This document shows positions 1 through 64,000 of a stretch of DNA of 64,000 nt, piece after piece. Numbering within the stretch: position 1 is the stretch's first letter; each line of letters begins with the position of its first letter. Below the pieces are notes generated by a model. It was not told where the DNA came from. It ran no database searches and was given only the letters and a program-made list of their open reading frames with translations. Position numbers and translations under genes: made by a program. This stretch comes from Squalus acanthias. Lineage: Eukaryota. The DNA lies in contig JASTWF010000034.1 in assembly GCA_030390025.1 (NCBI GenBank), positions 248,001-312,000 of the forward strand. The letters run 5' to 3'.

Positions 1-560
1 AATACACAGGGTTAAACTGTTACAGTTAATTGCTTAATTGGATATGGTAACCAACACGCAGGGTAAATCTATAACAGTTAATTGTTAACTTAGGTATGAT
101 AATCAATACACAGGGTAAAACTGTTAGTTAATTGCTTAATTGGGCGCGATAAGGGGAATAAAGTTAAGTAATTGTTGAATTGAATATAAACAGCACACAT
201 GCTAATTTAATTAGTTTATTGTTTAATTAGTATTTTAACGAGTGCGCAGTGTATAAAGCTACAGTTGTTAAATTGGAAAATTGGAAAAAAAACTAAAGTT
301 AGTTCATTTATAAATTGACTATAATTATTAAACTGTCTTATAAAATTAGTTAATTTTTAAATTGGTGGCGATAACCTGTGCATGGAGTACAAAACTACAG
401 TTAATTGTTTAATTGTAAATGATAATGAATTCACAAGGGAATAAATTTACAAATAATTGTCAAATCGGGCTTGATAATGCACAGGATAAAACTGTTGAAT
501 TTAATCGTTATATTGGGCTTGATAACCAATACACCGGTGTGTAAAGTTTACTGTTAATTC
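1..560. repeat. Degenerate AT-rich tandem repeat, ~55-bp period
   Basis: Recurring 'aatacacaggg..aaact..acagttaattg.ttaattgg' blocks, increasingly decayed. Confidence 0.45.
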
Positions 561-583
561 ATAAATTGGACATAAGCGATAAG

Positions 584-852
584 CAACAACAACAACCTGA
601 ATTTATATAGCACCTTTACCGCATTAAAACGTCTCAAGGCGCTCCACACGAGTGTATCAAACAACATTTGACACCGAGCCACGTAAGGATTTATTAGGGC
701 AAATAATCAAAAGCTTGGTCAAAGAGGTAGGTTTTCAGGAGCGTCTTGATGGAGGAGAGAGAGGCAGAGAGGATTACGGATGGAATTCCAGTGCTGGGGC
801 CCAGGCAGCTGAAAGCACGGCCACCAATAGTGGAGGAATTAAAATCAGGGAT
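584..852 (-). mobile_element. L2-type LINE 3' fragment
   Basis: Reverse strand ends '..gcgccttgagacg..aaaggtgctatataaattcaggttgttgttg', a typical L2 tail. Confidence 0.6.
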
Positions 853-1000
853 ACATTGAGAGGAACATTGAGAGAGATATTGACTGAAACGTAGAGAGTG
901 ACATTGAGCGTGACATTGAGCGAGTCATTGGGAGGGACATTGGGAGGGACATTGGGAGGGACATTGGGAGGGACACTGGAGGGACATTGGGAGGACACTG
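852..1000. repeat. 12-bp minisatellite (gggacattggga)
   Basis: Tandem copies visible; they produce the GGTL/NVPP repeat ORFs. Confidence 0.85.
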
Positions 1001-1194
1001 AGATAGAGAGAGTCAGTCAGAGACAAAGAGAGAAAAAGAGAAACAAAGAGAGTGAGCATACAGAGAAATATAAACAGAGAGCCAGACAGACATCAGGGGG
1101 AGATCTATAGACAGCCAGAGAGAGAGAGAAAGAGACAGGCAGAGAGATACAGAGGAAAAAGAAAGACCGGGATAATTAGTGAGAGTTAGAATAT

Positions 1195-2042
1195 AGGAAC
1201 ATAAGAAATATGAGCAGCAGTAGGCCTTTCGGCACATCGAGCCTGCTCCGCAATTCAATAAGATCATGGCCGATCTTGTACCTCAACTGTACTTTCCTGA
1301 ATTATTCCTATCTCCCTTGATTCCCTGAATACCCAAACATCTATCGATCTCTGTCTTGAATATACTCAGCGTCTGAGCCTCCACAGCCTGCTGGGGTAGA
1401 GAATTCCAAACATTCACCACCCTCTGAGTGAAGAAATTTCTCCTCATCTCAGTCCAAAGTGGCTGACCCCTTATTCTGAGACTGTGACCCCTGGTTCTAG
1501 ATACCCCAGCCAGGGGAAACATCCTCCCTGCATCTACCCTGTCAAGCCCTGTAAGAATTTTGTGTGTTTCAATGAGATCACCTCTCATTCTTCTAAACTC
1601 GAGAGAATATAGGCCAATCCCCCCATCCCAGGAACAAGTCTGGTGAACCTTCGTCGCACTCCCTCTTTGGCAACTATATCCTTCCTTAGGTAAGGAGAAC
1701 AAAACTGTACACAATCCTCTAGGTGTGGTCTCACCAGGGCCCTATATAATTGCAGTAAGACGTATTTACTCTTATACTAAAATCCACTTGGCCAATTCTA
1801 TAACGGTAAAATACCATTTGTTTTCCGAATTGCTTGCTCTACCTACATTTTAACTTTCAGTGATTCATGTACAAAGACACCCAGGTCCCTCTGAACACCA
1901 ACATTTCTCAACCTCTCGCCATTTAAAAATACTCTGCTTTTCTATTTTAGCTAACTTCACATTTCTCCACTTTATATTCCATTTGCAATGTTCTTGCCCA
2001 TTCAATTAGCCTGTCTATATCTCATTGAAGCCTCCATGCGTC
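1195..2042 (-). mobile_element. CR1 LINE A, 3' part (interrupted at 2042)
   Basis: ORF2 C-terminus (RRMRGDLIE..FFTQRVVNVWNSLP) plus 3' hairpin/tail; continues at 5849. Confidence 0.9.
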
Positions 2043-5000
2043 ATAGAAACATAGAAGATAGGAGCAGGAGTAGGCCATTCCGCCCAACGAGCCTGCTCCG
2101 CCATTCGATGAGATCATGGCTGATCATCTAAACTCAGTACCCTGTACCTGCCTTCACCCCATATCCCTTGATACCTTTAGCTTTGACAAATATATCTAAC
2201 TCATTCTTGAATATATTTAATGACTTGGCCTCAACTACCTTCTGTGGTAGAGAATTCCACAGGTTCACCACTCTCTGGGTGAAGAAATTCTTCCTCTTTT
2301 CTGTCTTAAATGGCTTACCCCTTATCCTTAGATTATGACCCATGGTTCTGGACTCTCCGGCCATCGCAAACATTTTTCCTGCATCTACTTGGCCAGACCT
2401 GTCAGAATTTTATATGTTTCGATGAGATCCCCTCTCATTCTTCTATACATCCAGCGAGTATAAGCCCAATCGACCCAATCTCTCCTCATATGTCATTCCT
2501 GCCATCCCAGGTATCAGCCTTGTGAATCTTCGCTGAACTCCTTCCATTGCAAGACCATCCTTCCTCAGATAAGGCGACCAAAACTGCACACAGTACTCAA
2601 GGTGTGGTCTCACCAAGGCCCTGTACAACTGCAGCAGGACATCCCTGTTCCTATACTCAAACCCTTTCGCTATGAAGGCCAACATACCATGTGCCTTCTT
2701 CACGGCCTGCTGCACCTGCATGCTTACCTTCAGCGACTGGTGCACAAGGACACCCAGGTCTCGTTGCACTTCCCCTTCTCCCAATCTATTGACATTCAGA
2801 TAATAGTCTGCCTTTCTGTTTTTGACACCAAAGTGGATAACTTCGCATTTATCCACGTTATATTGCATCTGCCACGCTTCTGCCCACTCGCCCAACCTGT
2901 CCAAATCATCCTGGAGTTTCTCAGTATCCTCCTCGCAGCACACACGCCCACCCAGCTTTGTGTCATCTGCAAACTTGGAGATATTACATTTAGTTCCTTC
3001 ATCTAGATGATTAATGTATATTGTGAATAGCTGGGGTCCAAGGACTGAACCCTGCGGTACCCCACTAGTCACTGCCTGCCACTCGGAAAAAGAACCATTA
3101 ATTCCTACTCTCTGCTTTCTGTCCGCTAACCAGTTCTCTATCCAAGTCAATAACTTGCCCCCAATCCCATGTGCCTGAACTTTACACGCTAATCTCTTAC
3201 GCGGGACCTTATCGAAAGCCTTTTGAAAATCCGAATACACCACATCTACTGGTTCTCCCTTATCTATTTTCCCAGTTACATACTCAAAAAATTCCAGTAG
3301 ATTAATCAAGCACGATTTACCTTTTGGAAATCCATGTTGACTTTGTCCGATCCTGTCACTGTTTTTCAAGTGCTCAGCTATTACATCTTTTATAATGGAC
3401 TCTAGCATTTTCCCCACTTCCGATGTCAGGCTTACCGGTCTGTAATTCCCCGCTTTCTCTCTACCACCCCTTTTGAATAGTGGGGTAACATTAGCTACCC
3501 TCCAATCCATGGGTACAGTTCCAGATTCCATCTAATGTTGGAAGATGATCAGCAATGCATCTAATATTTCTAGGGCCACTTCCTTAAGTACTATAGGATG
3601 TAGATTATCAGGCACTGGGGATTTATCGGCCTTCAATCCCGTCAATTTTCCAAATTCCATTTCCCTGCAAATACTGATTTCTTTCAGTTCCTCCCTTTCA
3701 TCAGACCCTATGTTCTCCAACATCTCTGGGAGGTTATTTGTGTCCTCCGTTGTGAAGACAGAACCAAAATATTCATTTAATTGTTCTGCCATTTCTTTGC
3801 TCCCCATTATAACTTCCCCCGCTTCTGACTGCAAGGGACTTACAGTTGATTTCACTAATCTTTTTCTCTTCACATATGTATAAAAGCTCTTACAGTCAGT
3901 TTTTATGTTCCCCTAAAGCTTACTATCATATTCTATTTCCCCCTTCTTAATTAATCCCTTTGTCTTCCTTTGTTGAATCCTAAACTGCTCCAAATCCTCA
4001 GGGTTACCGCTTTTTCTGGCCAATTTATATGCCCTCTCCCTGAATCTTATGCTATCCCTAATTTCCCTTGTTAGCCACGGTTGAGTCACCCTTTTCGTTT
4101 TATTCTTATTCCACACTGGGATGAACAAATTCTGCAGTTCATCCATGCAGTCTTTGAATGTATGCCATTGCCTATCCACGTCAACCCCTTGAGTGACATT
4201 TCCAAATCAATCCTACCCAATTCGTGCCTCATACCATCGAAGTTTCCTTTATTTAAATTCAGGACCCTAGTCTCCGATTCAACTACTTCACTCTCCATCC
4301 TAATGAAGAATTCTATCATATTATGATCACTCTGACCCAAGGGGCCTCGTACAACAAGATTGCTAATTAATCCTTTCTCGTTACATAATACACAGTCTAA
4401 GATGGCCTGATCTCTGCTTGGTTCCTCGACATATTGTTCCAGAAAACCATCCCATAAATATTCTAGGCATTCCCCCTCCACAGCATTTTAACTCATTTGG
4501 TTAGCCCATTCTATATGTAAATTAAAGTCACCCATGATGACTGCTGTGCCCTTACTGCATGCTTCTCTAATTTCCCTTTTAATGCCGTCCCCAACCTCCG
4601 TATTACTGTTTGGAGGTCTATATACCACTCCCACTAACGTTCTCTGCCCCTTGTTATTTCTCAGTTCTACCCATACAGATTCTGCATCATCAGAGCTAAT
4701 ATCCTTCCTTTCAATTGTGTTAATCCCCTCTTTAACCAGCAATGCTACCCCACCTCCCTTTCATTTTTGCCTATCTTTCCTAAATATTCAAAACCCCCTG
4801 GATGTTGAGTTCCCAGCCTTGGCCACCCTGGAGCCATGTTTCTGTAATCCCAATCAAATCGTATTAATTTACCTCTATTTGCGCAGCTAATTCATCCACC
4901 TTGTTCGGAATGCTCCTTGCATTAAGACACAAAGCCTTCAGGCTTGTTTTTTTTAACGCTCTCAGACCTATATGCGCTATTATTTACTGTGACCATGTTT

Positions 5001-5848
5001 GATTTAAACCGTTGAGTTCTTTGCCCACTACTTTTGTTTTTCTCCGTCCTGTCTTTTGCTTTAATCCTTGTTTCCCTTTCCTCTGTCTCCCTGCTCAGGT
5101 TCCCAACCCCCTGCCAATTTAATTTAAACCGTCCCCAACAGCACTAGCAAACACTCCCCCTAGGACATCGGTACCGGCCCTGCCCAGGTGCAGACCGTCC
5201 CGTTTGTACTGGTCCCACCTCCCCCAGAACCGGTTCCAATGTCCAACGAATTTGAATCCCTCTCCCTTGCACCATTCCTCTAGCCACGTATTCAGTAGAA
5301 CTATCCTCCTATTTCTACTCTGACTAGCACGTGGCACTGGTAGCAATCCTGAGATTACTACCTTTGAGGTACTATTTTTTAATATACCTCCTAACTCCCT
5401 ATATTCTGCTTTGAGGACGTCATCCCGTTTTTTACCTATATCGTTGATGCCTATGTGCACCACGACAACTGGCTGTTCGCCCTCCCCCTCCAAAATGTTC
5501 TGTAGCCGCTCCCAGACGTCCTTGACCCTTGCACCAGGGAGGCAACACACCATCTTGGAGTCTCGTTTGCGGCCGCAGAAACGCCTATCTATTCCCCTAA
5601 CAATTGAGTCCCCTATCACTATAGCTCTTCTAAACTTTTTCCTCCCAGACTGTGCAGCAGAGCCACCCATGGTGCCAGGAAGTTGGGTGCTGCTGCCTTC
5701 CCCTGATAAGTCATCCTCCCCAACAGTATCCAAAGCGGTATATCTGTTTGAGAGGTGGATGGCCACAGGGGACCTTTGCACTACCTGCCTGCACCTCTTA
5801 CTCTGGCTGGTGGTCACCAATTCACTTCCTGCCTGTACACCCTTTACC
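2043..5848 (-). mobile_element. CR1 LINE B, 5'-truncated in ORF1, inserted in element A
   Basis: ORF1 esterase, APE endonuclease (YRPP, GDFN, SDHN), RT (PQGSVLGP, FADD), tail; TGCGTC duplicated at 2037-2042 and 5849-5854; ORF2 has stops and frameshifts. Confidence 0.95.
5119..5848 (-). pseudogene. CR1 ORF1 SGNH/GDSL esterase domain (5'-truncated)
   Basis: IGDSIVRG, CLPGARV, HIGIND and DGLHL motifs in ORF 5119..5862. Confidence 0.85.
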
Positions 5849-6336
5849 TGCGTCCTCCTCACAACTTACATTCCCACCGAACTTTGTATCATCAGCAGAC
5901 TTGGATATATTACATTTGGTCCCCTCATCCAAATCATTGATATAGATTGGGAATAGCTCTGGCCAAAGCAGTGATTCTTGCGGTACCCCACTAGTTACAG
6001 CCTGCCAACCCGAAAATGACCCGTTTATTTCTACTCTCTATTTTATGTCCGTTAACCAATCCTCAACCCATGCTAGTATATTACCCTCAATCCCATGAGC
6101 CCAAATTTTGTTTAATGACCTCCTGTCTGGCACCTTATCGAATGCCGTGTGGAAATCTAAATACACCTCATCCGCTGCCTCCCACATATATATTCTGCTA
6201 GTAATAACCTCAACAACAGATTCGTCAAACACAATTTCCCTTTCATAAATCCGAGTTGACTCTGCCCAATCATATTATAATTTTCTAAGTGCCCTGTTAC
6301 CAGCTCCTTAATAATATATTCTAGCATTTTCCCTAC
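5849..6336 (-). mobile_element. CR1 LINE A, middle RT fragment (last piece at ~9122-9222)
   Basis: YLDFHTAFDKVP motif; sequence joins colinearly across insertions B and C. Confidence 0.85.
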
Positions 6337-9121
6337 TACGATGTGGTGGCCATTACGGAGACATGGTTAGAACAGGGACAGGAATGGTTGTTGGAAGTTC
6401 CGGGGTATAGATGTTTCAGTAAGAGTAGGGAAGTTGGTAAGAAAGGTGGAGGAGTAGCATTGTTAATCAAGGATAGTTTAACAGCGGCAGAAAGGCAGTT
6501 CGAGGGGGATCTGCCGTCTGAGGTAATATGGGCTGAAGTTAGAAATAGGAAAGGAGCGGTCACGTTGTTAGGAGTTTTCTACAGGCCCCCAAATAGTAAT
6601 AAAGATGTGGAGGAAGAAATTGCAAAGCAGATTATGAATAGGTGTGGAGGTCACAGAGTAGTTGTCATGGGTGACTTCAACTTTCCAAATATTGATTGGA
6701 ACCTTTATAGGTCAAACAGTTCGGATGGGATAGTTTTTGCACAGTGTGTGCAGGAGGGTTTCCTGACACAATATGTGGATAGGCCGACAAGAGGTGGGGC
6801 CACGTTGGATTTGGTACTGGGTAATGAACCGGGCCAAGTGTTTGATTTGTATGTGGGAGAGCACTTTGGAGATAGTGACCACAATTCGGTAACTTTCACT
6901 ATTGCAATGGAGAGGGATAGGGCCATACGGCAGGGCAGGGTTTATAATTGGGGGAGGGGTAATTATGATGCGATTAGGCAAGAATTAGGGAGTATAAGAT
7001 GGGAACAGAAACTATCAGGGAAAGGCACAAACGAAAAGTGGAGCTTTTTCATGGAGCAATTACTGCGTGTCCTTGATAGGTATGTCCCTGTCAGGCAGGG
7101 AGGAAATGGCCGAGTGAGAGAACCATGGTTCACAAAAGAGGTTGAATGTCTAGTCAAGAGGAAAAAGGAAGCGTATGTAAGGATGAGAAAACAAGGTTCA
7201 GTTGGGTCGATTGAGGGGTACAAGGTAGCAAGGAATGAGCTAAAAAAAAGAGCTTAGGAGAGCTAGGAGGGGGCATGAGAAGTCCTTGGCGGGTCGGATC
7301 AAGAAAAACCCCAAGGCTTTTTACTCTTATGTGAGAAATAAAAGAATGACCAGGGTGAGGGTAGGGCCGGTCAAGGACAGTAGTGGGAACTTGTGCATGG
7401 AGTCAGAAGAGATAGGAGAGGTGATGAATGAATACTTTTCGTCAGTGTTCACCGAGGAGAGGGGCCATGTTCTTGAGGATGAGAGTGTGATAAAGGTGGA
7501 TAGGCTGGAGGTGGTAGATGTTCTGAGGGAAGATGTTTTAGCAATTTTGAAGAACCTGAGGGTCGATAAGTCCCCTGGGCCAGATGGGATATATCCTAGG
7601 ATTCTTTGGGAGGCAAGGGAGGAGATTGCAGAGCCTCTGGCTTTGATCTTTGGGTCCTCACTGTCCACGGGGATGGTGCCAGAGGACTGGAGAGTGGCGA
7701 ATGTTGTTCCTCTCTTCAAGAAAGGAAATAGGAATGACCCTGGTAATTATAGGCCGGTTAGTCTTACTTCGGTGGTTGGTAAGATAATGGAAAAGGTCCT
7801 GAGGGATAGGATTTATGACCATTTGGAAAGGGGCAACTTTATCAGGGATAGTCAACACGGATTCGTGAAGGGTAAGTCTTGCCTAACAAATTTGATTGAA
7901 TTCTTTGAGGAGGTAACTAAGTGTGTAGATGAAGGTAGAGCAGTTGATGTCGTATACATGGATTTTAGTAAGGCGTTTGATAAGGTTCCCCATGGTCGTC
8001 TCATGAAGAAAGTAAGGAGTTGTGGGATAGAGGGAAATTTGGCCGATTGGATAAGTAACTGGCTATCTCATAGAAGGCAGAGGGTGGTGGTGGATGGAAC
8101 ATTTTCGGACTGGAGACCAGTTACCAGCGGTGTGCCACAGGGGTCGGTGCTGGGTCCTCTGCTGTTTGTGATTTTTATCAATGACTTGGAGGAGGGGACT
8201 GAAGGGTGGATCAGTAAATTTGCTGATGACACCAAGATTGGTGGAGTAGTGGATGAGGTGGAGGGCAGTTGTAGGCTGCAAAGAGACATTGATAGGATGC
8301 AGAGCTGGGCCGAAAAATGGCAGATGGAATTTAACCCTGATAAGTGCGAGGTGATTCATTTTGGTAGGGCAAATTTGAATAAGGATTACAGGGTCAACGG
8401 CAGGGTTCTGAGGAACGTGGAGGAGCAGAGGGATCTGGGGTTCATATCCACAGATCTCTGAAGGTTGCCACTCAAGTGGATAGAGCAGTAAAGAAGGCCT
8501 ATGGTGTGTTGGCGTTTATTAACAGAGGGTTTGAGTTTAAGAACCGTGAGGTTATGCTGCAACTGTACAGGACCTTGGTGAGACCACATTTGGAATATTG
8601 TGTGCAGTTCTGGTCACCTCACTATAGGAAGGACGTGGAAGCATTGGAAAGAGTGCAAAGGAGATTTACCAGGATGCTGCCTGGTTTGGGGGGGAGGTCT
8701 TATGAGGAAAGATTGAGGGAGTTGGGGCTTTTCTCTTTAGAGCGGAGGAGGATGAGAGGCGACTTAATAGAGGTTTATAAGATGATGAGGGGGATAGATA
8801 GAGTGGATGTTCAGAGACTATTTCCTCGGGTAGAGGCAGCTGTTACAAGGGGGCATAACTATAAGGTGCATGGGGGGAGATATAGAAGGGATGTCCGAGG
8901 TAGATTCTTTACTCAGAGAGTGGTTGGGGTGTGGAATGGACTGCCTGCTGTGATAGTGGAGTCGGACACTTTAGGAACTTTCAAGCGGTTATTGGATAAG
9001 CACATGGAGCACACCAGAGTGATAGGGAGTGTGATAGCTTGATCTTGGTCTCGGACAATGCTCGGCACAACATCGAGGGCCGAAGGGCCTGTACTGTGCT
9101 GTACTGTTCTATGTATCTATG
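6337..9121 (+). mobile_element. CR1 LINE C, near-complete ORF2 (endonuclease + RT)
   Basis: ORFs 6343..7257, 7286..8461 and 8476..9042 are separated only by two frameshifts; tail gggccgaagggcctg..(ctatgt)n. Confidence 0.95.
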
Positions 9122-9775
9122 TACTGATGTGAGGATAACTGGGCTGTGGTTCCCCGTTTTCTCTCTCCCTGCTTTCTTAAAGAGTGTGTTTACATTTGCT
9201 ACATTTCAATCCGTGGGAACCAGTCTCCACAGTGCTGTAAGGGAGGGTGTTGCATGATTTTGACTCAGCGACAATGAAGGAATGGCGATATACTTCCAAG
9301 TGAGGATGGTGTGTGACTTGGAGGGGCACTTACAGGTGGTGTTATTTCCATGCTCCTGATGCCCTTGTCCTTCTAGGTGTTAGAGACCGTGTGTTTGGGA
9401 GGTGCTGCCGAAGACGCCTTAGCGAGTTGCTGCAGTGCATCTTGTAGATGGTACACACTGCAGCCACGGTACGCCGGTGGTGGAGGGAGTGAATGTTTAA
9501 GCTGGTGGCTGGGGTGTCAATCAAGCGTGCTGATTTGTCTTGGATGATGTCGAGCTTCTTGAGTGTTGTTGGAGCTGCACTCATTTAGGCAAGTGGAGAG
9601 TATTCCATCACACTCCTGAATTGCGGCTTGTAGATTGTGGAAATGCTGTGGGGAGTCAGGAGGTGACACACTCGCTGCAGAATACCCAGCCTTGACCTGC
9701 TCTTTTAGCCACAGTATTTATGTGGCTGGTCCAGTTAAGTTTCTGGTCAATGGTAACAACCAGGATATTGATGGT

Positions 9776-10889
9776 ACGATAGCAAAATACTGCAGATGCT
9801 GGAAATCCGAAATAACCCTCGACCGTGTCCGTTCTATCTCCCGCACTTCTGCCCTCACCCCTGCCCCTCCCTCCCGGAACCACGATAGAGTTCAACTTGT
9901 CCTCACCTTTCACACCACCAGCCTCCACATTCAACGGATCATCCTCCGCCATTTCCGCCACCTCCAGCGTGATCCCACCACCTAACGCATCTTCCTCTCA
10001 CCTCCCCTTTCAGCATTCCGCAGGGACCGCTCCCTCCGCGACACCCTAGTCCACTCCTCTACCACCCCCAGCACCCCTTCCCCTTCGCCCGGCACCTTCC
10101 CGTGCAAGCGCAGGAGATGCAACACATGCCCTTATACCATCCCTCTTCCCACTGTGCAGGGCCCCAAACACCCCTTCCAGGTGAAACAGCGATTTACTTA
10201 TACTTCTTGCAATTTAGTATACTGTATTCGCTGCTCATGATGTGGTCTCCTCTACATTGGGGAGACCAAACGCAGATTGGGTGACCGCTTTGCGGAAGTC
10301 CTCCGTTCAGTCCGTAAGGGGGACCTCGAGCTCCCGGTCGCCTGTCATTTTAATTCACCTCTCCACGCCCACTCAGACCTCACCGTCCTCGGCCTATTAC
10401 AGTGTTCCACGGAAGCGCAGCGTAAGCTCGAGGAACAGCACCTCATCTTTTGTTTAGGCACGCTACAGCCCTCTGGACTCAATATCGAGTTCAACAATTT
10501 TAGATCATAACCTCAGCCCCAATCACATTTATATTTTATTTTTTCATCCACCCTTTTGTTTGCCCCCCCCTTTTTTTTTCTTTTTTTTCCCTCCTAGAAG
10601 CTGGCAGCTGTCCTTCATTCTGCCAGTGCATTTCACACTTCTTTTAGCCTTAACCTGTCACATTAACACCACCTCTTGTCTTGAATATCTCTTAATGTCT
10701 CTTAATGTCTCTTAATCTCTTCTTTTGTTCTTTCACCCCCTCCCCCTTTTCCCAGATTTATCCTTGCCTTAAATCTATCTGATTTCCTGCTGTTTCCAGT
10801 TCTGACGAAAGGTCTCGACCTGAAACGTTAACTCTGTTTCTCTCTCCACGGATGCTGCCTCGACTGCTGACTTTTTCCAGCATTTTCTG
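9776..10889 (+). mobile_element. Penelope-like retroelement, 5'-truncated, GIY-YIG end
   Basis: VYCIRC..LYIGETKRRLGDRFAE; short inverted terminal segment at 5' end; 14-bp TSD AGGATATTGATGGT (9762-9775, 10890-10903). Confidence 0.92.
10798..10833 (+). ncRNA. Minimal type-I hammerhead ribozyme motif in Penelope terminal repeat
   Basis: AGTT-CTGACGA-A-AGGT(CTCG)ACCT-GAAAC-GTT-AACT: core boxes, stem II, palindromic stem III, stem I AGTT/AACT. Confidence 0.75.
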
Positions 10890-11068
10890 AGGATATTGAT
10901 GGTGGCGGATTCGGCGATGCTAATCCCATTGAACGTCAAAGGGATGTGGCTCTTGTTGGAGATAGTCATTGCTTCGCACTTGTGTGGTGCGATTTTTACT
11001 TGCCACTTATCAGCCCAAGCCTGAATGTCATCCAGGTCTTGCTGCATGCGGACATGAACTGCTTCATT

Positions 11069-11781
11069 GGCCCAAAAATTCGTGAGGAAGCCTTCGTGCG
11101 AGGGTAAGGCTTCCCCGCGATCTCTCACTGCGCGTTGGCTTTTTCAGTTCCAGCTCGCACGAACTTGATGTTCTGGACAGCTGCTGTGCTGGGCTTGCGT
11201 ATCCCACCAGCGTAGTTAATTCGTGCGAGCTTTGGGATCACATGACTCAGTTAGAGCCAATGGCAGCACACCATCTTCCATTCATAACTTTCATATAGCC
11301 CCCCAAAATAACAGCTAAACATCAATTAAATAAAAAAAAACCATCACATTAATAAAATAAGTATAGTTAAATAAATTAACCATTTTAAATAAAAAATTAA
11401 ATTTTTGAAAAAATTTAAAATCTTTTAAAAAGTTATAAAAATAAACTTACCTGTCTTTAAAGTCTCTAAAAAAGATATACCTGTTAAAAAAAATTCAAAA
11501 TAATACTTAATTCACTACTTACCTTGTTAAAAGTGGGTCTTACTCCTCCTTTTTTTATGTCTAAAATCTTCCATGCTTACCTGCGCGTCCAAAGCACTAA
11601 GTGCACAGCGTGCGCGCAGCCTGTAGCGCGCACGCGGTTCACCTAGGACCCGCCCCCTTTTCCATTCACCAAGTGCCGGTTTTCAGCGCATGCGCAGTGC
11701 ATGCAGAAAACCGGCAATTGGAGACAGAATACGCGAGAGTACGCAGTGCGTACTCTCGCGTAGCGGCACTAATTTTGGGCC
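11069..11781 (-). mobile_element. MITE copy 1 (PIF/Harbinger-like, non-autonomous)
   Basis: Ends ggcccaaaaatt / aattttgggcc; ATT TSD (11066-11068, 11782-11784); homologous to 21267-22007 and 46273-46980. Confidence 0.9.
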
Positions 11782-12274
11782 ATTATCTGAGGAGTTGCGA
11801 ATGGAACTGAACACTGAGCAGTCATCAGCGAACATCCCCACTTCTGACCATATGATGGAGGGAGGTTATTGATGCAGTAGCTGAAGATGGTTGGGCCGAG
11901 ATCACTGGCCTGAGGAACTCATGCAGCGATGTACTGGGGCTGTGATGATTGACCCCCAAAAACCACAACCATCTTCCTTTGTGCTAGGTATGACTCGAGA
12001 CAGTGGATAGTTATCCCCCTGCTTCCCATTGACTTCAATTTTACTAGGGCTGCTTGATGCCACACTCTGTCAAATGCTGCCTTGATGTCAAGGGCAGTCA
12101 CTCTCACCTCACCTCTGGAATTCAGCTCTTTTGTCCATGTTTGGACCAAGGCTGTAATGAGTTCTGGAGACAAGTGGTCCTGGCGGAACTCAAACTGAGC
12201 ATCGGTGAGCAGGTTATTGGTGAGTAAGTGCCACTTAATAGCACTGACGATGACACCTTTTATCACTTTGCTCA

Positions 12275-13000
12275 TTTCACCAGTCTGTCTATGTCCTCCT
12301 GAATCCGACTACTATCCCGCTCAGTGTTTACTACATTTGCGAGTTTCGTGTCATCTGCAAAAGTTCAAATTATGCCCTTTATATATAAGTCTATATCATT
12401 AATATATATCAACAAGAGCAGTGGTCCGAATAGCGACCCCTGGAGGACACCACTGTACACTTAACTCCAGTCTGAACAACAACCGTTCACCACTCCTCTC
12501 TGCTTTCTGTCCCTTAGCCAATGTCAGATCCCCACTTCCACTGTCCCTTTGGTCCTAACAAGTCTATTCAATAGCACTTTATCAAATGCATTTTTAAAGT
12601 CAACTTACACAACATCAACCGCACTACCCTCATCAACACTCTCCGTTACTTCATCACAGAACTCAATCAAGATTGTCAGACACACTTTGCTGTTAACATA
12701 TCTGTGCTGGTTGTCATTTATTAATCCATGATTTTTTCAAAGCCACATAGTTTTCTCCGGGAATATGGCCTCTAGAAGTTTCCCCACCACTGACGTTAGG
12801 CTGACTGGCCTGCAGTTACAGGGTTTATCCCTCTCTACTTTTTTCAACAGGGTGTAACATTTGCAACCCCTCAGTGCTCTGGCACCACTCCCATATCCGA
12901 GGAAGATTGAAAGATTCTGGCCAGAGCCTGCGCTATTTCCACCATTCCTTCCCTCAGCAACCCTCATACATCCCATCCGGACCGGGGAAATGTTCTACTT
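12275..13000 (-). mobile_element. Decayed CR1 RT fragment
   Basis: RPVSLTSVVGKLLE and FADD-region homology. Confidence 0.75.
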
Positions 13001-13031
13001 TACTGTGGTACAAAAAGTGTTGGATTGAAAG

Positions 13032-13184
13032 GGGTTAACTGAATCTGTTTGTTCAGCGACTGTAAATAATGTCAGTCTCCACGGGTTAACTGAATCTGTT
13101 TGTTCAGTGACTGTAATTAATATCAGTCTCCACGGGTTAACTGAAATTGTTTGTTCCGTGACTGTAATTAATGTCAGCCTCCAT
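13032..13184. repeat. 3 x 51-bp tandem repeat upstream of GPCR exon 1
   Basis: gggttaactgaatctgtttgttcagtgactgtaattaatgtcagtctccac starting at 13032, 13083, 13134. Confidence 0.9.
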
Positions 13185-13352
13185 GGACCCTGATTGTATC
13201 AGTGCAGGGTTTCCCTCTTCTATTAATAAGGGATTCCTTTCAATGTGTTATCCCATTGTGTCAGTGACAGCATCACCTCCGGCACTAGCAGGCGTGCTGC
13301 TCCACCGAGCGGGAGTCGGAATCTGAGACCAGTAGATTGGAATGTTACAACA

Positions 13353-13533
13353 ATGGATTGGAATCTGAGAACAGTAGATTGGAATGCTACAACAACGGGC
13401 AGGAGTTTCAGCTCGCTGTTTAACTTTCTTTCATATTATTATGATTATCTATCATTCGACAGACGGATGGAGTTGGCACTTCAGATTATTCAACACTTTT
13501 ACTATCCCCTCGTTGCTGCTGTTGGTGTTCCTG
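13353..13533 (+). CDS. GPR139-like: GPR139/GPR142-like class-A GPCR, exon 1 (N-terminus, start of TM1)
   Basis: MDWNLRTVDWNATTT..FYYPLVAAVGVP then G|GTAAGT donor at 13534; phase 1 matches exon 2; alternative ATG at 13468. Confidence 0.85.
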
Positions 13534-13599
13534 GTAAGTCTCTATATCCAGAAATTGGATCAGTAAACCACATTTCACTGTATTACTGTTTGTCATTTA

Positions 13600-14090
13600 A
13601 ATCTTGGGAAGAGCAAAGCCATTGTCTTCGGTCCTCGTCACGAACTCCATTCTCTATCTACCGATTCAGTCCCCCTCGCTGGTCAATGTCTGAGGCTGAA
13701 CCAGGCTGTTTGCAACCTCTGCGATCTCTTTGTCCCTGAGCTGATTTCCGAAGTCATATCTTCTGAATCACCAGTCCTGCCTACTAACACCTCCAAAATT
13801 TCACCCATCTCCACTCCACCTCAGCCCTTACGCTGCATAAAACCTCATCCGTGCCTTTGTTAAATTCAGACTCGACTATTCCAATGCTCCCCTGTCCGGC
13901 CTCCCAGTTACAAGCCTCCATAAACTAGAGCTCAATCAAAACTCTGCTGCCCATATCCTAACTCGCATCATATCCCGTTCATCCATCTCCCCTGTGCTCA
14001 CTGACCAACATTTGCTCCCGATCTGGCGACAACTCTATTTTAATATTCTCATCCTTAAGTTCAAATTCCACCACGGCCTCACCCCTACAA
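13600..14090 (+). mobile_element. L2 LINE ORF2 fragment
   Basis: Decayed 'LIRAFV..RLDYSNA..QNSAAHIL..ISPVL..' L2 C-terminal region. Confidence 0.7.
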
Positions 14091-14254
14091 TTAGTTCCAA
14101 TCCCTGCTCTTTTCCCATAGTCCTGCAAATTGTTCCCCTTCAAGTGTTTAAACAATTCCTATTTTAAAGTTAATTTATTTACCTCTGTAACTCTCCCAGT
14201 CTTTCTGTCACTATTTTTATTTGTCTCTTTCTTTCTCCTTCTTTCTCTTGCTCA

Positions 14255-14600
14255 AAGAATCATAGAATTGCACAGCACAGGAGGAGAGCATTCGGCCCAT
14301 CGTGTCCATGCCGACTCTTTGAAAGAGCTATCTAAATAGCCCTGCTCTTTAGCCAGAGCCCTGTAAATCAACTAATTATCCCATTCCCTTTCGAAAATTA
14401 CTATTGAATCTGCTTCCACCACATTCTGAGTCAGTGCATTCCAGATCACAACAACTCACTGCGTAAAGATAAATTCTCCTCATCTCTCCTCTGGTTCTTT
14501 TGCCAATTACATTAAATCTGTGCCCTCTGGTTACCCACTATTCTGCCACTGGAAAGTGACTTACTCGCTCAAAACCCAGCATGATTTCCAACAATTGTAT
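14255..14600 (-). mobile_element. CR1 3' tail fragment
   Basis: agaatcatagaa..cattcggcccatcg tail hairpin on the reverse strand. Confidence 0.7.
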
Positions 14601-16830
14601 CTCCCCTTATGGAAAAGGACAAAGATAGGCCAGGTGTAAAAGTTCTGAATTGGGGAAAGGCCAATTTTACTAAGCTGAAATGTGATGTTACAAAAGTGGA
14701 TTGGAAACAGCTTCTTGAAGGGAAATCAGTGCCAGGAGGCAGTCAAAGAGGAGATAGTCAGGCTTCAGAGCAAATATGTTCCGAAAAATAATAAAGGAAG
14801 GTTTTCCCAAACCTAGAGCCCCTTGGATGTCAAGGAACATACAGGGTAGGATAACGCAACAAAGGGAAGCTTTTGAAAGATACTGAGAGCTCAACACGAC
14901 AGAAAGCCGAGAGGAGTATAGAAAGTGCAGAGGTGAATTTAAAAACAAAAGGAAATTAGAGCACAGCGAGGGCATCAAAAATATTGGCAAGTAAAATCAA
15001 GGAAAACAAAGATATTTTATAAATACATAAAGAGCAAGAGGATAACTAAGGAAAGATTGAGCCTATTAGAGATCGAAAAGGTAACCAGACAGAGTGTAGA
15101 GGCGGAAGACGTGGGTACGGATCTTAATAAATACTTTGTGTCTGTCTTCACAGCAGAGATGTAGACATTGTAGTTAAGGAGGAGGAGTGTGAAATATTAG
15201 ATGAGATAAACTTAGTGAGAGTAAACATTAAGGAGTTCAGCATCTTTGAAAGTATATAAATCTTGAGGGCTGGGTAAAATGTATCCCAGGCTTTTAAGAG
15301 AGGCAAAGGAGGAAATAGCGGAGGCTCAGACCATCCTTTTCCAATCCTCTCAGGCTGCTGACATGGTCAAGAGGACTAGAGGACTGCTAACGTTGTACCG
15401 TTGTTTAAAAAGGGAGAAAGGGATAGACCGAATAATTACAGGCCAGTCAGCCTATCTTCGGTGGTAAAAAAATAATTGGAAAATTTCTGATTGCCAATAT
15501 AAATCGACATTTTGAAAGTCACGTATTAAAAAAGGACAGACAGCATGGATTTTTTAAGGGAAGGCTGTGCATGAGTAACTTGATTGAATTTTTTGAGAAC
15601 GTAACGAGGAGGGTCGATGAGGGTTGTGAATTTGATGTAGTTCACATCGATATTAGCAAAGCCTTTAACAAGGTCCCAAATGACATGTTGGTCAAAAAAG
15701 TAAAAGCCCATGGCATCCAAGGGCAAGTGGCAAGTTGGATCCAAAATTGGCTCAGTGTCAAGAAGCAAAGGGTAGTGGTCGACTGATGTTTTTGTGACTG
15801 GAAGGCTGTTTTCAGTGGGCTTCCGCAGAGCTCATTAGTCGGAAACTTTTTGCGGTATATATCAATGATGTAGACTTCCGTCTTGAAGCCACGATTAAGA
15901 AGTTTGCAGATGATACAAAATTAGCCGTGTGGTTGATAATGAAGAAGAAAGCTTTAGGCTGCAGGAAGATATCAATGGACTGGTCTGGTGGGCAGAAAAT
16001 TGGCAAATGGAATTCAATCCGGAGAAGTGAGAGATAATGCATTTGGGGAGGGCTAACAAGGCAAGGGGCTACACAATAAATGGTAGGGGAGAATGAGAAA
16101 TGTAGAGCAACAGAGGGACATTGGAGTTCATGTCCACAGATCCCTGAAGAAATCAGGACAATTAGATAAGTTGGTTCAGAAGGCATAGAGGATACTTTGA
16201 TTTATTAGTCGAGGTATAGATAATAAGATCAGGGACGTTATGCTAGAACGGTATAAAACGCTAGTTTAACCACAGCTACAGTACTGTGTACAGTCTGGTC
16301 ATCATATTGCAGGAAAGATGTGCTTGCACTAGAGAGGGTACAGAGGAGATTTAAGATTTTGTTGCCAGGACTGGGGAACTTTAGCTATGAGGAAATATTG
16401 GATAGGCTGGGGTTCTTTTCTTTGGAACAGAGCAGGTTGAGGGGAGATTTAATTGAGGTGCACACAATTATGAAGGGCCTGGATAGAGTGGATAGGAAGG
16501 ACTTATTTCCCTTCGCAGAGAGGTCAATAACCAGGGGAATAGATTTAAAGTAATTGGTAGAAGCATTAGAGGGGTGATAAGGCGAACTTTTTCACCCAGA
16601 GGGCGGTGGGGCTCTAGAACTCACTGCCGGAATGGGTGGTAGAGACAGAAACCCTCATCACATTTAAAAAGTACTTGGATGTGCAATTGAAGTGCCGCAA
16701 CCTACAGGACTAGGGACCAAGAGCTGGAAAGTGGGATTAGGGTGGATAGCTCTTTTGCGACCAGCACAGACTCGATGGGCCGAAAGAACTCCTTCTGTGC
16801 CATAAATTTCTAGGATTGCATATTTCTATG
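14600..16830 (+). mobile_element. Decayed CR1 ORF2 and 3' tail
   Basis: Fragments NLIEFFE, DISKAFNKVP, FADDTK, ALERVQRRF; many stops. Confidence 0.9.
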
Positions 16831-16859
16831 TTTCTTAATCTTCTCTGCTCTAACAAGAA

Positions 16860-17400
16860 CATATATTACATCTACTGGTTCCCCTTTATCTACCCTGCTA
16901 GTTACACCCTCCAAAAACTCTAATAAATTTGTCAAACACGATTTCCCTTTCATAAAACCATGTTAACTCTGCCTAATCATGTAATGATTTTCTAAGTGAC
17001 TTGATGCCACTTCTTTAACAATGGATTCCAGCATTTTCCCGACGACTGATGTCAGGCTAACTGGCCTGTAGTTCCCTCTTTTCTCTCCCTCCTTTGCGAA
17101 CTTCCAATCCGCTGAGACCATTCTAGAATCTAGGGAATTTTGGAAGATCAAAACCAATGCATCCACTAACTCTTCAACCACCTCTTTTAGAACCCTAGGA
17201 TGTAGGCCGTCCGGTCCAGGGGATTTGTCGACTCTCAGTCCCATTAGTTTCTCTAGTACATTTTCTCTGCTTATAACAATTACATTTAGTTCCTCACTCT
17301 CATTAGACCCTTGGTTCCCACCATTTTTGGTATGCATTTTGTGTCTTCTACTTTATATTTCTTGCTAGTTTTCTCTCATTCTATTTTCTCCCGTTTAATT
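16860..17400 (-). mobile_element. CR1 ORF2 fragment
   Basis: DKSPGPDGLHPRVLKE, NYRPVSLTSVVGKMLE. Confidence 0.85.
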
Positions 17401-17785
17401 AATGATGGTAATTCCGAGCCACTTTTGGTGATGGACATTGACGTTTCCCCCTCCCGACTAACAGTATAATGTGTGCCCTTTCTGCTCTCGGTGCTCCCAT
17501 CAACTGGTGTTCATCATTAAGATGTGCCGATTCATCAGCTGAGGGAGGGCGATATTTGGTAATCGGCAGGAGGTTACCTTGCCCATGTCTGACTGGATGT
17601 CATGAGACTTCATTATATCCTTAGGCAAAGTTGAGGATTCGCAGGTTCTCACCCACGAGTCTGTATACCCCTGTGCCCCCACCTCTGGTTGGCCTGTGCT
17701 GCCAGTGGAACAGGACACAGCCTGGGATGGTGAAGGAGGATTCGAGAATGTTGACTGATAGTTATGATTCTGTGAGTATTACTGT
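17400..17785 (-). mobile_element. Decayed LINE endonuclease fragment
   Basis: Reverse-strand similarity to APE domain (GNVNVHHQKWLG-like). Confidence 0.45.
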
Positions 17786-18019
17786 GCGAGAATTCAATGT
17801 TTCCAGAGCGTTTCATGGAGTATTGGGTGCTTACAGGGTATTTATCTCATTGGTTAATATTTTTAAGGTTTTCCTTTGATTCCTTGATATCAAACCTTTG
17901 TTCCTTTTAATTTTACTTTACCTCGGTCAAACACCATGACATGTTTGTCTGGGCAAGATCACTCTTTCTAAATATGTTGTTCTTATTCTTGTTCTAGTTT
18001 CAGGCAATAGAGAAATGAA

Positions 18020-18375
18020 CTGGGGATGAAATTCCTGGACTGAGGCGGGAGCCGTGTAATCTAGGAGGCCCTGGGAATGAAATTCCTGGACTGAGGCAGG
18101 AGCAGTGTAATCTAGGCGGCCCTGGGAGTGAAATTCCTGGACTGAGGCGGGAGCCGTGTAATCTAGGAGGCTCTGGGAGTGAAATTCCTGGATTGAGGTG
18201 GGAGCAGTGTATTCTAGGTGTCCCTGGGTGTGAAATACCTGGATTTAGTTGGGAACAGTGTAATCTAGGCAGCCCTGGGAATGAAATTCCTGGATTGAGC
18301 TGAGAGCAATGTGAACTAGGCAGCCCTGGGAATGAAATTCCTGGATTGAGGCGGGAGCAATGTCATGTAGGCGAG
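18020..18375. repeat. 51-bp minisatellite, ~7 copies
   Basis: ccctgggaatgaaattcctggactgaggcgggagcagtgtaatctaggcgg in tandem. Confidence 0.92.
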
Positions 18376-18589
18376 TCCCATCATTCCATCACTGGGATAA
18401 TCTCTCAGATCCTGCCGTTTATGACCATTTGTTTAATGTTTTTTTTTTATTCTGATGGACTGGTATGGAATAAATCAGAGAACAACTGTGCAGAAACCCA
18501 TTTTTTCAGTGATCTGCACAGAGTGATCCTAAATGGAGTGGTTAGAAACAGAGTGCTAAGGTTGTGAATTTAGAGAGCGAAGCAATTAG

Positions 18590-19665
18590 GGGCAGAGGGA
18601 GAAGGAGGAGAGTGCGAGATGAGCGGCCGGAGATAAAGGTAGGCCAGAGAACCCGGAGCGGGGAGGAGAGCAAGGTGCGAGTTAAGTGACGTCAGCACAA
18701 GGGAATGCCCTGAAAAGAAAATAAATGGTTAGTAGATTTTGATTAATTTAAGTCCTGAGTTTAATTCTGTTAAGTTAGTTAATAGTCTATTAAAAAGAGA
18801 CATGGCAGGGCACATCAGACCCGTGGAATGCACATCTTGTGCCATGTTGGAACTCCAGGACACTTCCCACGGGTTTCGGAGCTTGAGCAGCAGCTGGCGT
18901 CACTGCGGTGCATCCGTCAGGCTGAGAGCTCCGTGGATAGCACGTTTCAGGAGGTGGTCACCTCGCAGTTTAAGAGAGCGCAGGCAGAGAGGGAATGAAT
19001 GGCCGTCAGACAGACAATGAGGACCAGGCAAGTAATGCAGGAGTCCCCTGAATGCATTTCACTCTCTAACCGGTACGCATTTGCACCTCTGGGGAGAACA
19101 GCCAGAGACAAGTCCACGGAAACACGGGTGGCTCAGCTGTAGCGGGGGGACGTGGGGGGGGGGGGGCGGGGCGGGGGGAGGAGGAAGATTGGGAAAGCAA
19201 TAGTGGTAGGGGATTAGATAGTGAGGGAACAGACTGGCTTTTCTCCAGCCGCAGACGTGACTCCAGGATGGTATGTTGCCTCCCTGGTAGCAGGGTCAAG
19301 TATGTCACTGAGTGGCTGCAGGACATTCTGAGGGGGCAGGGTGAACAGCCAGAGGTCGTGGTCCATATTGGTATCATCCACAGAGGTAGAAAGAGGGATG
19401 TGGTCCTGCAGGCAGACTATAGGGAATTGGGAGCGAGATTAAAAAGCAGGACCTCGAAGATTGTAATCTCTGGATTACTCCCGGTGCCACGAGCTAGTCA
19501 GTATAGAAATAGAACGATAGAGCAGATGGATGCTTAGCTGGAGAGACGGTGCAGAAGGGAATGCTTTAGATTCCTGGGACATTGGGACCGGTTCTGGGGA
19601 AGCTGTGACCTGTACAGGTCGGCGAGGTTGCATATCAACAGAGCGGGAACCAATGTTCTCGCAAT
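18590..19665 (+). mobile_element. CR1 5' UTR and ORF1 fragment (CxxC + esterase)
   Basis: MAGHIRPVECTSCAMLE; MVCCLPGSRVK..VVVHIG..SGLLPVPRAS. Confidence 0.8.
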
Positions 19666-19696
19666 TGGTGGGAGAGGTGGGGGCGTTGCTGGTATA

Positions 19697-20840
19697 ATAG
19701 AATCATAGAAAATAGGAGCAGGAGTAGGCCATTCGGCCCCTCTTGCCTGCTCCACCATTCAATGCGATCATGGCTGATCATCCAAATTCAGTACCCTGTC
19801 CCTGCTTTCTCCCCATATCCCTTGATCCCTTTGTCCTTAAGAAATATATCCAACTCCTTCTTGAATCTATTTAATGAATTGGCCTCTACTGCCTTCTGTG
19901 GCAGAGAATTCCACAGGTTCACCACTCTCTGGGTGAAGAAATTCCTCCTCATTTCTGTCCTAAATGGCTTACCCCTTATCCTTAGACGTTGACCCCTGGT
20001 TCTCGACACCCCGACCATCGGGAACATCCTTCCTGCATCTAGCTTGTCCTGTCCTGTCAGAATTTTATAAGTTTCAATGAGATCCCCTCTCATTCTTCTA
20101 AACTCCAGCGAGTATAAACCCAATCGACCCAATCTCTCTTCATACGTCATTCCTGCCATCCCAGGTATCAGCCTTGAGAATCTTCGCAGAACTCCTTCCA
20201 TGGCAAGAACATCCTTCCTCAGATAAGGCGACCAAAACTGCACACAGTACTCAAAGTGTGGTCTCACCAAGGCCCTGTACAACTGCAGCAGGACATCCTT
20301 GTTACTGTACTCAATCCCCCTCGCTATGAAGGCCAACATACCATTTGCCTTCTTAACAGCCTGCTGCACCTGCATGCTTACCTTCAGCGACAGGTGCACA
20401 AGGACACCCAGGTCTCGTTGCACTTCCCCTTTTCCCAATCTATTGCCATTCAGATAATAATCTGCCTTTCTGTTTTTGACACCAAAGTGGATAACCTCGC
20501 ATTTATCCACGTTATATTGCATCTGCCACGTTCCTGCCCAATCACCCAACCTGTCCAAATCATCCTGGAGTTTCTCGGCATCCTCCTCGCAGCACACACG
20601 CCCACCCAGTTTTGTGTCGTCTGCAAACTTGGAGATATTAAATCTAGTTCCCTTGTCTAGATCATTCATATATATTGTGAACAGCTGGGGTCCAAGGACC
20701 AATCCCTGCGGTACAACACTAGTCACTGCCTGCCACTCGGAAAAAAGACCCGTTTATTCCAACGCTTTGCTTTCTGTCTGCCAACCAGTTCTCTATCGAA
20801 GTCAATACCTTGCCCCCAATCCCATGTGCCTTAACTTTAC
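19697..20840 (-). mobile_element. CR1 3' copy (same subfamily as B)
   Basis: ORF 19788..20726 RT C-terminal half is open, followed by tail. Confidence 0.93.
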
Positions 20841-22955
20841 ATGCTAGAGTCCATTATAAAAGATGTAATAGCAGAGCACTTGGAAAACAGTGACAGGATC
20901 GGTCAACGTCATCATGGATTTACAAAAGGTAAATCATGCCTGACTAATCTACTGAAATTTTTTGAGGATGTAACTGGTAGAATAGATAAGGGAGAACCAG
21001 TGGATGTGGTGTATTTGGACTTTCAGAAGGCTTTCGATAAGGTCCCGCATAAGAGATTAGCGTGCAAAGTTAAAGCACATGGAATTGGGGGCAAGGTACT
21101 GATTTGGATAGAGAACTGGTTGGAAGACAGGAAGCAAAGAGTTGAAATAAACGGGTCTTTTTCCGAGTGGCAGGCAGAGACTAGTGGGGTACCGCAGGGA
21201 TCGGTGCTAGGACCCCAGCTATTAACAATATATATTACTGATCTAGACGAGGGAAATAGATATAATGGGCCGAAAATTGATCCCGGGACGCGAGAGTACG
21301 CACTGCGTACTCTCGCGTATTCCCACTCCAATTGCCGGTTTTCTGCATGCCCTACGCATGCGCTGAAAACCGGCAATTGCTCTTCTGAAAAGGGGGCGGG
21401 GCCTGGGTGCATCGCGTGCGCGCTACAGGCTGCGCGCACGCTGTGCACTTCATGCTTTGGACGCGCAGGTAAGTAGGGAAGATTTTGGACATGTAAAAAG
21501 GAGGAGTAAGACCCGCTTTTAAGAAGGTAAGTAGTGAATTAAGTATTTTTTTGAATTTTTTTTTACAGGTATATCTTTTTTATAGACTTTAAAGACAGGT
21601 AAGTTTATTTTTATAACTTTTTAAAAGATTTTAAATTTTTTCAAAAATTTAATTTTTTATTTAAAATGGTTAATTTAATTAACTATACTTATTTTATTAA
21701 TGTGATGGTTTTTTTTAATTTAATTGAGGTTTAGCTGTTATTTTGGGGGGGTGTAAGATTCATAAGTCTCACAGCCATGCTGTGAGACTTATGAATGGAA
21801 GATGGTGTGCTGCCATTGGCTCTAACTGAGTCACGTGATCCCACAGCTCGCACGAATTCACTGCGCCGCTGGGATACGCAAGCCCAGCACAGCTGATGTC
21901 TGGAACATCAAGTTCGTGCGAGCTGGATCAGAAAAAGCATAAGCGAGGTGAGACATCACGGGGAAGGCTTACCCCCGCGGGAACAGAGCGAGATCAATTT
22001 CTGGGCCAATATCTCTAAGTTTGCAGACGACACAAAGCTGGGTGGAGGGGTGTGCTGTGAGGAGGATGCAGAGAAACTCCAGTATGATTTGGAAAGGTTG
22101 GGTGATTGGGCAGATGCATGGCAGATGCAGTATAATGTGGATAAATGCGAGGTTATCCACTTTGGTGGCAAAAACAGGAAGACAGATTATTATCTGAACG
22201 GCAATAGATTGGGAAAAGGGGAAGTGCAACGAGAGCTTTGAGTCCTTGTGCACCAGATGCTGAAGGGAAGCATGCAGGTGCAGCAGGCGGTTAAGAAGGC
22301 AAATGCTATTTTGGCCTTCATAGCGAGAGGATTCGAGTACAGGAGCAAGGATGTCTTGCTGCAGTTGCACAAGGCCTTGGTGAGACCACACCTCGAGTAT
22401 TCTTTGCAGTTTTGGTCGCCTTATCTGAGGAAGGATGTTCTTGCCATGGAGGGAGTGCAGCGAAGATTTACCAGACTGATACCTGGGATTGAAGGAATGA
22501 CGTATGAAGAGAGATTGGGTCGATTAGGCTTATATTCACTAGAGTTTAGAAGAATGAGAAGGGATCTCATTGAAACTTATAAAATTCTAACAGGACTTGA
22601 CAGACTAGATGCAGGAAGGATGTTCCCGATGGCGGGGGAGTCCAGAACCAGGGGTCACAGTCTAAGGATGAGGTCAAGCCATTTAGGACAGAGATGAGGA
22701 GGCATTTATTCACCCAGAGAGTGGTGAACCTTTGGAATTCTCTACCACAGAAGGCAGTTGAGGCCAATTCATTCAATATATTCAAGAAGGAGATAGATAT
22801 ATTTCTTAAGGCTAAAGGGGTCAAGGGATATGGGGAGAAAGCAGGGACAGGGTACTGAATTTGGATGATCAGCCATGATCTCATTCAATGGCGGAGCAGG
22901 CTCGAGGGGCCGAATGGCCTAATCCTGCTCCTATCTTCTATGCTATGCTTCTATG
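20841..22955 (+). mobile_element. CR1 3' copy (same subfamily), interrupted by MITE copy 2
   Basis: ORFs 20841, 21948 and 22248 are RT segments; tail near 22900-22955. Confidence 0.93.
21267..22007 (+). mobile_element. MITE copy 2
   Basis: TIRs gggccgaaaattgatcccg / cgagatcaatttctgggcc; AAT TSD (21264-21266, 22008-22010); removing it restores the host RT. Confidence 0.93.
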
Positions 22956-22991
22956 CTTCTTCATCCCAGAAGCCATCTTCTCAGTAAGGGG

Positions 22992-24166
22992 TTAGAATCG
23001 GTGTCTTATGAGCCATTCACGGACGGTCCTTTCAGTGGCAACAGTGTGCACCTCCCTCCCACGTTGGTGCTGCTGATCCTCCTCTTCATCATCCTTATCC
23101 TCCTCCTCTCCCTCTTCCTCCTCCTCCTCCTCCTTTGGTGGTGCACCAATCCCTGGTGGCAATGGCTGGGTCCTCATGATTGCAATGTTAGGAAGCATGC
23201 AGCACACAAAAATGAAGAGGGAGACTCGCTCGGGAGAGTACTGCAGGGCTCCCCCTTAGTGGTCCAGACACCGGAACCGTTGTTTCAAGACACCCGTCGT
23301 CTGCTCAATGAGGTTCCTGGTGGCGCTATGGCTCTCATTGTATTGGAGCTCAGCAGGAGTGTTGGGGTTACAGAGCGGTGTCATCAGCCAGGTGCAGAGT
23401 GGATAACTTTTGTCGCCGAGGAGCCATCCATAGGTTGATGCGGTGTTGGAAGATGTTGACGACACCGGTCTGGCGCAGGATAAAAGTATCGTGGCAGCTG
23501 CCAGATTATCGGGCAGTGACGGCGAGTATGAGCTGTCTGTGATCACAGACATACGTCACATTCAGAGAGTGGAAGCCCTTGTGGTTTCGGAACACCTCTG
23601 CATTCTCACGAGTTGCCCGCAATGCTACATGCGTGTAGTCAATGGTGCCCTGAACTATGGGGAAGCCCGCTATCCTCGCAAAACCACATGTGCGTTCACC
23701 CTGTTTGTCCCAGGTCATGGGGAGAGATGTACTGGCGTCTCCTCTTCTACGAAGCATTTGTCACCTCCCGGATGCAACAATGAACAGGGAAACAGGAGCT
23801 ATTCACTGTGTCCCCAGTAGAAGCCTGAAAGGAACCGCTGACTGAGAAATTCAGTGCCACTGTCAGCTTCACTGCCACCGACAGAGATGTCCTGGTCCTG
23901 AGCTGAGGCTGCAGATCTGGTTGCAGGTGGCGGCAGAGCTCAGTGACCACCTCCTTTCTGAAGCCCAGCCATTGGAAACACTACTCCTCAGACAAATGGA
24001 TATAGGAAGAGAATTGGTTCCTGAATACTCTGGGAGGGTAAGGTCTCCTGTGCAGAGGCCTGATGGCCCTCCTCCTTCTGGCCACGTTTGCCACTCTCAC
24101 TCTGCGCCTCTGCTGCCTCTGAAGGTGAAGCTGGACGACCAGGCCCCGAGTTAGTGCAGCCCCCAT
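22992..24166 (-). pseudogene. HARBI1-like: PIF/Harbinger DDE transposase (HARBI1-like), frameshifted
   Basis: [81 protein letters not shown] across five ORF pieces. Confidence 0.93.
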
Positions 24167-24591
24167 CGAAGCTTCTAAATATCGTCAGAAGGAAGGTGAC
24201 ATAAAAATGAATCAACAAAGTGGTGCTCAGGACCCAAATCTCGTTCGGTCAGCTTTGAATCTCTCCAGACGTCTCTTTCCCTCTTTACATGCGTGTACCA
24301 AAAATTGTGCCGACAAGAAAAGGCAGGAAGCGGCCGCCTTTAATTAGTGCTCCCCCAGCCCCTCCCGTATGAAAACGTTCCCCTCTACCTGTCGTTCCTA
24401 GTGGCAGGCACTAAGGCAGGGGACGCGACTCAATATCCGGCCCGGGGCGCTACCGGGGCGTTGCACGCTCGACTGACGTCATGATCTGCAGGCGCAGGAG
24501 ATCGTGGTGGTAGTGTTTATTGCCAGCGCAAAACAACTAGTCAATTTCCCGAGCGGCGCTAAATTAGCCGCGCTCGGGCACTAAAAATCTA

Positions 24592-25479
24592 GGGGGAGAA
24601 ATTCAGTATCGCCCCATTTGGGGCTCAATTATCGGCCAGGTGCATAAATTAGCGCCTGGCGCTAATTATCGCCTCTGATTGCAAACTTGGCTTTTATCGC
24701 CCCTAGAATTGATTGGAGCGCTAAATCAGGCTTTTCACAGCTGTCTTAAGGTGCAAAGGCCACGGAGCGAGGCGTTACCTCAGAGCACTGGCGAAGCTCA
24801 TTAGATGTCAGTTAGGAATGGAACACAGATACAATGGCGCCGGCCAGTTCTTAAAGGGGATGGTTGATCTTGCTCTCCATCCACATCCTGCTCATTGCAG
24901 CCTTGAATCTCGGCCTGGAGAGACCTGTACATCAAATCTGCTGGAAAGAACAACGGAGAGGCCCAGGGAAAGAGCTCAGAGTGCAGTCCCCACAGTTTCT
25001 TCTAAATCGATACAAGGAAGGGCAAATGAAAATGAACCTGCAAAGTGCTGCTCAGTACCCAAAACTCCTTCACACAGCGTTGAATCTCTCCAGAAGTCTC
25101 TCTCTCTCTCAGAATTCGTGGTGCAAAAATGTCACCAACAAAAATGCAGGAAGCGTTCGCCTTTAAATCGCGCTCGCCCAGTCCCTTCCTGACTGCAAAA
25201 CGCTCCCCTCAACCTATCGTTGCTAGCAGCAGGCGGTAAGGCAGGAGGCGCCACACAATATCTCGTCCGGGGCGCTACTGGGCCGTTGCGCACGCGACTT
25301 ATGTCACTATCTGCTGGCGCATGAGTTTGTGGCGGTACTGTTTAGCGCCGCCGCAGAATGTCTAGTTAATTTCGTGAGCGGCACAAACATCGCCAGCGTA
25401 TGGGCGCTAGATGCTTTGTTCCGCATTGGTGCCCTCTTAAGGCACTAAGTGGAGGCGCTACCCAACCGACTTTCCCCCC
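24592..25479. mobile_element. Non-autonomous Harbinger-related element
   Basis: Ends gggggagaaatt.. / ..actttcccccc; 25148-25410 is a diverged copy of the Harbinger subterminal region 24325-24585. Confidence 0.7.
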
Positions 25480-25706
25480 ACATGTTTAACTGTGTTTCCC
25501 ACTTTGTCGTTCCCCATCCCATCCGCGCTGCTGTCAGCTATTGATTGTGAACATGATATCGTGTTACCAAGATTCAAATATTCTATATTCAACTCAGGCA
25601 AATTTTTATTGAAGGTGACTCTTTATTTAACGAATTTCAGTCTGCTACCTACACTGAACATTGGTAACAGATCAGAAGAATGCTGTCTTGGTTGAGGAGA
25701 CATTCA

Positions 25707-25850
25707 CCTCTGGCGAAAGATCATCGACCTGAAACGTTAACTCTGTTTCTCTCTCTCTCTCCACAGATGCTGCCTGACCCGTTGAGGATTTCCACCATTT
25801 TGTGTTTTCATTTCAGATTTCCAAAATCCGGAGAATTTTGTGTTTGTTTT
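25707..25850 (+). mobile_element. Penelope terminal-repeat fragment (degenerate hammerhead)
   Basis: ctggcgaaagatcatcgacctgaaacgttaactctg..gatgctgcctgacc.. Confidence 0.8.
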
Positions 25851-27146
25851 CACCTAATGCTCGGTATGGTTACTTACACCGACTCACAGGAACAAATCCT
25901 GGCAGATCACATCCACATCTTTAAATGACTGAAATATCCGCTAATCATTCAGTTCCAGTCAGTGTCTCCTTTCCACCCTCTCCAGTTCTGCATTAGTGGC
26001 ACTGCTTCTGATGGTTTAAGTAGGATTACAAGGACAATTTACATTCTCACAAAATGTTCATTCAGACAGATTTCAATATATTTATTTCTAATCAATGTTT
26101 TAAATTTGTAATTGGATCCCATGGCCGTCTGTCACAGTACGGTGCATCTGTCAGTGAGACCCAGAGTGATTCTCTATTGCCTCCTGCTGTACTTCAGGAT
26201 AAACAATCCCAGCCGATTGTAACTGAAGTACTGAGGATAAGAAAATCCTTTGATATCTTCTCCTCTAATATTCTCTGCACAAGTTGGAAACAACAGCTGA
26301 AAAAGTACAAGGATAAATCTCTTCCATTTGTGTTCAGATACTTTACAACAGCCACCGGTGGCACTGTGCCTGTGGGATAAATCATCTGATTTCGATGCTG
26401 ATAAATGCATTTAGTGGTACATTACCTGGTCAACCATCACTAATTCAGAGTCCATTATTTGCAATGTTACTGGGCAAATCTTCCGTTCAATGAGCTAGAA
26501 TTTGTGTATTTCAAAAAAAATGCAGAAAACTCAATCTTCAAAATATATCTGATAGCCCAGTTATCTTTATAACTGCAGTGCACTTGTATTTATTATCTCA
26601 GCATTGTCATATTACATCCGTACATTTTACATACAATTGCCTGTAATTATTACATGCCAAGGTTGCAGTTTCTGTATTTTGCTGTTGCACTCATTTTCAG
26701 TTCTAAATAGAATGGATATTGTAACCAGGAGCAGGAATCCAAGCGGGATTTCCCGCTCACTAACACAGAAGCGAAATGTACCGCTCCAAATGCTGACTGA
26801 CCCCGGGACATGAAGGCTTCCTGAGAGGGTCTGGTCCTTTGTGTCCCTGGTACCTCGGGCGGTGCTTTTGTCTGCTGGGCTAAATATAGATCGATCATTT
26901 AATCTCTCCTTGATCAAACATCTGTTACTTTCATATTGTATTTATTCCCATTTCATTTATTGATTCCACAATATATTCCCGATTATTCTTACAATAAACC
27001 CTGTATTCAGCTCCACAGGCAATAGGATTAGATTATATCATTGAATGTCGCTCGTGAGTTGCAGATTTCAACCTGAATACCATCAAACTGCTGCCTTTGC
27101 TCACAGCCTGATGTATAATTTCCCTGTTTATTTCCCTTCCTCACAG

Positions 27147-28048
27147 TGAACTTAATGACGATTGTGATACTGTCTCGGGGAAAGTGCGGACTCTCCAAAT
27201 GTGTCACTCGCTACCTGGTGGCCATGGCATCGGCGGATCTACTGGTCGTTATCCTCGACCTGATATTGAGGCACATTCCGATTCTTTATAGTGAACAGTT
27301 TCATTTCCTGCGGGGCATCCGCGTGTGTAATATCCACGCCGTCCTGCTGTTCGCAGCCACAGACTGTTCTGTCTGGTTCACCGTCACTTTCACCTTTGAT
27401 CGATTTGTAGCCATTTGTTGCCAGAAGCTGAAAACTAAATATTGCACCGAGAAAACGGCGGCTGTGGTTCTGGGAACAGTGACTGTGCTGAGCGGTTTAA
27501 AGAACATCACCTGGTATTTTATGTTCACAGATCGGTATACGCTTGCGAACCTCCCCTGGTTTTGTTATGTCACAATGGATGTTGTATATTCACTGGTCTG
27601 GGGACCAATCGAGTTCCTTCATTATATTCTCACCCCGTGTGTCCCATTTGTGGTAATTCTGCTGCTCAATGGTGTCACCGTCAGACACATTTTAGTGGCC
27701 AACAGAGCCCGCAGGAGACTCCGGGGTCCCAGCAGTGGGGAGAGTGCCAGAGACCCAGAAATGGAGAGCCGCAGGAAATCCATAATTTTACTGCTTGTTA
27801 TCTCCGGCAATTTCATCCTGTTATGGGCCGTGTTTATGGTGTATTCTATAAGCAGCCGGATGTGGAATTTGGCGAATGAGTCTGGAAAACTACCTTATTA
27901 TGTAATGGAAGTGGGATTCATGCTGCAGCTGCTGAGTTGCTGCACAAACACTGGGATATACGCCGTAACCCAGACGAAGTTCAGAGAGCAGTTGAAGAAT
28001 GTGGGGAAATATCCCTTTACTCTGATTGTAAAATACATTAAAAGATGA
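27147..28048 (+). CDS. GPR139-like: GPR139/GPR142-like class-A GPCR, exon 2 (TM1 end to stop)
   Basis: Polypyrimidine + CACAG acceptor at 27146; YLVAMASADLL (TM2), FTFDRFVAIC (TM3), TPCVPF (TM5), CTNTGIY (TM7); open to TGA at 28046-28048. Confidence 0.95.
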
Positions 28049-28210
28049 GAAAAAGCAGAGACTTTGCAGCCTGAGAGTTCCCTGGGTCTGATATTGTGGC
28101 GAGCCGCTCTCCACAGTGCCGGGCCGGCGGGGCCAGTGTTCTGGGACATTCACACGTTCACTCACACACTGTCTACACTGGGCTCACTGGGCCTGATATT
28201 GTGGCGCCCA

Positions 28211-28340
28211 GCACAAAGATGGCGGCTCTGGTGCGCCGCACAAAGATGGCGGCTCTGGCGCCCTGCACAAAGATGGCGGCTCTGGGGGCCCGGCACAAAG
28301 ATGGCGCCTCTGGGGATCCGCACAAAGATGGTAGCCCTCA
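28211..28340 (+). promoter_or_regulatory. 27-bp tandem array (x5) of YY1-like motifs in a CpG-rich segment
   Basis: gcacaAAGATGGCGGC at 28211, 28238, 28265; variants at 28293, 28320. Confidence 0.55.
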
Positions 28341-28649
28341 TCGGGGCCTTTCCCTGGCGGCGGGAGGCGAGCATCCGGAGGGCGGCAGCAGTTGGACTCC
28401 CATTTACCGTTAGAGCGGGCGACGAGGCGGAGCAGCCTGGCCTGGCCCGTCCCACAGGAGCAGGAGCAGCCCCGCCCGGGGAGGAGGAGGCCCGGAACCA
28501 GGACTCTATAAATCATTGTAATACTTTATAATACTTTAAAATCATTACACCACTTTCCAAATCTTTATATCCCTTTATAAATCATTATGACCATAAATAA
28601 GACATTATGATGCATTTTAAATCATTATGACACATAATAAATCATTTTT

Positions 28650-28902
28650 ATAATTCATTATTGGGATGTGGGCATCGCTGACAAGGCCAGCATTTATTGC
28701 CCATCCCTAATTGCCCTGGAGAGGGTGGTGGTGAGCCGCCTGAGACAAGCGAGTGTCTTGCTGGGCCATTTCAGAGGCCAGTTAAGAATCAATAACATTG
28801 CAATGGGTCTGGAGTCACATATTAGCTAAGGACGGCAGATTTCCTTCCCTAAAGGCCATTAGTGAACCAGATGGGTTTTTACGACAATCCGGTACTTTCA
28901 TA
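28650..28902 (-). mobile_element. SINE 3' half
   Basis: Reverse complement of ~63500-63760. Confidence 0.85.
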
Positions 28903-28904
28903 GT

Positions 28905-29310
28905 CTAGTCTACTCAATCTCTCCTCATAGGAAAACCCCCCATCCCAGGAAACAGTCTGGTGAACATTCGCTGCACTCCCTCTATGGCAAGGATATCCAT
29001 CCTTAGGTAAGGCGACCAAAACTGTACACTATACTCCAGCTGTGATCTCACCAGGGCCCTATATAATTGCAGTAAGAAGTCTTTACTTTTATAATCAAAT
29101 GCTCTTGTATTAAAGGCCAACATACCATTTGCTTTCCTAATTGCTTGCTGTACCTGCAGGTTAACATTCAGTTATTCGTGCAGAAGGAAAGCCAGGTCCC
29201 TCTGAACACCAACATTTCCCAATCTCTCACCATTTCAAAAATAATCTGCTTTTCTAATTTTCCTACCAAAGTGGATAACTTCACATTTCTCCACCTTATA
29301 TTCCATCCAC
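28905..29310 (-). mobile_element. CR1 fragment (paralog of ~56960-57360)
   Basis: LLQLYRALVRSQLEYSVQFWSP. Confidence 0.85.
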
Positions 29311-29839
29311 ATATTACGTCCACGTAAGTTATAAGAATATTAATCACAATGCAACCAGACAATCAACAAATATAAAGTGCTGTAGTTCTTTAATTCGCAG
29401 TATTAAAAAGAACTGAACAAAATGGGTATCCGTATTTTCAACTTCAATCACTTACATTAATAAACGTTGTTTACTCATATGTTGACGTGAAGATTTATAA
29501 TTTACCAATTTCGCTTCGAATGTTTTGCTCTCAAACATTCTCCACAATATTATTCCCTGCTCTTATCACGAAAAGTGTTGAATATTTTAGTTACTTCGCA
29601 ATTAAAAGCGGGAAAGAAACTTAATTGTACTCACAATTTTTAATCTCCTATATCAAACATTCAAACCAAATCGAATTTTACGTTATCAGTTTAATGAAAG
29701 TATGTTCTTTGTCTTTCTCAATAAACAGAGGGGTTTCTTATAAAGTAGCACCCTGCAATTTTTATATATAATTACATAACTCATGTTTCTATTAACACTC
29801 CACTAAATGTTTAAGAGGAAATCTATATTACATTATTTT

Positions 29840-31272
29840 TTTAATTTATTTTTATTCGTTTTGTGCGATCAGGGCGTCGCTGGCAATGCCAGCATTTATT
29901 GCCCATCCCTAGTTGCCCATGAGAAGGTGGTGGTGAGCCGCCTTCTTGAACCGCTGCAGTCCGTGTGGTGAAGGTACTCCCACTGTGCTGTTAAGGAGGG
30001 AGTTCCAGGATTTTGACCCAGCGACGATGAAGGATCGGCGATATGCTTCTGAGTCAGGATGGTGTATGACTTGGAGGGGAGCTTGAAGGTGGTGGTTTCC
30101 CCATGCGCCTGCTGTCCTTGTCCTTCTAGGTGGAAGAGGTTGCGGGTTTGGGAGGTGCTGGCGAAGAAGCCTTGGCGAGTTGCTGCAGTGCGCACTTCAG
30201 CCACGGTACGCTGGTGGTGGAGGGGGTGATTGTTAAAGGTGGTGGATGGTCGGCCAATCAAACGGGCTGCTTTGTCCTGGATGGTGTCGGGCCTCTTGAG
30301 TGTTGTTGGAGCTGCACTCATCCAGGCAAGTGAAGAGTATTCCATCACACTCCTTACTTGTGCCTTTTAGATGGTGGAAAGGCTTTGGGGAGTCAGGAGG
30401 TGAGACACTCGTCGCAGAATTACTAGCCTCTGACCTGCTCTTGTTGCCATATTATTTATGTGGCTGGTCCAGTTAAGTTTCTGGTTAATGGTGACCCCCA
30501 GGATGTTGATAGTGGGGGATCCGGCGATGGTAATGACATTGAATATCAAGGGGAGGTGGTTAGACTCTCGCTTGTTGGAGATAGACATTGCCTGGCACTT
30601 CTGTGGCGCGAATGTCACCTGCCACATATAAGCCCAAGCCTGAACGTCGTCCAGGTCTTGTTGCAAACGGGCATAGACTGCTTCATTATCTGTGGAGTTG
30701 TGAATGGCGCTCAACACTGTGCAGTCATCAGCGAACATCCTCATTTCTGACCTTATGTTGCAGGGAAGGTCATTGATGAAGCAGCTGAAGATGGTTTGGC
30801 CTAGGACACTGCCCTGAAGAAATCCTGCAGCGATGTCCTGGGGCTGTGATGGTTGACCTTCAACCACCACTACCATCTTCCTTTGTGCTGGGCATGACTC
30901 CAGCCAATGGAGAGTTTTCCCACTGAATCCAATTGACTTCAGTTTTATTAGGGTTCCTTGATGCCAGACTCGATCAAATGCTGACTTGATGTCAAGGGAA
31001 AGTCACTCTCACCTCACCTCTGGAATTCAGCTCCTTTGTCCATGTTTGGACCAAGGCTGCAATGAGGTCGGGAGCCGAGTGGTCTTGGCGGAACCCAAAC
31101 TTGGCATCAGTGAGCAGGTTATTGTTGAGTAGGTGCCGCTTGATAGCACTGTCGATGACACCATCCATCACTTTGCTGAGGATTGAGAGTAGACTGATGG
31201 GGCAGTAATTGGCCGGGTTCTATTTGTCCTGCTTTTTTGTGGACAGGACATACCTGGGCAGATTTCAACATT
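29840..31272 (-). mobile_element. CR1-clade LINE family D, 3' 1.4 kb
   Basis: QGSVLG, MFADDCTV, QQDLDDVQAW; 3' tail shared with the SINE. Confidence 0.9.
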
Positions 31273-32094
31273 GCCACCGAATGCTGATGTAAAGTATCCC
31301 CTTCAATGCTGTCTTCAAACATACAACAAAAAACATAAAATAAAGTCTAATTCCATACGGAGCTCAAATCATAAAGTGAATAAAGTGGTTAAACTTCCTA
31401 AGAAGGCGGTGAGGTTAACTCTCCCCAGCTTTGGCGATGAGTTGGGATCAGTTTTGGAGATTTATTTTCCTCCTTTTCTGCTGCCATTCCCTCTGTCTCT
31501 CAGACTCTGCGGTACAAACGGGGGCACAAACTTTTCCCCTCTCTCGCAACATGATTTAAATAATCCGGATAAACTATTTCAAAAAGGGGACGAGCCCTGG
31601 CAAAATTGAACTGGAACTTACCACGAAACATTCAACATCACTTTCCCGTATCCTTTTCCGGCTTTAAACAATTTGCAGAATTAAAAAAAAAACTCATTGT
31701 TTTGTTTCAACGCGGGGCTAAAAAATGTTTGTTTTCGCCTCCTTCTAGCGGCCATTGTACCATTGTATACGCGCTGCGCCTCCACCTGTGGTGTTCCAAA
31801 GTGCGGCCGCCGCTCAGTCCCCGGGAACGGACTACATGCGTCTCCAGGGAAAAATACTCAAGGAATCCCGAGACAACACTCGCCGGCTTCCAAGGCTCCA
31901 CATCTCAGCAAATATTGCTCCAATTCTGATCGTCTCTGTGAGGTCACAAACGGCTCTGTGAGGATTGGCGGGTCATTGGGGACTGGACCCCTCCGCCCAC
32001 TCCAGCTCACTGCACTGCCTGTGAATTTCAGTGCGCGGGACCTTACAGATCGCCGCGCACCCACGCACCTTACAGGGAACATTGCACAGTTAAT

Positions 32095-32245
32095 CAGGCA
32101 GCATCTGTGGAGAGACAAACAGAGTTAATGTTTCAGGTCGATGACCTTTCATCAGAACTGGCAAATGTTCCAGATGTAACAAATTTTAAGGAAGTACAGA
32201 GGCAGGGAAAGGGGGGATCGGAGGAAAGAACAAAAGGGAATGTCT
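32095..32245 (-). mobile_element. Penelope terminal fragment with hammerhead motif (32123-32159)
   Basis: Reverse strand agttCTGATGAaaggtcatcgacctGAAAcattaact. Confidence 0.8.
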
Positions 32246-32366
32246 GTGCTGTACCTGCCCTGGGTGTGTTTGGTGGGATTGGGTAGCGGGAGCTTTACTC
32301 ATGCTGTACTTGCCTTGGGAGAATTTAATGGCACAGTGTAGAGGGAGATTCACCCTATGCCTAACA

Positions 32367-33145
32367 GGTGCTGCAAAATGAGAGATTACACAATGGTGAG
32401 GTGCAGAGGGATATGGGTGTCCTTGTACATGAATCACAAAAAGTTAGCATGCAGGTACAGCAAGTAATTAGGAAGGCAAATGAAGTGTTGGCCTTTATTG
32501 CAAAGGGAATGGAGTATAAAAGTAGTGAAGCCCGGTTACAACTGTACAGGGCCTTGATGAGACCAGACCTGGAGTACTGCGTTCAGTTTTGGTCTCCTTA
32601 TTTCAGGAAGGATATACTTACATGGGAGGCAGTTGAGAGAAGGTTCATGAGGTTGATTCCGGAGATGAAGGTGTTGTCTTAAGAAGAAAGTTTGAAGCAG
32701 GTTGGGCCTATACTCATTGGAGTTTAGAAGAAAGAGAGCGGAGCTTATTGAAACATATAAGATTCTGAAGGGGCTTGACAGGGTAGATGCAGAGAGGATG
32801 TTTCCGCTCATGGGGTAATTCAGAACTATGGGGCATAGTTTCAGAATAAGGGGCCATCCATTTATATCGGAAATTAGGAGGAATTTCTTCTCTCAGAGGG
32901 TCGTGAATCTTTGGAATTCTCTTCCCCAGAGAACAGTGGAGGCTGGTTCATTGAATAGATTTAAGGTGGAGATAGACAGATTTTTGAAAGGTAAGGGAAT
33001 CAAGGGTTATGGGTAGCGGGCAGGGACGTGGAGCTGAGTTGAGGCCAAGATCAGATCAGCCATGATCTTATTGAATGGCGGAGCTGGCTCGAGGGGCCAA
33101 ATGACGCACTCCTGCTGCTACGTCTTGTGTTCTTATGTTCTTATG
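32367..33145 (+). mobile_element. CR1 3' fragment inserted in the 67-bp satellite
   Basis: ORFs 32368..32682 and 32828..33016; tail (ttcttatg)n. Confidence 0.9.
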
Positions 33146-33259
33146 CACCTGCCATGGAAATGTTTGATGAGACAGTGTAGAATTAGCTTTTACCTGTACC
33201 TAACGCATGCTGTACCTGCTCTTGGAGTATTTGATGGGTAGTGTAGAAGGTGCATTAAT

Positions 33260-33890
33260 CTATTACATTACATAGAATTTACATCACAGAAACATGCCAT
33301 TCGGCCCAACTGGTTCATGCCGGTGATTATGCTCTGGACGAACCTCCTCCCACCCTACTTTATCTCACATCCTTCTATTCCTCTGACCCTCATGTACTGA
33401 TACAGCTTTCCCTAAAATGCATCTATGTTATTTGCCTCAACTACTCCATGTGGTAGCGAGTTCCACAGTGGAACTAAAGGTACTGAGAACCTGCAGCTCG
33501 TACCAGATTTCAGAAGAGCAATCCTCACCCAAATGGCAGATGATTTGGAACGGGTAAATTGGCTAATGAGACCGATGTAGAATACGAAATTACGTACTTA
33601 CGAACATACGAATCAGGAGCAGGAGTAGGCCACTCGGGCCATCCAGCCTGCTCCGCCATTCAATAAGATCATGGCTGATCTGATTACTTCTCATTCCCGC
33701 CTACCCCCGATAACCTTACACTCCCTTGTTTATCAAGAATCTATCTACATCTCCTTAAAAATATTCAGAGATTTTGCTTCTACCGTCCTCTGAGGAAGAG
33801 AGTTCCAAAGATTCAGTACCCTCTGTGAGAAAAAAAAATCTCCACATCTCTGTCTTAAATGGGCAACCATCTATCTTTAAACAGTGACTC
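33260..33890 (-). mobile_element. Two CR1 3' tail fragments (33260-33468, ~33590-33890)
   Basis: Tail hairpins ccattcggccc / cctgctccgccattcaataagatcatggctg. Confidence 0.75.
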
Positions 33891-35069
33891 CTATATAATA
33901 GTCACTTGCAATGCAATAGCACATTACAATGGAATATCGCTGCATTATAATAGTGCTTTAAAGTGGAATTTGCCTTTGCAATGGAATCTGACTTTGCAGT
34001 ATAATATTGATTTGCAATGCAATAGCACATTGCAATGGAATATCACTTTGCAATATAATAGTCATTTGCAATGCAATAGCACTTTGCAATGGAATATAGC
34101 TTTGCAATATAATCGTCATTTGCAATGCAATAGAACATTGCAATGGAATATCACTTTGAAATATAATAGTCATTTGAAATGCAATAGCACATTGGAATGG
34201 AATATCACTTTGCAATATAATCGCCATTTGCAATGCAAAAGCACATTGCAATATAATTTCGCTTTGCAATATAATAGTCATTTGCAATGCAATAGTACAT
34301 TGCCATGGAATATCACTTTGCAATATTATAGTCATTTGAAATACAATAGCATTTTGCAATGTAATATCACTTTGCAATATAATAGTCATGTCAATGCAAT
34401 AGCACATTATAATGGAATATCGCTTTTCAATATAATATTCATTTGCAATGCAATAACATATTGCAATGGAATGTAACTATGCAATATTAGTGTCATTTGC
34501 AATGCAAAAGCACATCGCAATGGAAAATCAAATTGCAATATAATCAGAATTTGCAATGCAATTGAACATTTCAATGCAATATCACTTTGCAATATACTAG
34601 TAATTTGTAATGCAATAGAACATGGCAATGGAATATCACTTTGCAAAATAATAGTCATATGCAACGCCATAGCACATTGCAATGGAATATCACTTTGCAA
34701 TATAATAGTCATGTGCAATGCAATAGCAGATTGCAATGGACAATCAATTTGCTATATAATAGTCATTTGCAATACAATATCACATTGCAATAGAATATCA
34801 CTTTGCCATAGAATAGTCATTTTTAATGCAATAGAAAATTGCAATGGAATATCACTTTGCTACATAATAGTCATTTGCAATGCAATAGCCCATTGCAATA
34901 GGATATCACTTTGCAATGTAATAGTCATTTGCAATGCAATAGCAAATTGCAATGGAATATCACTTTACAATATAATAGTCATTTGCAATGCAATAGCATA
35001 TTGCAAATGTAGTATCGCTGTGCAGTATAATCGTCATTTGCAATTCAATAGCACATTGCAATGGAATAC
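33890..35069. repeat. 54-bp satellite built from three 18-bp subunits; resumes at 36640-36685
   Basis: tttgcaatgcaatagcac-attgcaatggaatatcac-tttgcaatataatagtca, about 22 units. Confidence 0.95.
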
Positions 35070-36640
35070 CTGATGGCCTGCATCCCACGGTCTTAAAATA
35101 AGTGGCTGCAGAGATAGTGGATGCTTTGGTTGTAATCTACCAAAATTACCTGGATTCTGGAATGGGAGCAGTGGATTGGAAAACTGCAAATGTAATGCCA
35201 CTATTCAAGAGAGGAGGGGGGCAGAAAGCAGAAAGCTATAGGCCAGTTAGCCTAACATAGGTCTTTGGGAAAATGCTGGAATCCATTATTAAGGGGGTAA
35301 TAGCAGGACATTTAGAAAATCATAAGACAATCAAGCAGAGTCAACCTGGTTTTATGAAAGTGAAATCGTGTTTGACAAATTTGCTGGAGTTCTTTGAGGA
35401 TGTAACAAACAGGGTGGATAAAGAGGAACCCGTGGATGTAGTGTATTTGGATTTCTAGAAGGCATTTGATAAGGTGCCACATAAAAGGTTACTGCACAAG
35501 ATAAGAGCGCATGGGGATGGGGGTAATATTTTTGCATGGATAGGGGATTGGCTAACTAACAGAAAACAGAGAGTCATGAACAATGGGTCATTTTCCGGAT
35601 GGCAATCAGTAACTAGTATGGTGCCACAGGGATCAGTGCAGGAGCCTCAACTATTTACAATCTTTATCAATTACTTGGATGAAGGGACCGAGTGTACTGT
35701 AGCCAAATTTGCTGATGATACAAAGATAGTTGGGTTGGCAAGTTCTGAGGAGGACACAAAGAGTCTGCAAAGGGATATAGATAGGTTAAGTGAGTGGGCA
35801 AAACATTGGCAGATGCAGTATAATGTGTTAAAATGTGAGGTTACCACTTTGGAAGGAAGAATGAAAACGCAAATTATTATTTAAATGAAGTGAGACTACA
35901 AAATGCTGTGGTACAAAGGTATTTGGGGGTCCTAGTACATGAAGCACGTAAAGTTAGCATGCAGGTACAGCAAGTAATTAAGAAGGCTAATGGAATGTTG
36001 GCCTTTATTGCAAGGGGTATGGATTATATAAGTAGGGAAGTTTTGATGCAAATTTACAGGGCGCTGGTGATACTGCGCCTGGAGTACTGCGTACAGTTGT
36101 GGTCTCGATATTTAAGGAAGGATATACTTGCATTGGGGGGCAGTACAGAGAAGGTTCGCTAGGTTGATTCCTAGGATGAAGGGGTTGATGTATGACGAAA
36201 GTTTGAGCAGGTTGGGCCAATACTCATAGGCGTTTAGAAGAATGAGAGGTGATCTTATTGAAACATATAAGATTCTGAGGGGGATTGAAAGTGTGGATGC
36301 TGAGAGGATGTTTCCCCTAGTGGGGGTATCTAGAACTAGGGGGCATAGTTTCAGACTAAGGGGTCGCTGAATTAAGTCGGAGATGAATTAAATTTCTTCT
36401 CTCAGATGGTCGTGAATCTTTGGAAATCTCTACCCCAGAGAGCGGTGGAGGCGGAGTCATTGAATATATTCATGGCAGAGATTGACAGACATTTGAATGA
36501 GAAGGATGTCAAGGGGTATGGGGAGAAAGCGGGAAAATAGTGCTGAGGCTAAGATTGGATCAGCCATGATCTTATTGAATGGCGGAGCAGGCTCGAGGGG
36601 CCGATTGACCTACTCATGCTCCTGTTTCTTATGTTCTTAT
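35070..36640 (+). mobile_element. CR1 RT-to-tail copy inserted in the 54-bp satellite
   Basis: RT motifs in ORFs 35273, 35474, 35890; satellite continues in register after the tail. Confidence 0.92.
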
Positions 36641-38804
36641 CACTTTGCAATATAATCGTCATTTGCAATGCAATAGCACATTGCTCACTTTCAAATTCAT
36701 AGAAGTATCTGTTCTCAATTTGTCTCAGGATCTCTCTCAGGCCTATTATTCGAGAGAGAAATGTTAAAATTCAACAGAACCTGCTCCAAAGACACAAGAG
36801 ATGCCGAACTAGAATGTGTGCCAACATCTTCTGCCTCATCTGGTCTGGGAACGTTGGGTTTTGTATATTCCACCATCTCCTGTGTTTGAAGTCTCTGGCG
36901 TTGGCCAGACATTTTTTTAAATATTTCCTTGTCTCGGGGTATTTACAATAAACATCTTGCATCCTGTGTCGTTCAGAACAGGAAAAGCATGTCCCTTGCC
37001 AGTGTGCTTCCCTGGGCTATCCTTGGATTAACATGATAATTGACAGGGCCCCTAGGGAGCAAAGCCAACATGTCAATGGCTCAAGCGGTGGAATCTGCCT
37101 TCTGCTCACCTGGTGGGAGGGTCCCAGTCCCAATCCCTCCTCCCTCCAGGAGATGGGACATCTCTTTCAGTTTGCTGTGTGTGTTTGTTGTGCAGTTTGC
37201 AATTTCTCTCTGTCTGAATCATTAACGCTTTAGATTCTCTGGTTTCTAACCGGAGTATGTTCGTAATGGGATGTTGTTAAGAGATTTTCTGTGTAACCGA
37301 GAGAGGGAGATCTGGGCTCTTGCTGTGCTTTTTTTGCTTTGTTTCTTAACCAATCTCCTTCTATCTCTCTTCTCCCAATGACATTTATTATATTTGCAAA
37401 GCTGTAACAAGATGCAGAGTGAGCGAGAGAGCTGTGGGATGAGGAATGCATTGGACAACAGCTTTCTTCGCATTGGCCAATCCGAGGCCTTCGCCCCGAG
37501 GCTGCACCCAATGGGCCCACGTGAGTTTGTGTCTGTATATTACCCCGCGGTTGCATTTCCTATCGGGGACCTTGGGATTCTGGTGCCTCGGGTTAACTTG
37601 TTACTGTTGTGTTGTGGGCCTTGAGTTTTCAACACGTTTAAAGCCTGGGGTTAAAGAAGCCCCAGCCTTGCAATGTGTCAGAAACATGTTAACCCCTGGT
37701 GCGGGACCAAGAGGAAAGTAAATTCCTCAACGTGAACCTGTGCAAGTCTGGTTATAATTGCAGAATAATCCTGGTGTTTCGGGCAGTGCAATGATTTTGA
37801 CGGTTAAATGAGATGCGCGGTGGCCAATTTTAATCAATTTTACTGGGGTTCTCAGTGTGGATTTATTACTGTGTCTATTTCACTCCAGCTTTCGCTCTCT
37901 CTCTCTATCTTTCTCTGTCTTTCTCTTTTATGCGGCTGGATGTGAAATGTTGTTTTATAACACTCCTGTGAAGCGCCCTGGGAGGATTTACTACATTAAA
38001 GGTACTATACAAAGATAAGTTGCAGTTGTTATCTCTCTCCAGCTTTCCCTGTCTCTCTCCAGCTTTCTCTCTTTCTAGATCTCTCTCTAGATCTCTCTCT
38101 CTAGCTTTCCCTTTCTCTCTCTCTAGCTTTCTCTCTCTCTAGCTTTCTCTCTCTCTCTCTCTCTCTCTAGCTTTCCCTTTCTCTCTCTCTAGCTTTCTCT
38201 CTTTCTCTCTCTCTCTGTAGCTTTCTCTATCTCTCTCTAGCTTTCTTTCTCTCTCTCCAGCTTTCTCTCTCTCCAGCTTTCTCTGTCTCTTTGCAAAGCA
38301 AACGAATTTTTCCCCCTTAAAATCTAAAAAATGCCGCCCACAGCAAGGTGATTTGTCGTCATTTTAAATGACAGGAACATTTCAGAGTACATTTCAATCA
38401 AGATTAAAGCTGAGATAGAGAGAAAGAAACAGAGAGAGCAGCTGAGTGAATGAAAAAGAGGGACAGAGATGGGAACCTGTACAGGAACAGAGAGAGGGGG
38501 AGAGTGAACAAAAGAGAGGGAGAGAGAGAGATAGTGACAGGGGGCGTTTACAGCAGACGAAAGGAAGAGGGGGCGAGGATGGGGACGAAGTAGGTCCCAT
38601 TCCCCAAATCGAGCTTTTTCACTGGGGCCTGTTCTTGGCCCCGCTCCTGTGCTGGGCCTGAGGTTTATCTCTCTCTCTCCTTCTGTATCAGTCACTACAC
38701 AGAGGGGCACACCTTTCTCTCTCTCTCCCTCTGTTGGTTTCTCTCTATCACAGGACACTCAGTTGCATGCCTATCTCTACCGCCCTCTGCTGGTGTCTCT
38801 CTGA

Positions 38805-38986
38805 TGTCGTGGGGACAATATTTATCCCTCAACCAAAATCACTGGAACAGACCATCCGGTTTTTTATCACACTGTTGCTTTTGGGAGCTTGCTGTTCTCA
38901 AATTGGCTGCCGTGTTTCCTATAGTACAACAGCGACTACATTTCAAAAATGAGCTCATTGGCTGTAAAGCGCTCCTGAGGTTCTGA
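38805..38986 (+). mobile_element. DeuSINE-like fragment (second copy at ~41445-41580)
   Basis: atttatccctcaacc..gggagcttgctg..aaattggctgccg.gtttcct..cattggctgtaaagcgct resembles the AmnSINE1/SacSINE1 3' region. Confidence 0.65.
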
Positions 38987-41900
38987 AATTAAAGTCCTCA
39001 ACATGACCCGACTACAGGCTTTTTATAATTCCTGAATAATGCTGGTGTTTTGGACAGTGTGATGATTTTATCGGTGAAGTGAAATGCGCGCTGGCCATTT
39101 TAATTCACTTTACTGGGGTTCTGAGTGTGGAGTTCTCTCTGTCTCTCACTCTATTCCCTCTGTCTCTCAATTTCGCTCCATTTTCCTTGTCTCTCAATTT
39201 CTCTATTTAACCCTTAAATACGTAAACAATGCCGCCCACAGCAAGAGGATTTGTCCATATTATAAATGGTGACAAAGAAACATTTCAGAGTACATTTCAA
39301 TCAGGACAAAATCCGAGATAGGGAGAAATAAATGGGAGAGAGAGAGAGGGAGAGGCAGAGGCAGAGACACAGAGAGTTGACTGGGATAAACACAATTTTA
39401 ATTCATTTTACTGAGGTTCTGAGTGTGGATTTCTCTGTGTCTCTCTTTCTACATCTTTCCTTCTGTCTGTCTCTTTCTCTCCCTCTGTCTCTCTCTCTCT
39501 TTCTCTCTCCGTGTCTTTCTCTCTCTCTCTCTCTTTCTCTCCCTGTCTGTCTGTCTCTCTCTCAATCTCTCTCTTTCTCTCCCTCTGTCGATCTCTCTCT
39601 ATCTCTCCCTCTCTCTGTATCCCTCTTTCTCACCCTCTCCCTCTGTCGGTCTCTTTCAGCCTTAACTCTGTTTAAAAAATGACAGAAAGCAATGATATAT
39701 TTCTTATTTCAAATTTTTTGTCTTTCAATACTGCTGTGCAGCGCCTTGGGACGTTTTAATATGTTAAAGGCGCTGTATAAATACAAGTTGTTGATGACTC
39801 AATTTCTCTCCTCTTTCCCTCTGTCTCTCTTTCTCTCCACCTTTGACTGTCTCTCAATTTCTCTATTTAACCATTTAATACGTAAACAGTGCCGGCCACA
39901 ACAATTGAATTTGTCGTTATTTTAAATGGTGAGACAGAATAATTTCAGAGTAAATTTCAATCACGATTAAATCCGAGATAGGGAGAAATAGAAGGGAGAG
40001 AGAGAGAGAGATACAGAGGGAGAGACACAGAGAGTTGACTGGGATAAACACCATTCATTTAACTGTGGTTCTGAGTGTGGATATCTCTGTCTCTCTCTTT
40101 CTTCATCTTCCCTTCTGTCCGGCTCTTTCTCGCCCTCTGTCTGTCTCTCTCTCCCTCTGTCTGTCTCTCTGCCTCATTATGTCTGTCTCTCTCCCTCCCT
40201 CTGCATGTCTCTCTCCCTCCCTCAGTCTGTCTCTCTCTATCTCTCGCTCTGTCTGTCTCTCTCTATATCTCCCTCTGCCTGTCTCTCTCTTTCTCTCCCT
40301 CTGTCTGTCTCTCTCTATATCTCTCTGTCTGTATCACTTTTTTTACCCTCTCCCTCTATCTGTCTCTTTCAACTTTAACTATGTGTAAAAAATGACATAC
40401 AGCAATGAGATATTTACATTCTCTCCATTTTTGACTGCCTCTCAATTTCTCTATTCTACCCTTTAATAAGTAAAAATGCCGTCCACAAAAATTGGATTTG
40501 TCGTTGTTTTAAACGGTGAGCCAGAAATATGTCAGAGTACATTTCAATCAAGATTAAATCCAAGATAGGGAGAAATAAATGGGGGAGAAAGAAAGAGAGA
40601 CAGAGGGAGACAGAAACAGGGAGAGAGAGAGAGAGAGGCAGAGGGAGAGACACAGAGAGAGTTGACTGGGTTAAACACACAGGGAGAGACACAGGCTCTG
40701 GGGTTCTCCAGTGTGCAGTCACTGCCCAGCTCCCAGCCTCTGCAGAAAAGCCCCTCTGTCACACCGTTCACGAATGTCAAGATTCAAAAATAAATCCCGG
40801 GACGGTGATTTTAATAAGTGTCCCATAGGAATCAGCAGCTTAATGCCAGTTTAAAGAGAGAATTTCGACCTTTCTGGGGAGTGAGAGGATGTTCCCAGCC
40901 TTGGAATACACACCCCTGAGGGGTAGGAGGTTACAGCGGGCGCGATGGGAGAGGGCGAGGAAGGGGAAGAAGTAGGTCCCATTCCCCACTTGCTCCATCC
41001 AATATCTCTGCGAGCTTGGGTGTGAGCTGTGGGTGGAATCACTGGGAACTGTTCTTGGCCTCGCTCCTGTGTGGGGTCTGTGGTTTCTCTCTCTATCTTC
41101 TTCTGTATCGCTTACTGCATATAGTTACCTACCTCTCTCTCTCTCTCCTGGTGTCTCTCTATCACTACACAGAGTTACACACCTTTCTCTCCCTCTCCCT
41201 CTCCCTCTCCTGGTGTCTCTCTATCACTGCACAGTTACACGCCTCTCTCTCTCCCTCTCCTGGTGTCTCTCTATCACTACACAGAGTTACACAACTTTCT
41301 CTCCCTCTCCCTCTCCTGGTGTCTCTCTATCACTACACAGAGTTCCACACATTTCTCTCTCTCTCCCCCTGTTGGTGTGTCTCTATCAGGGCACACTCAG
41401 TTGCATGCCTATCGCTACCTCCCTCTGCTGGTGTCTCTCTCTGATGTCCTGAGGCCAACATTTATCTCTCAACCAACATCACTCAAACCAATCATCTGGT
41501 TACTAACACATTGTTGTTTGTGGGAGCTTGATGTGGACAGATTGGCTGCCGCGTTTGCTGTAGAGCGCTCCTGAGTTTGTGATATTTAAGTCCTCCATGT
41601 GAACCCGTGCAAAGGCTTGTTATTCCAGAAAAATGCAGGTGTTTTGGGCGATGCGATGATTTTGTCGGTTAAATGAGATGCGTGGTGGCCATTTTAATTC
41701 ATTTTACTGGGGTTCTGAGTGTGGATTTATTACTGTGTATATTTCACTCCATCTTGCTCTGTGTCTCTCTCCATCTTTCTCTGTTATGTGGCTCGATGTC
41801 AAATTTTGTTTTATAACACTCCTGTGAAGCGCCCTGGGAGGTATTACTACATTAAAGGCACTATACAAATATACATTGTTGTTGTTGTCTCTCTCCAGCT

Positions 41901-43099
41901 TTCCCCGTCTCCCTCTCTGAACCTTTAACATCTGAAAAATGCTGCACACAGCAATGTGAGTTGTCGTCATTTCAAATGGTAGATATAAACATTTCAGAGT
42001 ACATTTCAATCAAGATTAAAGCTGTGATAGAGAGAAAGAAATAGAGCGAGAGCAGATGATTGAAAGAAAGGGAAATAGGGACAGAGATGGGGACCTCGAT
42101 AGGAACAGAGAGAGGGGGAGTGAAAATGAAAGCGAGGGAGAGAGAGATAGGGGCAGAAAGAGAGAGGGGGAGAGAGAGAGAGTGAGAGAGAGGGGGACAC
42201 AGATGGACGTGACTGTTAAATCTTCAGAAGTGGGAGATGCACTGTAACATTTAATGCACACACAGCACCAATCCTGGGCCGAGCGGGTACAGGGGACAGG
42301 GAGAGGGAGAGACACGGGGATCGCCAGTGTTTGTGTTTTTACAATGAGACAGAGACAGATGGTGAGATAGGCAGAGAGAACGAAACGGAGAGGCAGAAAG
42401 TCAGTGGGAATAAAAGATAAAGAGAGAGAGGGAGGGAGAAAGAGAGACACAGAGGGAGAGGGAGAGAGAGAGAGAGAGAGAAGGAGATAGAGAAACAAAG
42501 GGAGAGAAGGAGACAGCGAGACAGGGAGAGAGAGAGTAAGACACTCACAAACAGACAGAAACCGAGGGAGAGAGAGACAGGGAGAGAGAGACAGACAGAG
42601 AGGAGGAGTTGACTGGGTTAAACACACAGGCTCTGGATAGGCTGGGGCTGTTTTCTTTGGAATAGAGGAGCCTGAGGCAGATTAAATGGAGGTTAATAAA
42701 ATTATGAGGGGCCTAGATGTAGTGGATGGGAAGGATCTATTTCCTAAAAAGGGCTCCAAGAGGAAAGTGAAGTCCTCAACGGGAACCCGTGCTTGTTATA
42801 ATTCCAGAATAATGCTGGTGTTTTGGGCAGTGCGATGATTTTGACGGTTAAGTGAGATGCGCGGTGGCCATTTTAATTCATTTTAATGAGGTTCTGAGTT
42901 TGGATTTCTCTCTGTCTCTCTCTCTCTTCCCTCTGTCTCTCAATGTCTCTCCATTTTCCTTCTCTCTCAATTTCTCTACTTAGCACTGTAAACAATGCCG
43001 CCCACAGCAATTGGATTTGTCGTTATTTCAAATGGTGAGACAGAAACATTTCAGAGTACCTTTCAGTCACGATTAAATCCGAGATAGGGAGAAATAAAT

Positions 43100-43170
43100 G
43101 GGAGCGAGAGAGCGAGCGAGGAACAGGGAGAGAGAGAGAGGAACCAGGAGAGAGAGAGAGATAAACCGCG

Positions 43171-43202
<32 letters not shown>

Positions 43203-46000
43203 TGGGAAAGAGAGATAGAGAGAAACCGGGAGAGAGAGAGACAGAGAGAACAGAAACCAGGAGAGTGAGAGAGAGAGAGAGAAACCAAGAGAGAGAGAGA
43301 GAAAGGAACAGGGAGAGAGAGACACACACAGAGAGAGAAACCATGAGAGAGAGAGAGAGAGAAACCGGGCGAGAGAGAGAAAGGATCAGGGAGAGAGAGA
43401 GACACACACACACACAGAAACCATGAGAGAGAGAGAGAGAGAAACCAGGCAAGAGAGAGAAAGGAACAAGGAGAGAGAGACACACACAGAGAGAGAAACC
43501 ATGGGAGGGAGAGAGAGAGAGAGAGAGACCAGCAGAGAGAGAGAGAGGCAGAGAGAGAAATCAGAAGAGAGAGAGAGAGAAACCAGAAGAGGGAGAGAGA
43601 GAGAGAGAACCTGGGAGAGAGAGGGTGATAGAAACCAGGAGACAGAGAGAGAAAGGAAAAGGGAGAGAGAGACACACACGGAGAGAGAAACCAAGAGAGG
43701 GAGAGAAACCGGGCGAGAGAGCGAGAGAAAGGAACAGGGAGAGAGAGACACACACAGAGAGAGAAACCAGGAGAGAGAGAGAGAGAAAGGAACAGGGAGA
43801 GAGAGAGAGACACAGATAAACAGAGAGAGAAACTGGGAGAGAGAGAGAGACAGACAGAGAGAGAAACTGGGAGAGAGGGAGAGATACAGAGAGTGAAACT
43901 GGGAGAGAGAGAACAACCGGGAGAAAGAGAGAGAGAGAGAGAGAAACTGGGAGAGAGAGAGACAGAGGGCGAGAGAAAAGCCGGGAGAGAGAGAGAGAAA
44001 CTGGGAGAGAGAGAGAAATTGGGAGAGAGAGAGAGAGGAATTTGGAGAGAGAGAGAGGGACAAAGGGAATAGTGAGAGAAACTGGGAGAGAGAGAGAGAA
44101 ACAAGGAGAGAGAGAGAGAGAAACTGGGAGAGAGAGAAACTGGGAGAGAGAGAGAAACTGGGAGAGAGAAACTGGGAGAGAGAGGGAGACAGAGAGAGAA
44201 AGGGTGGGAGTGAGAGAGTGAAACTGGGAGAGAGAGAGAGCGAAACCTAGAGAGAGAAAGAGAGAGAGAGAGATAAAAGGAGAGAGAGACAGAGAGAGAA
44301 ACTGCGAGAGAGAGAGAGAAACCGGGAGAGAGAGAGAGACAGAGAGAGAAACTGGGAGACAGAGAGATAAACTGGGAGACAGAGAAAAACTGGAAGAGAG
44401 AGAGAGAAACTGGGAGAGAGTGACAGAGAGAGAAAGAGAAAGAAATTGGGAGAGAGAGAGAGAAAAACTGGGATAGAGAGAGAGAGAGAGAGAAACCTGG
44501 AGAGAGAGAGAGAGAGAAACAGAGAGAAATAGAAACCAGTAGAAAGAGAGAGACACATAAGAGAAACCAGAAGAGAGTGAGTGAGAGAGAGACAAGGAGA
44601 GAGAGAGAAAAAGGAACAGGGAGAGAGAGACACAGAGAGAGAGAAAAAAATCAGGAGAGAGAGAGAGAGTGAGAAACCGAGAGAGAGAGAGAGAACTTGA
44701 GAGTGAGAGAGATAAACTGGGAGAGAGAGAGAGTCCGAGAGAGAAACTGGGAGAGAGAGACAGACAGAGAGAGAAACTGGGAGAGAGAGAGATAAAAACC
44801 GGGAGAAAGAGAGAGAGAGAGAGAAACTGAGAGAGAGAGAGAGAGAGACAGAGGGAGAGAGAGAAGCTGGGAGAGAGAGAGAAAAACTGGGAGAAAGAGA
44901 GAGAAATTGGTCGAGAGAGAGAAATTGGGAGAGAGAGAGACAGAGGGTAGAGAGAGAAACTAGGAGAGAGAGAGACAGACAGACAGAGAGAGAAACTGGG
45001 AGAGAGAGCGAGAGAGAGACAGAGAGTGAAACTGGGAGAGAGAGAACCGGGGAGAAAGAGAGAGAGAGAGAGAAACTGGGAGAGAGAGAGAGAGACAGAG
45101 GGAGAGAGAAAAGCTGGGAGAGAGAGAAATTGGGAGAGAGAGGGAGAAATTGGGAGAGAGAGAGACAGAGGGAAGAGAGAGAAACTGGGAGAGAGAGAGA
45201 GAGATAAACCGAAAGAGAGAGAGATAAAAGGAGAGAGAGGGAGACAGAGAGAGAAACTGGGAGAGAGAGAGAGAGAGACCGGGAGAGAGAGATAAACTGG
45301 GAGAGAAAGAGAGAGAAACCGGGAGAGAGAGAGACAGACAGAGAGAGACACTGGGAGAGAGAGAAAAACTGGGGGAGAGAGACAGAGAAAGACAGAGAAA
45401 GAAACTGGGGTGGAGAGATAGAGAAACATAACCCGGAGAGAGAGAGAGAGACAGAGAGAAAGAGAAACCGGGAGAAAGAGCTAGACATAGCGAGAGAAAC
45501 CAGAAGAGAGTGAGAGAGAGAGAAACAAGGAGAGAGAAAGAAAGTAACAGGGAGAGAGAGAGACAGAGAAAGAGAGAGAAATCAGGAGAGAGAGAGAGAG
45601 AGAAACCGAGAGAGAGAGAAAGAGAGAGAGACCTTGTGAGAGAGAGAGAGAGTATCCAGGAGAGAGAGAGATAAACCAGGAGAGAGAGAGAGAGATCGAG
45701 AGAGAAACTGGGAGAGAGAGAGAGACAGACAGAGGGAGAGAGAGAAGCTGGGAAAGAGAGTGAAAAACTGGGAGAGAGAGAGAGAGAAATTGGGAGAGAG
45801 AGAGAGAGACAGAGAGAAACTGAGAGAGAGAGAGAAACTGGGAGAGAGAGAAACTGGGAGAGAGATAAACTGGGAGAGAGAGGGAGAAACTGGGAGAGAT
45901 AGAGAGAGAAAGGGAGAGAGAGAGATAAAAAAGAGAGAGAGAGACAGAGAGAGAAACTGGGAGAGAGAGAGAGAGAAACTGGGAGAGAGATAGAGAGAGA
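43100..46000. repeat. ~2.9-kb GA-rich complex microsatellite (polypurine on + strand)
   Basis: (GA)n punctuated by aaactggg / aaaccagg. Confidence 0.97.
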
Positions 46001-46272
46001 GGGGTTGACTGGGTTAAACACACAGGGAGAGGCACAGGCTCTGGGGGTCTCCAATGTTTAGTCACTGCCCCGCTCCCAGCGTCTGCAGAAAAGCCCCTCT
46101 GTCACATCCTTCCAGAATGTCAAGATTCAAAAATCAATCCCAGGACGGCGATTTTAATAAGTGTCCCAAAGGAATCAGCAGCTTAATCCCTTTTAAAAGA
46201 GGGGTTCGCACTTTCTGGGGAGTGCGGGGATGTTCCCAGCCTTGGAATACACGCCGCCGTGGCCATTTTAAT

Positions 46273-46980
46273 GGGCCAAAAATTGATCCCGCTGCGCGAG
46301 TACGTATTCTCTCTCCAATTGCACTGCGCATGCGCTGAAAACCGGCACTTGGTCTTTGGAAAAGGGGGCGGTTCCTCGGTGCACAGCGTGCGCGCTACAG
46401 GCTGCGCGCACGCTGTGCACTTAGTGCTTTGGACGCGCAGGTAAGGACCGAAGATTTTAGAAACGAAAAAAGGAGGAGTAAGACCCACTTTTAACAAGGT
46501 AAGTAGTGAATTAAGTATTATTTTGAATTTTTTTTAACAGGTATATCTTTTTTAGAGACTTTAAAGACAGGTAAGTTTATTTTTATAAATTTTTAAAAGA
46601 TTTTAAATTTTTTCAAAAATTTAATTTTTTATTTAAAATGGTTAATTTATTTAACTATACTTATTTTATTAATGTGATGGTTTTTTTTAAATTTAATTGA
46701 GGTTTAGCTGTTATTTTGGGGGTGTGTAAGATTCATAGCTTTCAAAGCACGTATGTGAAACTTATGAATGGAAGATGGTGTGCTGCCATTGGCTCTAACT
46801 GAGTCACGTGATCCCACAGCTCGCACGAATTCACTGCGCCGGTGGGATACGCAAGCACTGCCCAGCTGATGTCTAGAACATCAAGTTCGTGCGAGCTGGA
46901 TCTGAAAAAGCCAACGCGGAGTGAGAGATCGCGCCTGCTCCATACCCCCGCGGGAACAGAGCGAGATCAATTTCTGGGCC
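46273..46980 (+). mobile_element. MITE copy 3
   Basis: gggccaaaaattgatcccg .. cgagatcaatttctgggcc; flanks AAT/ATT (one mismatch). Confidence 0.9.
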
Positions 46981-47369
46981 ATTGAGTTTCTGAGTGTGCC
47001 ATTATTTCTGAGTCTCTCTGCACCTCTTTCTGTATCTCTCTCTGATCCCACATTGCCCGGTTTAAAATATTGCCTCTATTGTTTGTTTCAATTTCTCAGT
47101 CCCTCTCACTGATTCTGTATATTCTGTATATTAGTTTCAGTATCTGTTACTCTCACCCTCTCTGTATCTTCACCCGTTCTCTTCTGTTTAACAGAGGGAG
47201 GGAACAGAAGAGAAAGCGCCGGGGTTCGTGTGGGACCAGTGTTTGATATTTTCACAAGTGCCAGAGGTGAAGGTTTTAAATCAGCAAAAAAAAAGTCCTG
47301 GTCAGAGCAGTGCTGCCCTGGGCTATTAAGGGATTAACATATCAATGGACAAGGCAGAATCAGAAAGGT

Positions 47370-49957
47370 ACAAAAGCAAAATACTGCGCATGCTGGAAAT
47401 CTGAAATAAAAACCGAAAATGCAGCAAATACTCAGCAGGTCAGGCAGCATCGGTGGGAAGGACGGAGGTAGCAAATGCCTGAGCCTCATCCCCTTACGCC
47501 CCCATATGAATGAATTTCGAGCTCGGCACGATGCTGAGCTCTTTTTCCGCTGCCTTCGCCTCCGTGCCCACTTCTTTGGCCAGGGGTCTTCCCCTCGCAC
47601 AGCTGACCCTTTCTCCCATTTTCAGAATTCTCGTTCTACCTTAACCTCTCGAGATCTTTTCATTGCAAACTGCCGGCGTGACATCGGCCGTCTCTGCTCC
47701 GCTCATTCACTCCAACCTACCTCCCTTTGAACTTGCAGCACTCCATTCTCTCAGATCCAACTCCAACATTGTCAGTAAACGTGCTGACAAGGGTGGTGCT
47801 GTGATTGTTTGGCGAACCGACCTCTACCAAGCGGTGGCTGAACGCCAACTCGCTGACACATCCTCCTACCTCCACCTGGTCCATGACCCCACTACCGAAC
47901 ATCAAGCCATCGTTTCCAAGACCGTCACTGACCACATCTCCTCTGGAGATCTTCCCTCCACGGCCGCCAACACATAGTTCCCCAACCCCGCACAGCCCGC
48001 TTCTACCTCCTTACCTAGATCCACAAACAGGACTGCCCTGGGAGACCCATCGTTTCAGCCTGTTTTTGCCCCACGGAACTTATCTCTTCCTATCTCGACT
48101 CTATTTTTTCTCCCCTTGTCCAATCTCTTCCCACCCACATCCGCAACTCTCCCGATGCCCTCAACCAATTTAACATTTTCCAGTTTTCTGGCCCCAACCA
48201 ATCCTTTTCACTATGGACGTCCAATCCCTCTACAACTCTATCGCCCTCCAGGATGGCCTGAGGGCGCTCCGCTTCTTCCTTGAACACAGCCCCAACCAGT
48301 CCCCATCCACCACCACCCTCCTCCGCCTGGATGAACTTGTTCTCACATTGAACAACTTCTCTTTTGTGCCACTCACTTCCTCCAAATTAAAGGCGTTGCT
48401 ATGGGAACCCACATGGGTCCTAGCTATGCCTGCCTTTTCGTGGGATATGTGGAACATTCTTTGTCCCAGTCCTACTCAGGTCCCCTCCCTCACCTTTTTT
48501 CCCGGTACATTGATGACTTTATCGGTACTGTATCCTGCTCTCGCTCAGAACTAGAAAATTTCATTCACTTTGCTTCCAATTTCCACCCTTCTCTCAACTT
48601 CACATGCTCCATCTCCGACTCTTTTCTTCCCTTCCTCGACTTCTCCGTCTCCATCTCTGGGGATATGCTATTGACAAAGATTCACTACAAGCCCACTGAC
48701 TCCCACAGCTACCTGGACTACACTTCCTCACACGCCGCTTCCTGTAAGGGCTCTATTCTATTCTCCCAGTTTCTCCATCTCCACCGCATCTGATCTGACG
48801 ATGCCACCGTCTATATTAGTGTTTCCAACATGCCTTCCTTTTTCCTCAACCGAGGATTCCCCTCTGCTGTGGTTGACATGGCCCTTGACCGTGTCCGTTC
48901 TATTTCCTGCACCTCTGCTCTCACCCCCTTCCCCTCCCTCCCGGAACCACGATAGTGTTCTCATTGTCCACACATTTCACCCCACCAGCCTCCACATTCA
49001 ACGGATCATCCTCCGCCATTACCGCCACCTCCAGCGTGATCCCACCACCAAACACATCTTCCACTCACATTCCCTTTCAGCATTCCGAAGGGACCGCTCA
49101 CTCTGCGACACCCTGGTCCACTCCTCTATCACCCCCAACACCCCTTCCCCTTCGCACGGCACCTTCCCGTGCAAGCGCAGGAAATGCAACACATACCTTT
49201 GACATCCACCCTTCCCATTGTCCAGGGCCCCAAAACCTCCTTCCAGGTGAAACAGCGATGAACTTGTACTTCTTGCAATTTAGTATACTGTATTCGCTGC
49301 TCACGATGCAGTCTCCTCTACATTGGGGAGACCAAACGCAGATTGGGTGACCGCTTTGCGGAACACTTCCATTCAATCCGTAAGTGTGACCCCAAGCTTC
49401 CGGTCGCCTGTCACTTTAATTCTTCGCTCCACTCCTACTCTGACCTCACCGTCCTCGGCCTCTTACACTGTTTAAATGAAGCTCAACGGAAGCTCGAGGA
49501 ACAGCATCTTATCTTTCGATGAGGTACACTTCCAACCTTCTGGACTCAACATAGAGTTCAACAATTTCAGAACATGAACTCTGCCCCAATCCTTTTTTGT
49601 TTTACTCTCTTTTATGGCAGCTGTCTTTCATTCTGCCAGTGTCATTTACACTTCATCTTGAACCATCTTTTGTTTCTTAACTTGTCCCATTAATATCTCC
49701 TTTTGCCTTGCACCATCTCTTTATCTCTCTTAATCTCTCTTAATCTCTCCTGCCTTCCATCATATCACAGACCTTCCTTTTTGTTCTTTCCTCCCCTCCC
49801 CCCTTTCCCTGTCCCGACACTTGCTTAAAAATCTTTTCCATCTCTAGCTTTTTCCAGTTCTGACGAAGGGGCATCGACCTGAAACGTTAACTCTGTTTCT
49901 CTCTCCACCGATGCTGCCTGACCTGCTGAGTATTTCCAGCATTTCCTGTTTTTATTT
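47370..49957 (+). mobile_element. Penelope-like retroelement (RT + GIY-YIG), decayed
   Basis: RADKGGAVIVW, MDVQSLYNSI, MGTHMGPSYA, RYIDD, LPFLD, LYIGETKR; inverted terminal segment ~47396-47455 vs ~49905-49960; 15-bp TSD CAGAATCAGAAAGGT (47355-47369, 49958-49972). Confidence 0.95.
49856..49892 (+). ncRNA. Minimal hammerhead ribozyme motif
   Basis: AGTT-CTGACGA-aggggcatcgacct-GAAAC-GTT-AACT; stem II weakened. Confidence 0.65.
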
Positions 49958-50689
49958 CAGAATCAGAAAGGTGTCCTGGTCAAACCAGTCTGTTTAACGT
50001 GTCAGAGCAGTGCTGCCCTGGGCTATTAAGGGATTAACATATCAAAGGACAAGGCAGAATCAGAAAGGTGTGCTAGATTAACATGTCACTGGGCAGAAAC
50101 CGGGCAGAAAGACACTTCCGAACGGCGGGAGGGAGCAGCTCCAGCCCAGTCTACAAACTGCTGAGCTGGGATCGGGGGTCCCAATCCCAATACCAATACC
50201 CACCCCACTTTCTCCAGGGGAGGCGAACACACCTCAAGCCTTGTTCCGCCTGTGTGTGTGTGTGTCCTCAACCCCGCTCGTCAATCTTGTTCCTCTTGAC
50301 ATTCTCTGAGTTTATAACTGGGATGGACCTGATGCTGAGAGATTGTCCCTGGACCTGAGCGAGCGAGAGTGAAGGGGCCTGGGCTCTTGCTGTGTAGTTT
50401 ATTTTTTATTTCATTGCTGGCTTTGTTTTAATCAATTTCAATTTCTCTCTCTCCCCCGAGTAGAATTTCAATGGAAGCTGCAAGGTGACGATGCAGAGAG
50501 AGAGAGAGTATTTTGGATGTGGAATCCTTGGGTAAGAGCTTCCTTCAGAGGGGAGTGACTGAAGCCCCTCAGCACCGGCTGACCCCAATGTGTCTGTTTA
50601 TCACCCCGGGATTCATTTCCGTCGCTTGCTCCCCCAATCGCCAAATGCAAATTCTACATCTTTCTGCCCCTCCCTCTCTCTCTCTCCCA

Positions 50690-51200
50690 CTGTGGAAAAG
50701 GCGCTTAAAATGACATACAAGATACTTTCCTTTATTAGCCGAGGAATATGGAATACAAGAGCAGGGAAGTTGTGCTACAACTGTATCAAACGCTAATTAG
50801 GCCACAGCTAGAGTACTGTGTACAGTTCTCGTCACATTACAGGAAAAATGTGATTGCACTAGAGAGGGTACAGAGGAGATTCACAGGGATGTTGCTGGGA
50901 CTGGAGAGTTTGAGGAAAGTTTGGATAGGCTGGGTTTGCTTTCTTTGGAATAGGGGAGACTGAGGGAGATTAATTAGAGTTGTATAACATTATGATGGGC
51001 CGAGATAGAGTGGATGGGAAGGACTGATTTCCCTCAGCAGTGAATTGAATAACAAGGGGATATATATGCACTTGAAGTGCCGTAACCTATGAGGCGACAA
51101 ACCAAGAGCAGGAAAGTGGAATTAGGCTGGATAGCTTTATAAATCGGCCGGCACAGACACGATGGGCCAAATGTCCTCCTTCTGTGCCGTAACCATGTAT
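50690..51200 (+). mobile_element. CR1 3' fragment
   Basis: LYQTLIRPQLEYCVQF, ALERVQRRF; tail. Confidence 0.85.
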
Positions 51201-52343
51201 GATTCCCTATCTCTGTACCCATTTCACCATCTCTCTGTCCCTTACAGTCTGGGACCAGTGACAGAGACACACGCAGACCGTTCAGTTAGAGGCACCTGTC
51301 CCTGTAGAAACATTAGGGGTTGAATTTCCACAGGGAGTTCTATAGATCGCCCAATGTAAGCTGTATATCCCAATATCCATCTCCCTTCCTCTCCAGTCAC
51401 ACCTCTGTATCTGCACATCTTTCTTTATATCTCTGCCTCTCCATCTCTTTCTCTGTATCTACATCACTCTGTCTTTCTCTATATCTCCAACTCTCTATTT
51501 CTGAATCCCTCTACCTAACTCTCTCTGCAGCTCTCTCCCTCTCTCTTTGTCTATCTGCCTATCTCTTTCTACCCTCTTTCTTTTTTGAATCTAAGTTTCT
51601 CTGCCTTCTGGTCTCTGTTCCTCTCACTGGTTCTGGCTCACTGTCTGTCTCTGCTATTCCCTATCTAGCTCCCTCTCTCACTTTGCTCTGCTCCATGGCC
51701 TTCTTTCTTTCAGTATCTCTGTTTTCTGCTCCTCAGTCCCTCTCACTGTGCTGGATGTTGACTTGGTGCCACAGTGTGAACCCGGTGATAATGACCCGGG
51801 ATCCCGCGTTACATCCCTCCCGAGGTTTATTTCCATCGATATAAAAATAGGGAGAGATGTGAAACGAGCTGCTGGTTCACAATCACCCGGTTTGATCTAT
51901 AGCTCCAAGTCAAAATCTACCCCAATGTTTCTTTCCCTCTCTATGTCTCTACTCACTGACTGTCTCTGCCTCTCTCCTGTAAATGGAGTCCTTCGTCAAC
52001 CAATGTTTCTGTGTCACTTCTCTGTTCAGGTGTAAGGGACACTCAGCTCAGGTTTTGATTCCCTGTACACTGATGGGGGTTCGGAGTGGGAACACTTTTC
52101 TGCACTAAGGGATGCGTCTAGAGCTGGGATTGTGCTGTGTGCAAAAGGTCGGGAATGCCAGTCAGCCTCTGCATGTCTCCATCTCTTGCTCCATGTCTGC
52201 CCCTCTGATCTCTAATCTCCGCCCCCCCCCCCCCACCACCACCCAACAGATCTCAATCTCTCTCCGCCTGTATGCCCAGGCTTCTCAATCACTCTCCAAT
52301 TAGGTTCCAGCCACTCACTATAAAGCCACTGAGTGAGCGGCGA

Positions 52344-52620
52344 CAGCCATTTTTCGTTTGGTGCAGATGGGGTGGGCAGCCATTTTGTGCTTGGTGCAGG
52401 GGGGCAGCCATTTTGTGTTTTGTGTGGGGGCCAGCAATTTTGTGTTTGTTGCGGGGGCGGGGAGGGGGCAGCAATTTTGTGTTTTGTGCGGCGGCCAGCA
52501 ATTTGTGTTTGGTGCGGGGGGACAGCAATTTTGTGCTTTGTGCGGTGGTCAGCCATTTTGAGTTTGTTGCGGTGGGGCAGCCATTTTGTGCTTGGTGCGG
52601 AGGGGCAGCCATTTTCTGCT
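52344..52620. repeat. ~28-bp tandem array (x10) of CAGCCATTTTGTG (YY1-like)
   Basis: Cores at ~52344, 52377, 52405, 52433, 52469, 52496, 52523, 52550, 52578, 52606. Confidence 0.75.
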
Positions 52621-53144
52621 TGGTATGGGGGGAGTATTTTACAGAGTTTGTGTTAGTCTGGACATGAATTCAGCCAAATTAAAGTGGGTCGTGTGTTGGA
52701 GCCACACCAGGTAAGTGAGTTACACAAGGGACAAAATAGAGTTTCACCAGCTGGGAGGAAGGAGATTGACAGGACGGGGGTGGGGGGGCGAGTGTAATTA
52801 AACATTAATGGAGATATATGAGGGTTTTATACAGGGAGGCTGTGGAGTTTCACCAAGGGAGTGGAGGGAGGAGTTTCACAGAGGGAGAGATATTCAGGGC
52901 GAAGTGTACAGGGAGCTGGGATGAATTATACAGGGGATGAGGAGATGAACGAGGTGAATTATTCAAGTGGGTGGAATTCACAGGGGGCTGAAACGGGGCA
53001 TTTCAAAGGGGGGCAAATTGTAGGTGGAGATTAAACGGGGTGTGTCATGCGGGGAGCTTCACGAGGGTGTGTAGTATGCTGCGGTACTATGGGGGGATGG
53101 GGAGTTTAATGAGGTGTAGTATACCAGGGGGCAGGTGGTGGAAG

Positions 53145-53800
53145 AATCACAGGGGTATAGTGTACAGGGGGCTGTCACGGGGTATATTATATAGGGTGGT
53201 GTCACAGGGGTATAGTATACAGGGGGTGCCACAGGTTTATATTATACAGGGTTGTGTCACAGGTGTATATTATACAGGGGTGTGCCACAGGGGAATATTG
53301 TACAGGGTGTGTCACAGAGGTATAGTATACAGGGGGTGTCACAGGTGTTTAGTGTACAGGGGGTGTCACAGGGGTATAGTGTACAGGGTGGTGTCACGGG
53401 GGTATTGTATACAGGGGGTGTCACAGGGGTATAGTATACAGGGGGTGTCACAGGGGTATAGTGTACAGGGGGTGTCACGGGGGTATATTATACAGGGTAT
53501 GTCACAGGGGTATTGCATACAGTGGCTGTCACAGGGGAATAGTATCCGGGGTGTGTCACAGGGGTATAGTATACCGGGGGTGTCATGGGGGTATTGCATA
53601 CAGTGAGGTGTCACGTGGTTATAGTATATAGGGTGTGTAACGGGAGTATAGTGTACTGGGGCGTGTCACGGGGGTATAATATATAGGTGGGTGTCACGGG
53701 GGTATAGTATACTGGGGGTATCACGGGGGTATATTATACAGTGGGTGTCACGGGGGTATATTGTACAGGGGGTGTCACAGGGGCATAGTAAACAGGGGTA
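53145..53800. repeat. ~27-bp minisatellite (gtgtcacaggggtatagtatacagggg)
   Basis: More than 20 tandem copies. Confidence 0.93.
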
Positions 53801-54054
53801 TTATACAGTGGAGTGCAAGAGAATATTACAGGGGCATTATACAGGGCGTAGCATACGGGAGAATTATACAGGGGGCTGAACATAAACGGGGTGAATTAGA
53901 CAGCTGAGGGTTGGAATTAACAGGGGTGATTAAAAGGTGCATTTCAGGGGGAGCGGGGGAGTTAGAGATGGGAGAATAAAACTGCCGGGGGCGATAAACG
54001 GCGTGGTGTTGGCGTAACAGCTGGGGTGTGGTAAGACTCACAGGCAGGTAAACC

Positions 54055-54460
54055 ACGGGTTAGATACAGGGTAAAAATCACTCTACACTGCCCCGCAAGA
54101 TACTCCCAGGTCAGGTACAGCATGGGTTAGATAAAGAGTAAAGCTCACTCTACACAGTCCTATTGAACACTCCAAGCGCAGGTACAGCACGCGATAGATA
54201 CAGAGTGAATCTTGCTCTTTACTGTCCCCATCAAACACTCCCAGAGCAGGTATAACACCAGTTAGATAAATAGTAAAGCTTCCTCTACACTGTCCCATCG
54301 AACACTGCCAGGTCAGGTATAACACCAGTTAGATAAAGAGTAAACTCTGTCTACTCAGTCCCACCAAATACAGACAGGGCAGGTATAACACCAGTTAGAT
54401 AAAGGATAACATTCCCTCTACACTCTCCCATCAAACACTCCCAGGGCAGGTACAGGGGTT
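54055..54460. repeat. ~67-bp satellite (also ~54770-54812; inverted at ~32245-32366 and ~33146-33260)
   Basis: caggta at 54112, 54179, 54247, 54314, 54380, 54447. Confidence 0.9.
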
Positions 54461-54464
54461 CGAT

Positions 54465-54760
54465 TATTTAATGGCCATCAATATAAGATAGTCACTAATA
54501 AAACCAACAAGGAATTCAGGTGAAACATCTTCACCCAGAGAGTGTGAGAATGTGGAGATCGCTAACACATGGAGTAATTGAGGCGAATAACATCGTTGCA
54601 TTTTAGGGCAAGCTGTATAAGTACATGAGAGAGAAAGGAATAGAAGGATGTGAGATGAAGTAGGGTGGGAGGAGGTCGTGTGGAGCATAAACACCGGCAT
54701 GGACCTGGTGGGCCGAATAGCCTGTGTCCGTGCTGTAAATACGATGTAATGTAATAGATT
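54465..54760 (+). mobile_element. CR1 3' tail fragment (paralog of 33260-33468)
   Basis: ..gggccgaatagcctgtgtccgtgctgtaaat..(gtaat)n. Confidence 0.8.
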
Positions 54761-54814
54761 AAAGTACCTTCGACATTGCCCCATCAAATACACCCAGGGC
54801 AGGTACAGCATAGA

Positions 54815-54975
54815 CCTTCCCTTTTGTTCTTTCTTCCCATCCCACCCTTTCCCTGCCTCTGTACTTGCTTAAAATCTGTTACAACTGCAACATGTTTCAG
54901 TTCTGATGTAAGGTCATCGATCTGAAACTCTAACTCTGTTTCTCCCTTCACAGATGCTGCCTGACCTGCTGAGCA
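54815..54975 (+). mobile_element. Penelope terminal fragment (paralog of 32095-32245)
   Basis: cagttctgatgtaaggtcatcgatctgaaactctaactctg. Confidence 0.78.
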
Positions 54976-56959
54976 ATATTCCCTGCAAGGTGCGTGGGTG
55001 CGTGGTGATCTGTAAGGTCCCGCGCACTGAAATTCACAGGCCGCGCAGTGAGCTGGAGCAGGCGGAGGAGCCCAATACCCAATAATCCATGAATCCTCAC
55101 AGAGCTTTTTGTGACCTCAAAGAGCCGATCTGAATTGGAATAACATTTGCTGAGATACGGAGCCCTGGAACCCGACGAGCGTTGTCTAAGGATTCTTTCA
55201 GCACTGTTTCCGTGGAGACGCGTGTAGTCCGTTCCCGGGTGACTGAGCGGCGGCCGCACGTTGGAACAACACAGGTGGAGGCGCAGCGCGTATACAATGG
55301 TACAATGGCCGCTGGAAGGAGGCGAAAACAAACATGTTTTAGCACCTCATTGAAACTAAAATATGAACATTTTTTTGATTATTTAATTCAGAAAATTGTT
55401 TAAACCCGCAAAGGGATATGGGAAAGTGATGCTGAATGTGTTGTGCTAAGTTCCAGTTCAATTTTGCCAGGGCTTGTCCCGTTTTTGAAATAGTTTATCA
55501 GGGTTATTTAACTCATGTTGCGAGAGAGGGAGAAATGTTTGTGCTCCCGTTTGTACCTCAGAGTCTGAGAGACGGAGGGAACGGCAGCAGAAAAACAGGA
55601 AACAACATCTCCAAAAGCTGATCCCAACTCATCGCCAATCTGGGGAGAGAGAACCTCACCGCCTTCTTAGGAAGTTTAATCACTTTATTCACTTTCTGAT
55701 TTGAGCTCCGTTTGGAATCAGACTTTATTTTTAGTTTTTTGTTGTATGTTTCACGACAGCATTGAAGGGGGAAGGAGAAACTTGAGCAACTTCTTCTGTC
55801 AAAGCTGCAATGAGACTTGAAAGAATTTAAAGATTTTTAACGAACTTTTCAAAAAAATGAGAGTTAAAAACACTTTTTCCCCCTAAATTTCGAATATGAT
55901 TTTGGAAAATACTGAAGCAAAAGGCAATTTTCCCCTCACCTAAACAAGCTTCAACCAGGTCTTGAAGTCCACACGCTTTTAAAGAGTCACTGAATTGCTT
56001 AAAATGTTTTAAAATTGAAATGTCTCAATATTTGATTTGAGCGATCAAGTGAAGTGAGCAGCTTTACACAAACATGCAGCCATGGTGTTGAGGATGGGGA
56101 GGGCAGGGGAAGATTTGTAGGAGTTACATATTAATTTTTAATTACTTAAAAAATACCATTAAGACATTTAGGAAGAGAACCAAAAAAGGGAAAAGCACAA
56201 ACCATTTTATCTTGCCTGTCGTTCTATAGTCCTAACAAGTCACAGGAATAATGTAAATATAGATTTCCTCTTGAACATTTAGTGAAGTGTTAATAGAAAC
56301 AAGAGCTATGTAATGATGTATAAAAATTGCAGGAAGCTACTTTAGAAGAAACCATTCTTTGTTTATTGAGAAAGACACAGAAAATGCTTCGATTAACCTG
56401 ATAACGTACAATTCGATTTGGTTTCAATGTTAGAAATAGGAGATAAAAAATTGAGAGTACAATGAAGTTCGTTTCCCGCTTTTAATTGCGAAGTACCTAC
56501 AATAATTCAATACTTTTTGTGATAAGAGCAGGGATTAATATTGTGAAGAATGTTTGAGAGAAAAACATTAGAAATGAAATTGTAAATTATAAGTCTTCAC
56601 GTCAACATATGAATAAATATTTCCAAGTCAGTCTGACTGGTTCTCCTGTCCAGGAAGAATGACAAATGTTTATTTCTGTTAAATCTACGCTTTTCCTGGT
56701 TTATGGTTTTTATATCAGTGACGCAAATTCTATGTGTTTTTCTACACTTGTGAATAAGTGCTGCATTTCTAACATGTTACATGGGTGATGTGCTGGTTCA
56801 AGAAAACAACATTTACTGATGGAAATGATTGAAGTTGAAAATACGGATTCCCATTTATTCAGTTCTTTTTAATACTGCGAATTAAAGAACTACATCACTT
56901 TATATTTGTTGATTGTCTGGTTGCATTGTGATTAATATTCTAATAACTTATGTGTACGT

Positions 56960-57785
56960 AACATGTGGTTGGAATATGAAGTTAGCCACTTTGGTAGGAT
57001 ATATAGAAAAGCAGAGTATTTTTAAATGGTGAGAGATTGGGAAATGTGGGTGTTCAGAGGGACCTTGGTGTCCTTCTACACGAATCACAGAATGTTAACC
57101 TGCAGGTACAGCAAGCAATGAGGAAAGCAAATGGTATGTTGGCCTTCATTACAAGAGGATTTGTGTATAAGAGTAAATACGTCTAACTGCAATTATATAG
57201 TGCCCTTGTGAGACCACACCTGTAATACTGTGTACAGTTTTGGTCTCCTTACCGAATGAAGGATATCATTGCCAAAGAGGGCGTGCAACGATGTTTCAGC
57301 GGTCTGGTTCCTGGGATGGGGAATTGTCCTATGAGGAGATATTGAGTAGACTCGGCCTATATTCTCTCGAGTTTAGAAGAATGAGAGGTGATCTCATTGA
57401 AAAAAAACAAAATTCTTACAGGGCTTGACAGGGTAGATGCAGGGAGGATGTTACCCCTGGCTGGGGATTCTACAACCAGGAGTCACAGTCTCAGAATAAG
57501 GAGTCGGCCATTTAAGACTGAGATGAGGAGACATTTCTTCACTCAGAGGGTGGTGAATTTTTGGAATTCCCTAGCCCAGAGGGCTGTGGACGCTCAGTCA
57601 TTGAGTATATTCAAGACAGAGATCGATAGATTCTTGAATATTGAGGGTATCAAGGGATAAGGGGATAGGGCAGGAAAGTGGAGATGAGGTAGAAGATCAG
57701 CTATGATCGTATTGAATGGCAGAGCAGGCTCGAAGGGCCAAATGGCCTACTCCTGCTCCTATTTCTTATGTTCTTATGTTCTTAA
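56960..57785 (+). mobile_element. CR1 3' fragment
   Basis: RRMRGDLIE, FFTQRVVNFWNSL; tail (ttcttatg)n. Confidence 0.9.
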
Positions 57786-57828
57786 AGCTCCCTCAATACT
57801 GACCGATCAAACAATTCCAGGCAGGCGC

Positions 57829-57960
57829 ACAAAAGCAAAATACTTCGGATGCTGGAAATCTGAAGTAAAAATAGAAAATGCTGGAAATACCCAGCAGGTC
57901 AGGCTGCATCTGTGGAGAGAGAAACAGAGTTAACGTTTCTGGTCGTTGAACTTTCACTGG
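57829..57960 (-). mobile_element. Penelope terminal fragment
   Basis: caaaagcaaaatacttcggatgctggaaatctga..gagttaacgtttc. Confidence 0.8.
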
Positions 57961-58723
57961 AATAGGCAGATACACATGGGTTAGAGGCAGAGTAATGCTC
58001 CACTCACCTCACTTTATAACTCTGATAAAACCCACACCATTCACTCTAACACTCTGATATACCCCTTACTTTAATCCTCTCTTACATATCCCAAACTGTC
58101 ACTGTAACAGTCCGTTACACCCAACTCAACTCACTTTAACACTCTGATATACCCGACACACCTCAATGTAATACTTTAATATAACCCACACCCCTCACTG
58201 TAATATTCTGCTATACCCCACAACCCTCACTCTAACACTTTGGTATACCTCACTGCACTCTGATATACCCACACCGTTCACTGAAGCATTCAGATACACC
58301 CCACTCTCTTTCATACCCCAAACCTCTCACTGTAACACACTGATATACCCAACACCCCTCATTGTAACACTCTGATACACCCCACTGTAACATTCTGATA
58401 TAACTCAGACCCCTCACTGTAAAACTCTGATGTACCCGACACCGCTCACTGTAACACTGTGATATAAACCACACCACTCACTGCAACACTCTGATATACC
58501 CCAAACTCCTAACTGTAACTCTCTCTTACGTACCCCAAAACTCTCACTGTAACACACCATTACACCCCATGCCGCTCACTGTAACAATCTCTGATACACT
58601 CCACACCCCTCACGGTAACACTCTGATATACCTCACACCCCTCGCCGTCACACTCTCATACACCTCACACCCCTCAATGTAACACTCTGATATACGCCAC
58701 TCCCCTCGCTGTAACACTGTGAT

Positions 58724-60271
58724 GGAAACCCCGCAGAGGTGCTAAAACATCGGGTGGAAGCACTATTGGCGCGAACACAGTGGCTGAAGAGCTCCTACCA
58801 GAGTTGCAATGTGGATTTGGCCGACTAAGGGGCACAATGAACATGATCTTCACCGCGCGTCAACTACAAGAGAAATGCAGGGAACAGCACCAACCGCTGT
58901 ACATGGCCTTCTTTGACCTCACAGATGCCTTTGACACCATCAACCGTGAAGGATTATGGAGTGACGTCCTCAAATTAGGATGCCCTCAAAAGTTTGTCAC
59001 CACACTCCGCCTGCTTCACGACGACATGCAAGCCGTTATCCTGACCAACGGATCCACCACAGACACAATTCACGTACGGACCGGGCTCAAGCAAGGCTGT
59101 GTCATCACACCAACGCTCTTCTCGATCCTTTTGGCTGCAATGCTCCATCTCACCCTCAGTAAGCTCCATGCTGTAGTGAAGCTAATCTACAGAACAAATG
59201 GGAAACCTTTCAACCTCCGTCACCTCCAGTCCAGATCCAAGGTAGTCCCACCCTATGTCATCGAATTACAGTATGCAGACGACGCTTGTGTCTGCTCACA
59301 CTCTGAGGTGCAAATCCAAACCATCGTCAACACCTTCACCGAAGCATACGAGAGCATGGGCCGTACACTAAACATCTGTAAGGCAAAGGTCCTCTACCAA
59401 CCTGCCCCCGCCACACAGAACTGCTCTCCGATTATCAAAATCCATGACGAGGCCTTGGGCAACGTGGACCACTTTCCATACCTCGGGAGCATACTGTCAA
59501 CAAGGGCAGACGTCGATAACGAAGTCCAACACCGCCTTCAGTGTGCCAGTGCAGCCTTCGGTCGCCTGAGGAAGAGAGTGTTTGAAGAACAGGACCTCAA
59601 AGCCGGCAGTAAGCTCATGGTCTACAGAGCAGCAGTGATATCCGCCCTCCTGTATGCTTCAGAGACATGGACCATGTACAGCAGGCACCTCAAAGCACTG
59701 GAGAGTTGCCACCAACGCTGCCTCCGCAGGATTCTGCAAATCCATTGGCAGGATAGGCGCACCAACATCATCAGTGTTCTCGCTCAGGCCAACATTCCCA
59801 GCATCGAAGCTTTGACCACGCTCAATCAGCTCCGATGGATGGGTCACATCGTCTCTGCATGCCCGATACGAGACTCCCAAAACAAGTGCTCTACTCGGAG
59901 CTCCGACACGGCAAGACAGTCTCAGGTGGGCTGAGGAAACGCTTCAAGGATACGCACAAAGTCTGCATGAAAAAGTGTAACATCCCCACCGACACCTGGG
60001 ATTCCCTGGCCCAAGACCACACAATGTGGATGAGAAGCATTCGGGAAGGCGGCGAACACCTCGAGTCTCTTCGCCGGGAGCAAGTGAAAACCAAGCGCAA
60101 GCAGTGCAAGGAGCACACGTCAACCCAAGCACCCCACCCGCCCCTTCAACCACCGTCTGCCCCAACCTGTGACAGAGACTGTAGGTCCCGCATTGGACTC
60201 ATCAGTCACATAAGAACTCATTTTTAGCGAGAAAGCAAGTCAGCCTCGGTACCGAGGGACTGCCTAAGAAG
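58724..60271 (+). mobile_element. RTE-clade LINE, 5'-truncated
   Basis: QCGFG..RGT..IFTARQLQEKCREQ, GLKQGC, YADD; C-terminal C2H2-like finger (CDRDCRSRIGLISHIRTH); (aag)n tail; likely TSD aacactgtgat/aacactttgat. Confidence 0.92.
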
Positions 60272-60752
60272 AACACTTTGATATACCCACACACCTCATT
60301 GTCACACTCTGATATACCCACACACCTCACTGCAACACTCTGATATACCTCACACACCTCACTGCAACACTCTGATATACCTCACACTCCTCACTGTAAC
60401 ACTCTGATACAACTCACACCCCTCACTGTAACACTCTGATACAGCCCACACCCCTCACTGTAACACTCTGATATACCCCTCACCCCTCACTGTAACACTC
60501 TGATATACCTCACACCCCTCACTGTAACACTCTGATGCAACCCACACCCCTCACTGTAAATCTCTGATATACACCACACCCCTCACTGTAACACTCTGAT
60601 ATCCTCACACCCCTCACTGTAACACTCTGATGCAACCCACACCCCTCACTGTAATTCCCTGATATATCCCACACCGCTCACTGTAACACTCTGAAATTCC
60701 CCACAGCATTCACTTTGACACTCTGATATAAACCTCACTTTAATCCTTTCTT

Positions 60753-62568
60753 ACATATAGAAACATAGAAACATAGAAAATAGGTGCAGGAGTAGACCAT
60801 TCGGTCCTTCGAGCCTGCACCGCCATTCAATTCGTTCATGGCTGAACATGCTACCTCAGTACCCCATTCCTGCTTTTTACGCCATACCCCTTGATCCCCC
60901 TAGTTGTGAGTATTATATCTAACTCCCTTTTGAATATATTTAGCGAACTGGCCTCAACAACCTTCTGTGGTAGAGAATTCCACAGATTCACCACTCTCTG
61001 TGTGAAGAAGTTCCTCCTCATCTCAGTCTTAAATGGCTTCCCCTTTATCCTTAGACTGTGACCCCTGGTTTTAGTTTTCCCTAACATTGAAAACATTCTG
61101 CCCGCATCTAATTTGTCTAAACCAGTCAGGATTTTAAACGTCTCTATAAGATCCCCCCTCATTCTTCTGAACTCCAGAGGATACAAGTTCAGTTGATCCA
61201 GTCTTTCTTGATATGTCAGTCTGGCCATCCCAGGAATCAATCTAGTGAACCTTCGTTGCACTCCCTCAATAGCAAGAATGTCCTTCCTCTAGTTAGGAGA
61301 CCAAAACTGCACACAATACTCCAGGTGTGGCCTCACCAAGGCCCTGTACAACTGTAGCATCACCTCCCTACTCCTGTACTCAAATCCCCTTGCTATGAAG
61401 GCCATCATGCCATTTGCTTTCTTGACTGCATGCTGCACTTGCCTTCCCACCTTCAGTGACTGATGTACCATGACGCCCAGGTCTCGTTGCACCTCCCCTT
61501 TCCCTAATCTGCCACCATTCAGGTATTAGTCTGCCTCCCTATTTTTACCACTAAAGTGGATAACCTCACATTTATCCACATTGTACCTCATCTGCCATAC
61601 ATTTGCCCATTCACCCAACCTGTCCAAGTCACTCTGTAGCCTCCTAGAATCCTCCTCATTGTTCACACTGCCTCCCAATTTAGTGTCATCCGCAAATTTG
61701 GAGATATTACAATTAATCCCTTCGTCCAAATCATTAATATATAATGTAAACAACTGGGGCCCCAGCACCGAACCCTGCGGTACCCCGCTGGTCACTGCCT
61801 GCCATTCTGAAAAGTATCCATTTACTCCTACTCTTTGTTTCCTGTGTGCCAACCAGTTCTCAATCCACGTCAACACATTACCCCCAATCCCATGTGCTTT
61901 AACTTTGCACACCAATCTCTTGTGTGGGACCTTGTCGAAGGCCTTCTGAAAGTCCAAATACACCACATATACTGGTTCCCCCCCCCCGTCCACCCTATTG
62001 GAAACATCCTCAAAAAATTCCCGAAGATTTGTCAAGCATGATTTCCCTTTCAGAAATCCATGCTGACTTGGTCCTATCATGTCGCCACTTTCCAAATGGT
62101 CTGTTATGACATCTTTAATAATTGATTCCATCATTTTACCCACCACCGATGTCAGGTTGACCGGTCTATAATTCCCTGCTTTCTCCATCCCTCCTTTTTT
62201 AAAAAGAGGGGTTACATTAGCCACCCTCCACTCCTTTGGAACTGATCCAGAGTCTAAGGAATGTTGGAAAATGATCGTCAATGCATCCACTATTTCCAAG
62301 GCCACCTCCTTAAGTACTCTGGGATGCAGACCATCAGGCCCTGGGGATTTATCAGCCTTCAGTCCCATCAATTTCCCCAACACCTTTTCCCGACTGATAA
62401 GGATTTCCCTCAGCTCCTCCCTCTTACCAGATCGTTTGATCTCTTTTATTTCCGGAAGGTTGTTTGTGTCGTCCACAGTAAACACCGAACCAAAGTACTT
62501 GTTCAATTGATCTGCCATTTCTTTGTTCCCCATTATGACTTCCCCTGCTTCTGACTGCAGGGGACCTA
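60753..62568 (-). mobile_element. CR1 RT-to-tail copy
   Basis: ORFs 61526..62596, 61289..61492 and 60851..61261 are in one frame broken by stops; (catagaaa)n tail. Confidence 0.94.
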
Positions 62569-63149
62569 TTCCAAACCTCTCACTGTAACAGACCAATATA
62601 AGTCACTCTTCTCAATTTAACACTCTTATATACACCACAACCCTCGCTGTAACACTCTGATATATCACATACCCCTCACTGTAACACTCTGATATATCAC
62701 ACACCCCTCACTGTAACACTCTGATATATCACACACCATTCACTGTAACACTGATAGACCCCACACCACTCACTGTAACACGCTGATAAACCCCACACCC
62801 CTCACTGTAACAGTCTGAAATACACCAACCCCCTCACTGTAACACTCTGATACACCCCTCACTGTAACGCTCTCTTACATACTGATGCACCCCACACCAC
62901 TCACTGTTGTCACTGCCACTTTAATCCCTTGGGCTTCAATTTCGGTAATATGTAATACTTTATCAAGCACCTTTTCTAAAGATAAGGGAATTGGGAAAGT
63001 GTGAGTAGTATCAGTCATACAACCATAGAATTGGAGATCCAAGTGGTGTTGACAATTTGTTTAGCGAACTTGAAGCCCCACTCTGATCAAAGGTCTCGTC
63101 TGGTTTCAATCAATGAATTATAAAATCATTGCTTTTAATCCTATTTTAT

Positions 63150-63350
63150 TATTTCTATGTATTTGTTCTGAGGATATGGGTAACACTGTCAAGGCCGGTA
63201 TTACTTGACTATCCCTAGTTACCCATGTGAAAATGGTGGGCCTTCATCTTGAGCCGCTGCAGTCCGTGTAGTCAAGCTACTCCCACAATATAGTTACGGA
63301 AGGAATTTCAGGCTTTTGACCCAGTGACGATGATGGAACGACGATATATT
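63150..63350 (-). mobile_element. Family-D LINE 3' fragment
   Basis: Similar to ~29860-30045. Confidence 0.7.
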
Positions 63351-63351
63351 T

Positions 63352-63760
63352 GAGCGGAAAGGTAGCATAGTGTTTATGTTGCTGGACTAGTAAACCAGAT
63401 TCATGGACAAATTATCCAGAGTTCAAGTCCCACCAGCTGGGGAATTTAAATTGTATTAATGAAACAAATCGGGAATAAAATGCTAGTGTCAGTAAGTGTG
63501 ACCATGAAAGTACCGGATTGTCGTATAAACCCATCTGGTTCACCGATGGCCATTAGAGAAGGAAATATGCCGTCCTTATCCTGGACTGGCTGAAATGTGA
63601 CTCCAGACCCACTGCAATGTGGTTGATTCTTAACTGGTCTCTGACATGGCCCAGCAAGACACTTGCTTGTCTCAGGCGGCTGACCACCACCTTCTCAAGG
63701 GCAATTAGGGATGGGCAATAAATGCTGGCCTTGCCAGCGACGCCCACATCACAGGAATGA
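63352..63760 (+). mobile_element. tRNA-derived SINE with a family-D LINE tail
   Basis: A-box-like tagcatagtg, B-box gagttcaagtcc (~63419), tail ..gggcaataaatgctggccttgccagcgacgcccacatc. Confidence 0.8.
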
Positions 63761-64000
63761 TTTTTAAAAATGATTTATTAAGTGTCATAATGATTTACAA
63801 AGCGTCATAATATTTTATTAATAGTCATAATGATTTGTAAATGTTATAACAGTTCTGTAAAGTGGTGTAATGATTTTAAAGCATTATAAAGGTTTAGAAT
63901 GATTAATAAAGTCCTGATGCTGGGCCTCCTCCTCCCCGGGCGGGGCTGCTCGGGCTCCTGTGGGCCGGGCTGCTTACCTCGCCGCCCGCTCTCACGGTAA

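Follow-up and report, generated by a model that had tools for sequence, protein, structure and literature searches.

The receptor gene in the window (the whole 64-kb stretch of DNA analysed) belongs to a multigene family that spans sharks, skates and rays, and Callorhinchus. Databases label the family 'probable GPR139'. This is a mislabel: the sequences form a chondrichthyan-wide multigene family, separate from GPR139 and diversified in its pocket. We hold membership of the family and diversification of the pocket, as a joint claim, with high confidence.

The receptor gene and its surroundings

Features of the locus are given in Table 1. The two coding exons make up a CDS of 1083 nt that encodes 360 aa, with zero internal stops: a class A GPCR. 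Exon 1 opens with an ATG and ends, in phase 1, at a GT donor; a pyrimidine tract and AG precede exon 2. Pfam 7tm_1 scores 74.4 bits (cut-off 30.5) and is the sole match above cut-off; up to E 1 the only other hit is a chance match to FANCA. The earlier note had described a spliced 360-aa seven-transmembrane reading frame surviving in DNA saturated with transposable elements, and this description holds.

Table 1. Coordinates of the receptor gene and of neighbouring features within the window.
Feature	Position	Strand	Content or basis
51-bp × 3 tandem array	13032..13183	+	just upstream of the TATA-like box; TRF, 92% matches
TATA-like element	13221..13229	+	132 bp before the ATG; putative promoter, from sequence
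Decayed copy of the 42-nt N-terminal repeat	13311..13352	+	in frame, without ATG
Coding exon 1	13353..13533	+	residues 1-60 plus one base (CDS reading, paralog alignment, run X1 junction); one 14-aa repeat unit with N-glycosylation sequon (N11), variable N-terminal segment, outer half of TM1
Intron	13534..27146	+	13.6 kb, phase 1, GT-AG
51-bp × 6.9 array	18020-18373		inside intron
Harbinger-like DDE piece (DDE_Tnp_4)	23259-23555	minus	inside intron
Coding exon 2	27147..28048	+	remainder of TM1 to helix 8 and stop; predicted disulfide between C121 and C200; ECL2 hairpin, DRF, ICL3 DPEMxxRRKS motif, W287, N328, Y332
Probable 3′ UTR	28049..28690	+	right end estimated from a 686-nt X1 contig, first 186 letters aligned

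Two lines of evidence support the assignment of exon 1. The N-termini of paralogs align with it, and a contig of run X1 (a probable RNA run) has a loose end before position 27146 whose 30 letters equal 13503-13532 exactly, a string that occurs once within the window; the exact exon junction is thus present in that run. An X1 contig also matches 28005-28190 with 0 differences. Runs X1 and X2 additionally contain contigs across the end of the intron, which means that DNA or pre-mRNA is present. An intronless retrocopy could produce the same junction as the X1 contig. Only 26 to 75 contigs match the gene in each of three probable RNA runs, and no run containing the gene is registered as RNA. Four samples from a single study contain the gene, a pattern compatible with broad expression provided that they are different tissues. 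A pseudogene reading was rejected, the gene being intact and spliced.

Within the upstream array, units begin at 13059, 13110 and 13161; two of the three carry TAATTAAT and one a variant, and period 51 scores 0.71 where period 26 scores only 0.36. The 42-nt N-terminal repeat occurs in 1 to 5 copies in paralogs. The intron holds LINE fragments, including a LINE endonuclease/RT-type ORF region, and LINE RT ORFs flank the gene. A hexamer scan found a sequence resembling a poly(A) signal at 28636. The window contains one copy of the receptor gene; no other gene was recognised in its 64 kb, and neither Rfam families nor tRNAs were found there.

The motifs noted earlier are all present: DRF (145-147), LLWAV (285-289), NTGIY (328-332) and a very short tail, of 28 residues after Y7.53. 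So are N1.50, D2.50, C3.25 with the ECL2 cysteine, R3.50, P5.50, F6.44, W6.48, N7.49 and Y7.53, and each of these core class A residues is retained by 115 to 120 of the 120 close paralogs; a broken activation switch was rejected on this ground. P6.50 and P7.50, absent here, occur in 0/120 close paralogs, while DRF is found in 118/120. Human GPR139 likewise lacks the proline at 7.50 and a cysteine before W6.48, and the NPxxY proline is missing from both single-copy sister lineages described below; just two features, the DRF and the missing P6.50, set the gene apart from both GPR139 and the amphibian gene. The 'altered motifs' are therefore family traits rather than peculiarities of this gene. 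The 'altered activation motifs' of the earlier note, read as a sign of unusual activation, find no support: the missing NPxxY proline is common to human GPR139 and both sister lineages, and the core switch residues are intact. Neither the Pfam search up to E 1 nor residue 3.32 (Leu, with no aminergic Asp) places the protein among the OR, V1R, V2R, T2R or TAAR families.

An AlphaFold model of the exon-2 part, without exon 1, has a mean pLDDT of 88.3 and a pTM of 0.85 and superposes on NTSR1, helix 8 included (Z 25.8, rmsd 2.7 over 264 residues), a match with many ties; a full-length paralog folded poorly (pLDDT 52.5). Structure searches (Foldseek, VIA) returned generic peptide-receptor matches, with GPR139 absent among the 50 best listed, which is uninformative about its relationship to this receptor.

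Extent of the family and its relation to GPR139

A database search returned 2,534 of 4,235 candidate clusters passing E 1e-5. The best 120 listed of these 2,534 matches all come from four shark species; among them are at least 47 Heterodontus, at least 36 Heptranchias and at least 22 Pristiophorus sequences with mutual core identity below 95%, numbers that are lower bounds from database protein listings and not a genome count. Clustering at 50% gave 119 representatives with E ≤ 1e-30. Species names were sought for 22 family representatives: the clusters of 19 carry one, all 19 chondrichthyan (including Callorhinchus and four batoids), and 3 showed no species. In the genome-sized run X19, 1,632 contigs fall on a 1.5-kb stretch, a figure that is not a copy number. 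The lineage-expanded family predicted in the earlier note is thus real; the expansion is larger and older than that note could know. Where it had taken a single-copy or unexpressed gene as evidence against its proposal, we found many paralogs and a spliced junction in a probable RNA run.

No description of the family was found in the literature on GPR139/GPR210 receptors of cartilaginous fishes, a search that covered mostly open-access papers. A term search found no mention of GPR139 in PMC11979771, PMC8455134, PMC10620051, PMC7677710, PMC10869828 or two preprints. The catshark expression supplement, or the tandem-cluster supplements of preprint 10.1101/2025.06.08.657570, could list the family.

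By sequence, the closest relative of solved structure is GPR139 (human; PDB 7vug, 9m42)/GPR142. Human GPR139 is the best solved-structure match both in a single-sequence search (E 3.8e-10; next 4.2e-05) and with a profile of 72 sequences (E 8.4e-29; next NTSR1, 3.7e-20). Both receptors have N at 5.58 and lack a proline at 7.50; within the GPR139 Trp/Phe site, F3x33, H5x43 and W6x48 are matched here (residue roles from the available text of PMC5430874 and PMC12775434); three of the four residues needed for Trp/Phe activation (F109, H187, W241; PMC5430874, in part) are therefore in place. These likenesses favour the view that the gene is the shark ortholog of GPR139 or GPR142, an aromatic-amino-acid receptor of brain or gut. 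We nonetheless judge this extremely improbable. The match to GPR139 is weaker than that of two other, non-orthologous lineages (2.6e-13, 1.8e-18), although GPR139 is described as highly conserved (PMC12208981, in part). Mapped by hand from HMMER alignments, with numbering from the available text of PMC12775434 and PMC5430874, only 3/9 of the agonist-site residues D84, E105, E108, F109, W166, H187, W241, R244 and N271 are matched (F129, H219, W287); where GPR139 has D84, E105, E108, R244 and N271, this receptor has R, A, L, F and F. The TM3 position of GPR139 that aligns to C3.25 is Asp, whereas this receptor has C3.25 and the ECL2 cysteine. Further differences are the loss of P6.50, the greater length of ECL2 and ICL3, a glycosylated repeat at the N-terminus and the copy number: among the 120 listed sequences, three sharks each have at least 22 to 47 distinct close paralogs. 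The earlier judgement that the gene is not the GPR139 ortholog is borne out by the weak E value, the agonist site and the copy number. On these comparisons the family is a separate lineage inside the wider GPR139/GPR142 group; GPR139 has itself been placed in a group with FMRFamide receptors (PMC12208981, in part).

Two single-copy lineages help to locate it. Lineage A, also labelled probable GPR139, is a gene of amphibians and sturgeon, each listed species (20 amphibians, 1 sturgeon) having a single cluster. Two mixture-model trees place it as sister to the family (92/99; quick tree SH-aLRT 92), and alternatives to a clade of family plus lineage A give p-AU values of 0.041 and 0.043 under the mixture model; an LG+G4 tree does not separate the relationships of the family, lineage A and lineage B. 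True GPR139 and GPR142 did not appear among the proteins returned by the homolog and representative searches, and all trees were built from sets without them. The ICL3 motif D-P-E-x-x-x-R occurs in 17/20 lineage A sequences, in 115/120 close and 43/51 diverse family members, and in 0/120 of lineage B. Lineage A shares R at 2.61 and 6.59 with this receptor but has an invariant basic pocket, keeps DRY and HWLP, and is only ∼31% identical. Most likely, to judge from trees and motif, the family is co-orthologous to the single-copy lineage A gene.

Lineage B ranges from sharks to turtles and squamates; sharks have their own lineage B gene, distinct from the expanded family. Lineage B may be one of GPR210A/GPR210B, non-human GPR139/142 relatives reported from coelacanth and fishes in a paper whose main text contains no shark (0 occurrences) and describes no expansion (Rinne et al. 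2019, PMC6504862); no match emerged between its Ensembl ids and the sequences compared here. Expansions of FMRFamide-receptor-like and srw genes in Lymnaea and nematodes are likewise large, lineage-specific and derived from peptide-receptor-like class A GPCRs (PMC11589774, PMC3963977, both in part): Lymnaea has ∼450 FMRFamide-receptor-like genes, for which the authors favour a reproductive role (PMC11589774, in part), and nematode srw chemoreceptors derive from peptide receptors (PMC3963977, in part). In contrast, the present family arose by its own expansion within vertebrates, and in our trees the invertebrate-like sequences group outside the vertebrate lineages. Among the Atlas look-alike clusters, Srw/Srx/Srsx families are assigned to a minority of members.

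Variation across the receptor

Column identity, a protein-level measure and not dN/dS, with statistics that ignore tree structure, was compared between regions of the receptor. Across 51 diverse members it is 0.28 for pocket-facing positions, 0.51 for other TM positions (p 4e-6) and 0.76 for the G-protein face. Among the 20 amphibian orthologs of the single-copy gene the corresponding values are 0.97, 0.80 and 0.94. In the close subfamily the pocket does not exceed the remaining TM columns in variability (0.73 vs 0.79 for other TM, p 0.33); variation sits at the rim and loops, ECL/ICL identity being 0.49/0.80 in 120 close paralogs, 0.82/0.69 in amphibians and 0.52/0.48 in lineage B. Most of this variation falls on the exposed N-terminus and the loops, with alternate positions of the ECL2 hairpin among the variable ones, and the N-terminal repeat, with its glycosylation sequon, varies in copy number among paralogs. 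The subfamily pocket is polar and of mixed charge (R102, H124, K179, H219, R298; D98, D133, E216, E315) and sits on a conserved aromatic floor (F129, W287). As far as protein sequence can tell, a variable pocket above a conserved G-protein face is the signature of a repertoire that recognises many ligands and gives a single output.

Candidate functions

The best reading, to which we give about an even chance, is that the family would be a chemosensory repertoire for water-borne ligands. Its members resemble OR, TAAR, V1R/ORA, V2R/OlfC and T2R receptors in having many paralogs (counted here as lower bounds), a compact coding region and a variable pocket over a conserved signalling face, this last seen in the 51 diverse members; the likeness is one of genomic behaviour, the family being no member of these by sequence, and a sensory role is our proposal. 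With switch residues and G-protein face kept and with pocket and extracellular loops diversified, each member would bind a different ligand and all would signal via one shared G protein. GPR139 couples to Gq or Gi/o, and by analogy either might serve here. A polar mixed-charge pocket over an aromatic floor would suit amino-acid-like or short-peptide-like ligands, with the variable rim setting specificity. The family could thus act as a combinatorial sensor of many foreign water-soluble molecules, most probably in nasal, oral or cutaneous chemosensory cells. The 'possibly chemosensory' role of the earlier note is supported, though indirectly, by the hypervariability of pocket and loops. Counting against it, a catshark brain-plus-olfactory library shows no GPCR among the 50 most specific genes in the available text of PMC11979771, and V2Rs are reported to be dominant in the nose (PMC10116579, in part). 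The low contig numbers in the probable RNA runs count against it too, as would broad expression across the four samples. The close-subfamily variation at rim and loops also speaks against it, resembling that of receptors chased by pathogens.

That last pattern leads to the main rival, immune sensing: receptors on leukocytes or barrier epithelia that would detect microbial, parasite or damage-derived peptides, much as formyl-peptide or Mas-related receptors do, with loops diversifying in an arms race. The exposed N-terminus and loops on which close paralogs vary (alternate ECL2 hairpin residues among them), the glycosylated repeat of varying copy number and the presence of the gene in four samples of one study all agree with this. 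Family-wide, however, it is the deep pocket that is most variable, as expected for discrimination of small ligands, and the closest solved relative by sequence is GPR139 rather than a chemoattractant receptor; we consider immune sensing unlikely, if a serious contender. An internal or reproductive role, with receptors of the testis, sperm, oviducal gland or brain that respond to gamete cues or to the animal's own peptides, is improbable. The pockets of the single-copy relatives are invariant, so the ancestor probably had one fixed ligand, and the Lymnaea expansion has been linked to reproduction (PMC11589774, in part); yet it is difficult to assign endogenous ligands to pocket variants that number from dozens to hundreds per genome, and we know of no ligand family that would match them. 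Genomic drift, by which a cassette prone to duplication in repeat-rich DNA would multiply with no selection for new ligands and leave most copies redundant or decaying, seems to us quite improbable. The surroundings are indeed saturated with repeats, and many database models of the family are truncated or have mis-joined first exons. The variation is nevertheless structured: pocket and loops are free to change and the G-protein face is conserved, opposite to what the single-copy gene shows. Members come from chimaera, rays and sharks alike, and the copy in the window is intact and spliced.

A bolder form of the chemosensory reading can be offered only tentatively, at distinctly less than even confidence: cartilaginous fishes may have independently evolved a so far unrecognised chemoreceptor family of hundreds to more than 1,000 genes per genome, from one GPR139-related ancestor kept single in amphibians, and it may be their main olfactory or skin repertoire. 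These fishes are reported to have the smallest olfactory receptor repertoire of the vertebrate groups, with a mean of 43.8 genes and a range of 20 to 62 (PMC10869828, in part), and a 'relative paucity' of GPCRs (PMC8455134, in part). The small repertoire contrasts with their large olfactory organs, and sensitivity over discrimination has been proposed as the resolution (PMC10116579, in part). Those surveys covered known receptor families only.

Against this background, at least 47 distinct members come from one horn shark within the closest 120 of the 2,534 database matches. The 'probable GPR139' label was also seen to hide two conserved orphan receptors of non-mammalian vertebrates. If immune, the family would be a large germline recognition repertoire. 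If sensory, it would be a new vertebrate chemoreceptor family and would reopen the question of the shark olfactory repertoire; and if it is the main olfactory or skin repertoire, the view that sharks smell with ∼44 receptors would be overturned.

Structure and splicing of the gene

Joined, the two exons (see table) encode 360 residues with no internal stop (translation), and both coordinates and open frame agree with the spliced seven-transmembrane reading frame proposed in an earlier note. Exon 2 matches Pfam 7tm_1 with 74.4 bits (cut-off 30.5); its predicted fold (mean pLDDT 88.3) is a helical bundle in which ECL2 forms a hairpin and helix 8 occupies nearly all of the C-terminal tail, and in a structure search peptide receptors superpose on this model with Z about 25. 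The distant exon 1 is correct, because the N-termini of paralogs align to it and because one contig from X1, a sequencing run presumed to be RNA, departs from the window at the acceptor, the next 30 of 30 letters shown being the end of exon 1. Further X1 contigs match exon 2 and its 3′ flanking sequence with 0 to 2 differences. Since the RNA status of X1 is guessed, its tissue is unlabelled and its contigs also cover the intron end, the run demonstrates a spliced form of the gene and nothing on the site or level of its production.

Features of the receptor locus and repeats in the window
Feature	Position	Strand	Remarks
51-bp × 3 array and TATA-like box	13032–13229		array directly 5′ of box; TAATTAAT cores
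N-terminal repeat region	13311–13394	+	one decayed copy ahead of ATG
Exon 1	ATG at 13353, 181 nt	+	GT donor at end; from sequence
Intron	between exons 1 and 2, 13.6 kb	+	from sequence
Harbinger-like DDE_Tnp_4 fragment	23259–23555	−	sits in receptor intron
Exon 2	27147 to stop at 28048, 902 nt	+	from sequence
Two 27- to 28-bp arrays	28202–28331, 52370–52632		related-looking units, opposite orientation; first shortly after stop codon
54-bp × 21.8 tandem array	33893–35068		long stop-free frames, both strands; tested frame without Pfam match
Degenerate (GA)n repeat, about 2.9 kb	43102–46001		extreme strand skew

The 64-kb window holds one copy of the gene, with LINE and DDE remnants around it and within its intron. 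As background to the 51-bp array, homeodomain sites close to odorant-receptor promoters are known to increase gene choice. The subfamily of the gene carries an N-terminal repeat of 14 residues (42 nt): among the best 120 of 2,534 database matches, 58 models contain at least one core and 29 contain two to five. Paralogs differ in copy number, with as many as five cores, and because each unit begins with Met and encloses an N-x-T glycosylation sequon, they may differ in start site and in number of glycans too.

A large and old chondrichthyan family

With exon 2 as query and clusters at 90% identity, 2,534 of 4,235 candidates pass E ≤ 1e-5; the 2,414 beyond the best 120 may contain non-family receptors. 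The best 120, every one named ‘probable G-protein coupled receptor 139’, come from Heterodontus (52), Heptranchias (42), Pristiophorus (25) and Scyliorhinus (1). Collapsing them at 95% core identity leaves 47 distinct sequences of Heterodontus, 36 of Heptranchias and 22 of Pristiophorus, on scaffolds of 36 different lengths in the first genus and 14 in the second; the lineage expansion that the earlier note had suspected is borne out. Top identity to the gene among these 120 is 80%, so its source organism is absent from them.

An unfiltered search returned 119 representatives of 50% clusters at E ≤ 1e-30, full-length members reaching down to about 40% identity. Species were checked for 22: three carry no species name, and all 19 named are chondrichthyan (sharks, four batoids and Callorhinchus), which makes the family older than the chimaera–shark split. 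It is both large and old. In X19, a genome-sized run from another organism, 1,632 contigs match the 1.5-kb stretch compared at 85% or above, which is not a copy number. Their depths add up to as much as 36,000, versus 4 to 36 for most single long contigs listed; the tally hints at hundreds or more genes.

Relationship to GPR139 and its relatives

Among receptors of solved structure, human GPR139 comes closest by sequence (profile E 8.4e-29; runner-up 3.7e-20). That the gene is its ortholog is nonetheless highly improbable, as the earlier note held: in single-sequence comparison it matches human GPR139 at 3.8e-10, more weakly than two unnamed vertebrate lineages (2.6e-13 and 1.8e-18). Lineage A (P0244, P0276–P0295), a conserved orphan GPCR labelled GPR139 yet distinct, has one cluster per species in 20 amphibians and a sturgeon (25 hits of 1,675 candidates), shark family members being the next matches. 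Lineage B (P0241, P0254, P0308–P0425) is a conserved orphan with 145 hits; the 120 listed come from three sharks (one cluster each), fishes, amphibians, turtles and squamates, and no bird or mammal is among their named rows. It may be GPR210A or GPR210B, two non-human receptors of fishes that Rinne et al. (PMC6504862) relate to GPR139/142. Two of its models are titled ‘transmembrane protein 183A isoform’, names that hint that the gene adjoins or overlaps a TMEM183A-labelled locus.

In trees built without GPR139 and GPR142, a mixture model unites the family with lineage A (92/99, 24 rows; p-AU 0.041 and 0.043 for the two alternatives), as does a quick 80-row tree (SH-aLRT 92); an LG+G4 tree of 39 rows does not resolve the grouping. 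An ICL3 motif occurs in 115 of the best 120 of 2,534, 43/51 diverse members and 17/20 of lineage A, and in none of the 120 listed of 145 in lineage B. In the same trees P0269, a protein probably from an invertebrate chordate, branches amid or beside the vertebrate lineages, a placement suggesting that these receptors are older than vertebrates.

The altered activation motifs emphasized in the earlier note are present, but they are not peculiar to the gene, and reading them as a mark of unusual activation finds no support. As judged by alignment, DRF, absence of P6.50 and P7.50 and a short tail are family traits: among the best 120 of 2,534, DRF occurs in 118, proline at 6.50 or 7.50 in none, and a median of 27 tail residues follow Y7.53 (28 in the gene). 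The NPxxY proline is also missing from lineage A (0/20) and lineage B (0/120 listed of 145), and since human GPR139 is likewise without it (N-F-F-L-Y in TM7, L-W-A-P in TM6), its loss is old in the GPR139-related group. Departures from GPR139 and the amphibian gene are the lost P6.50 and the F replacing Y after DR. There is no sign of a dead switch, because D2.50, R3.50, P5.50, F6.44, W6.48, N7.49 and Y7.53 are retained in 119 or 120 of the same 120.

Binding pocket and putative recognition role

Generic positions were assigned from motifs; the 27 pocket-facing and 22 G-protein-facing positions are those we take to be such from general class A knowledge. With columns treated as independent and the tree ignored, mean column identity, which is not dN/dS, across 51 diverse members (near-full-length only, fragments excluded) amounts to 0.28 for pocket columns, 0.51 for the remaining TM columns and 0.76 for those of the G-protein face (p 4e-6 and 7e-7). 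Corresponding values are 0.97, 0.80 and 0.94 in 20 amphibian orthologs and 0.74, 0.65 and 0.82 in lineage B; the 120 close paralogs (best of 2,534) show no excess pocket variability (0.73 vs 0.79 in other TM, p 0.33). Their extracellular loops are more variable than the intracellular (0.49 vs 0.80), the reverse of the amphibian loops (0.82 and 0.69), and along the ECL2 hairpin fixed and variable residues alternate. Pocket and loops are diversified and the signalling side is conserved.

Mapped by hand from alignments (numbering of PMC12775434 and PMC5430874), the gene shares F109, H187 and W241 with GPR139 but differs at D84, E105, E108, R244 and N271 (R, A, L, F and F). The Trp/Phe pharmacology of GPR139 should not be transferred to it, and an aromatic or amino-acid-like ligand group is plausible. 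Lineage B has S or C in place of W6.48 and retains GPR139-like E2.61, D3.29 and R6.51. The lineage A pocket is invariant and basic (R2.61, K6.51, K6.55, R6.59), which suggests an anionic ligand; no other lineage offers as good a starting point for tracing the ligand ancestral to the shark family.

The family probably couples many ligands to one G-protein output and would then constitute a recognition repertoire. Whether this repertoire is directed at external chemicals is, in our estimate, evenly balanced, and this reading ranks above each of its rivals. For it count the pocket variation across the 51 diverse members and reported expansions from related peptide-receptor-like groups in nematodes (PMC3963977) and in a snail (PMC11589774), where the authors favour reproduction; internal or reproductive signals are an improbable reading here, and immune sensing, though unlikely, is a better candidate than these. 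Against external chemosensation count the presence of the gene in four samples of one study, the mere 26 to 75 matching contigs in each of three probable RNA runs, the reported dominance of V2Rs in the shark nose (PMC10116579) and the lack of any GPCR among the 50 most specific catshark brain-plus-nose genes (PMC11979771), which lack V2Rs too. Genomic drift we regard as slightly less probable still than internal signalling.

No description of the family was found in the literature covered, shark-genome and chemoreceptor papers included; subscription papers and catshark and preprint supplements, outside that scope, might mention it. It is recorded as automatic annotation, and expanded class A repertoires as such are already known. 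What makes the family stand out is the reported mean of 43.8 olfactory receptor genes in cartilaginous fishes (PMC10869828), together with their reportedly few GPCRs (PMC8455134); its function is putative, and the finding is one that would surprise specialists.
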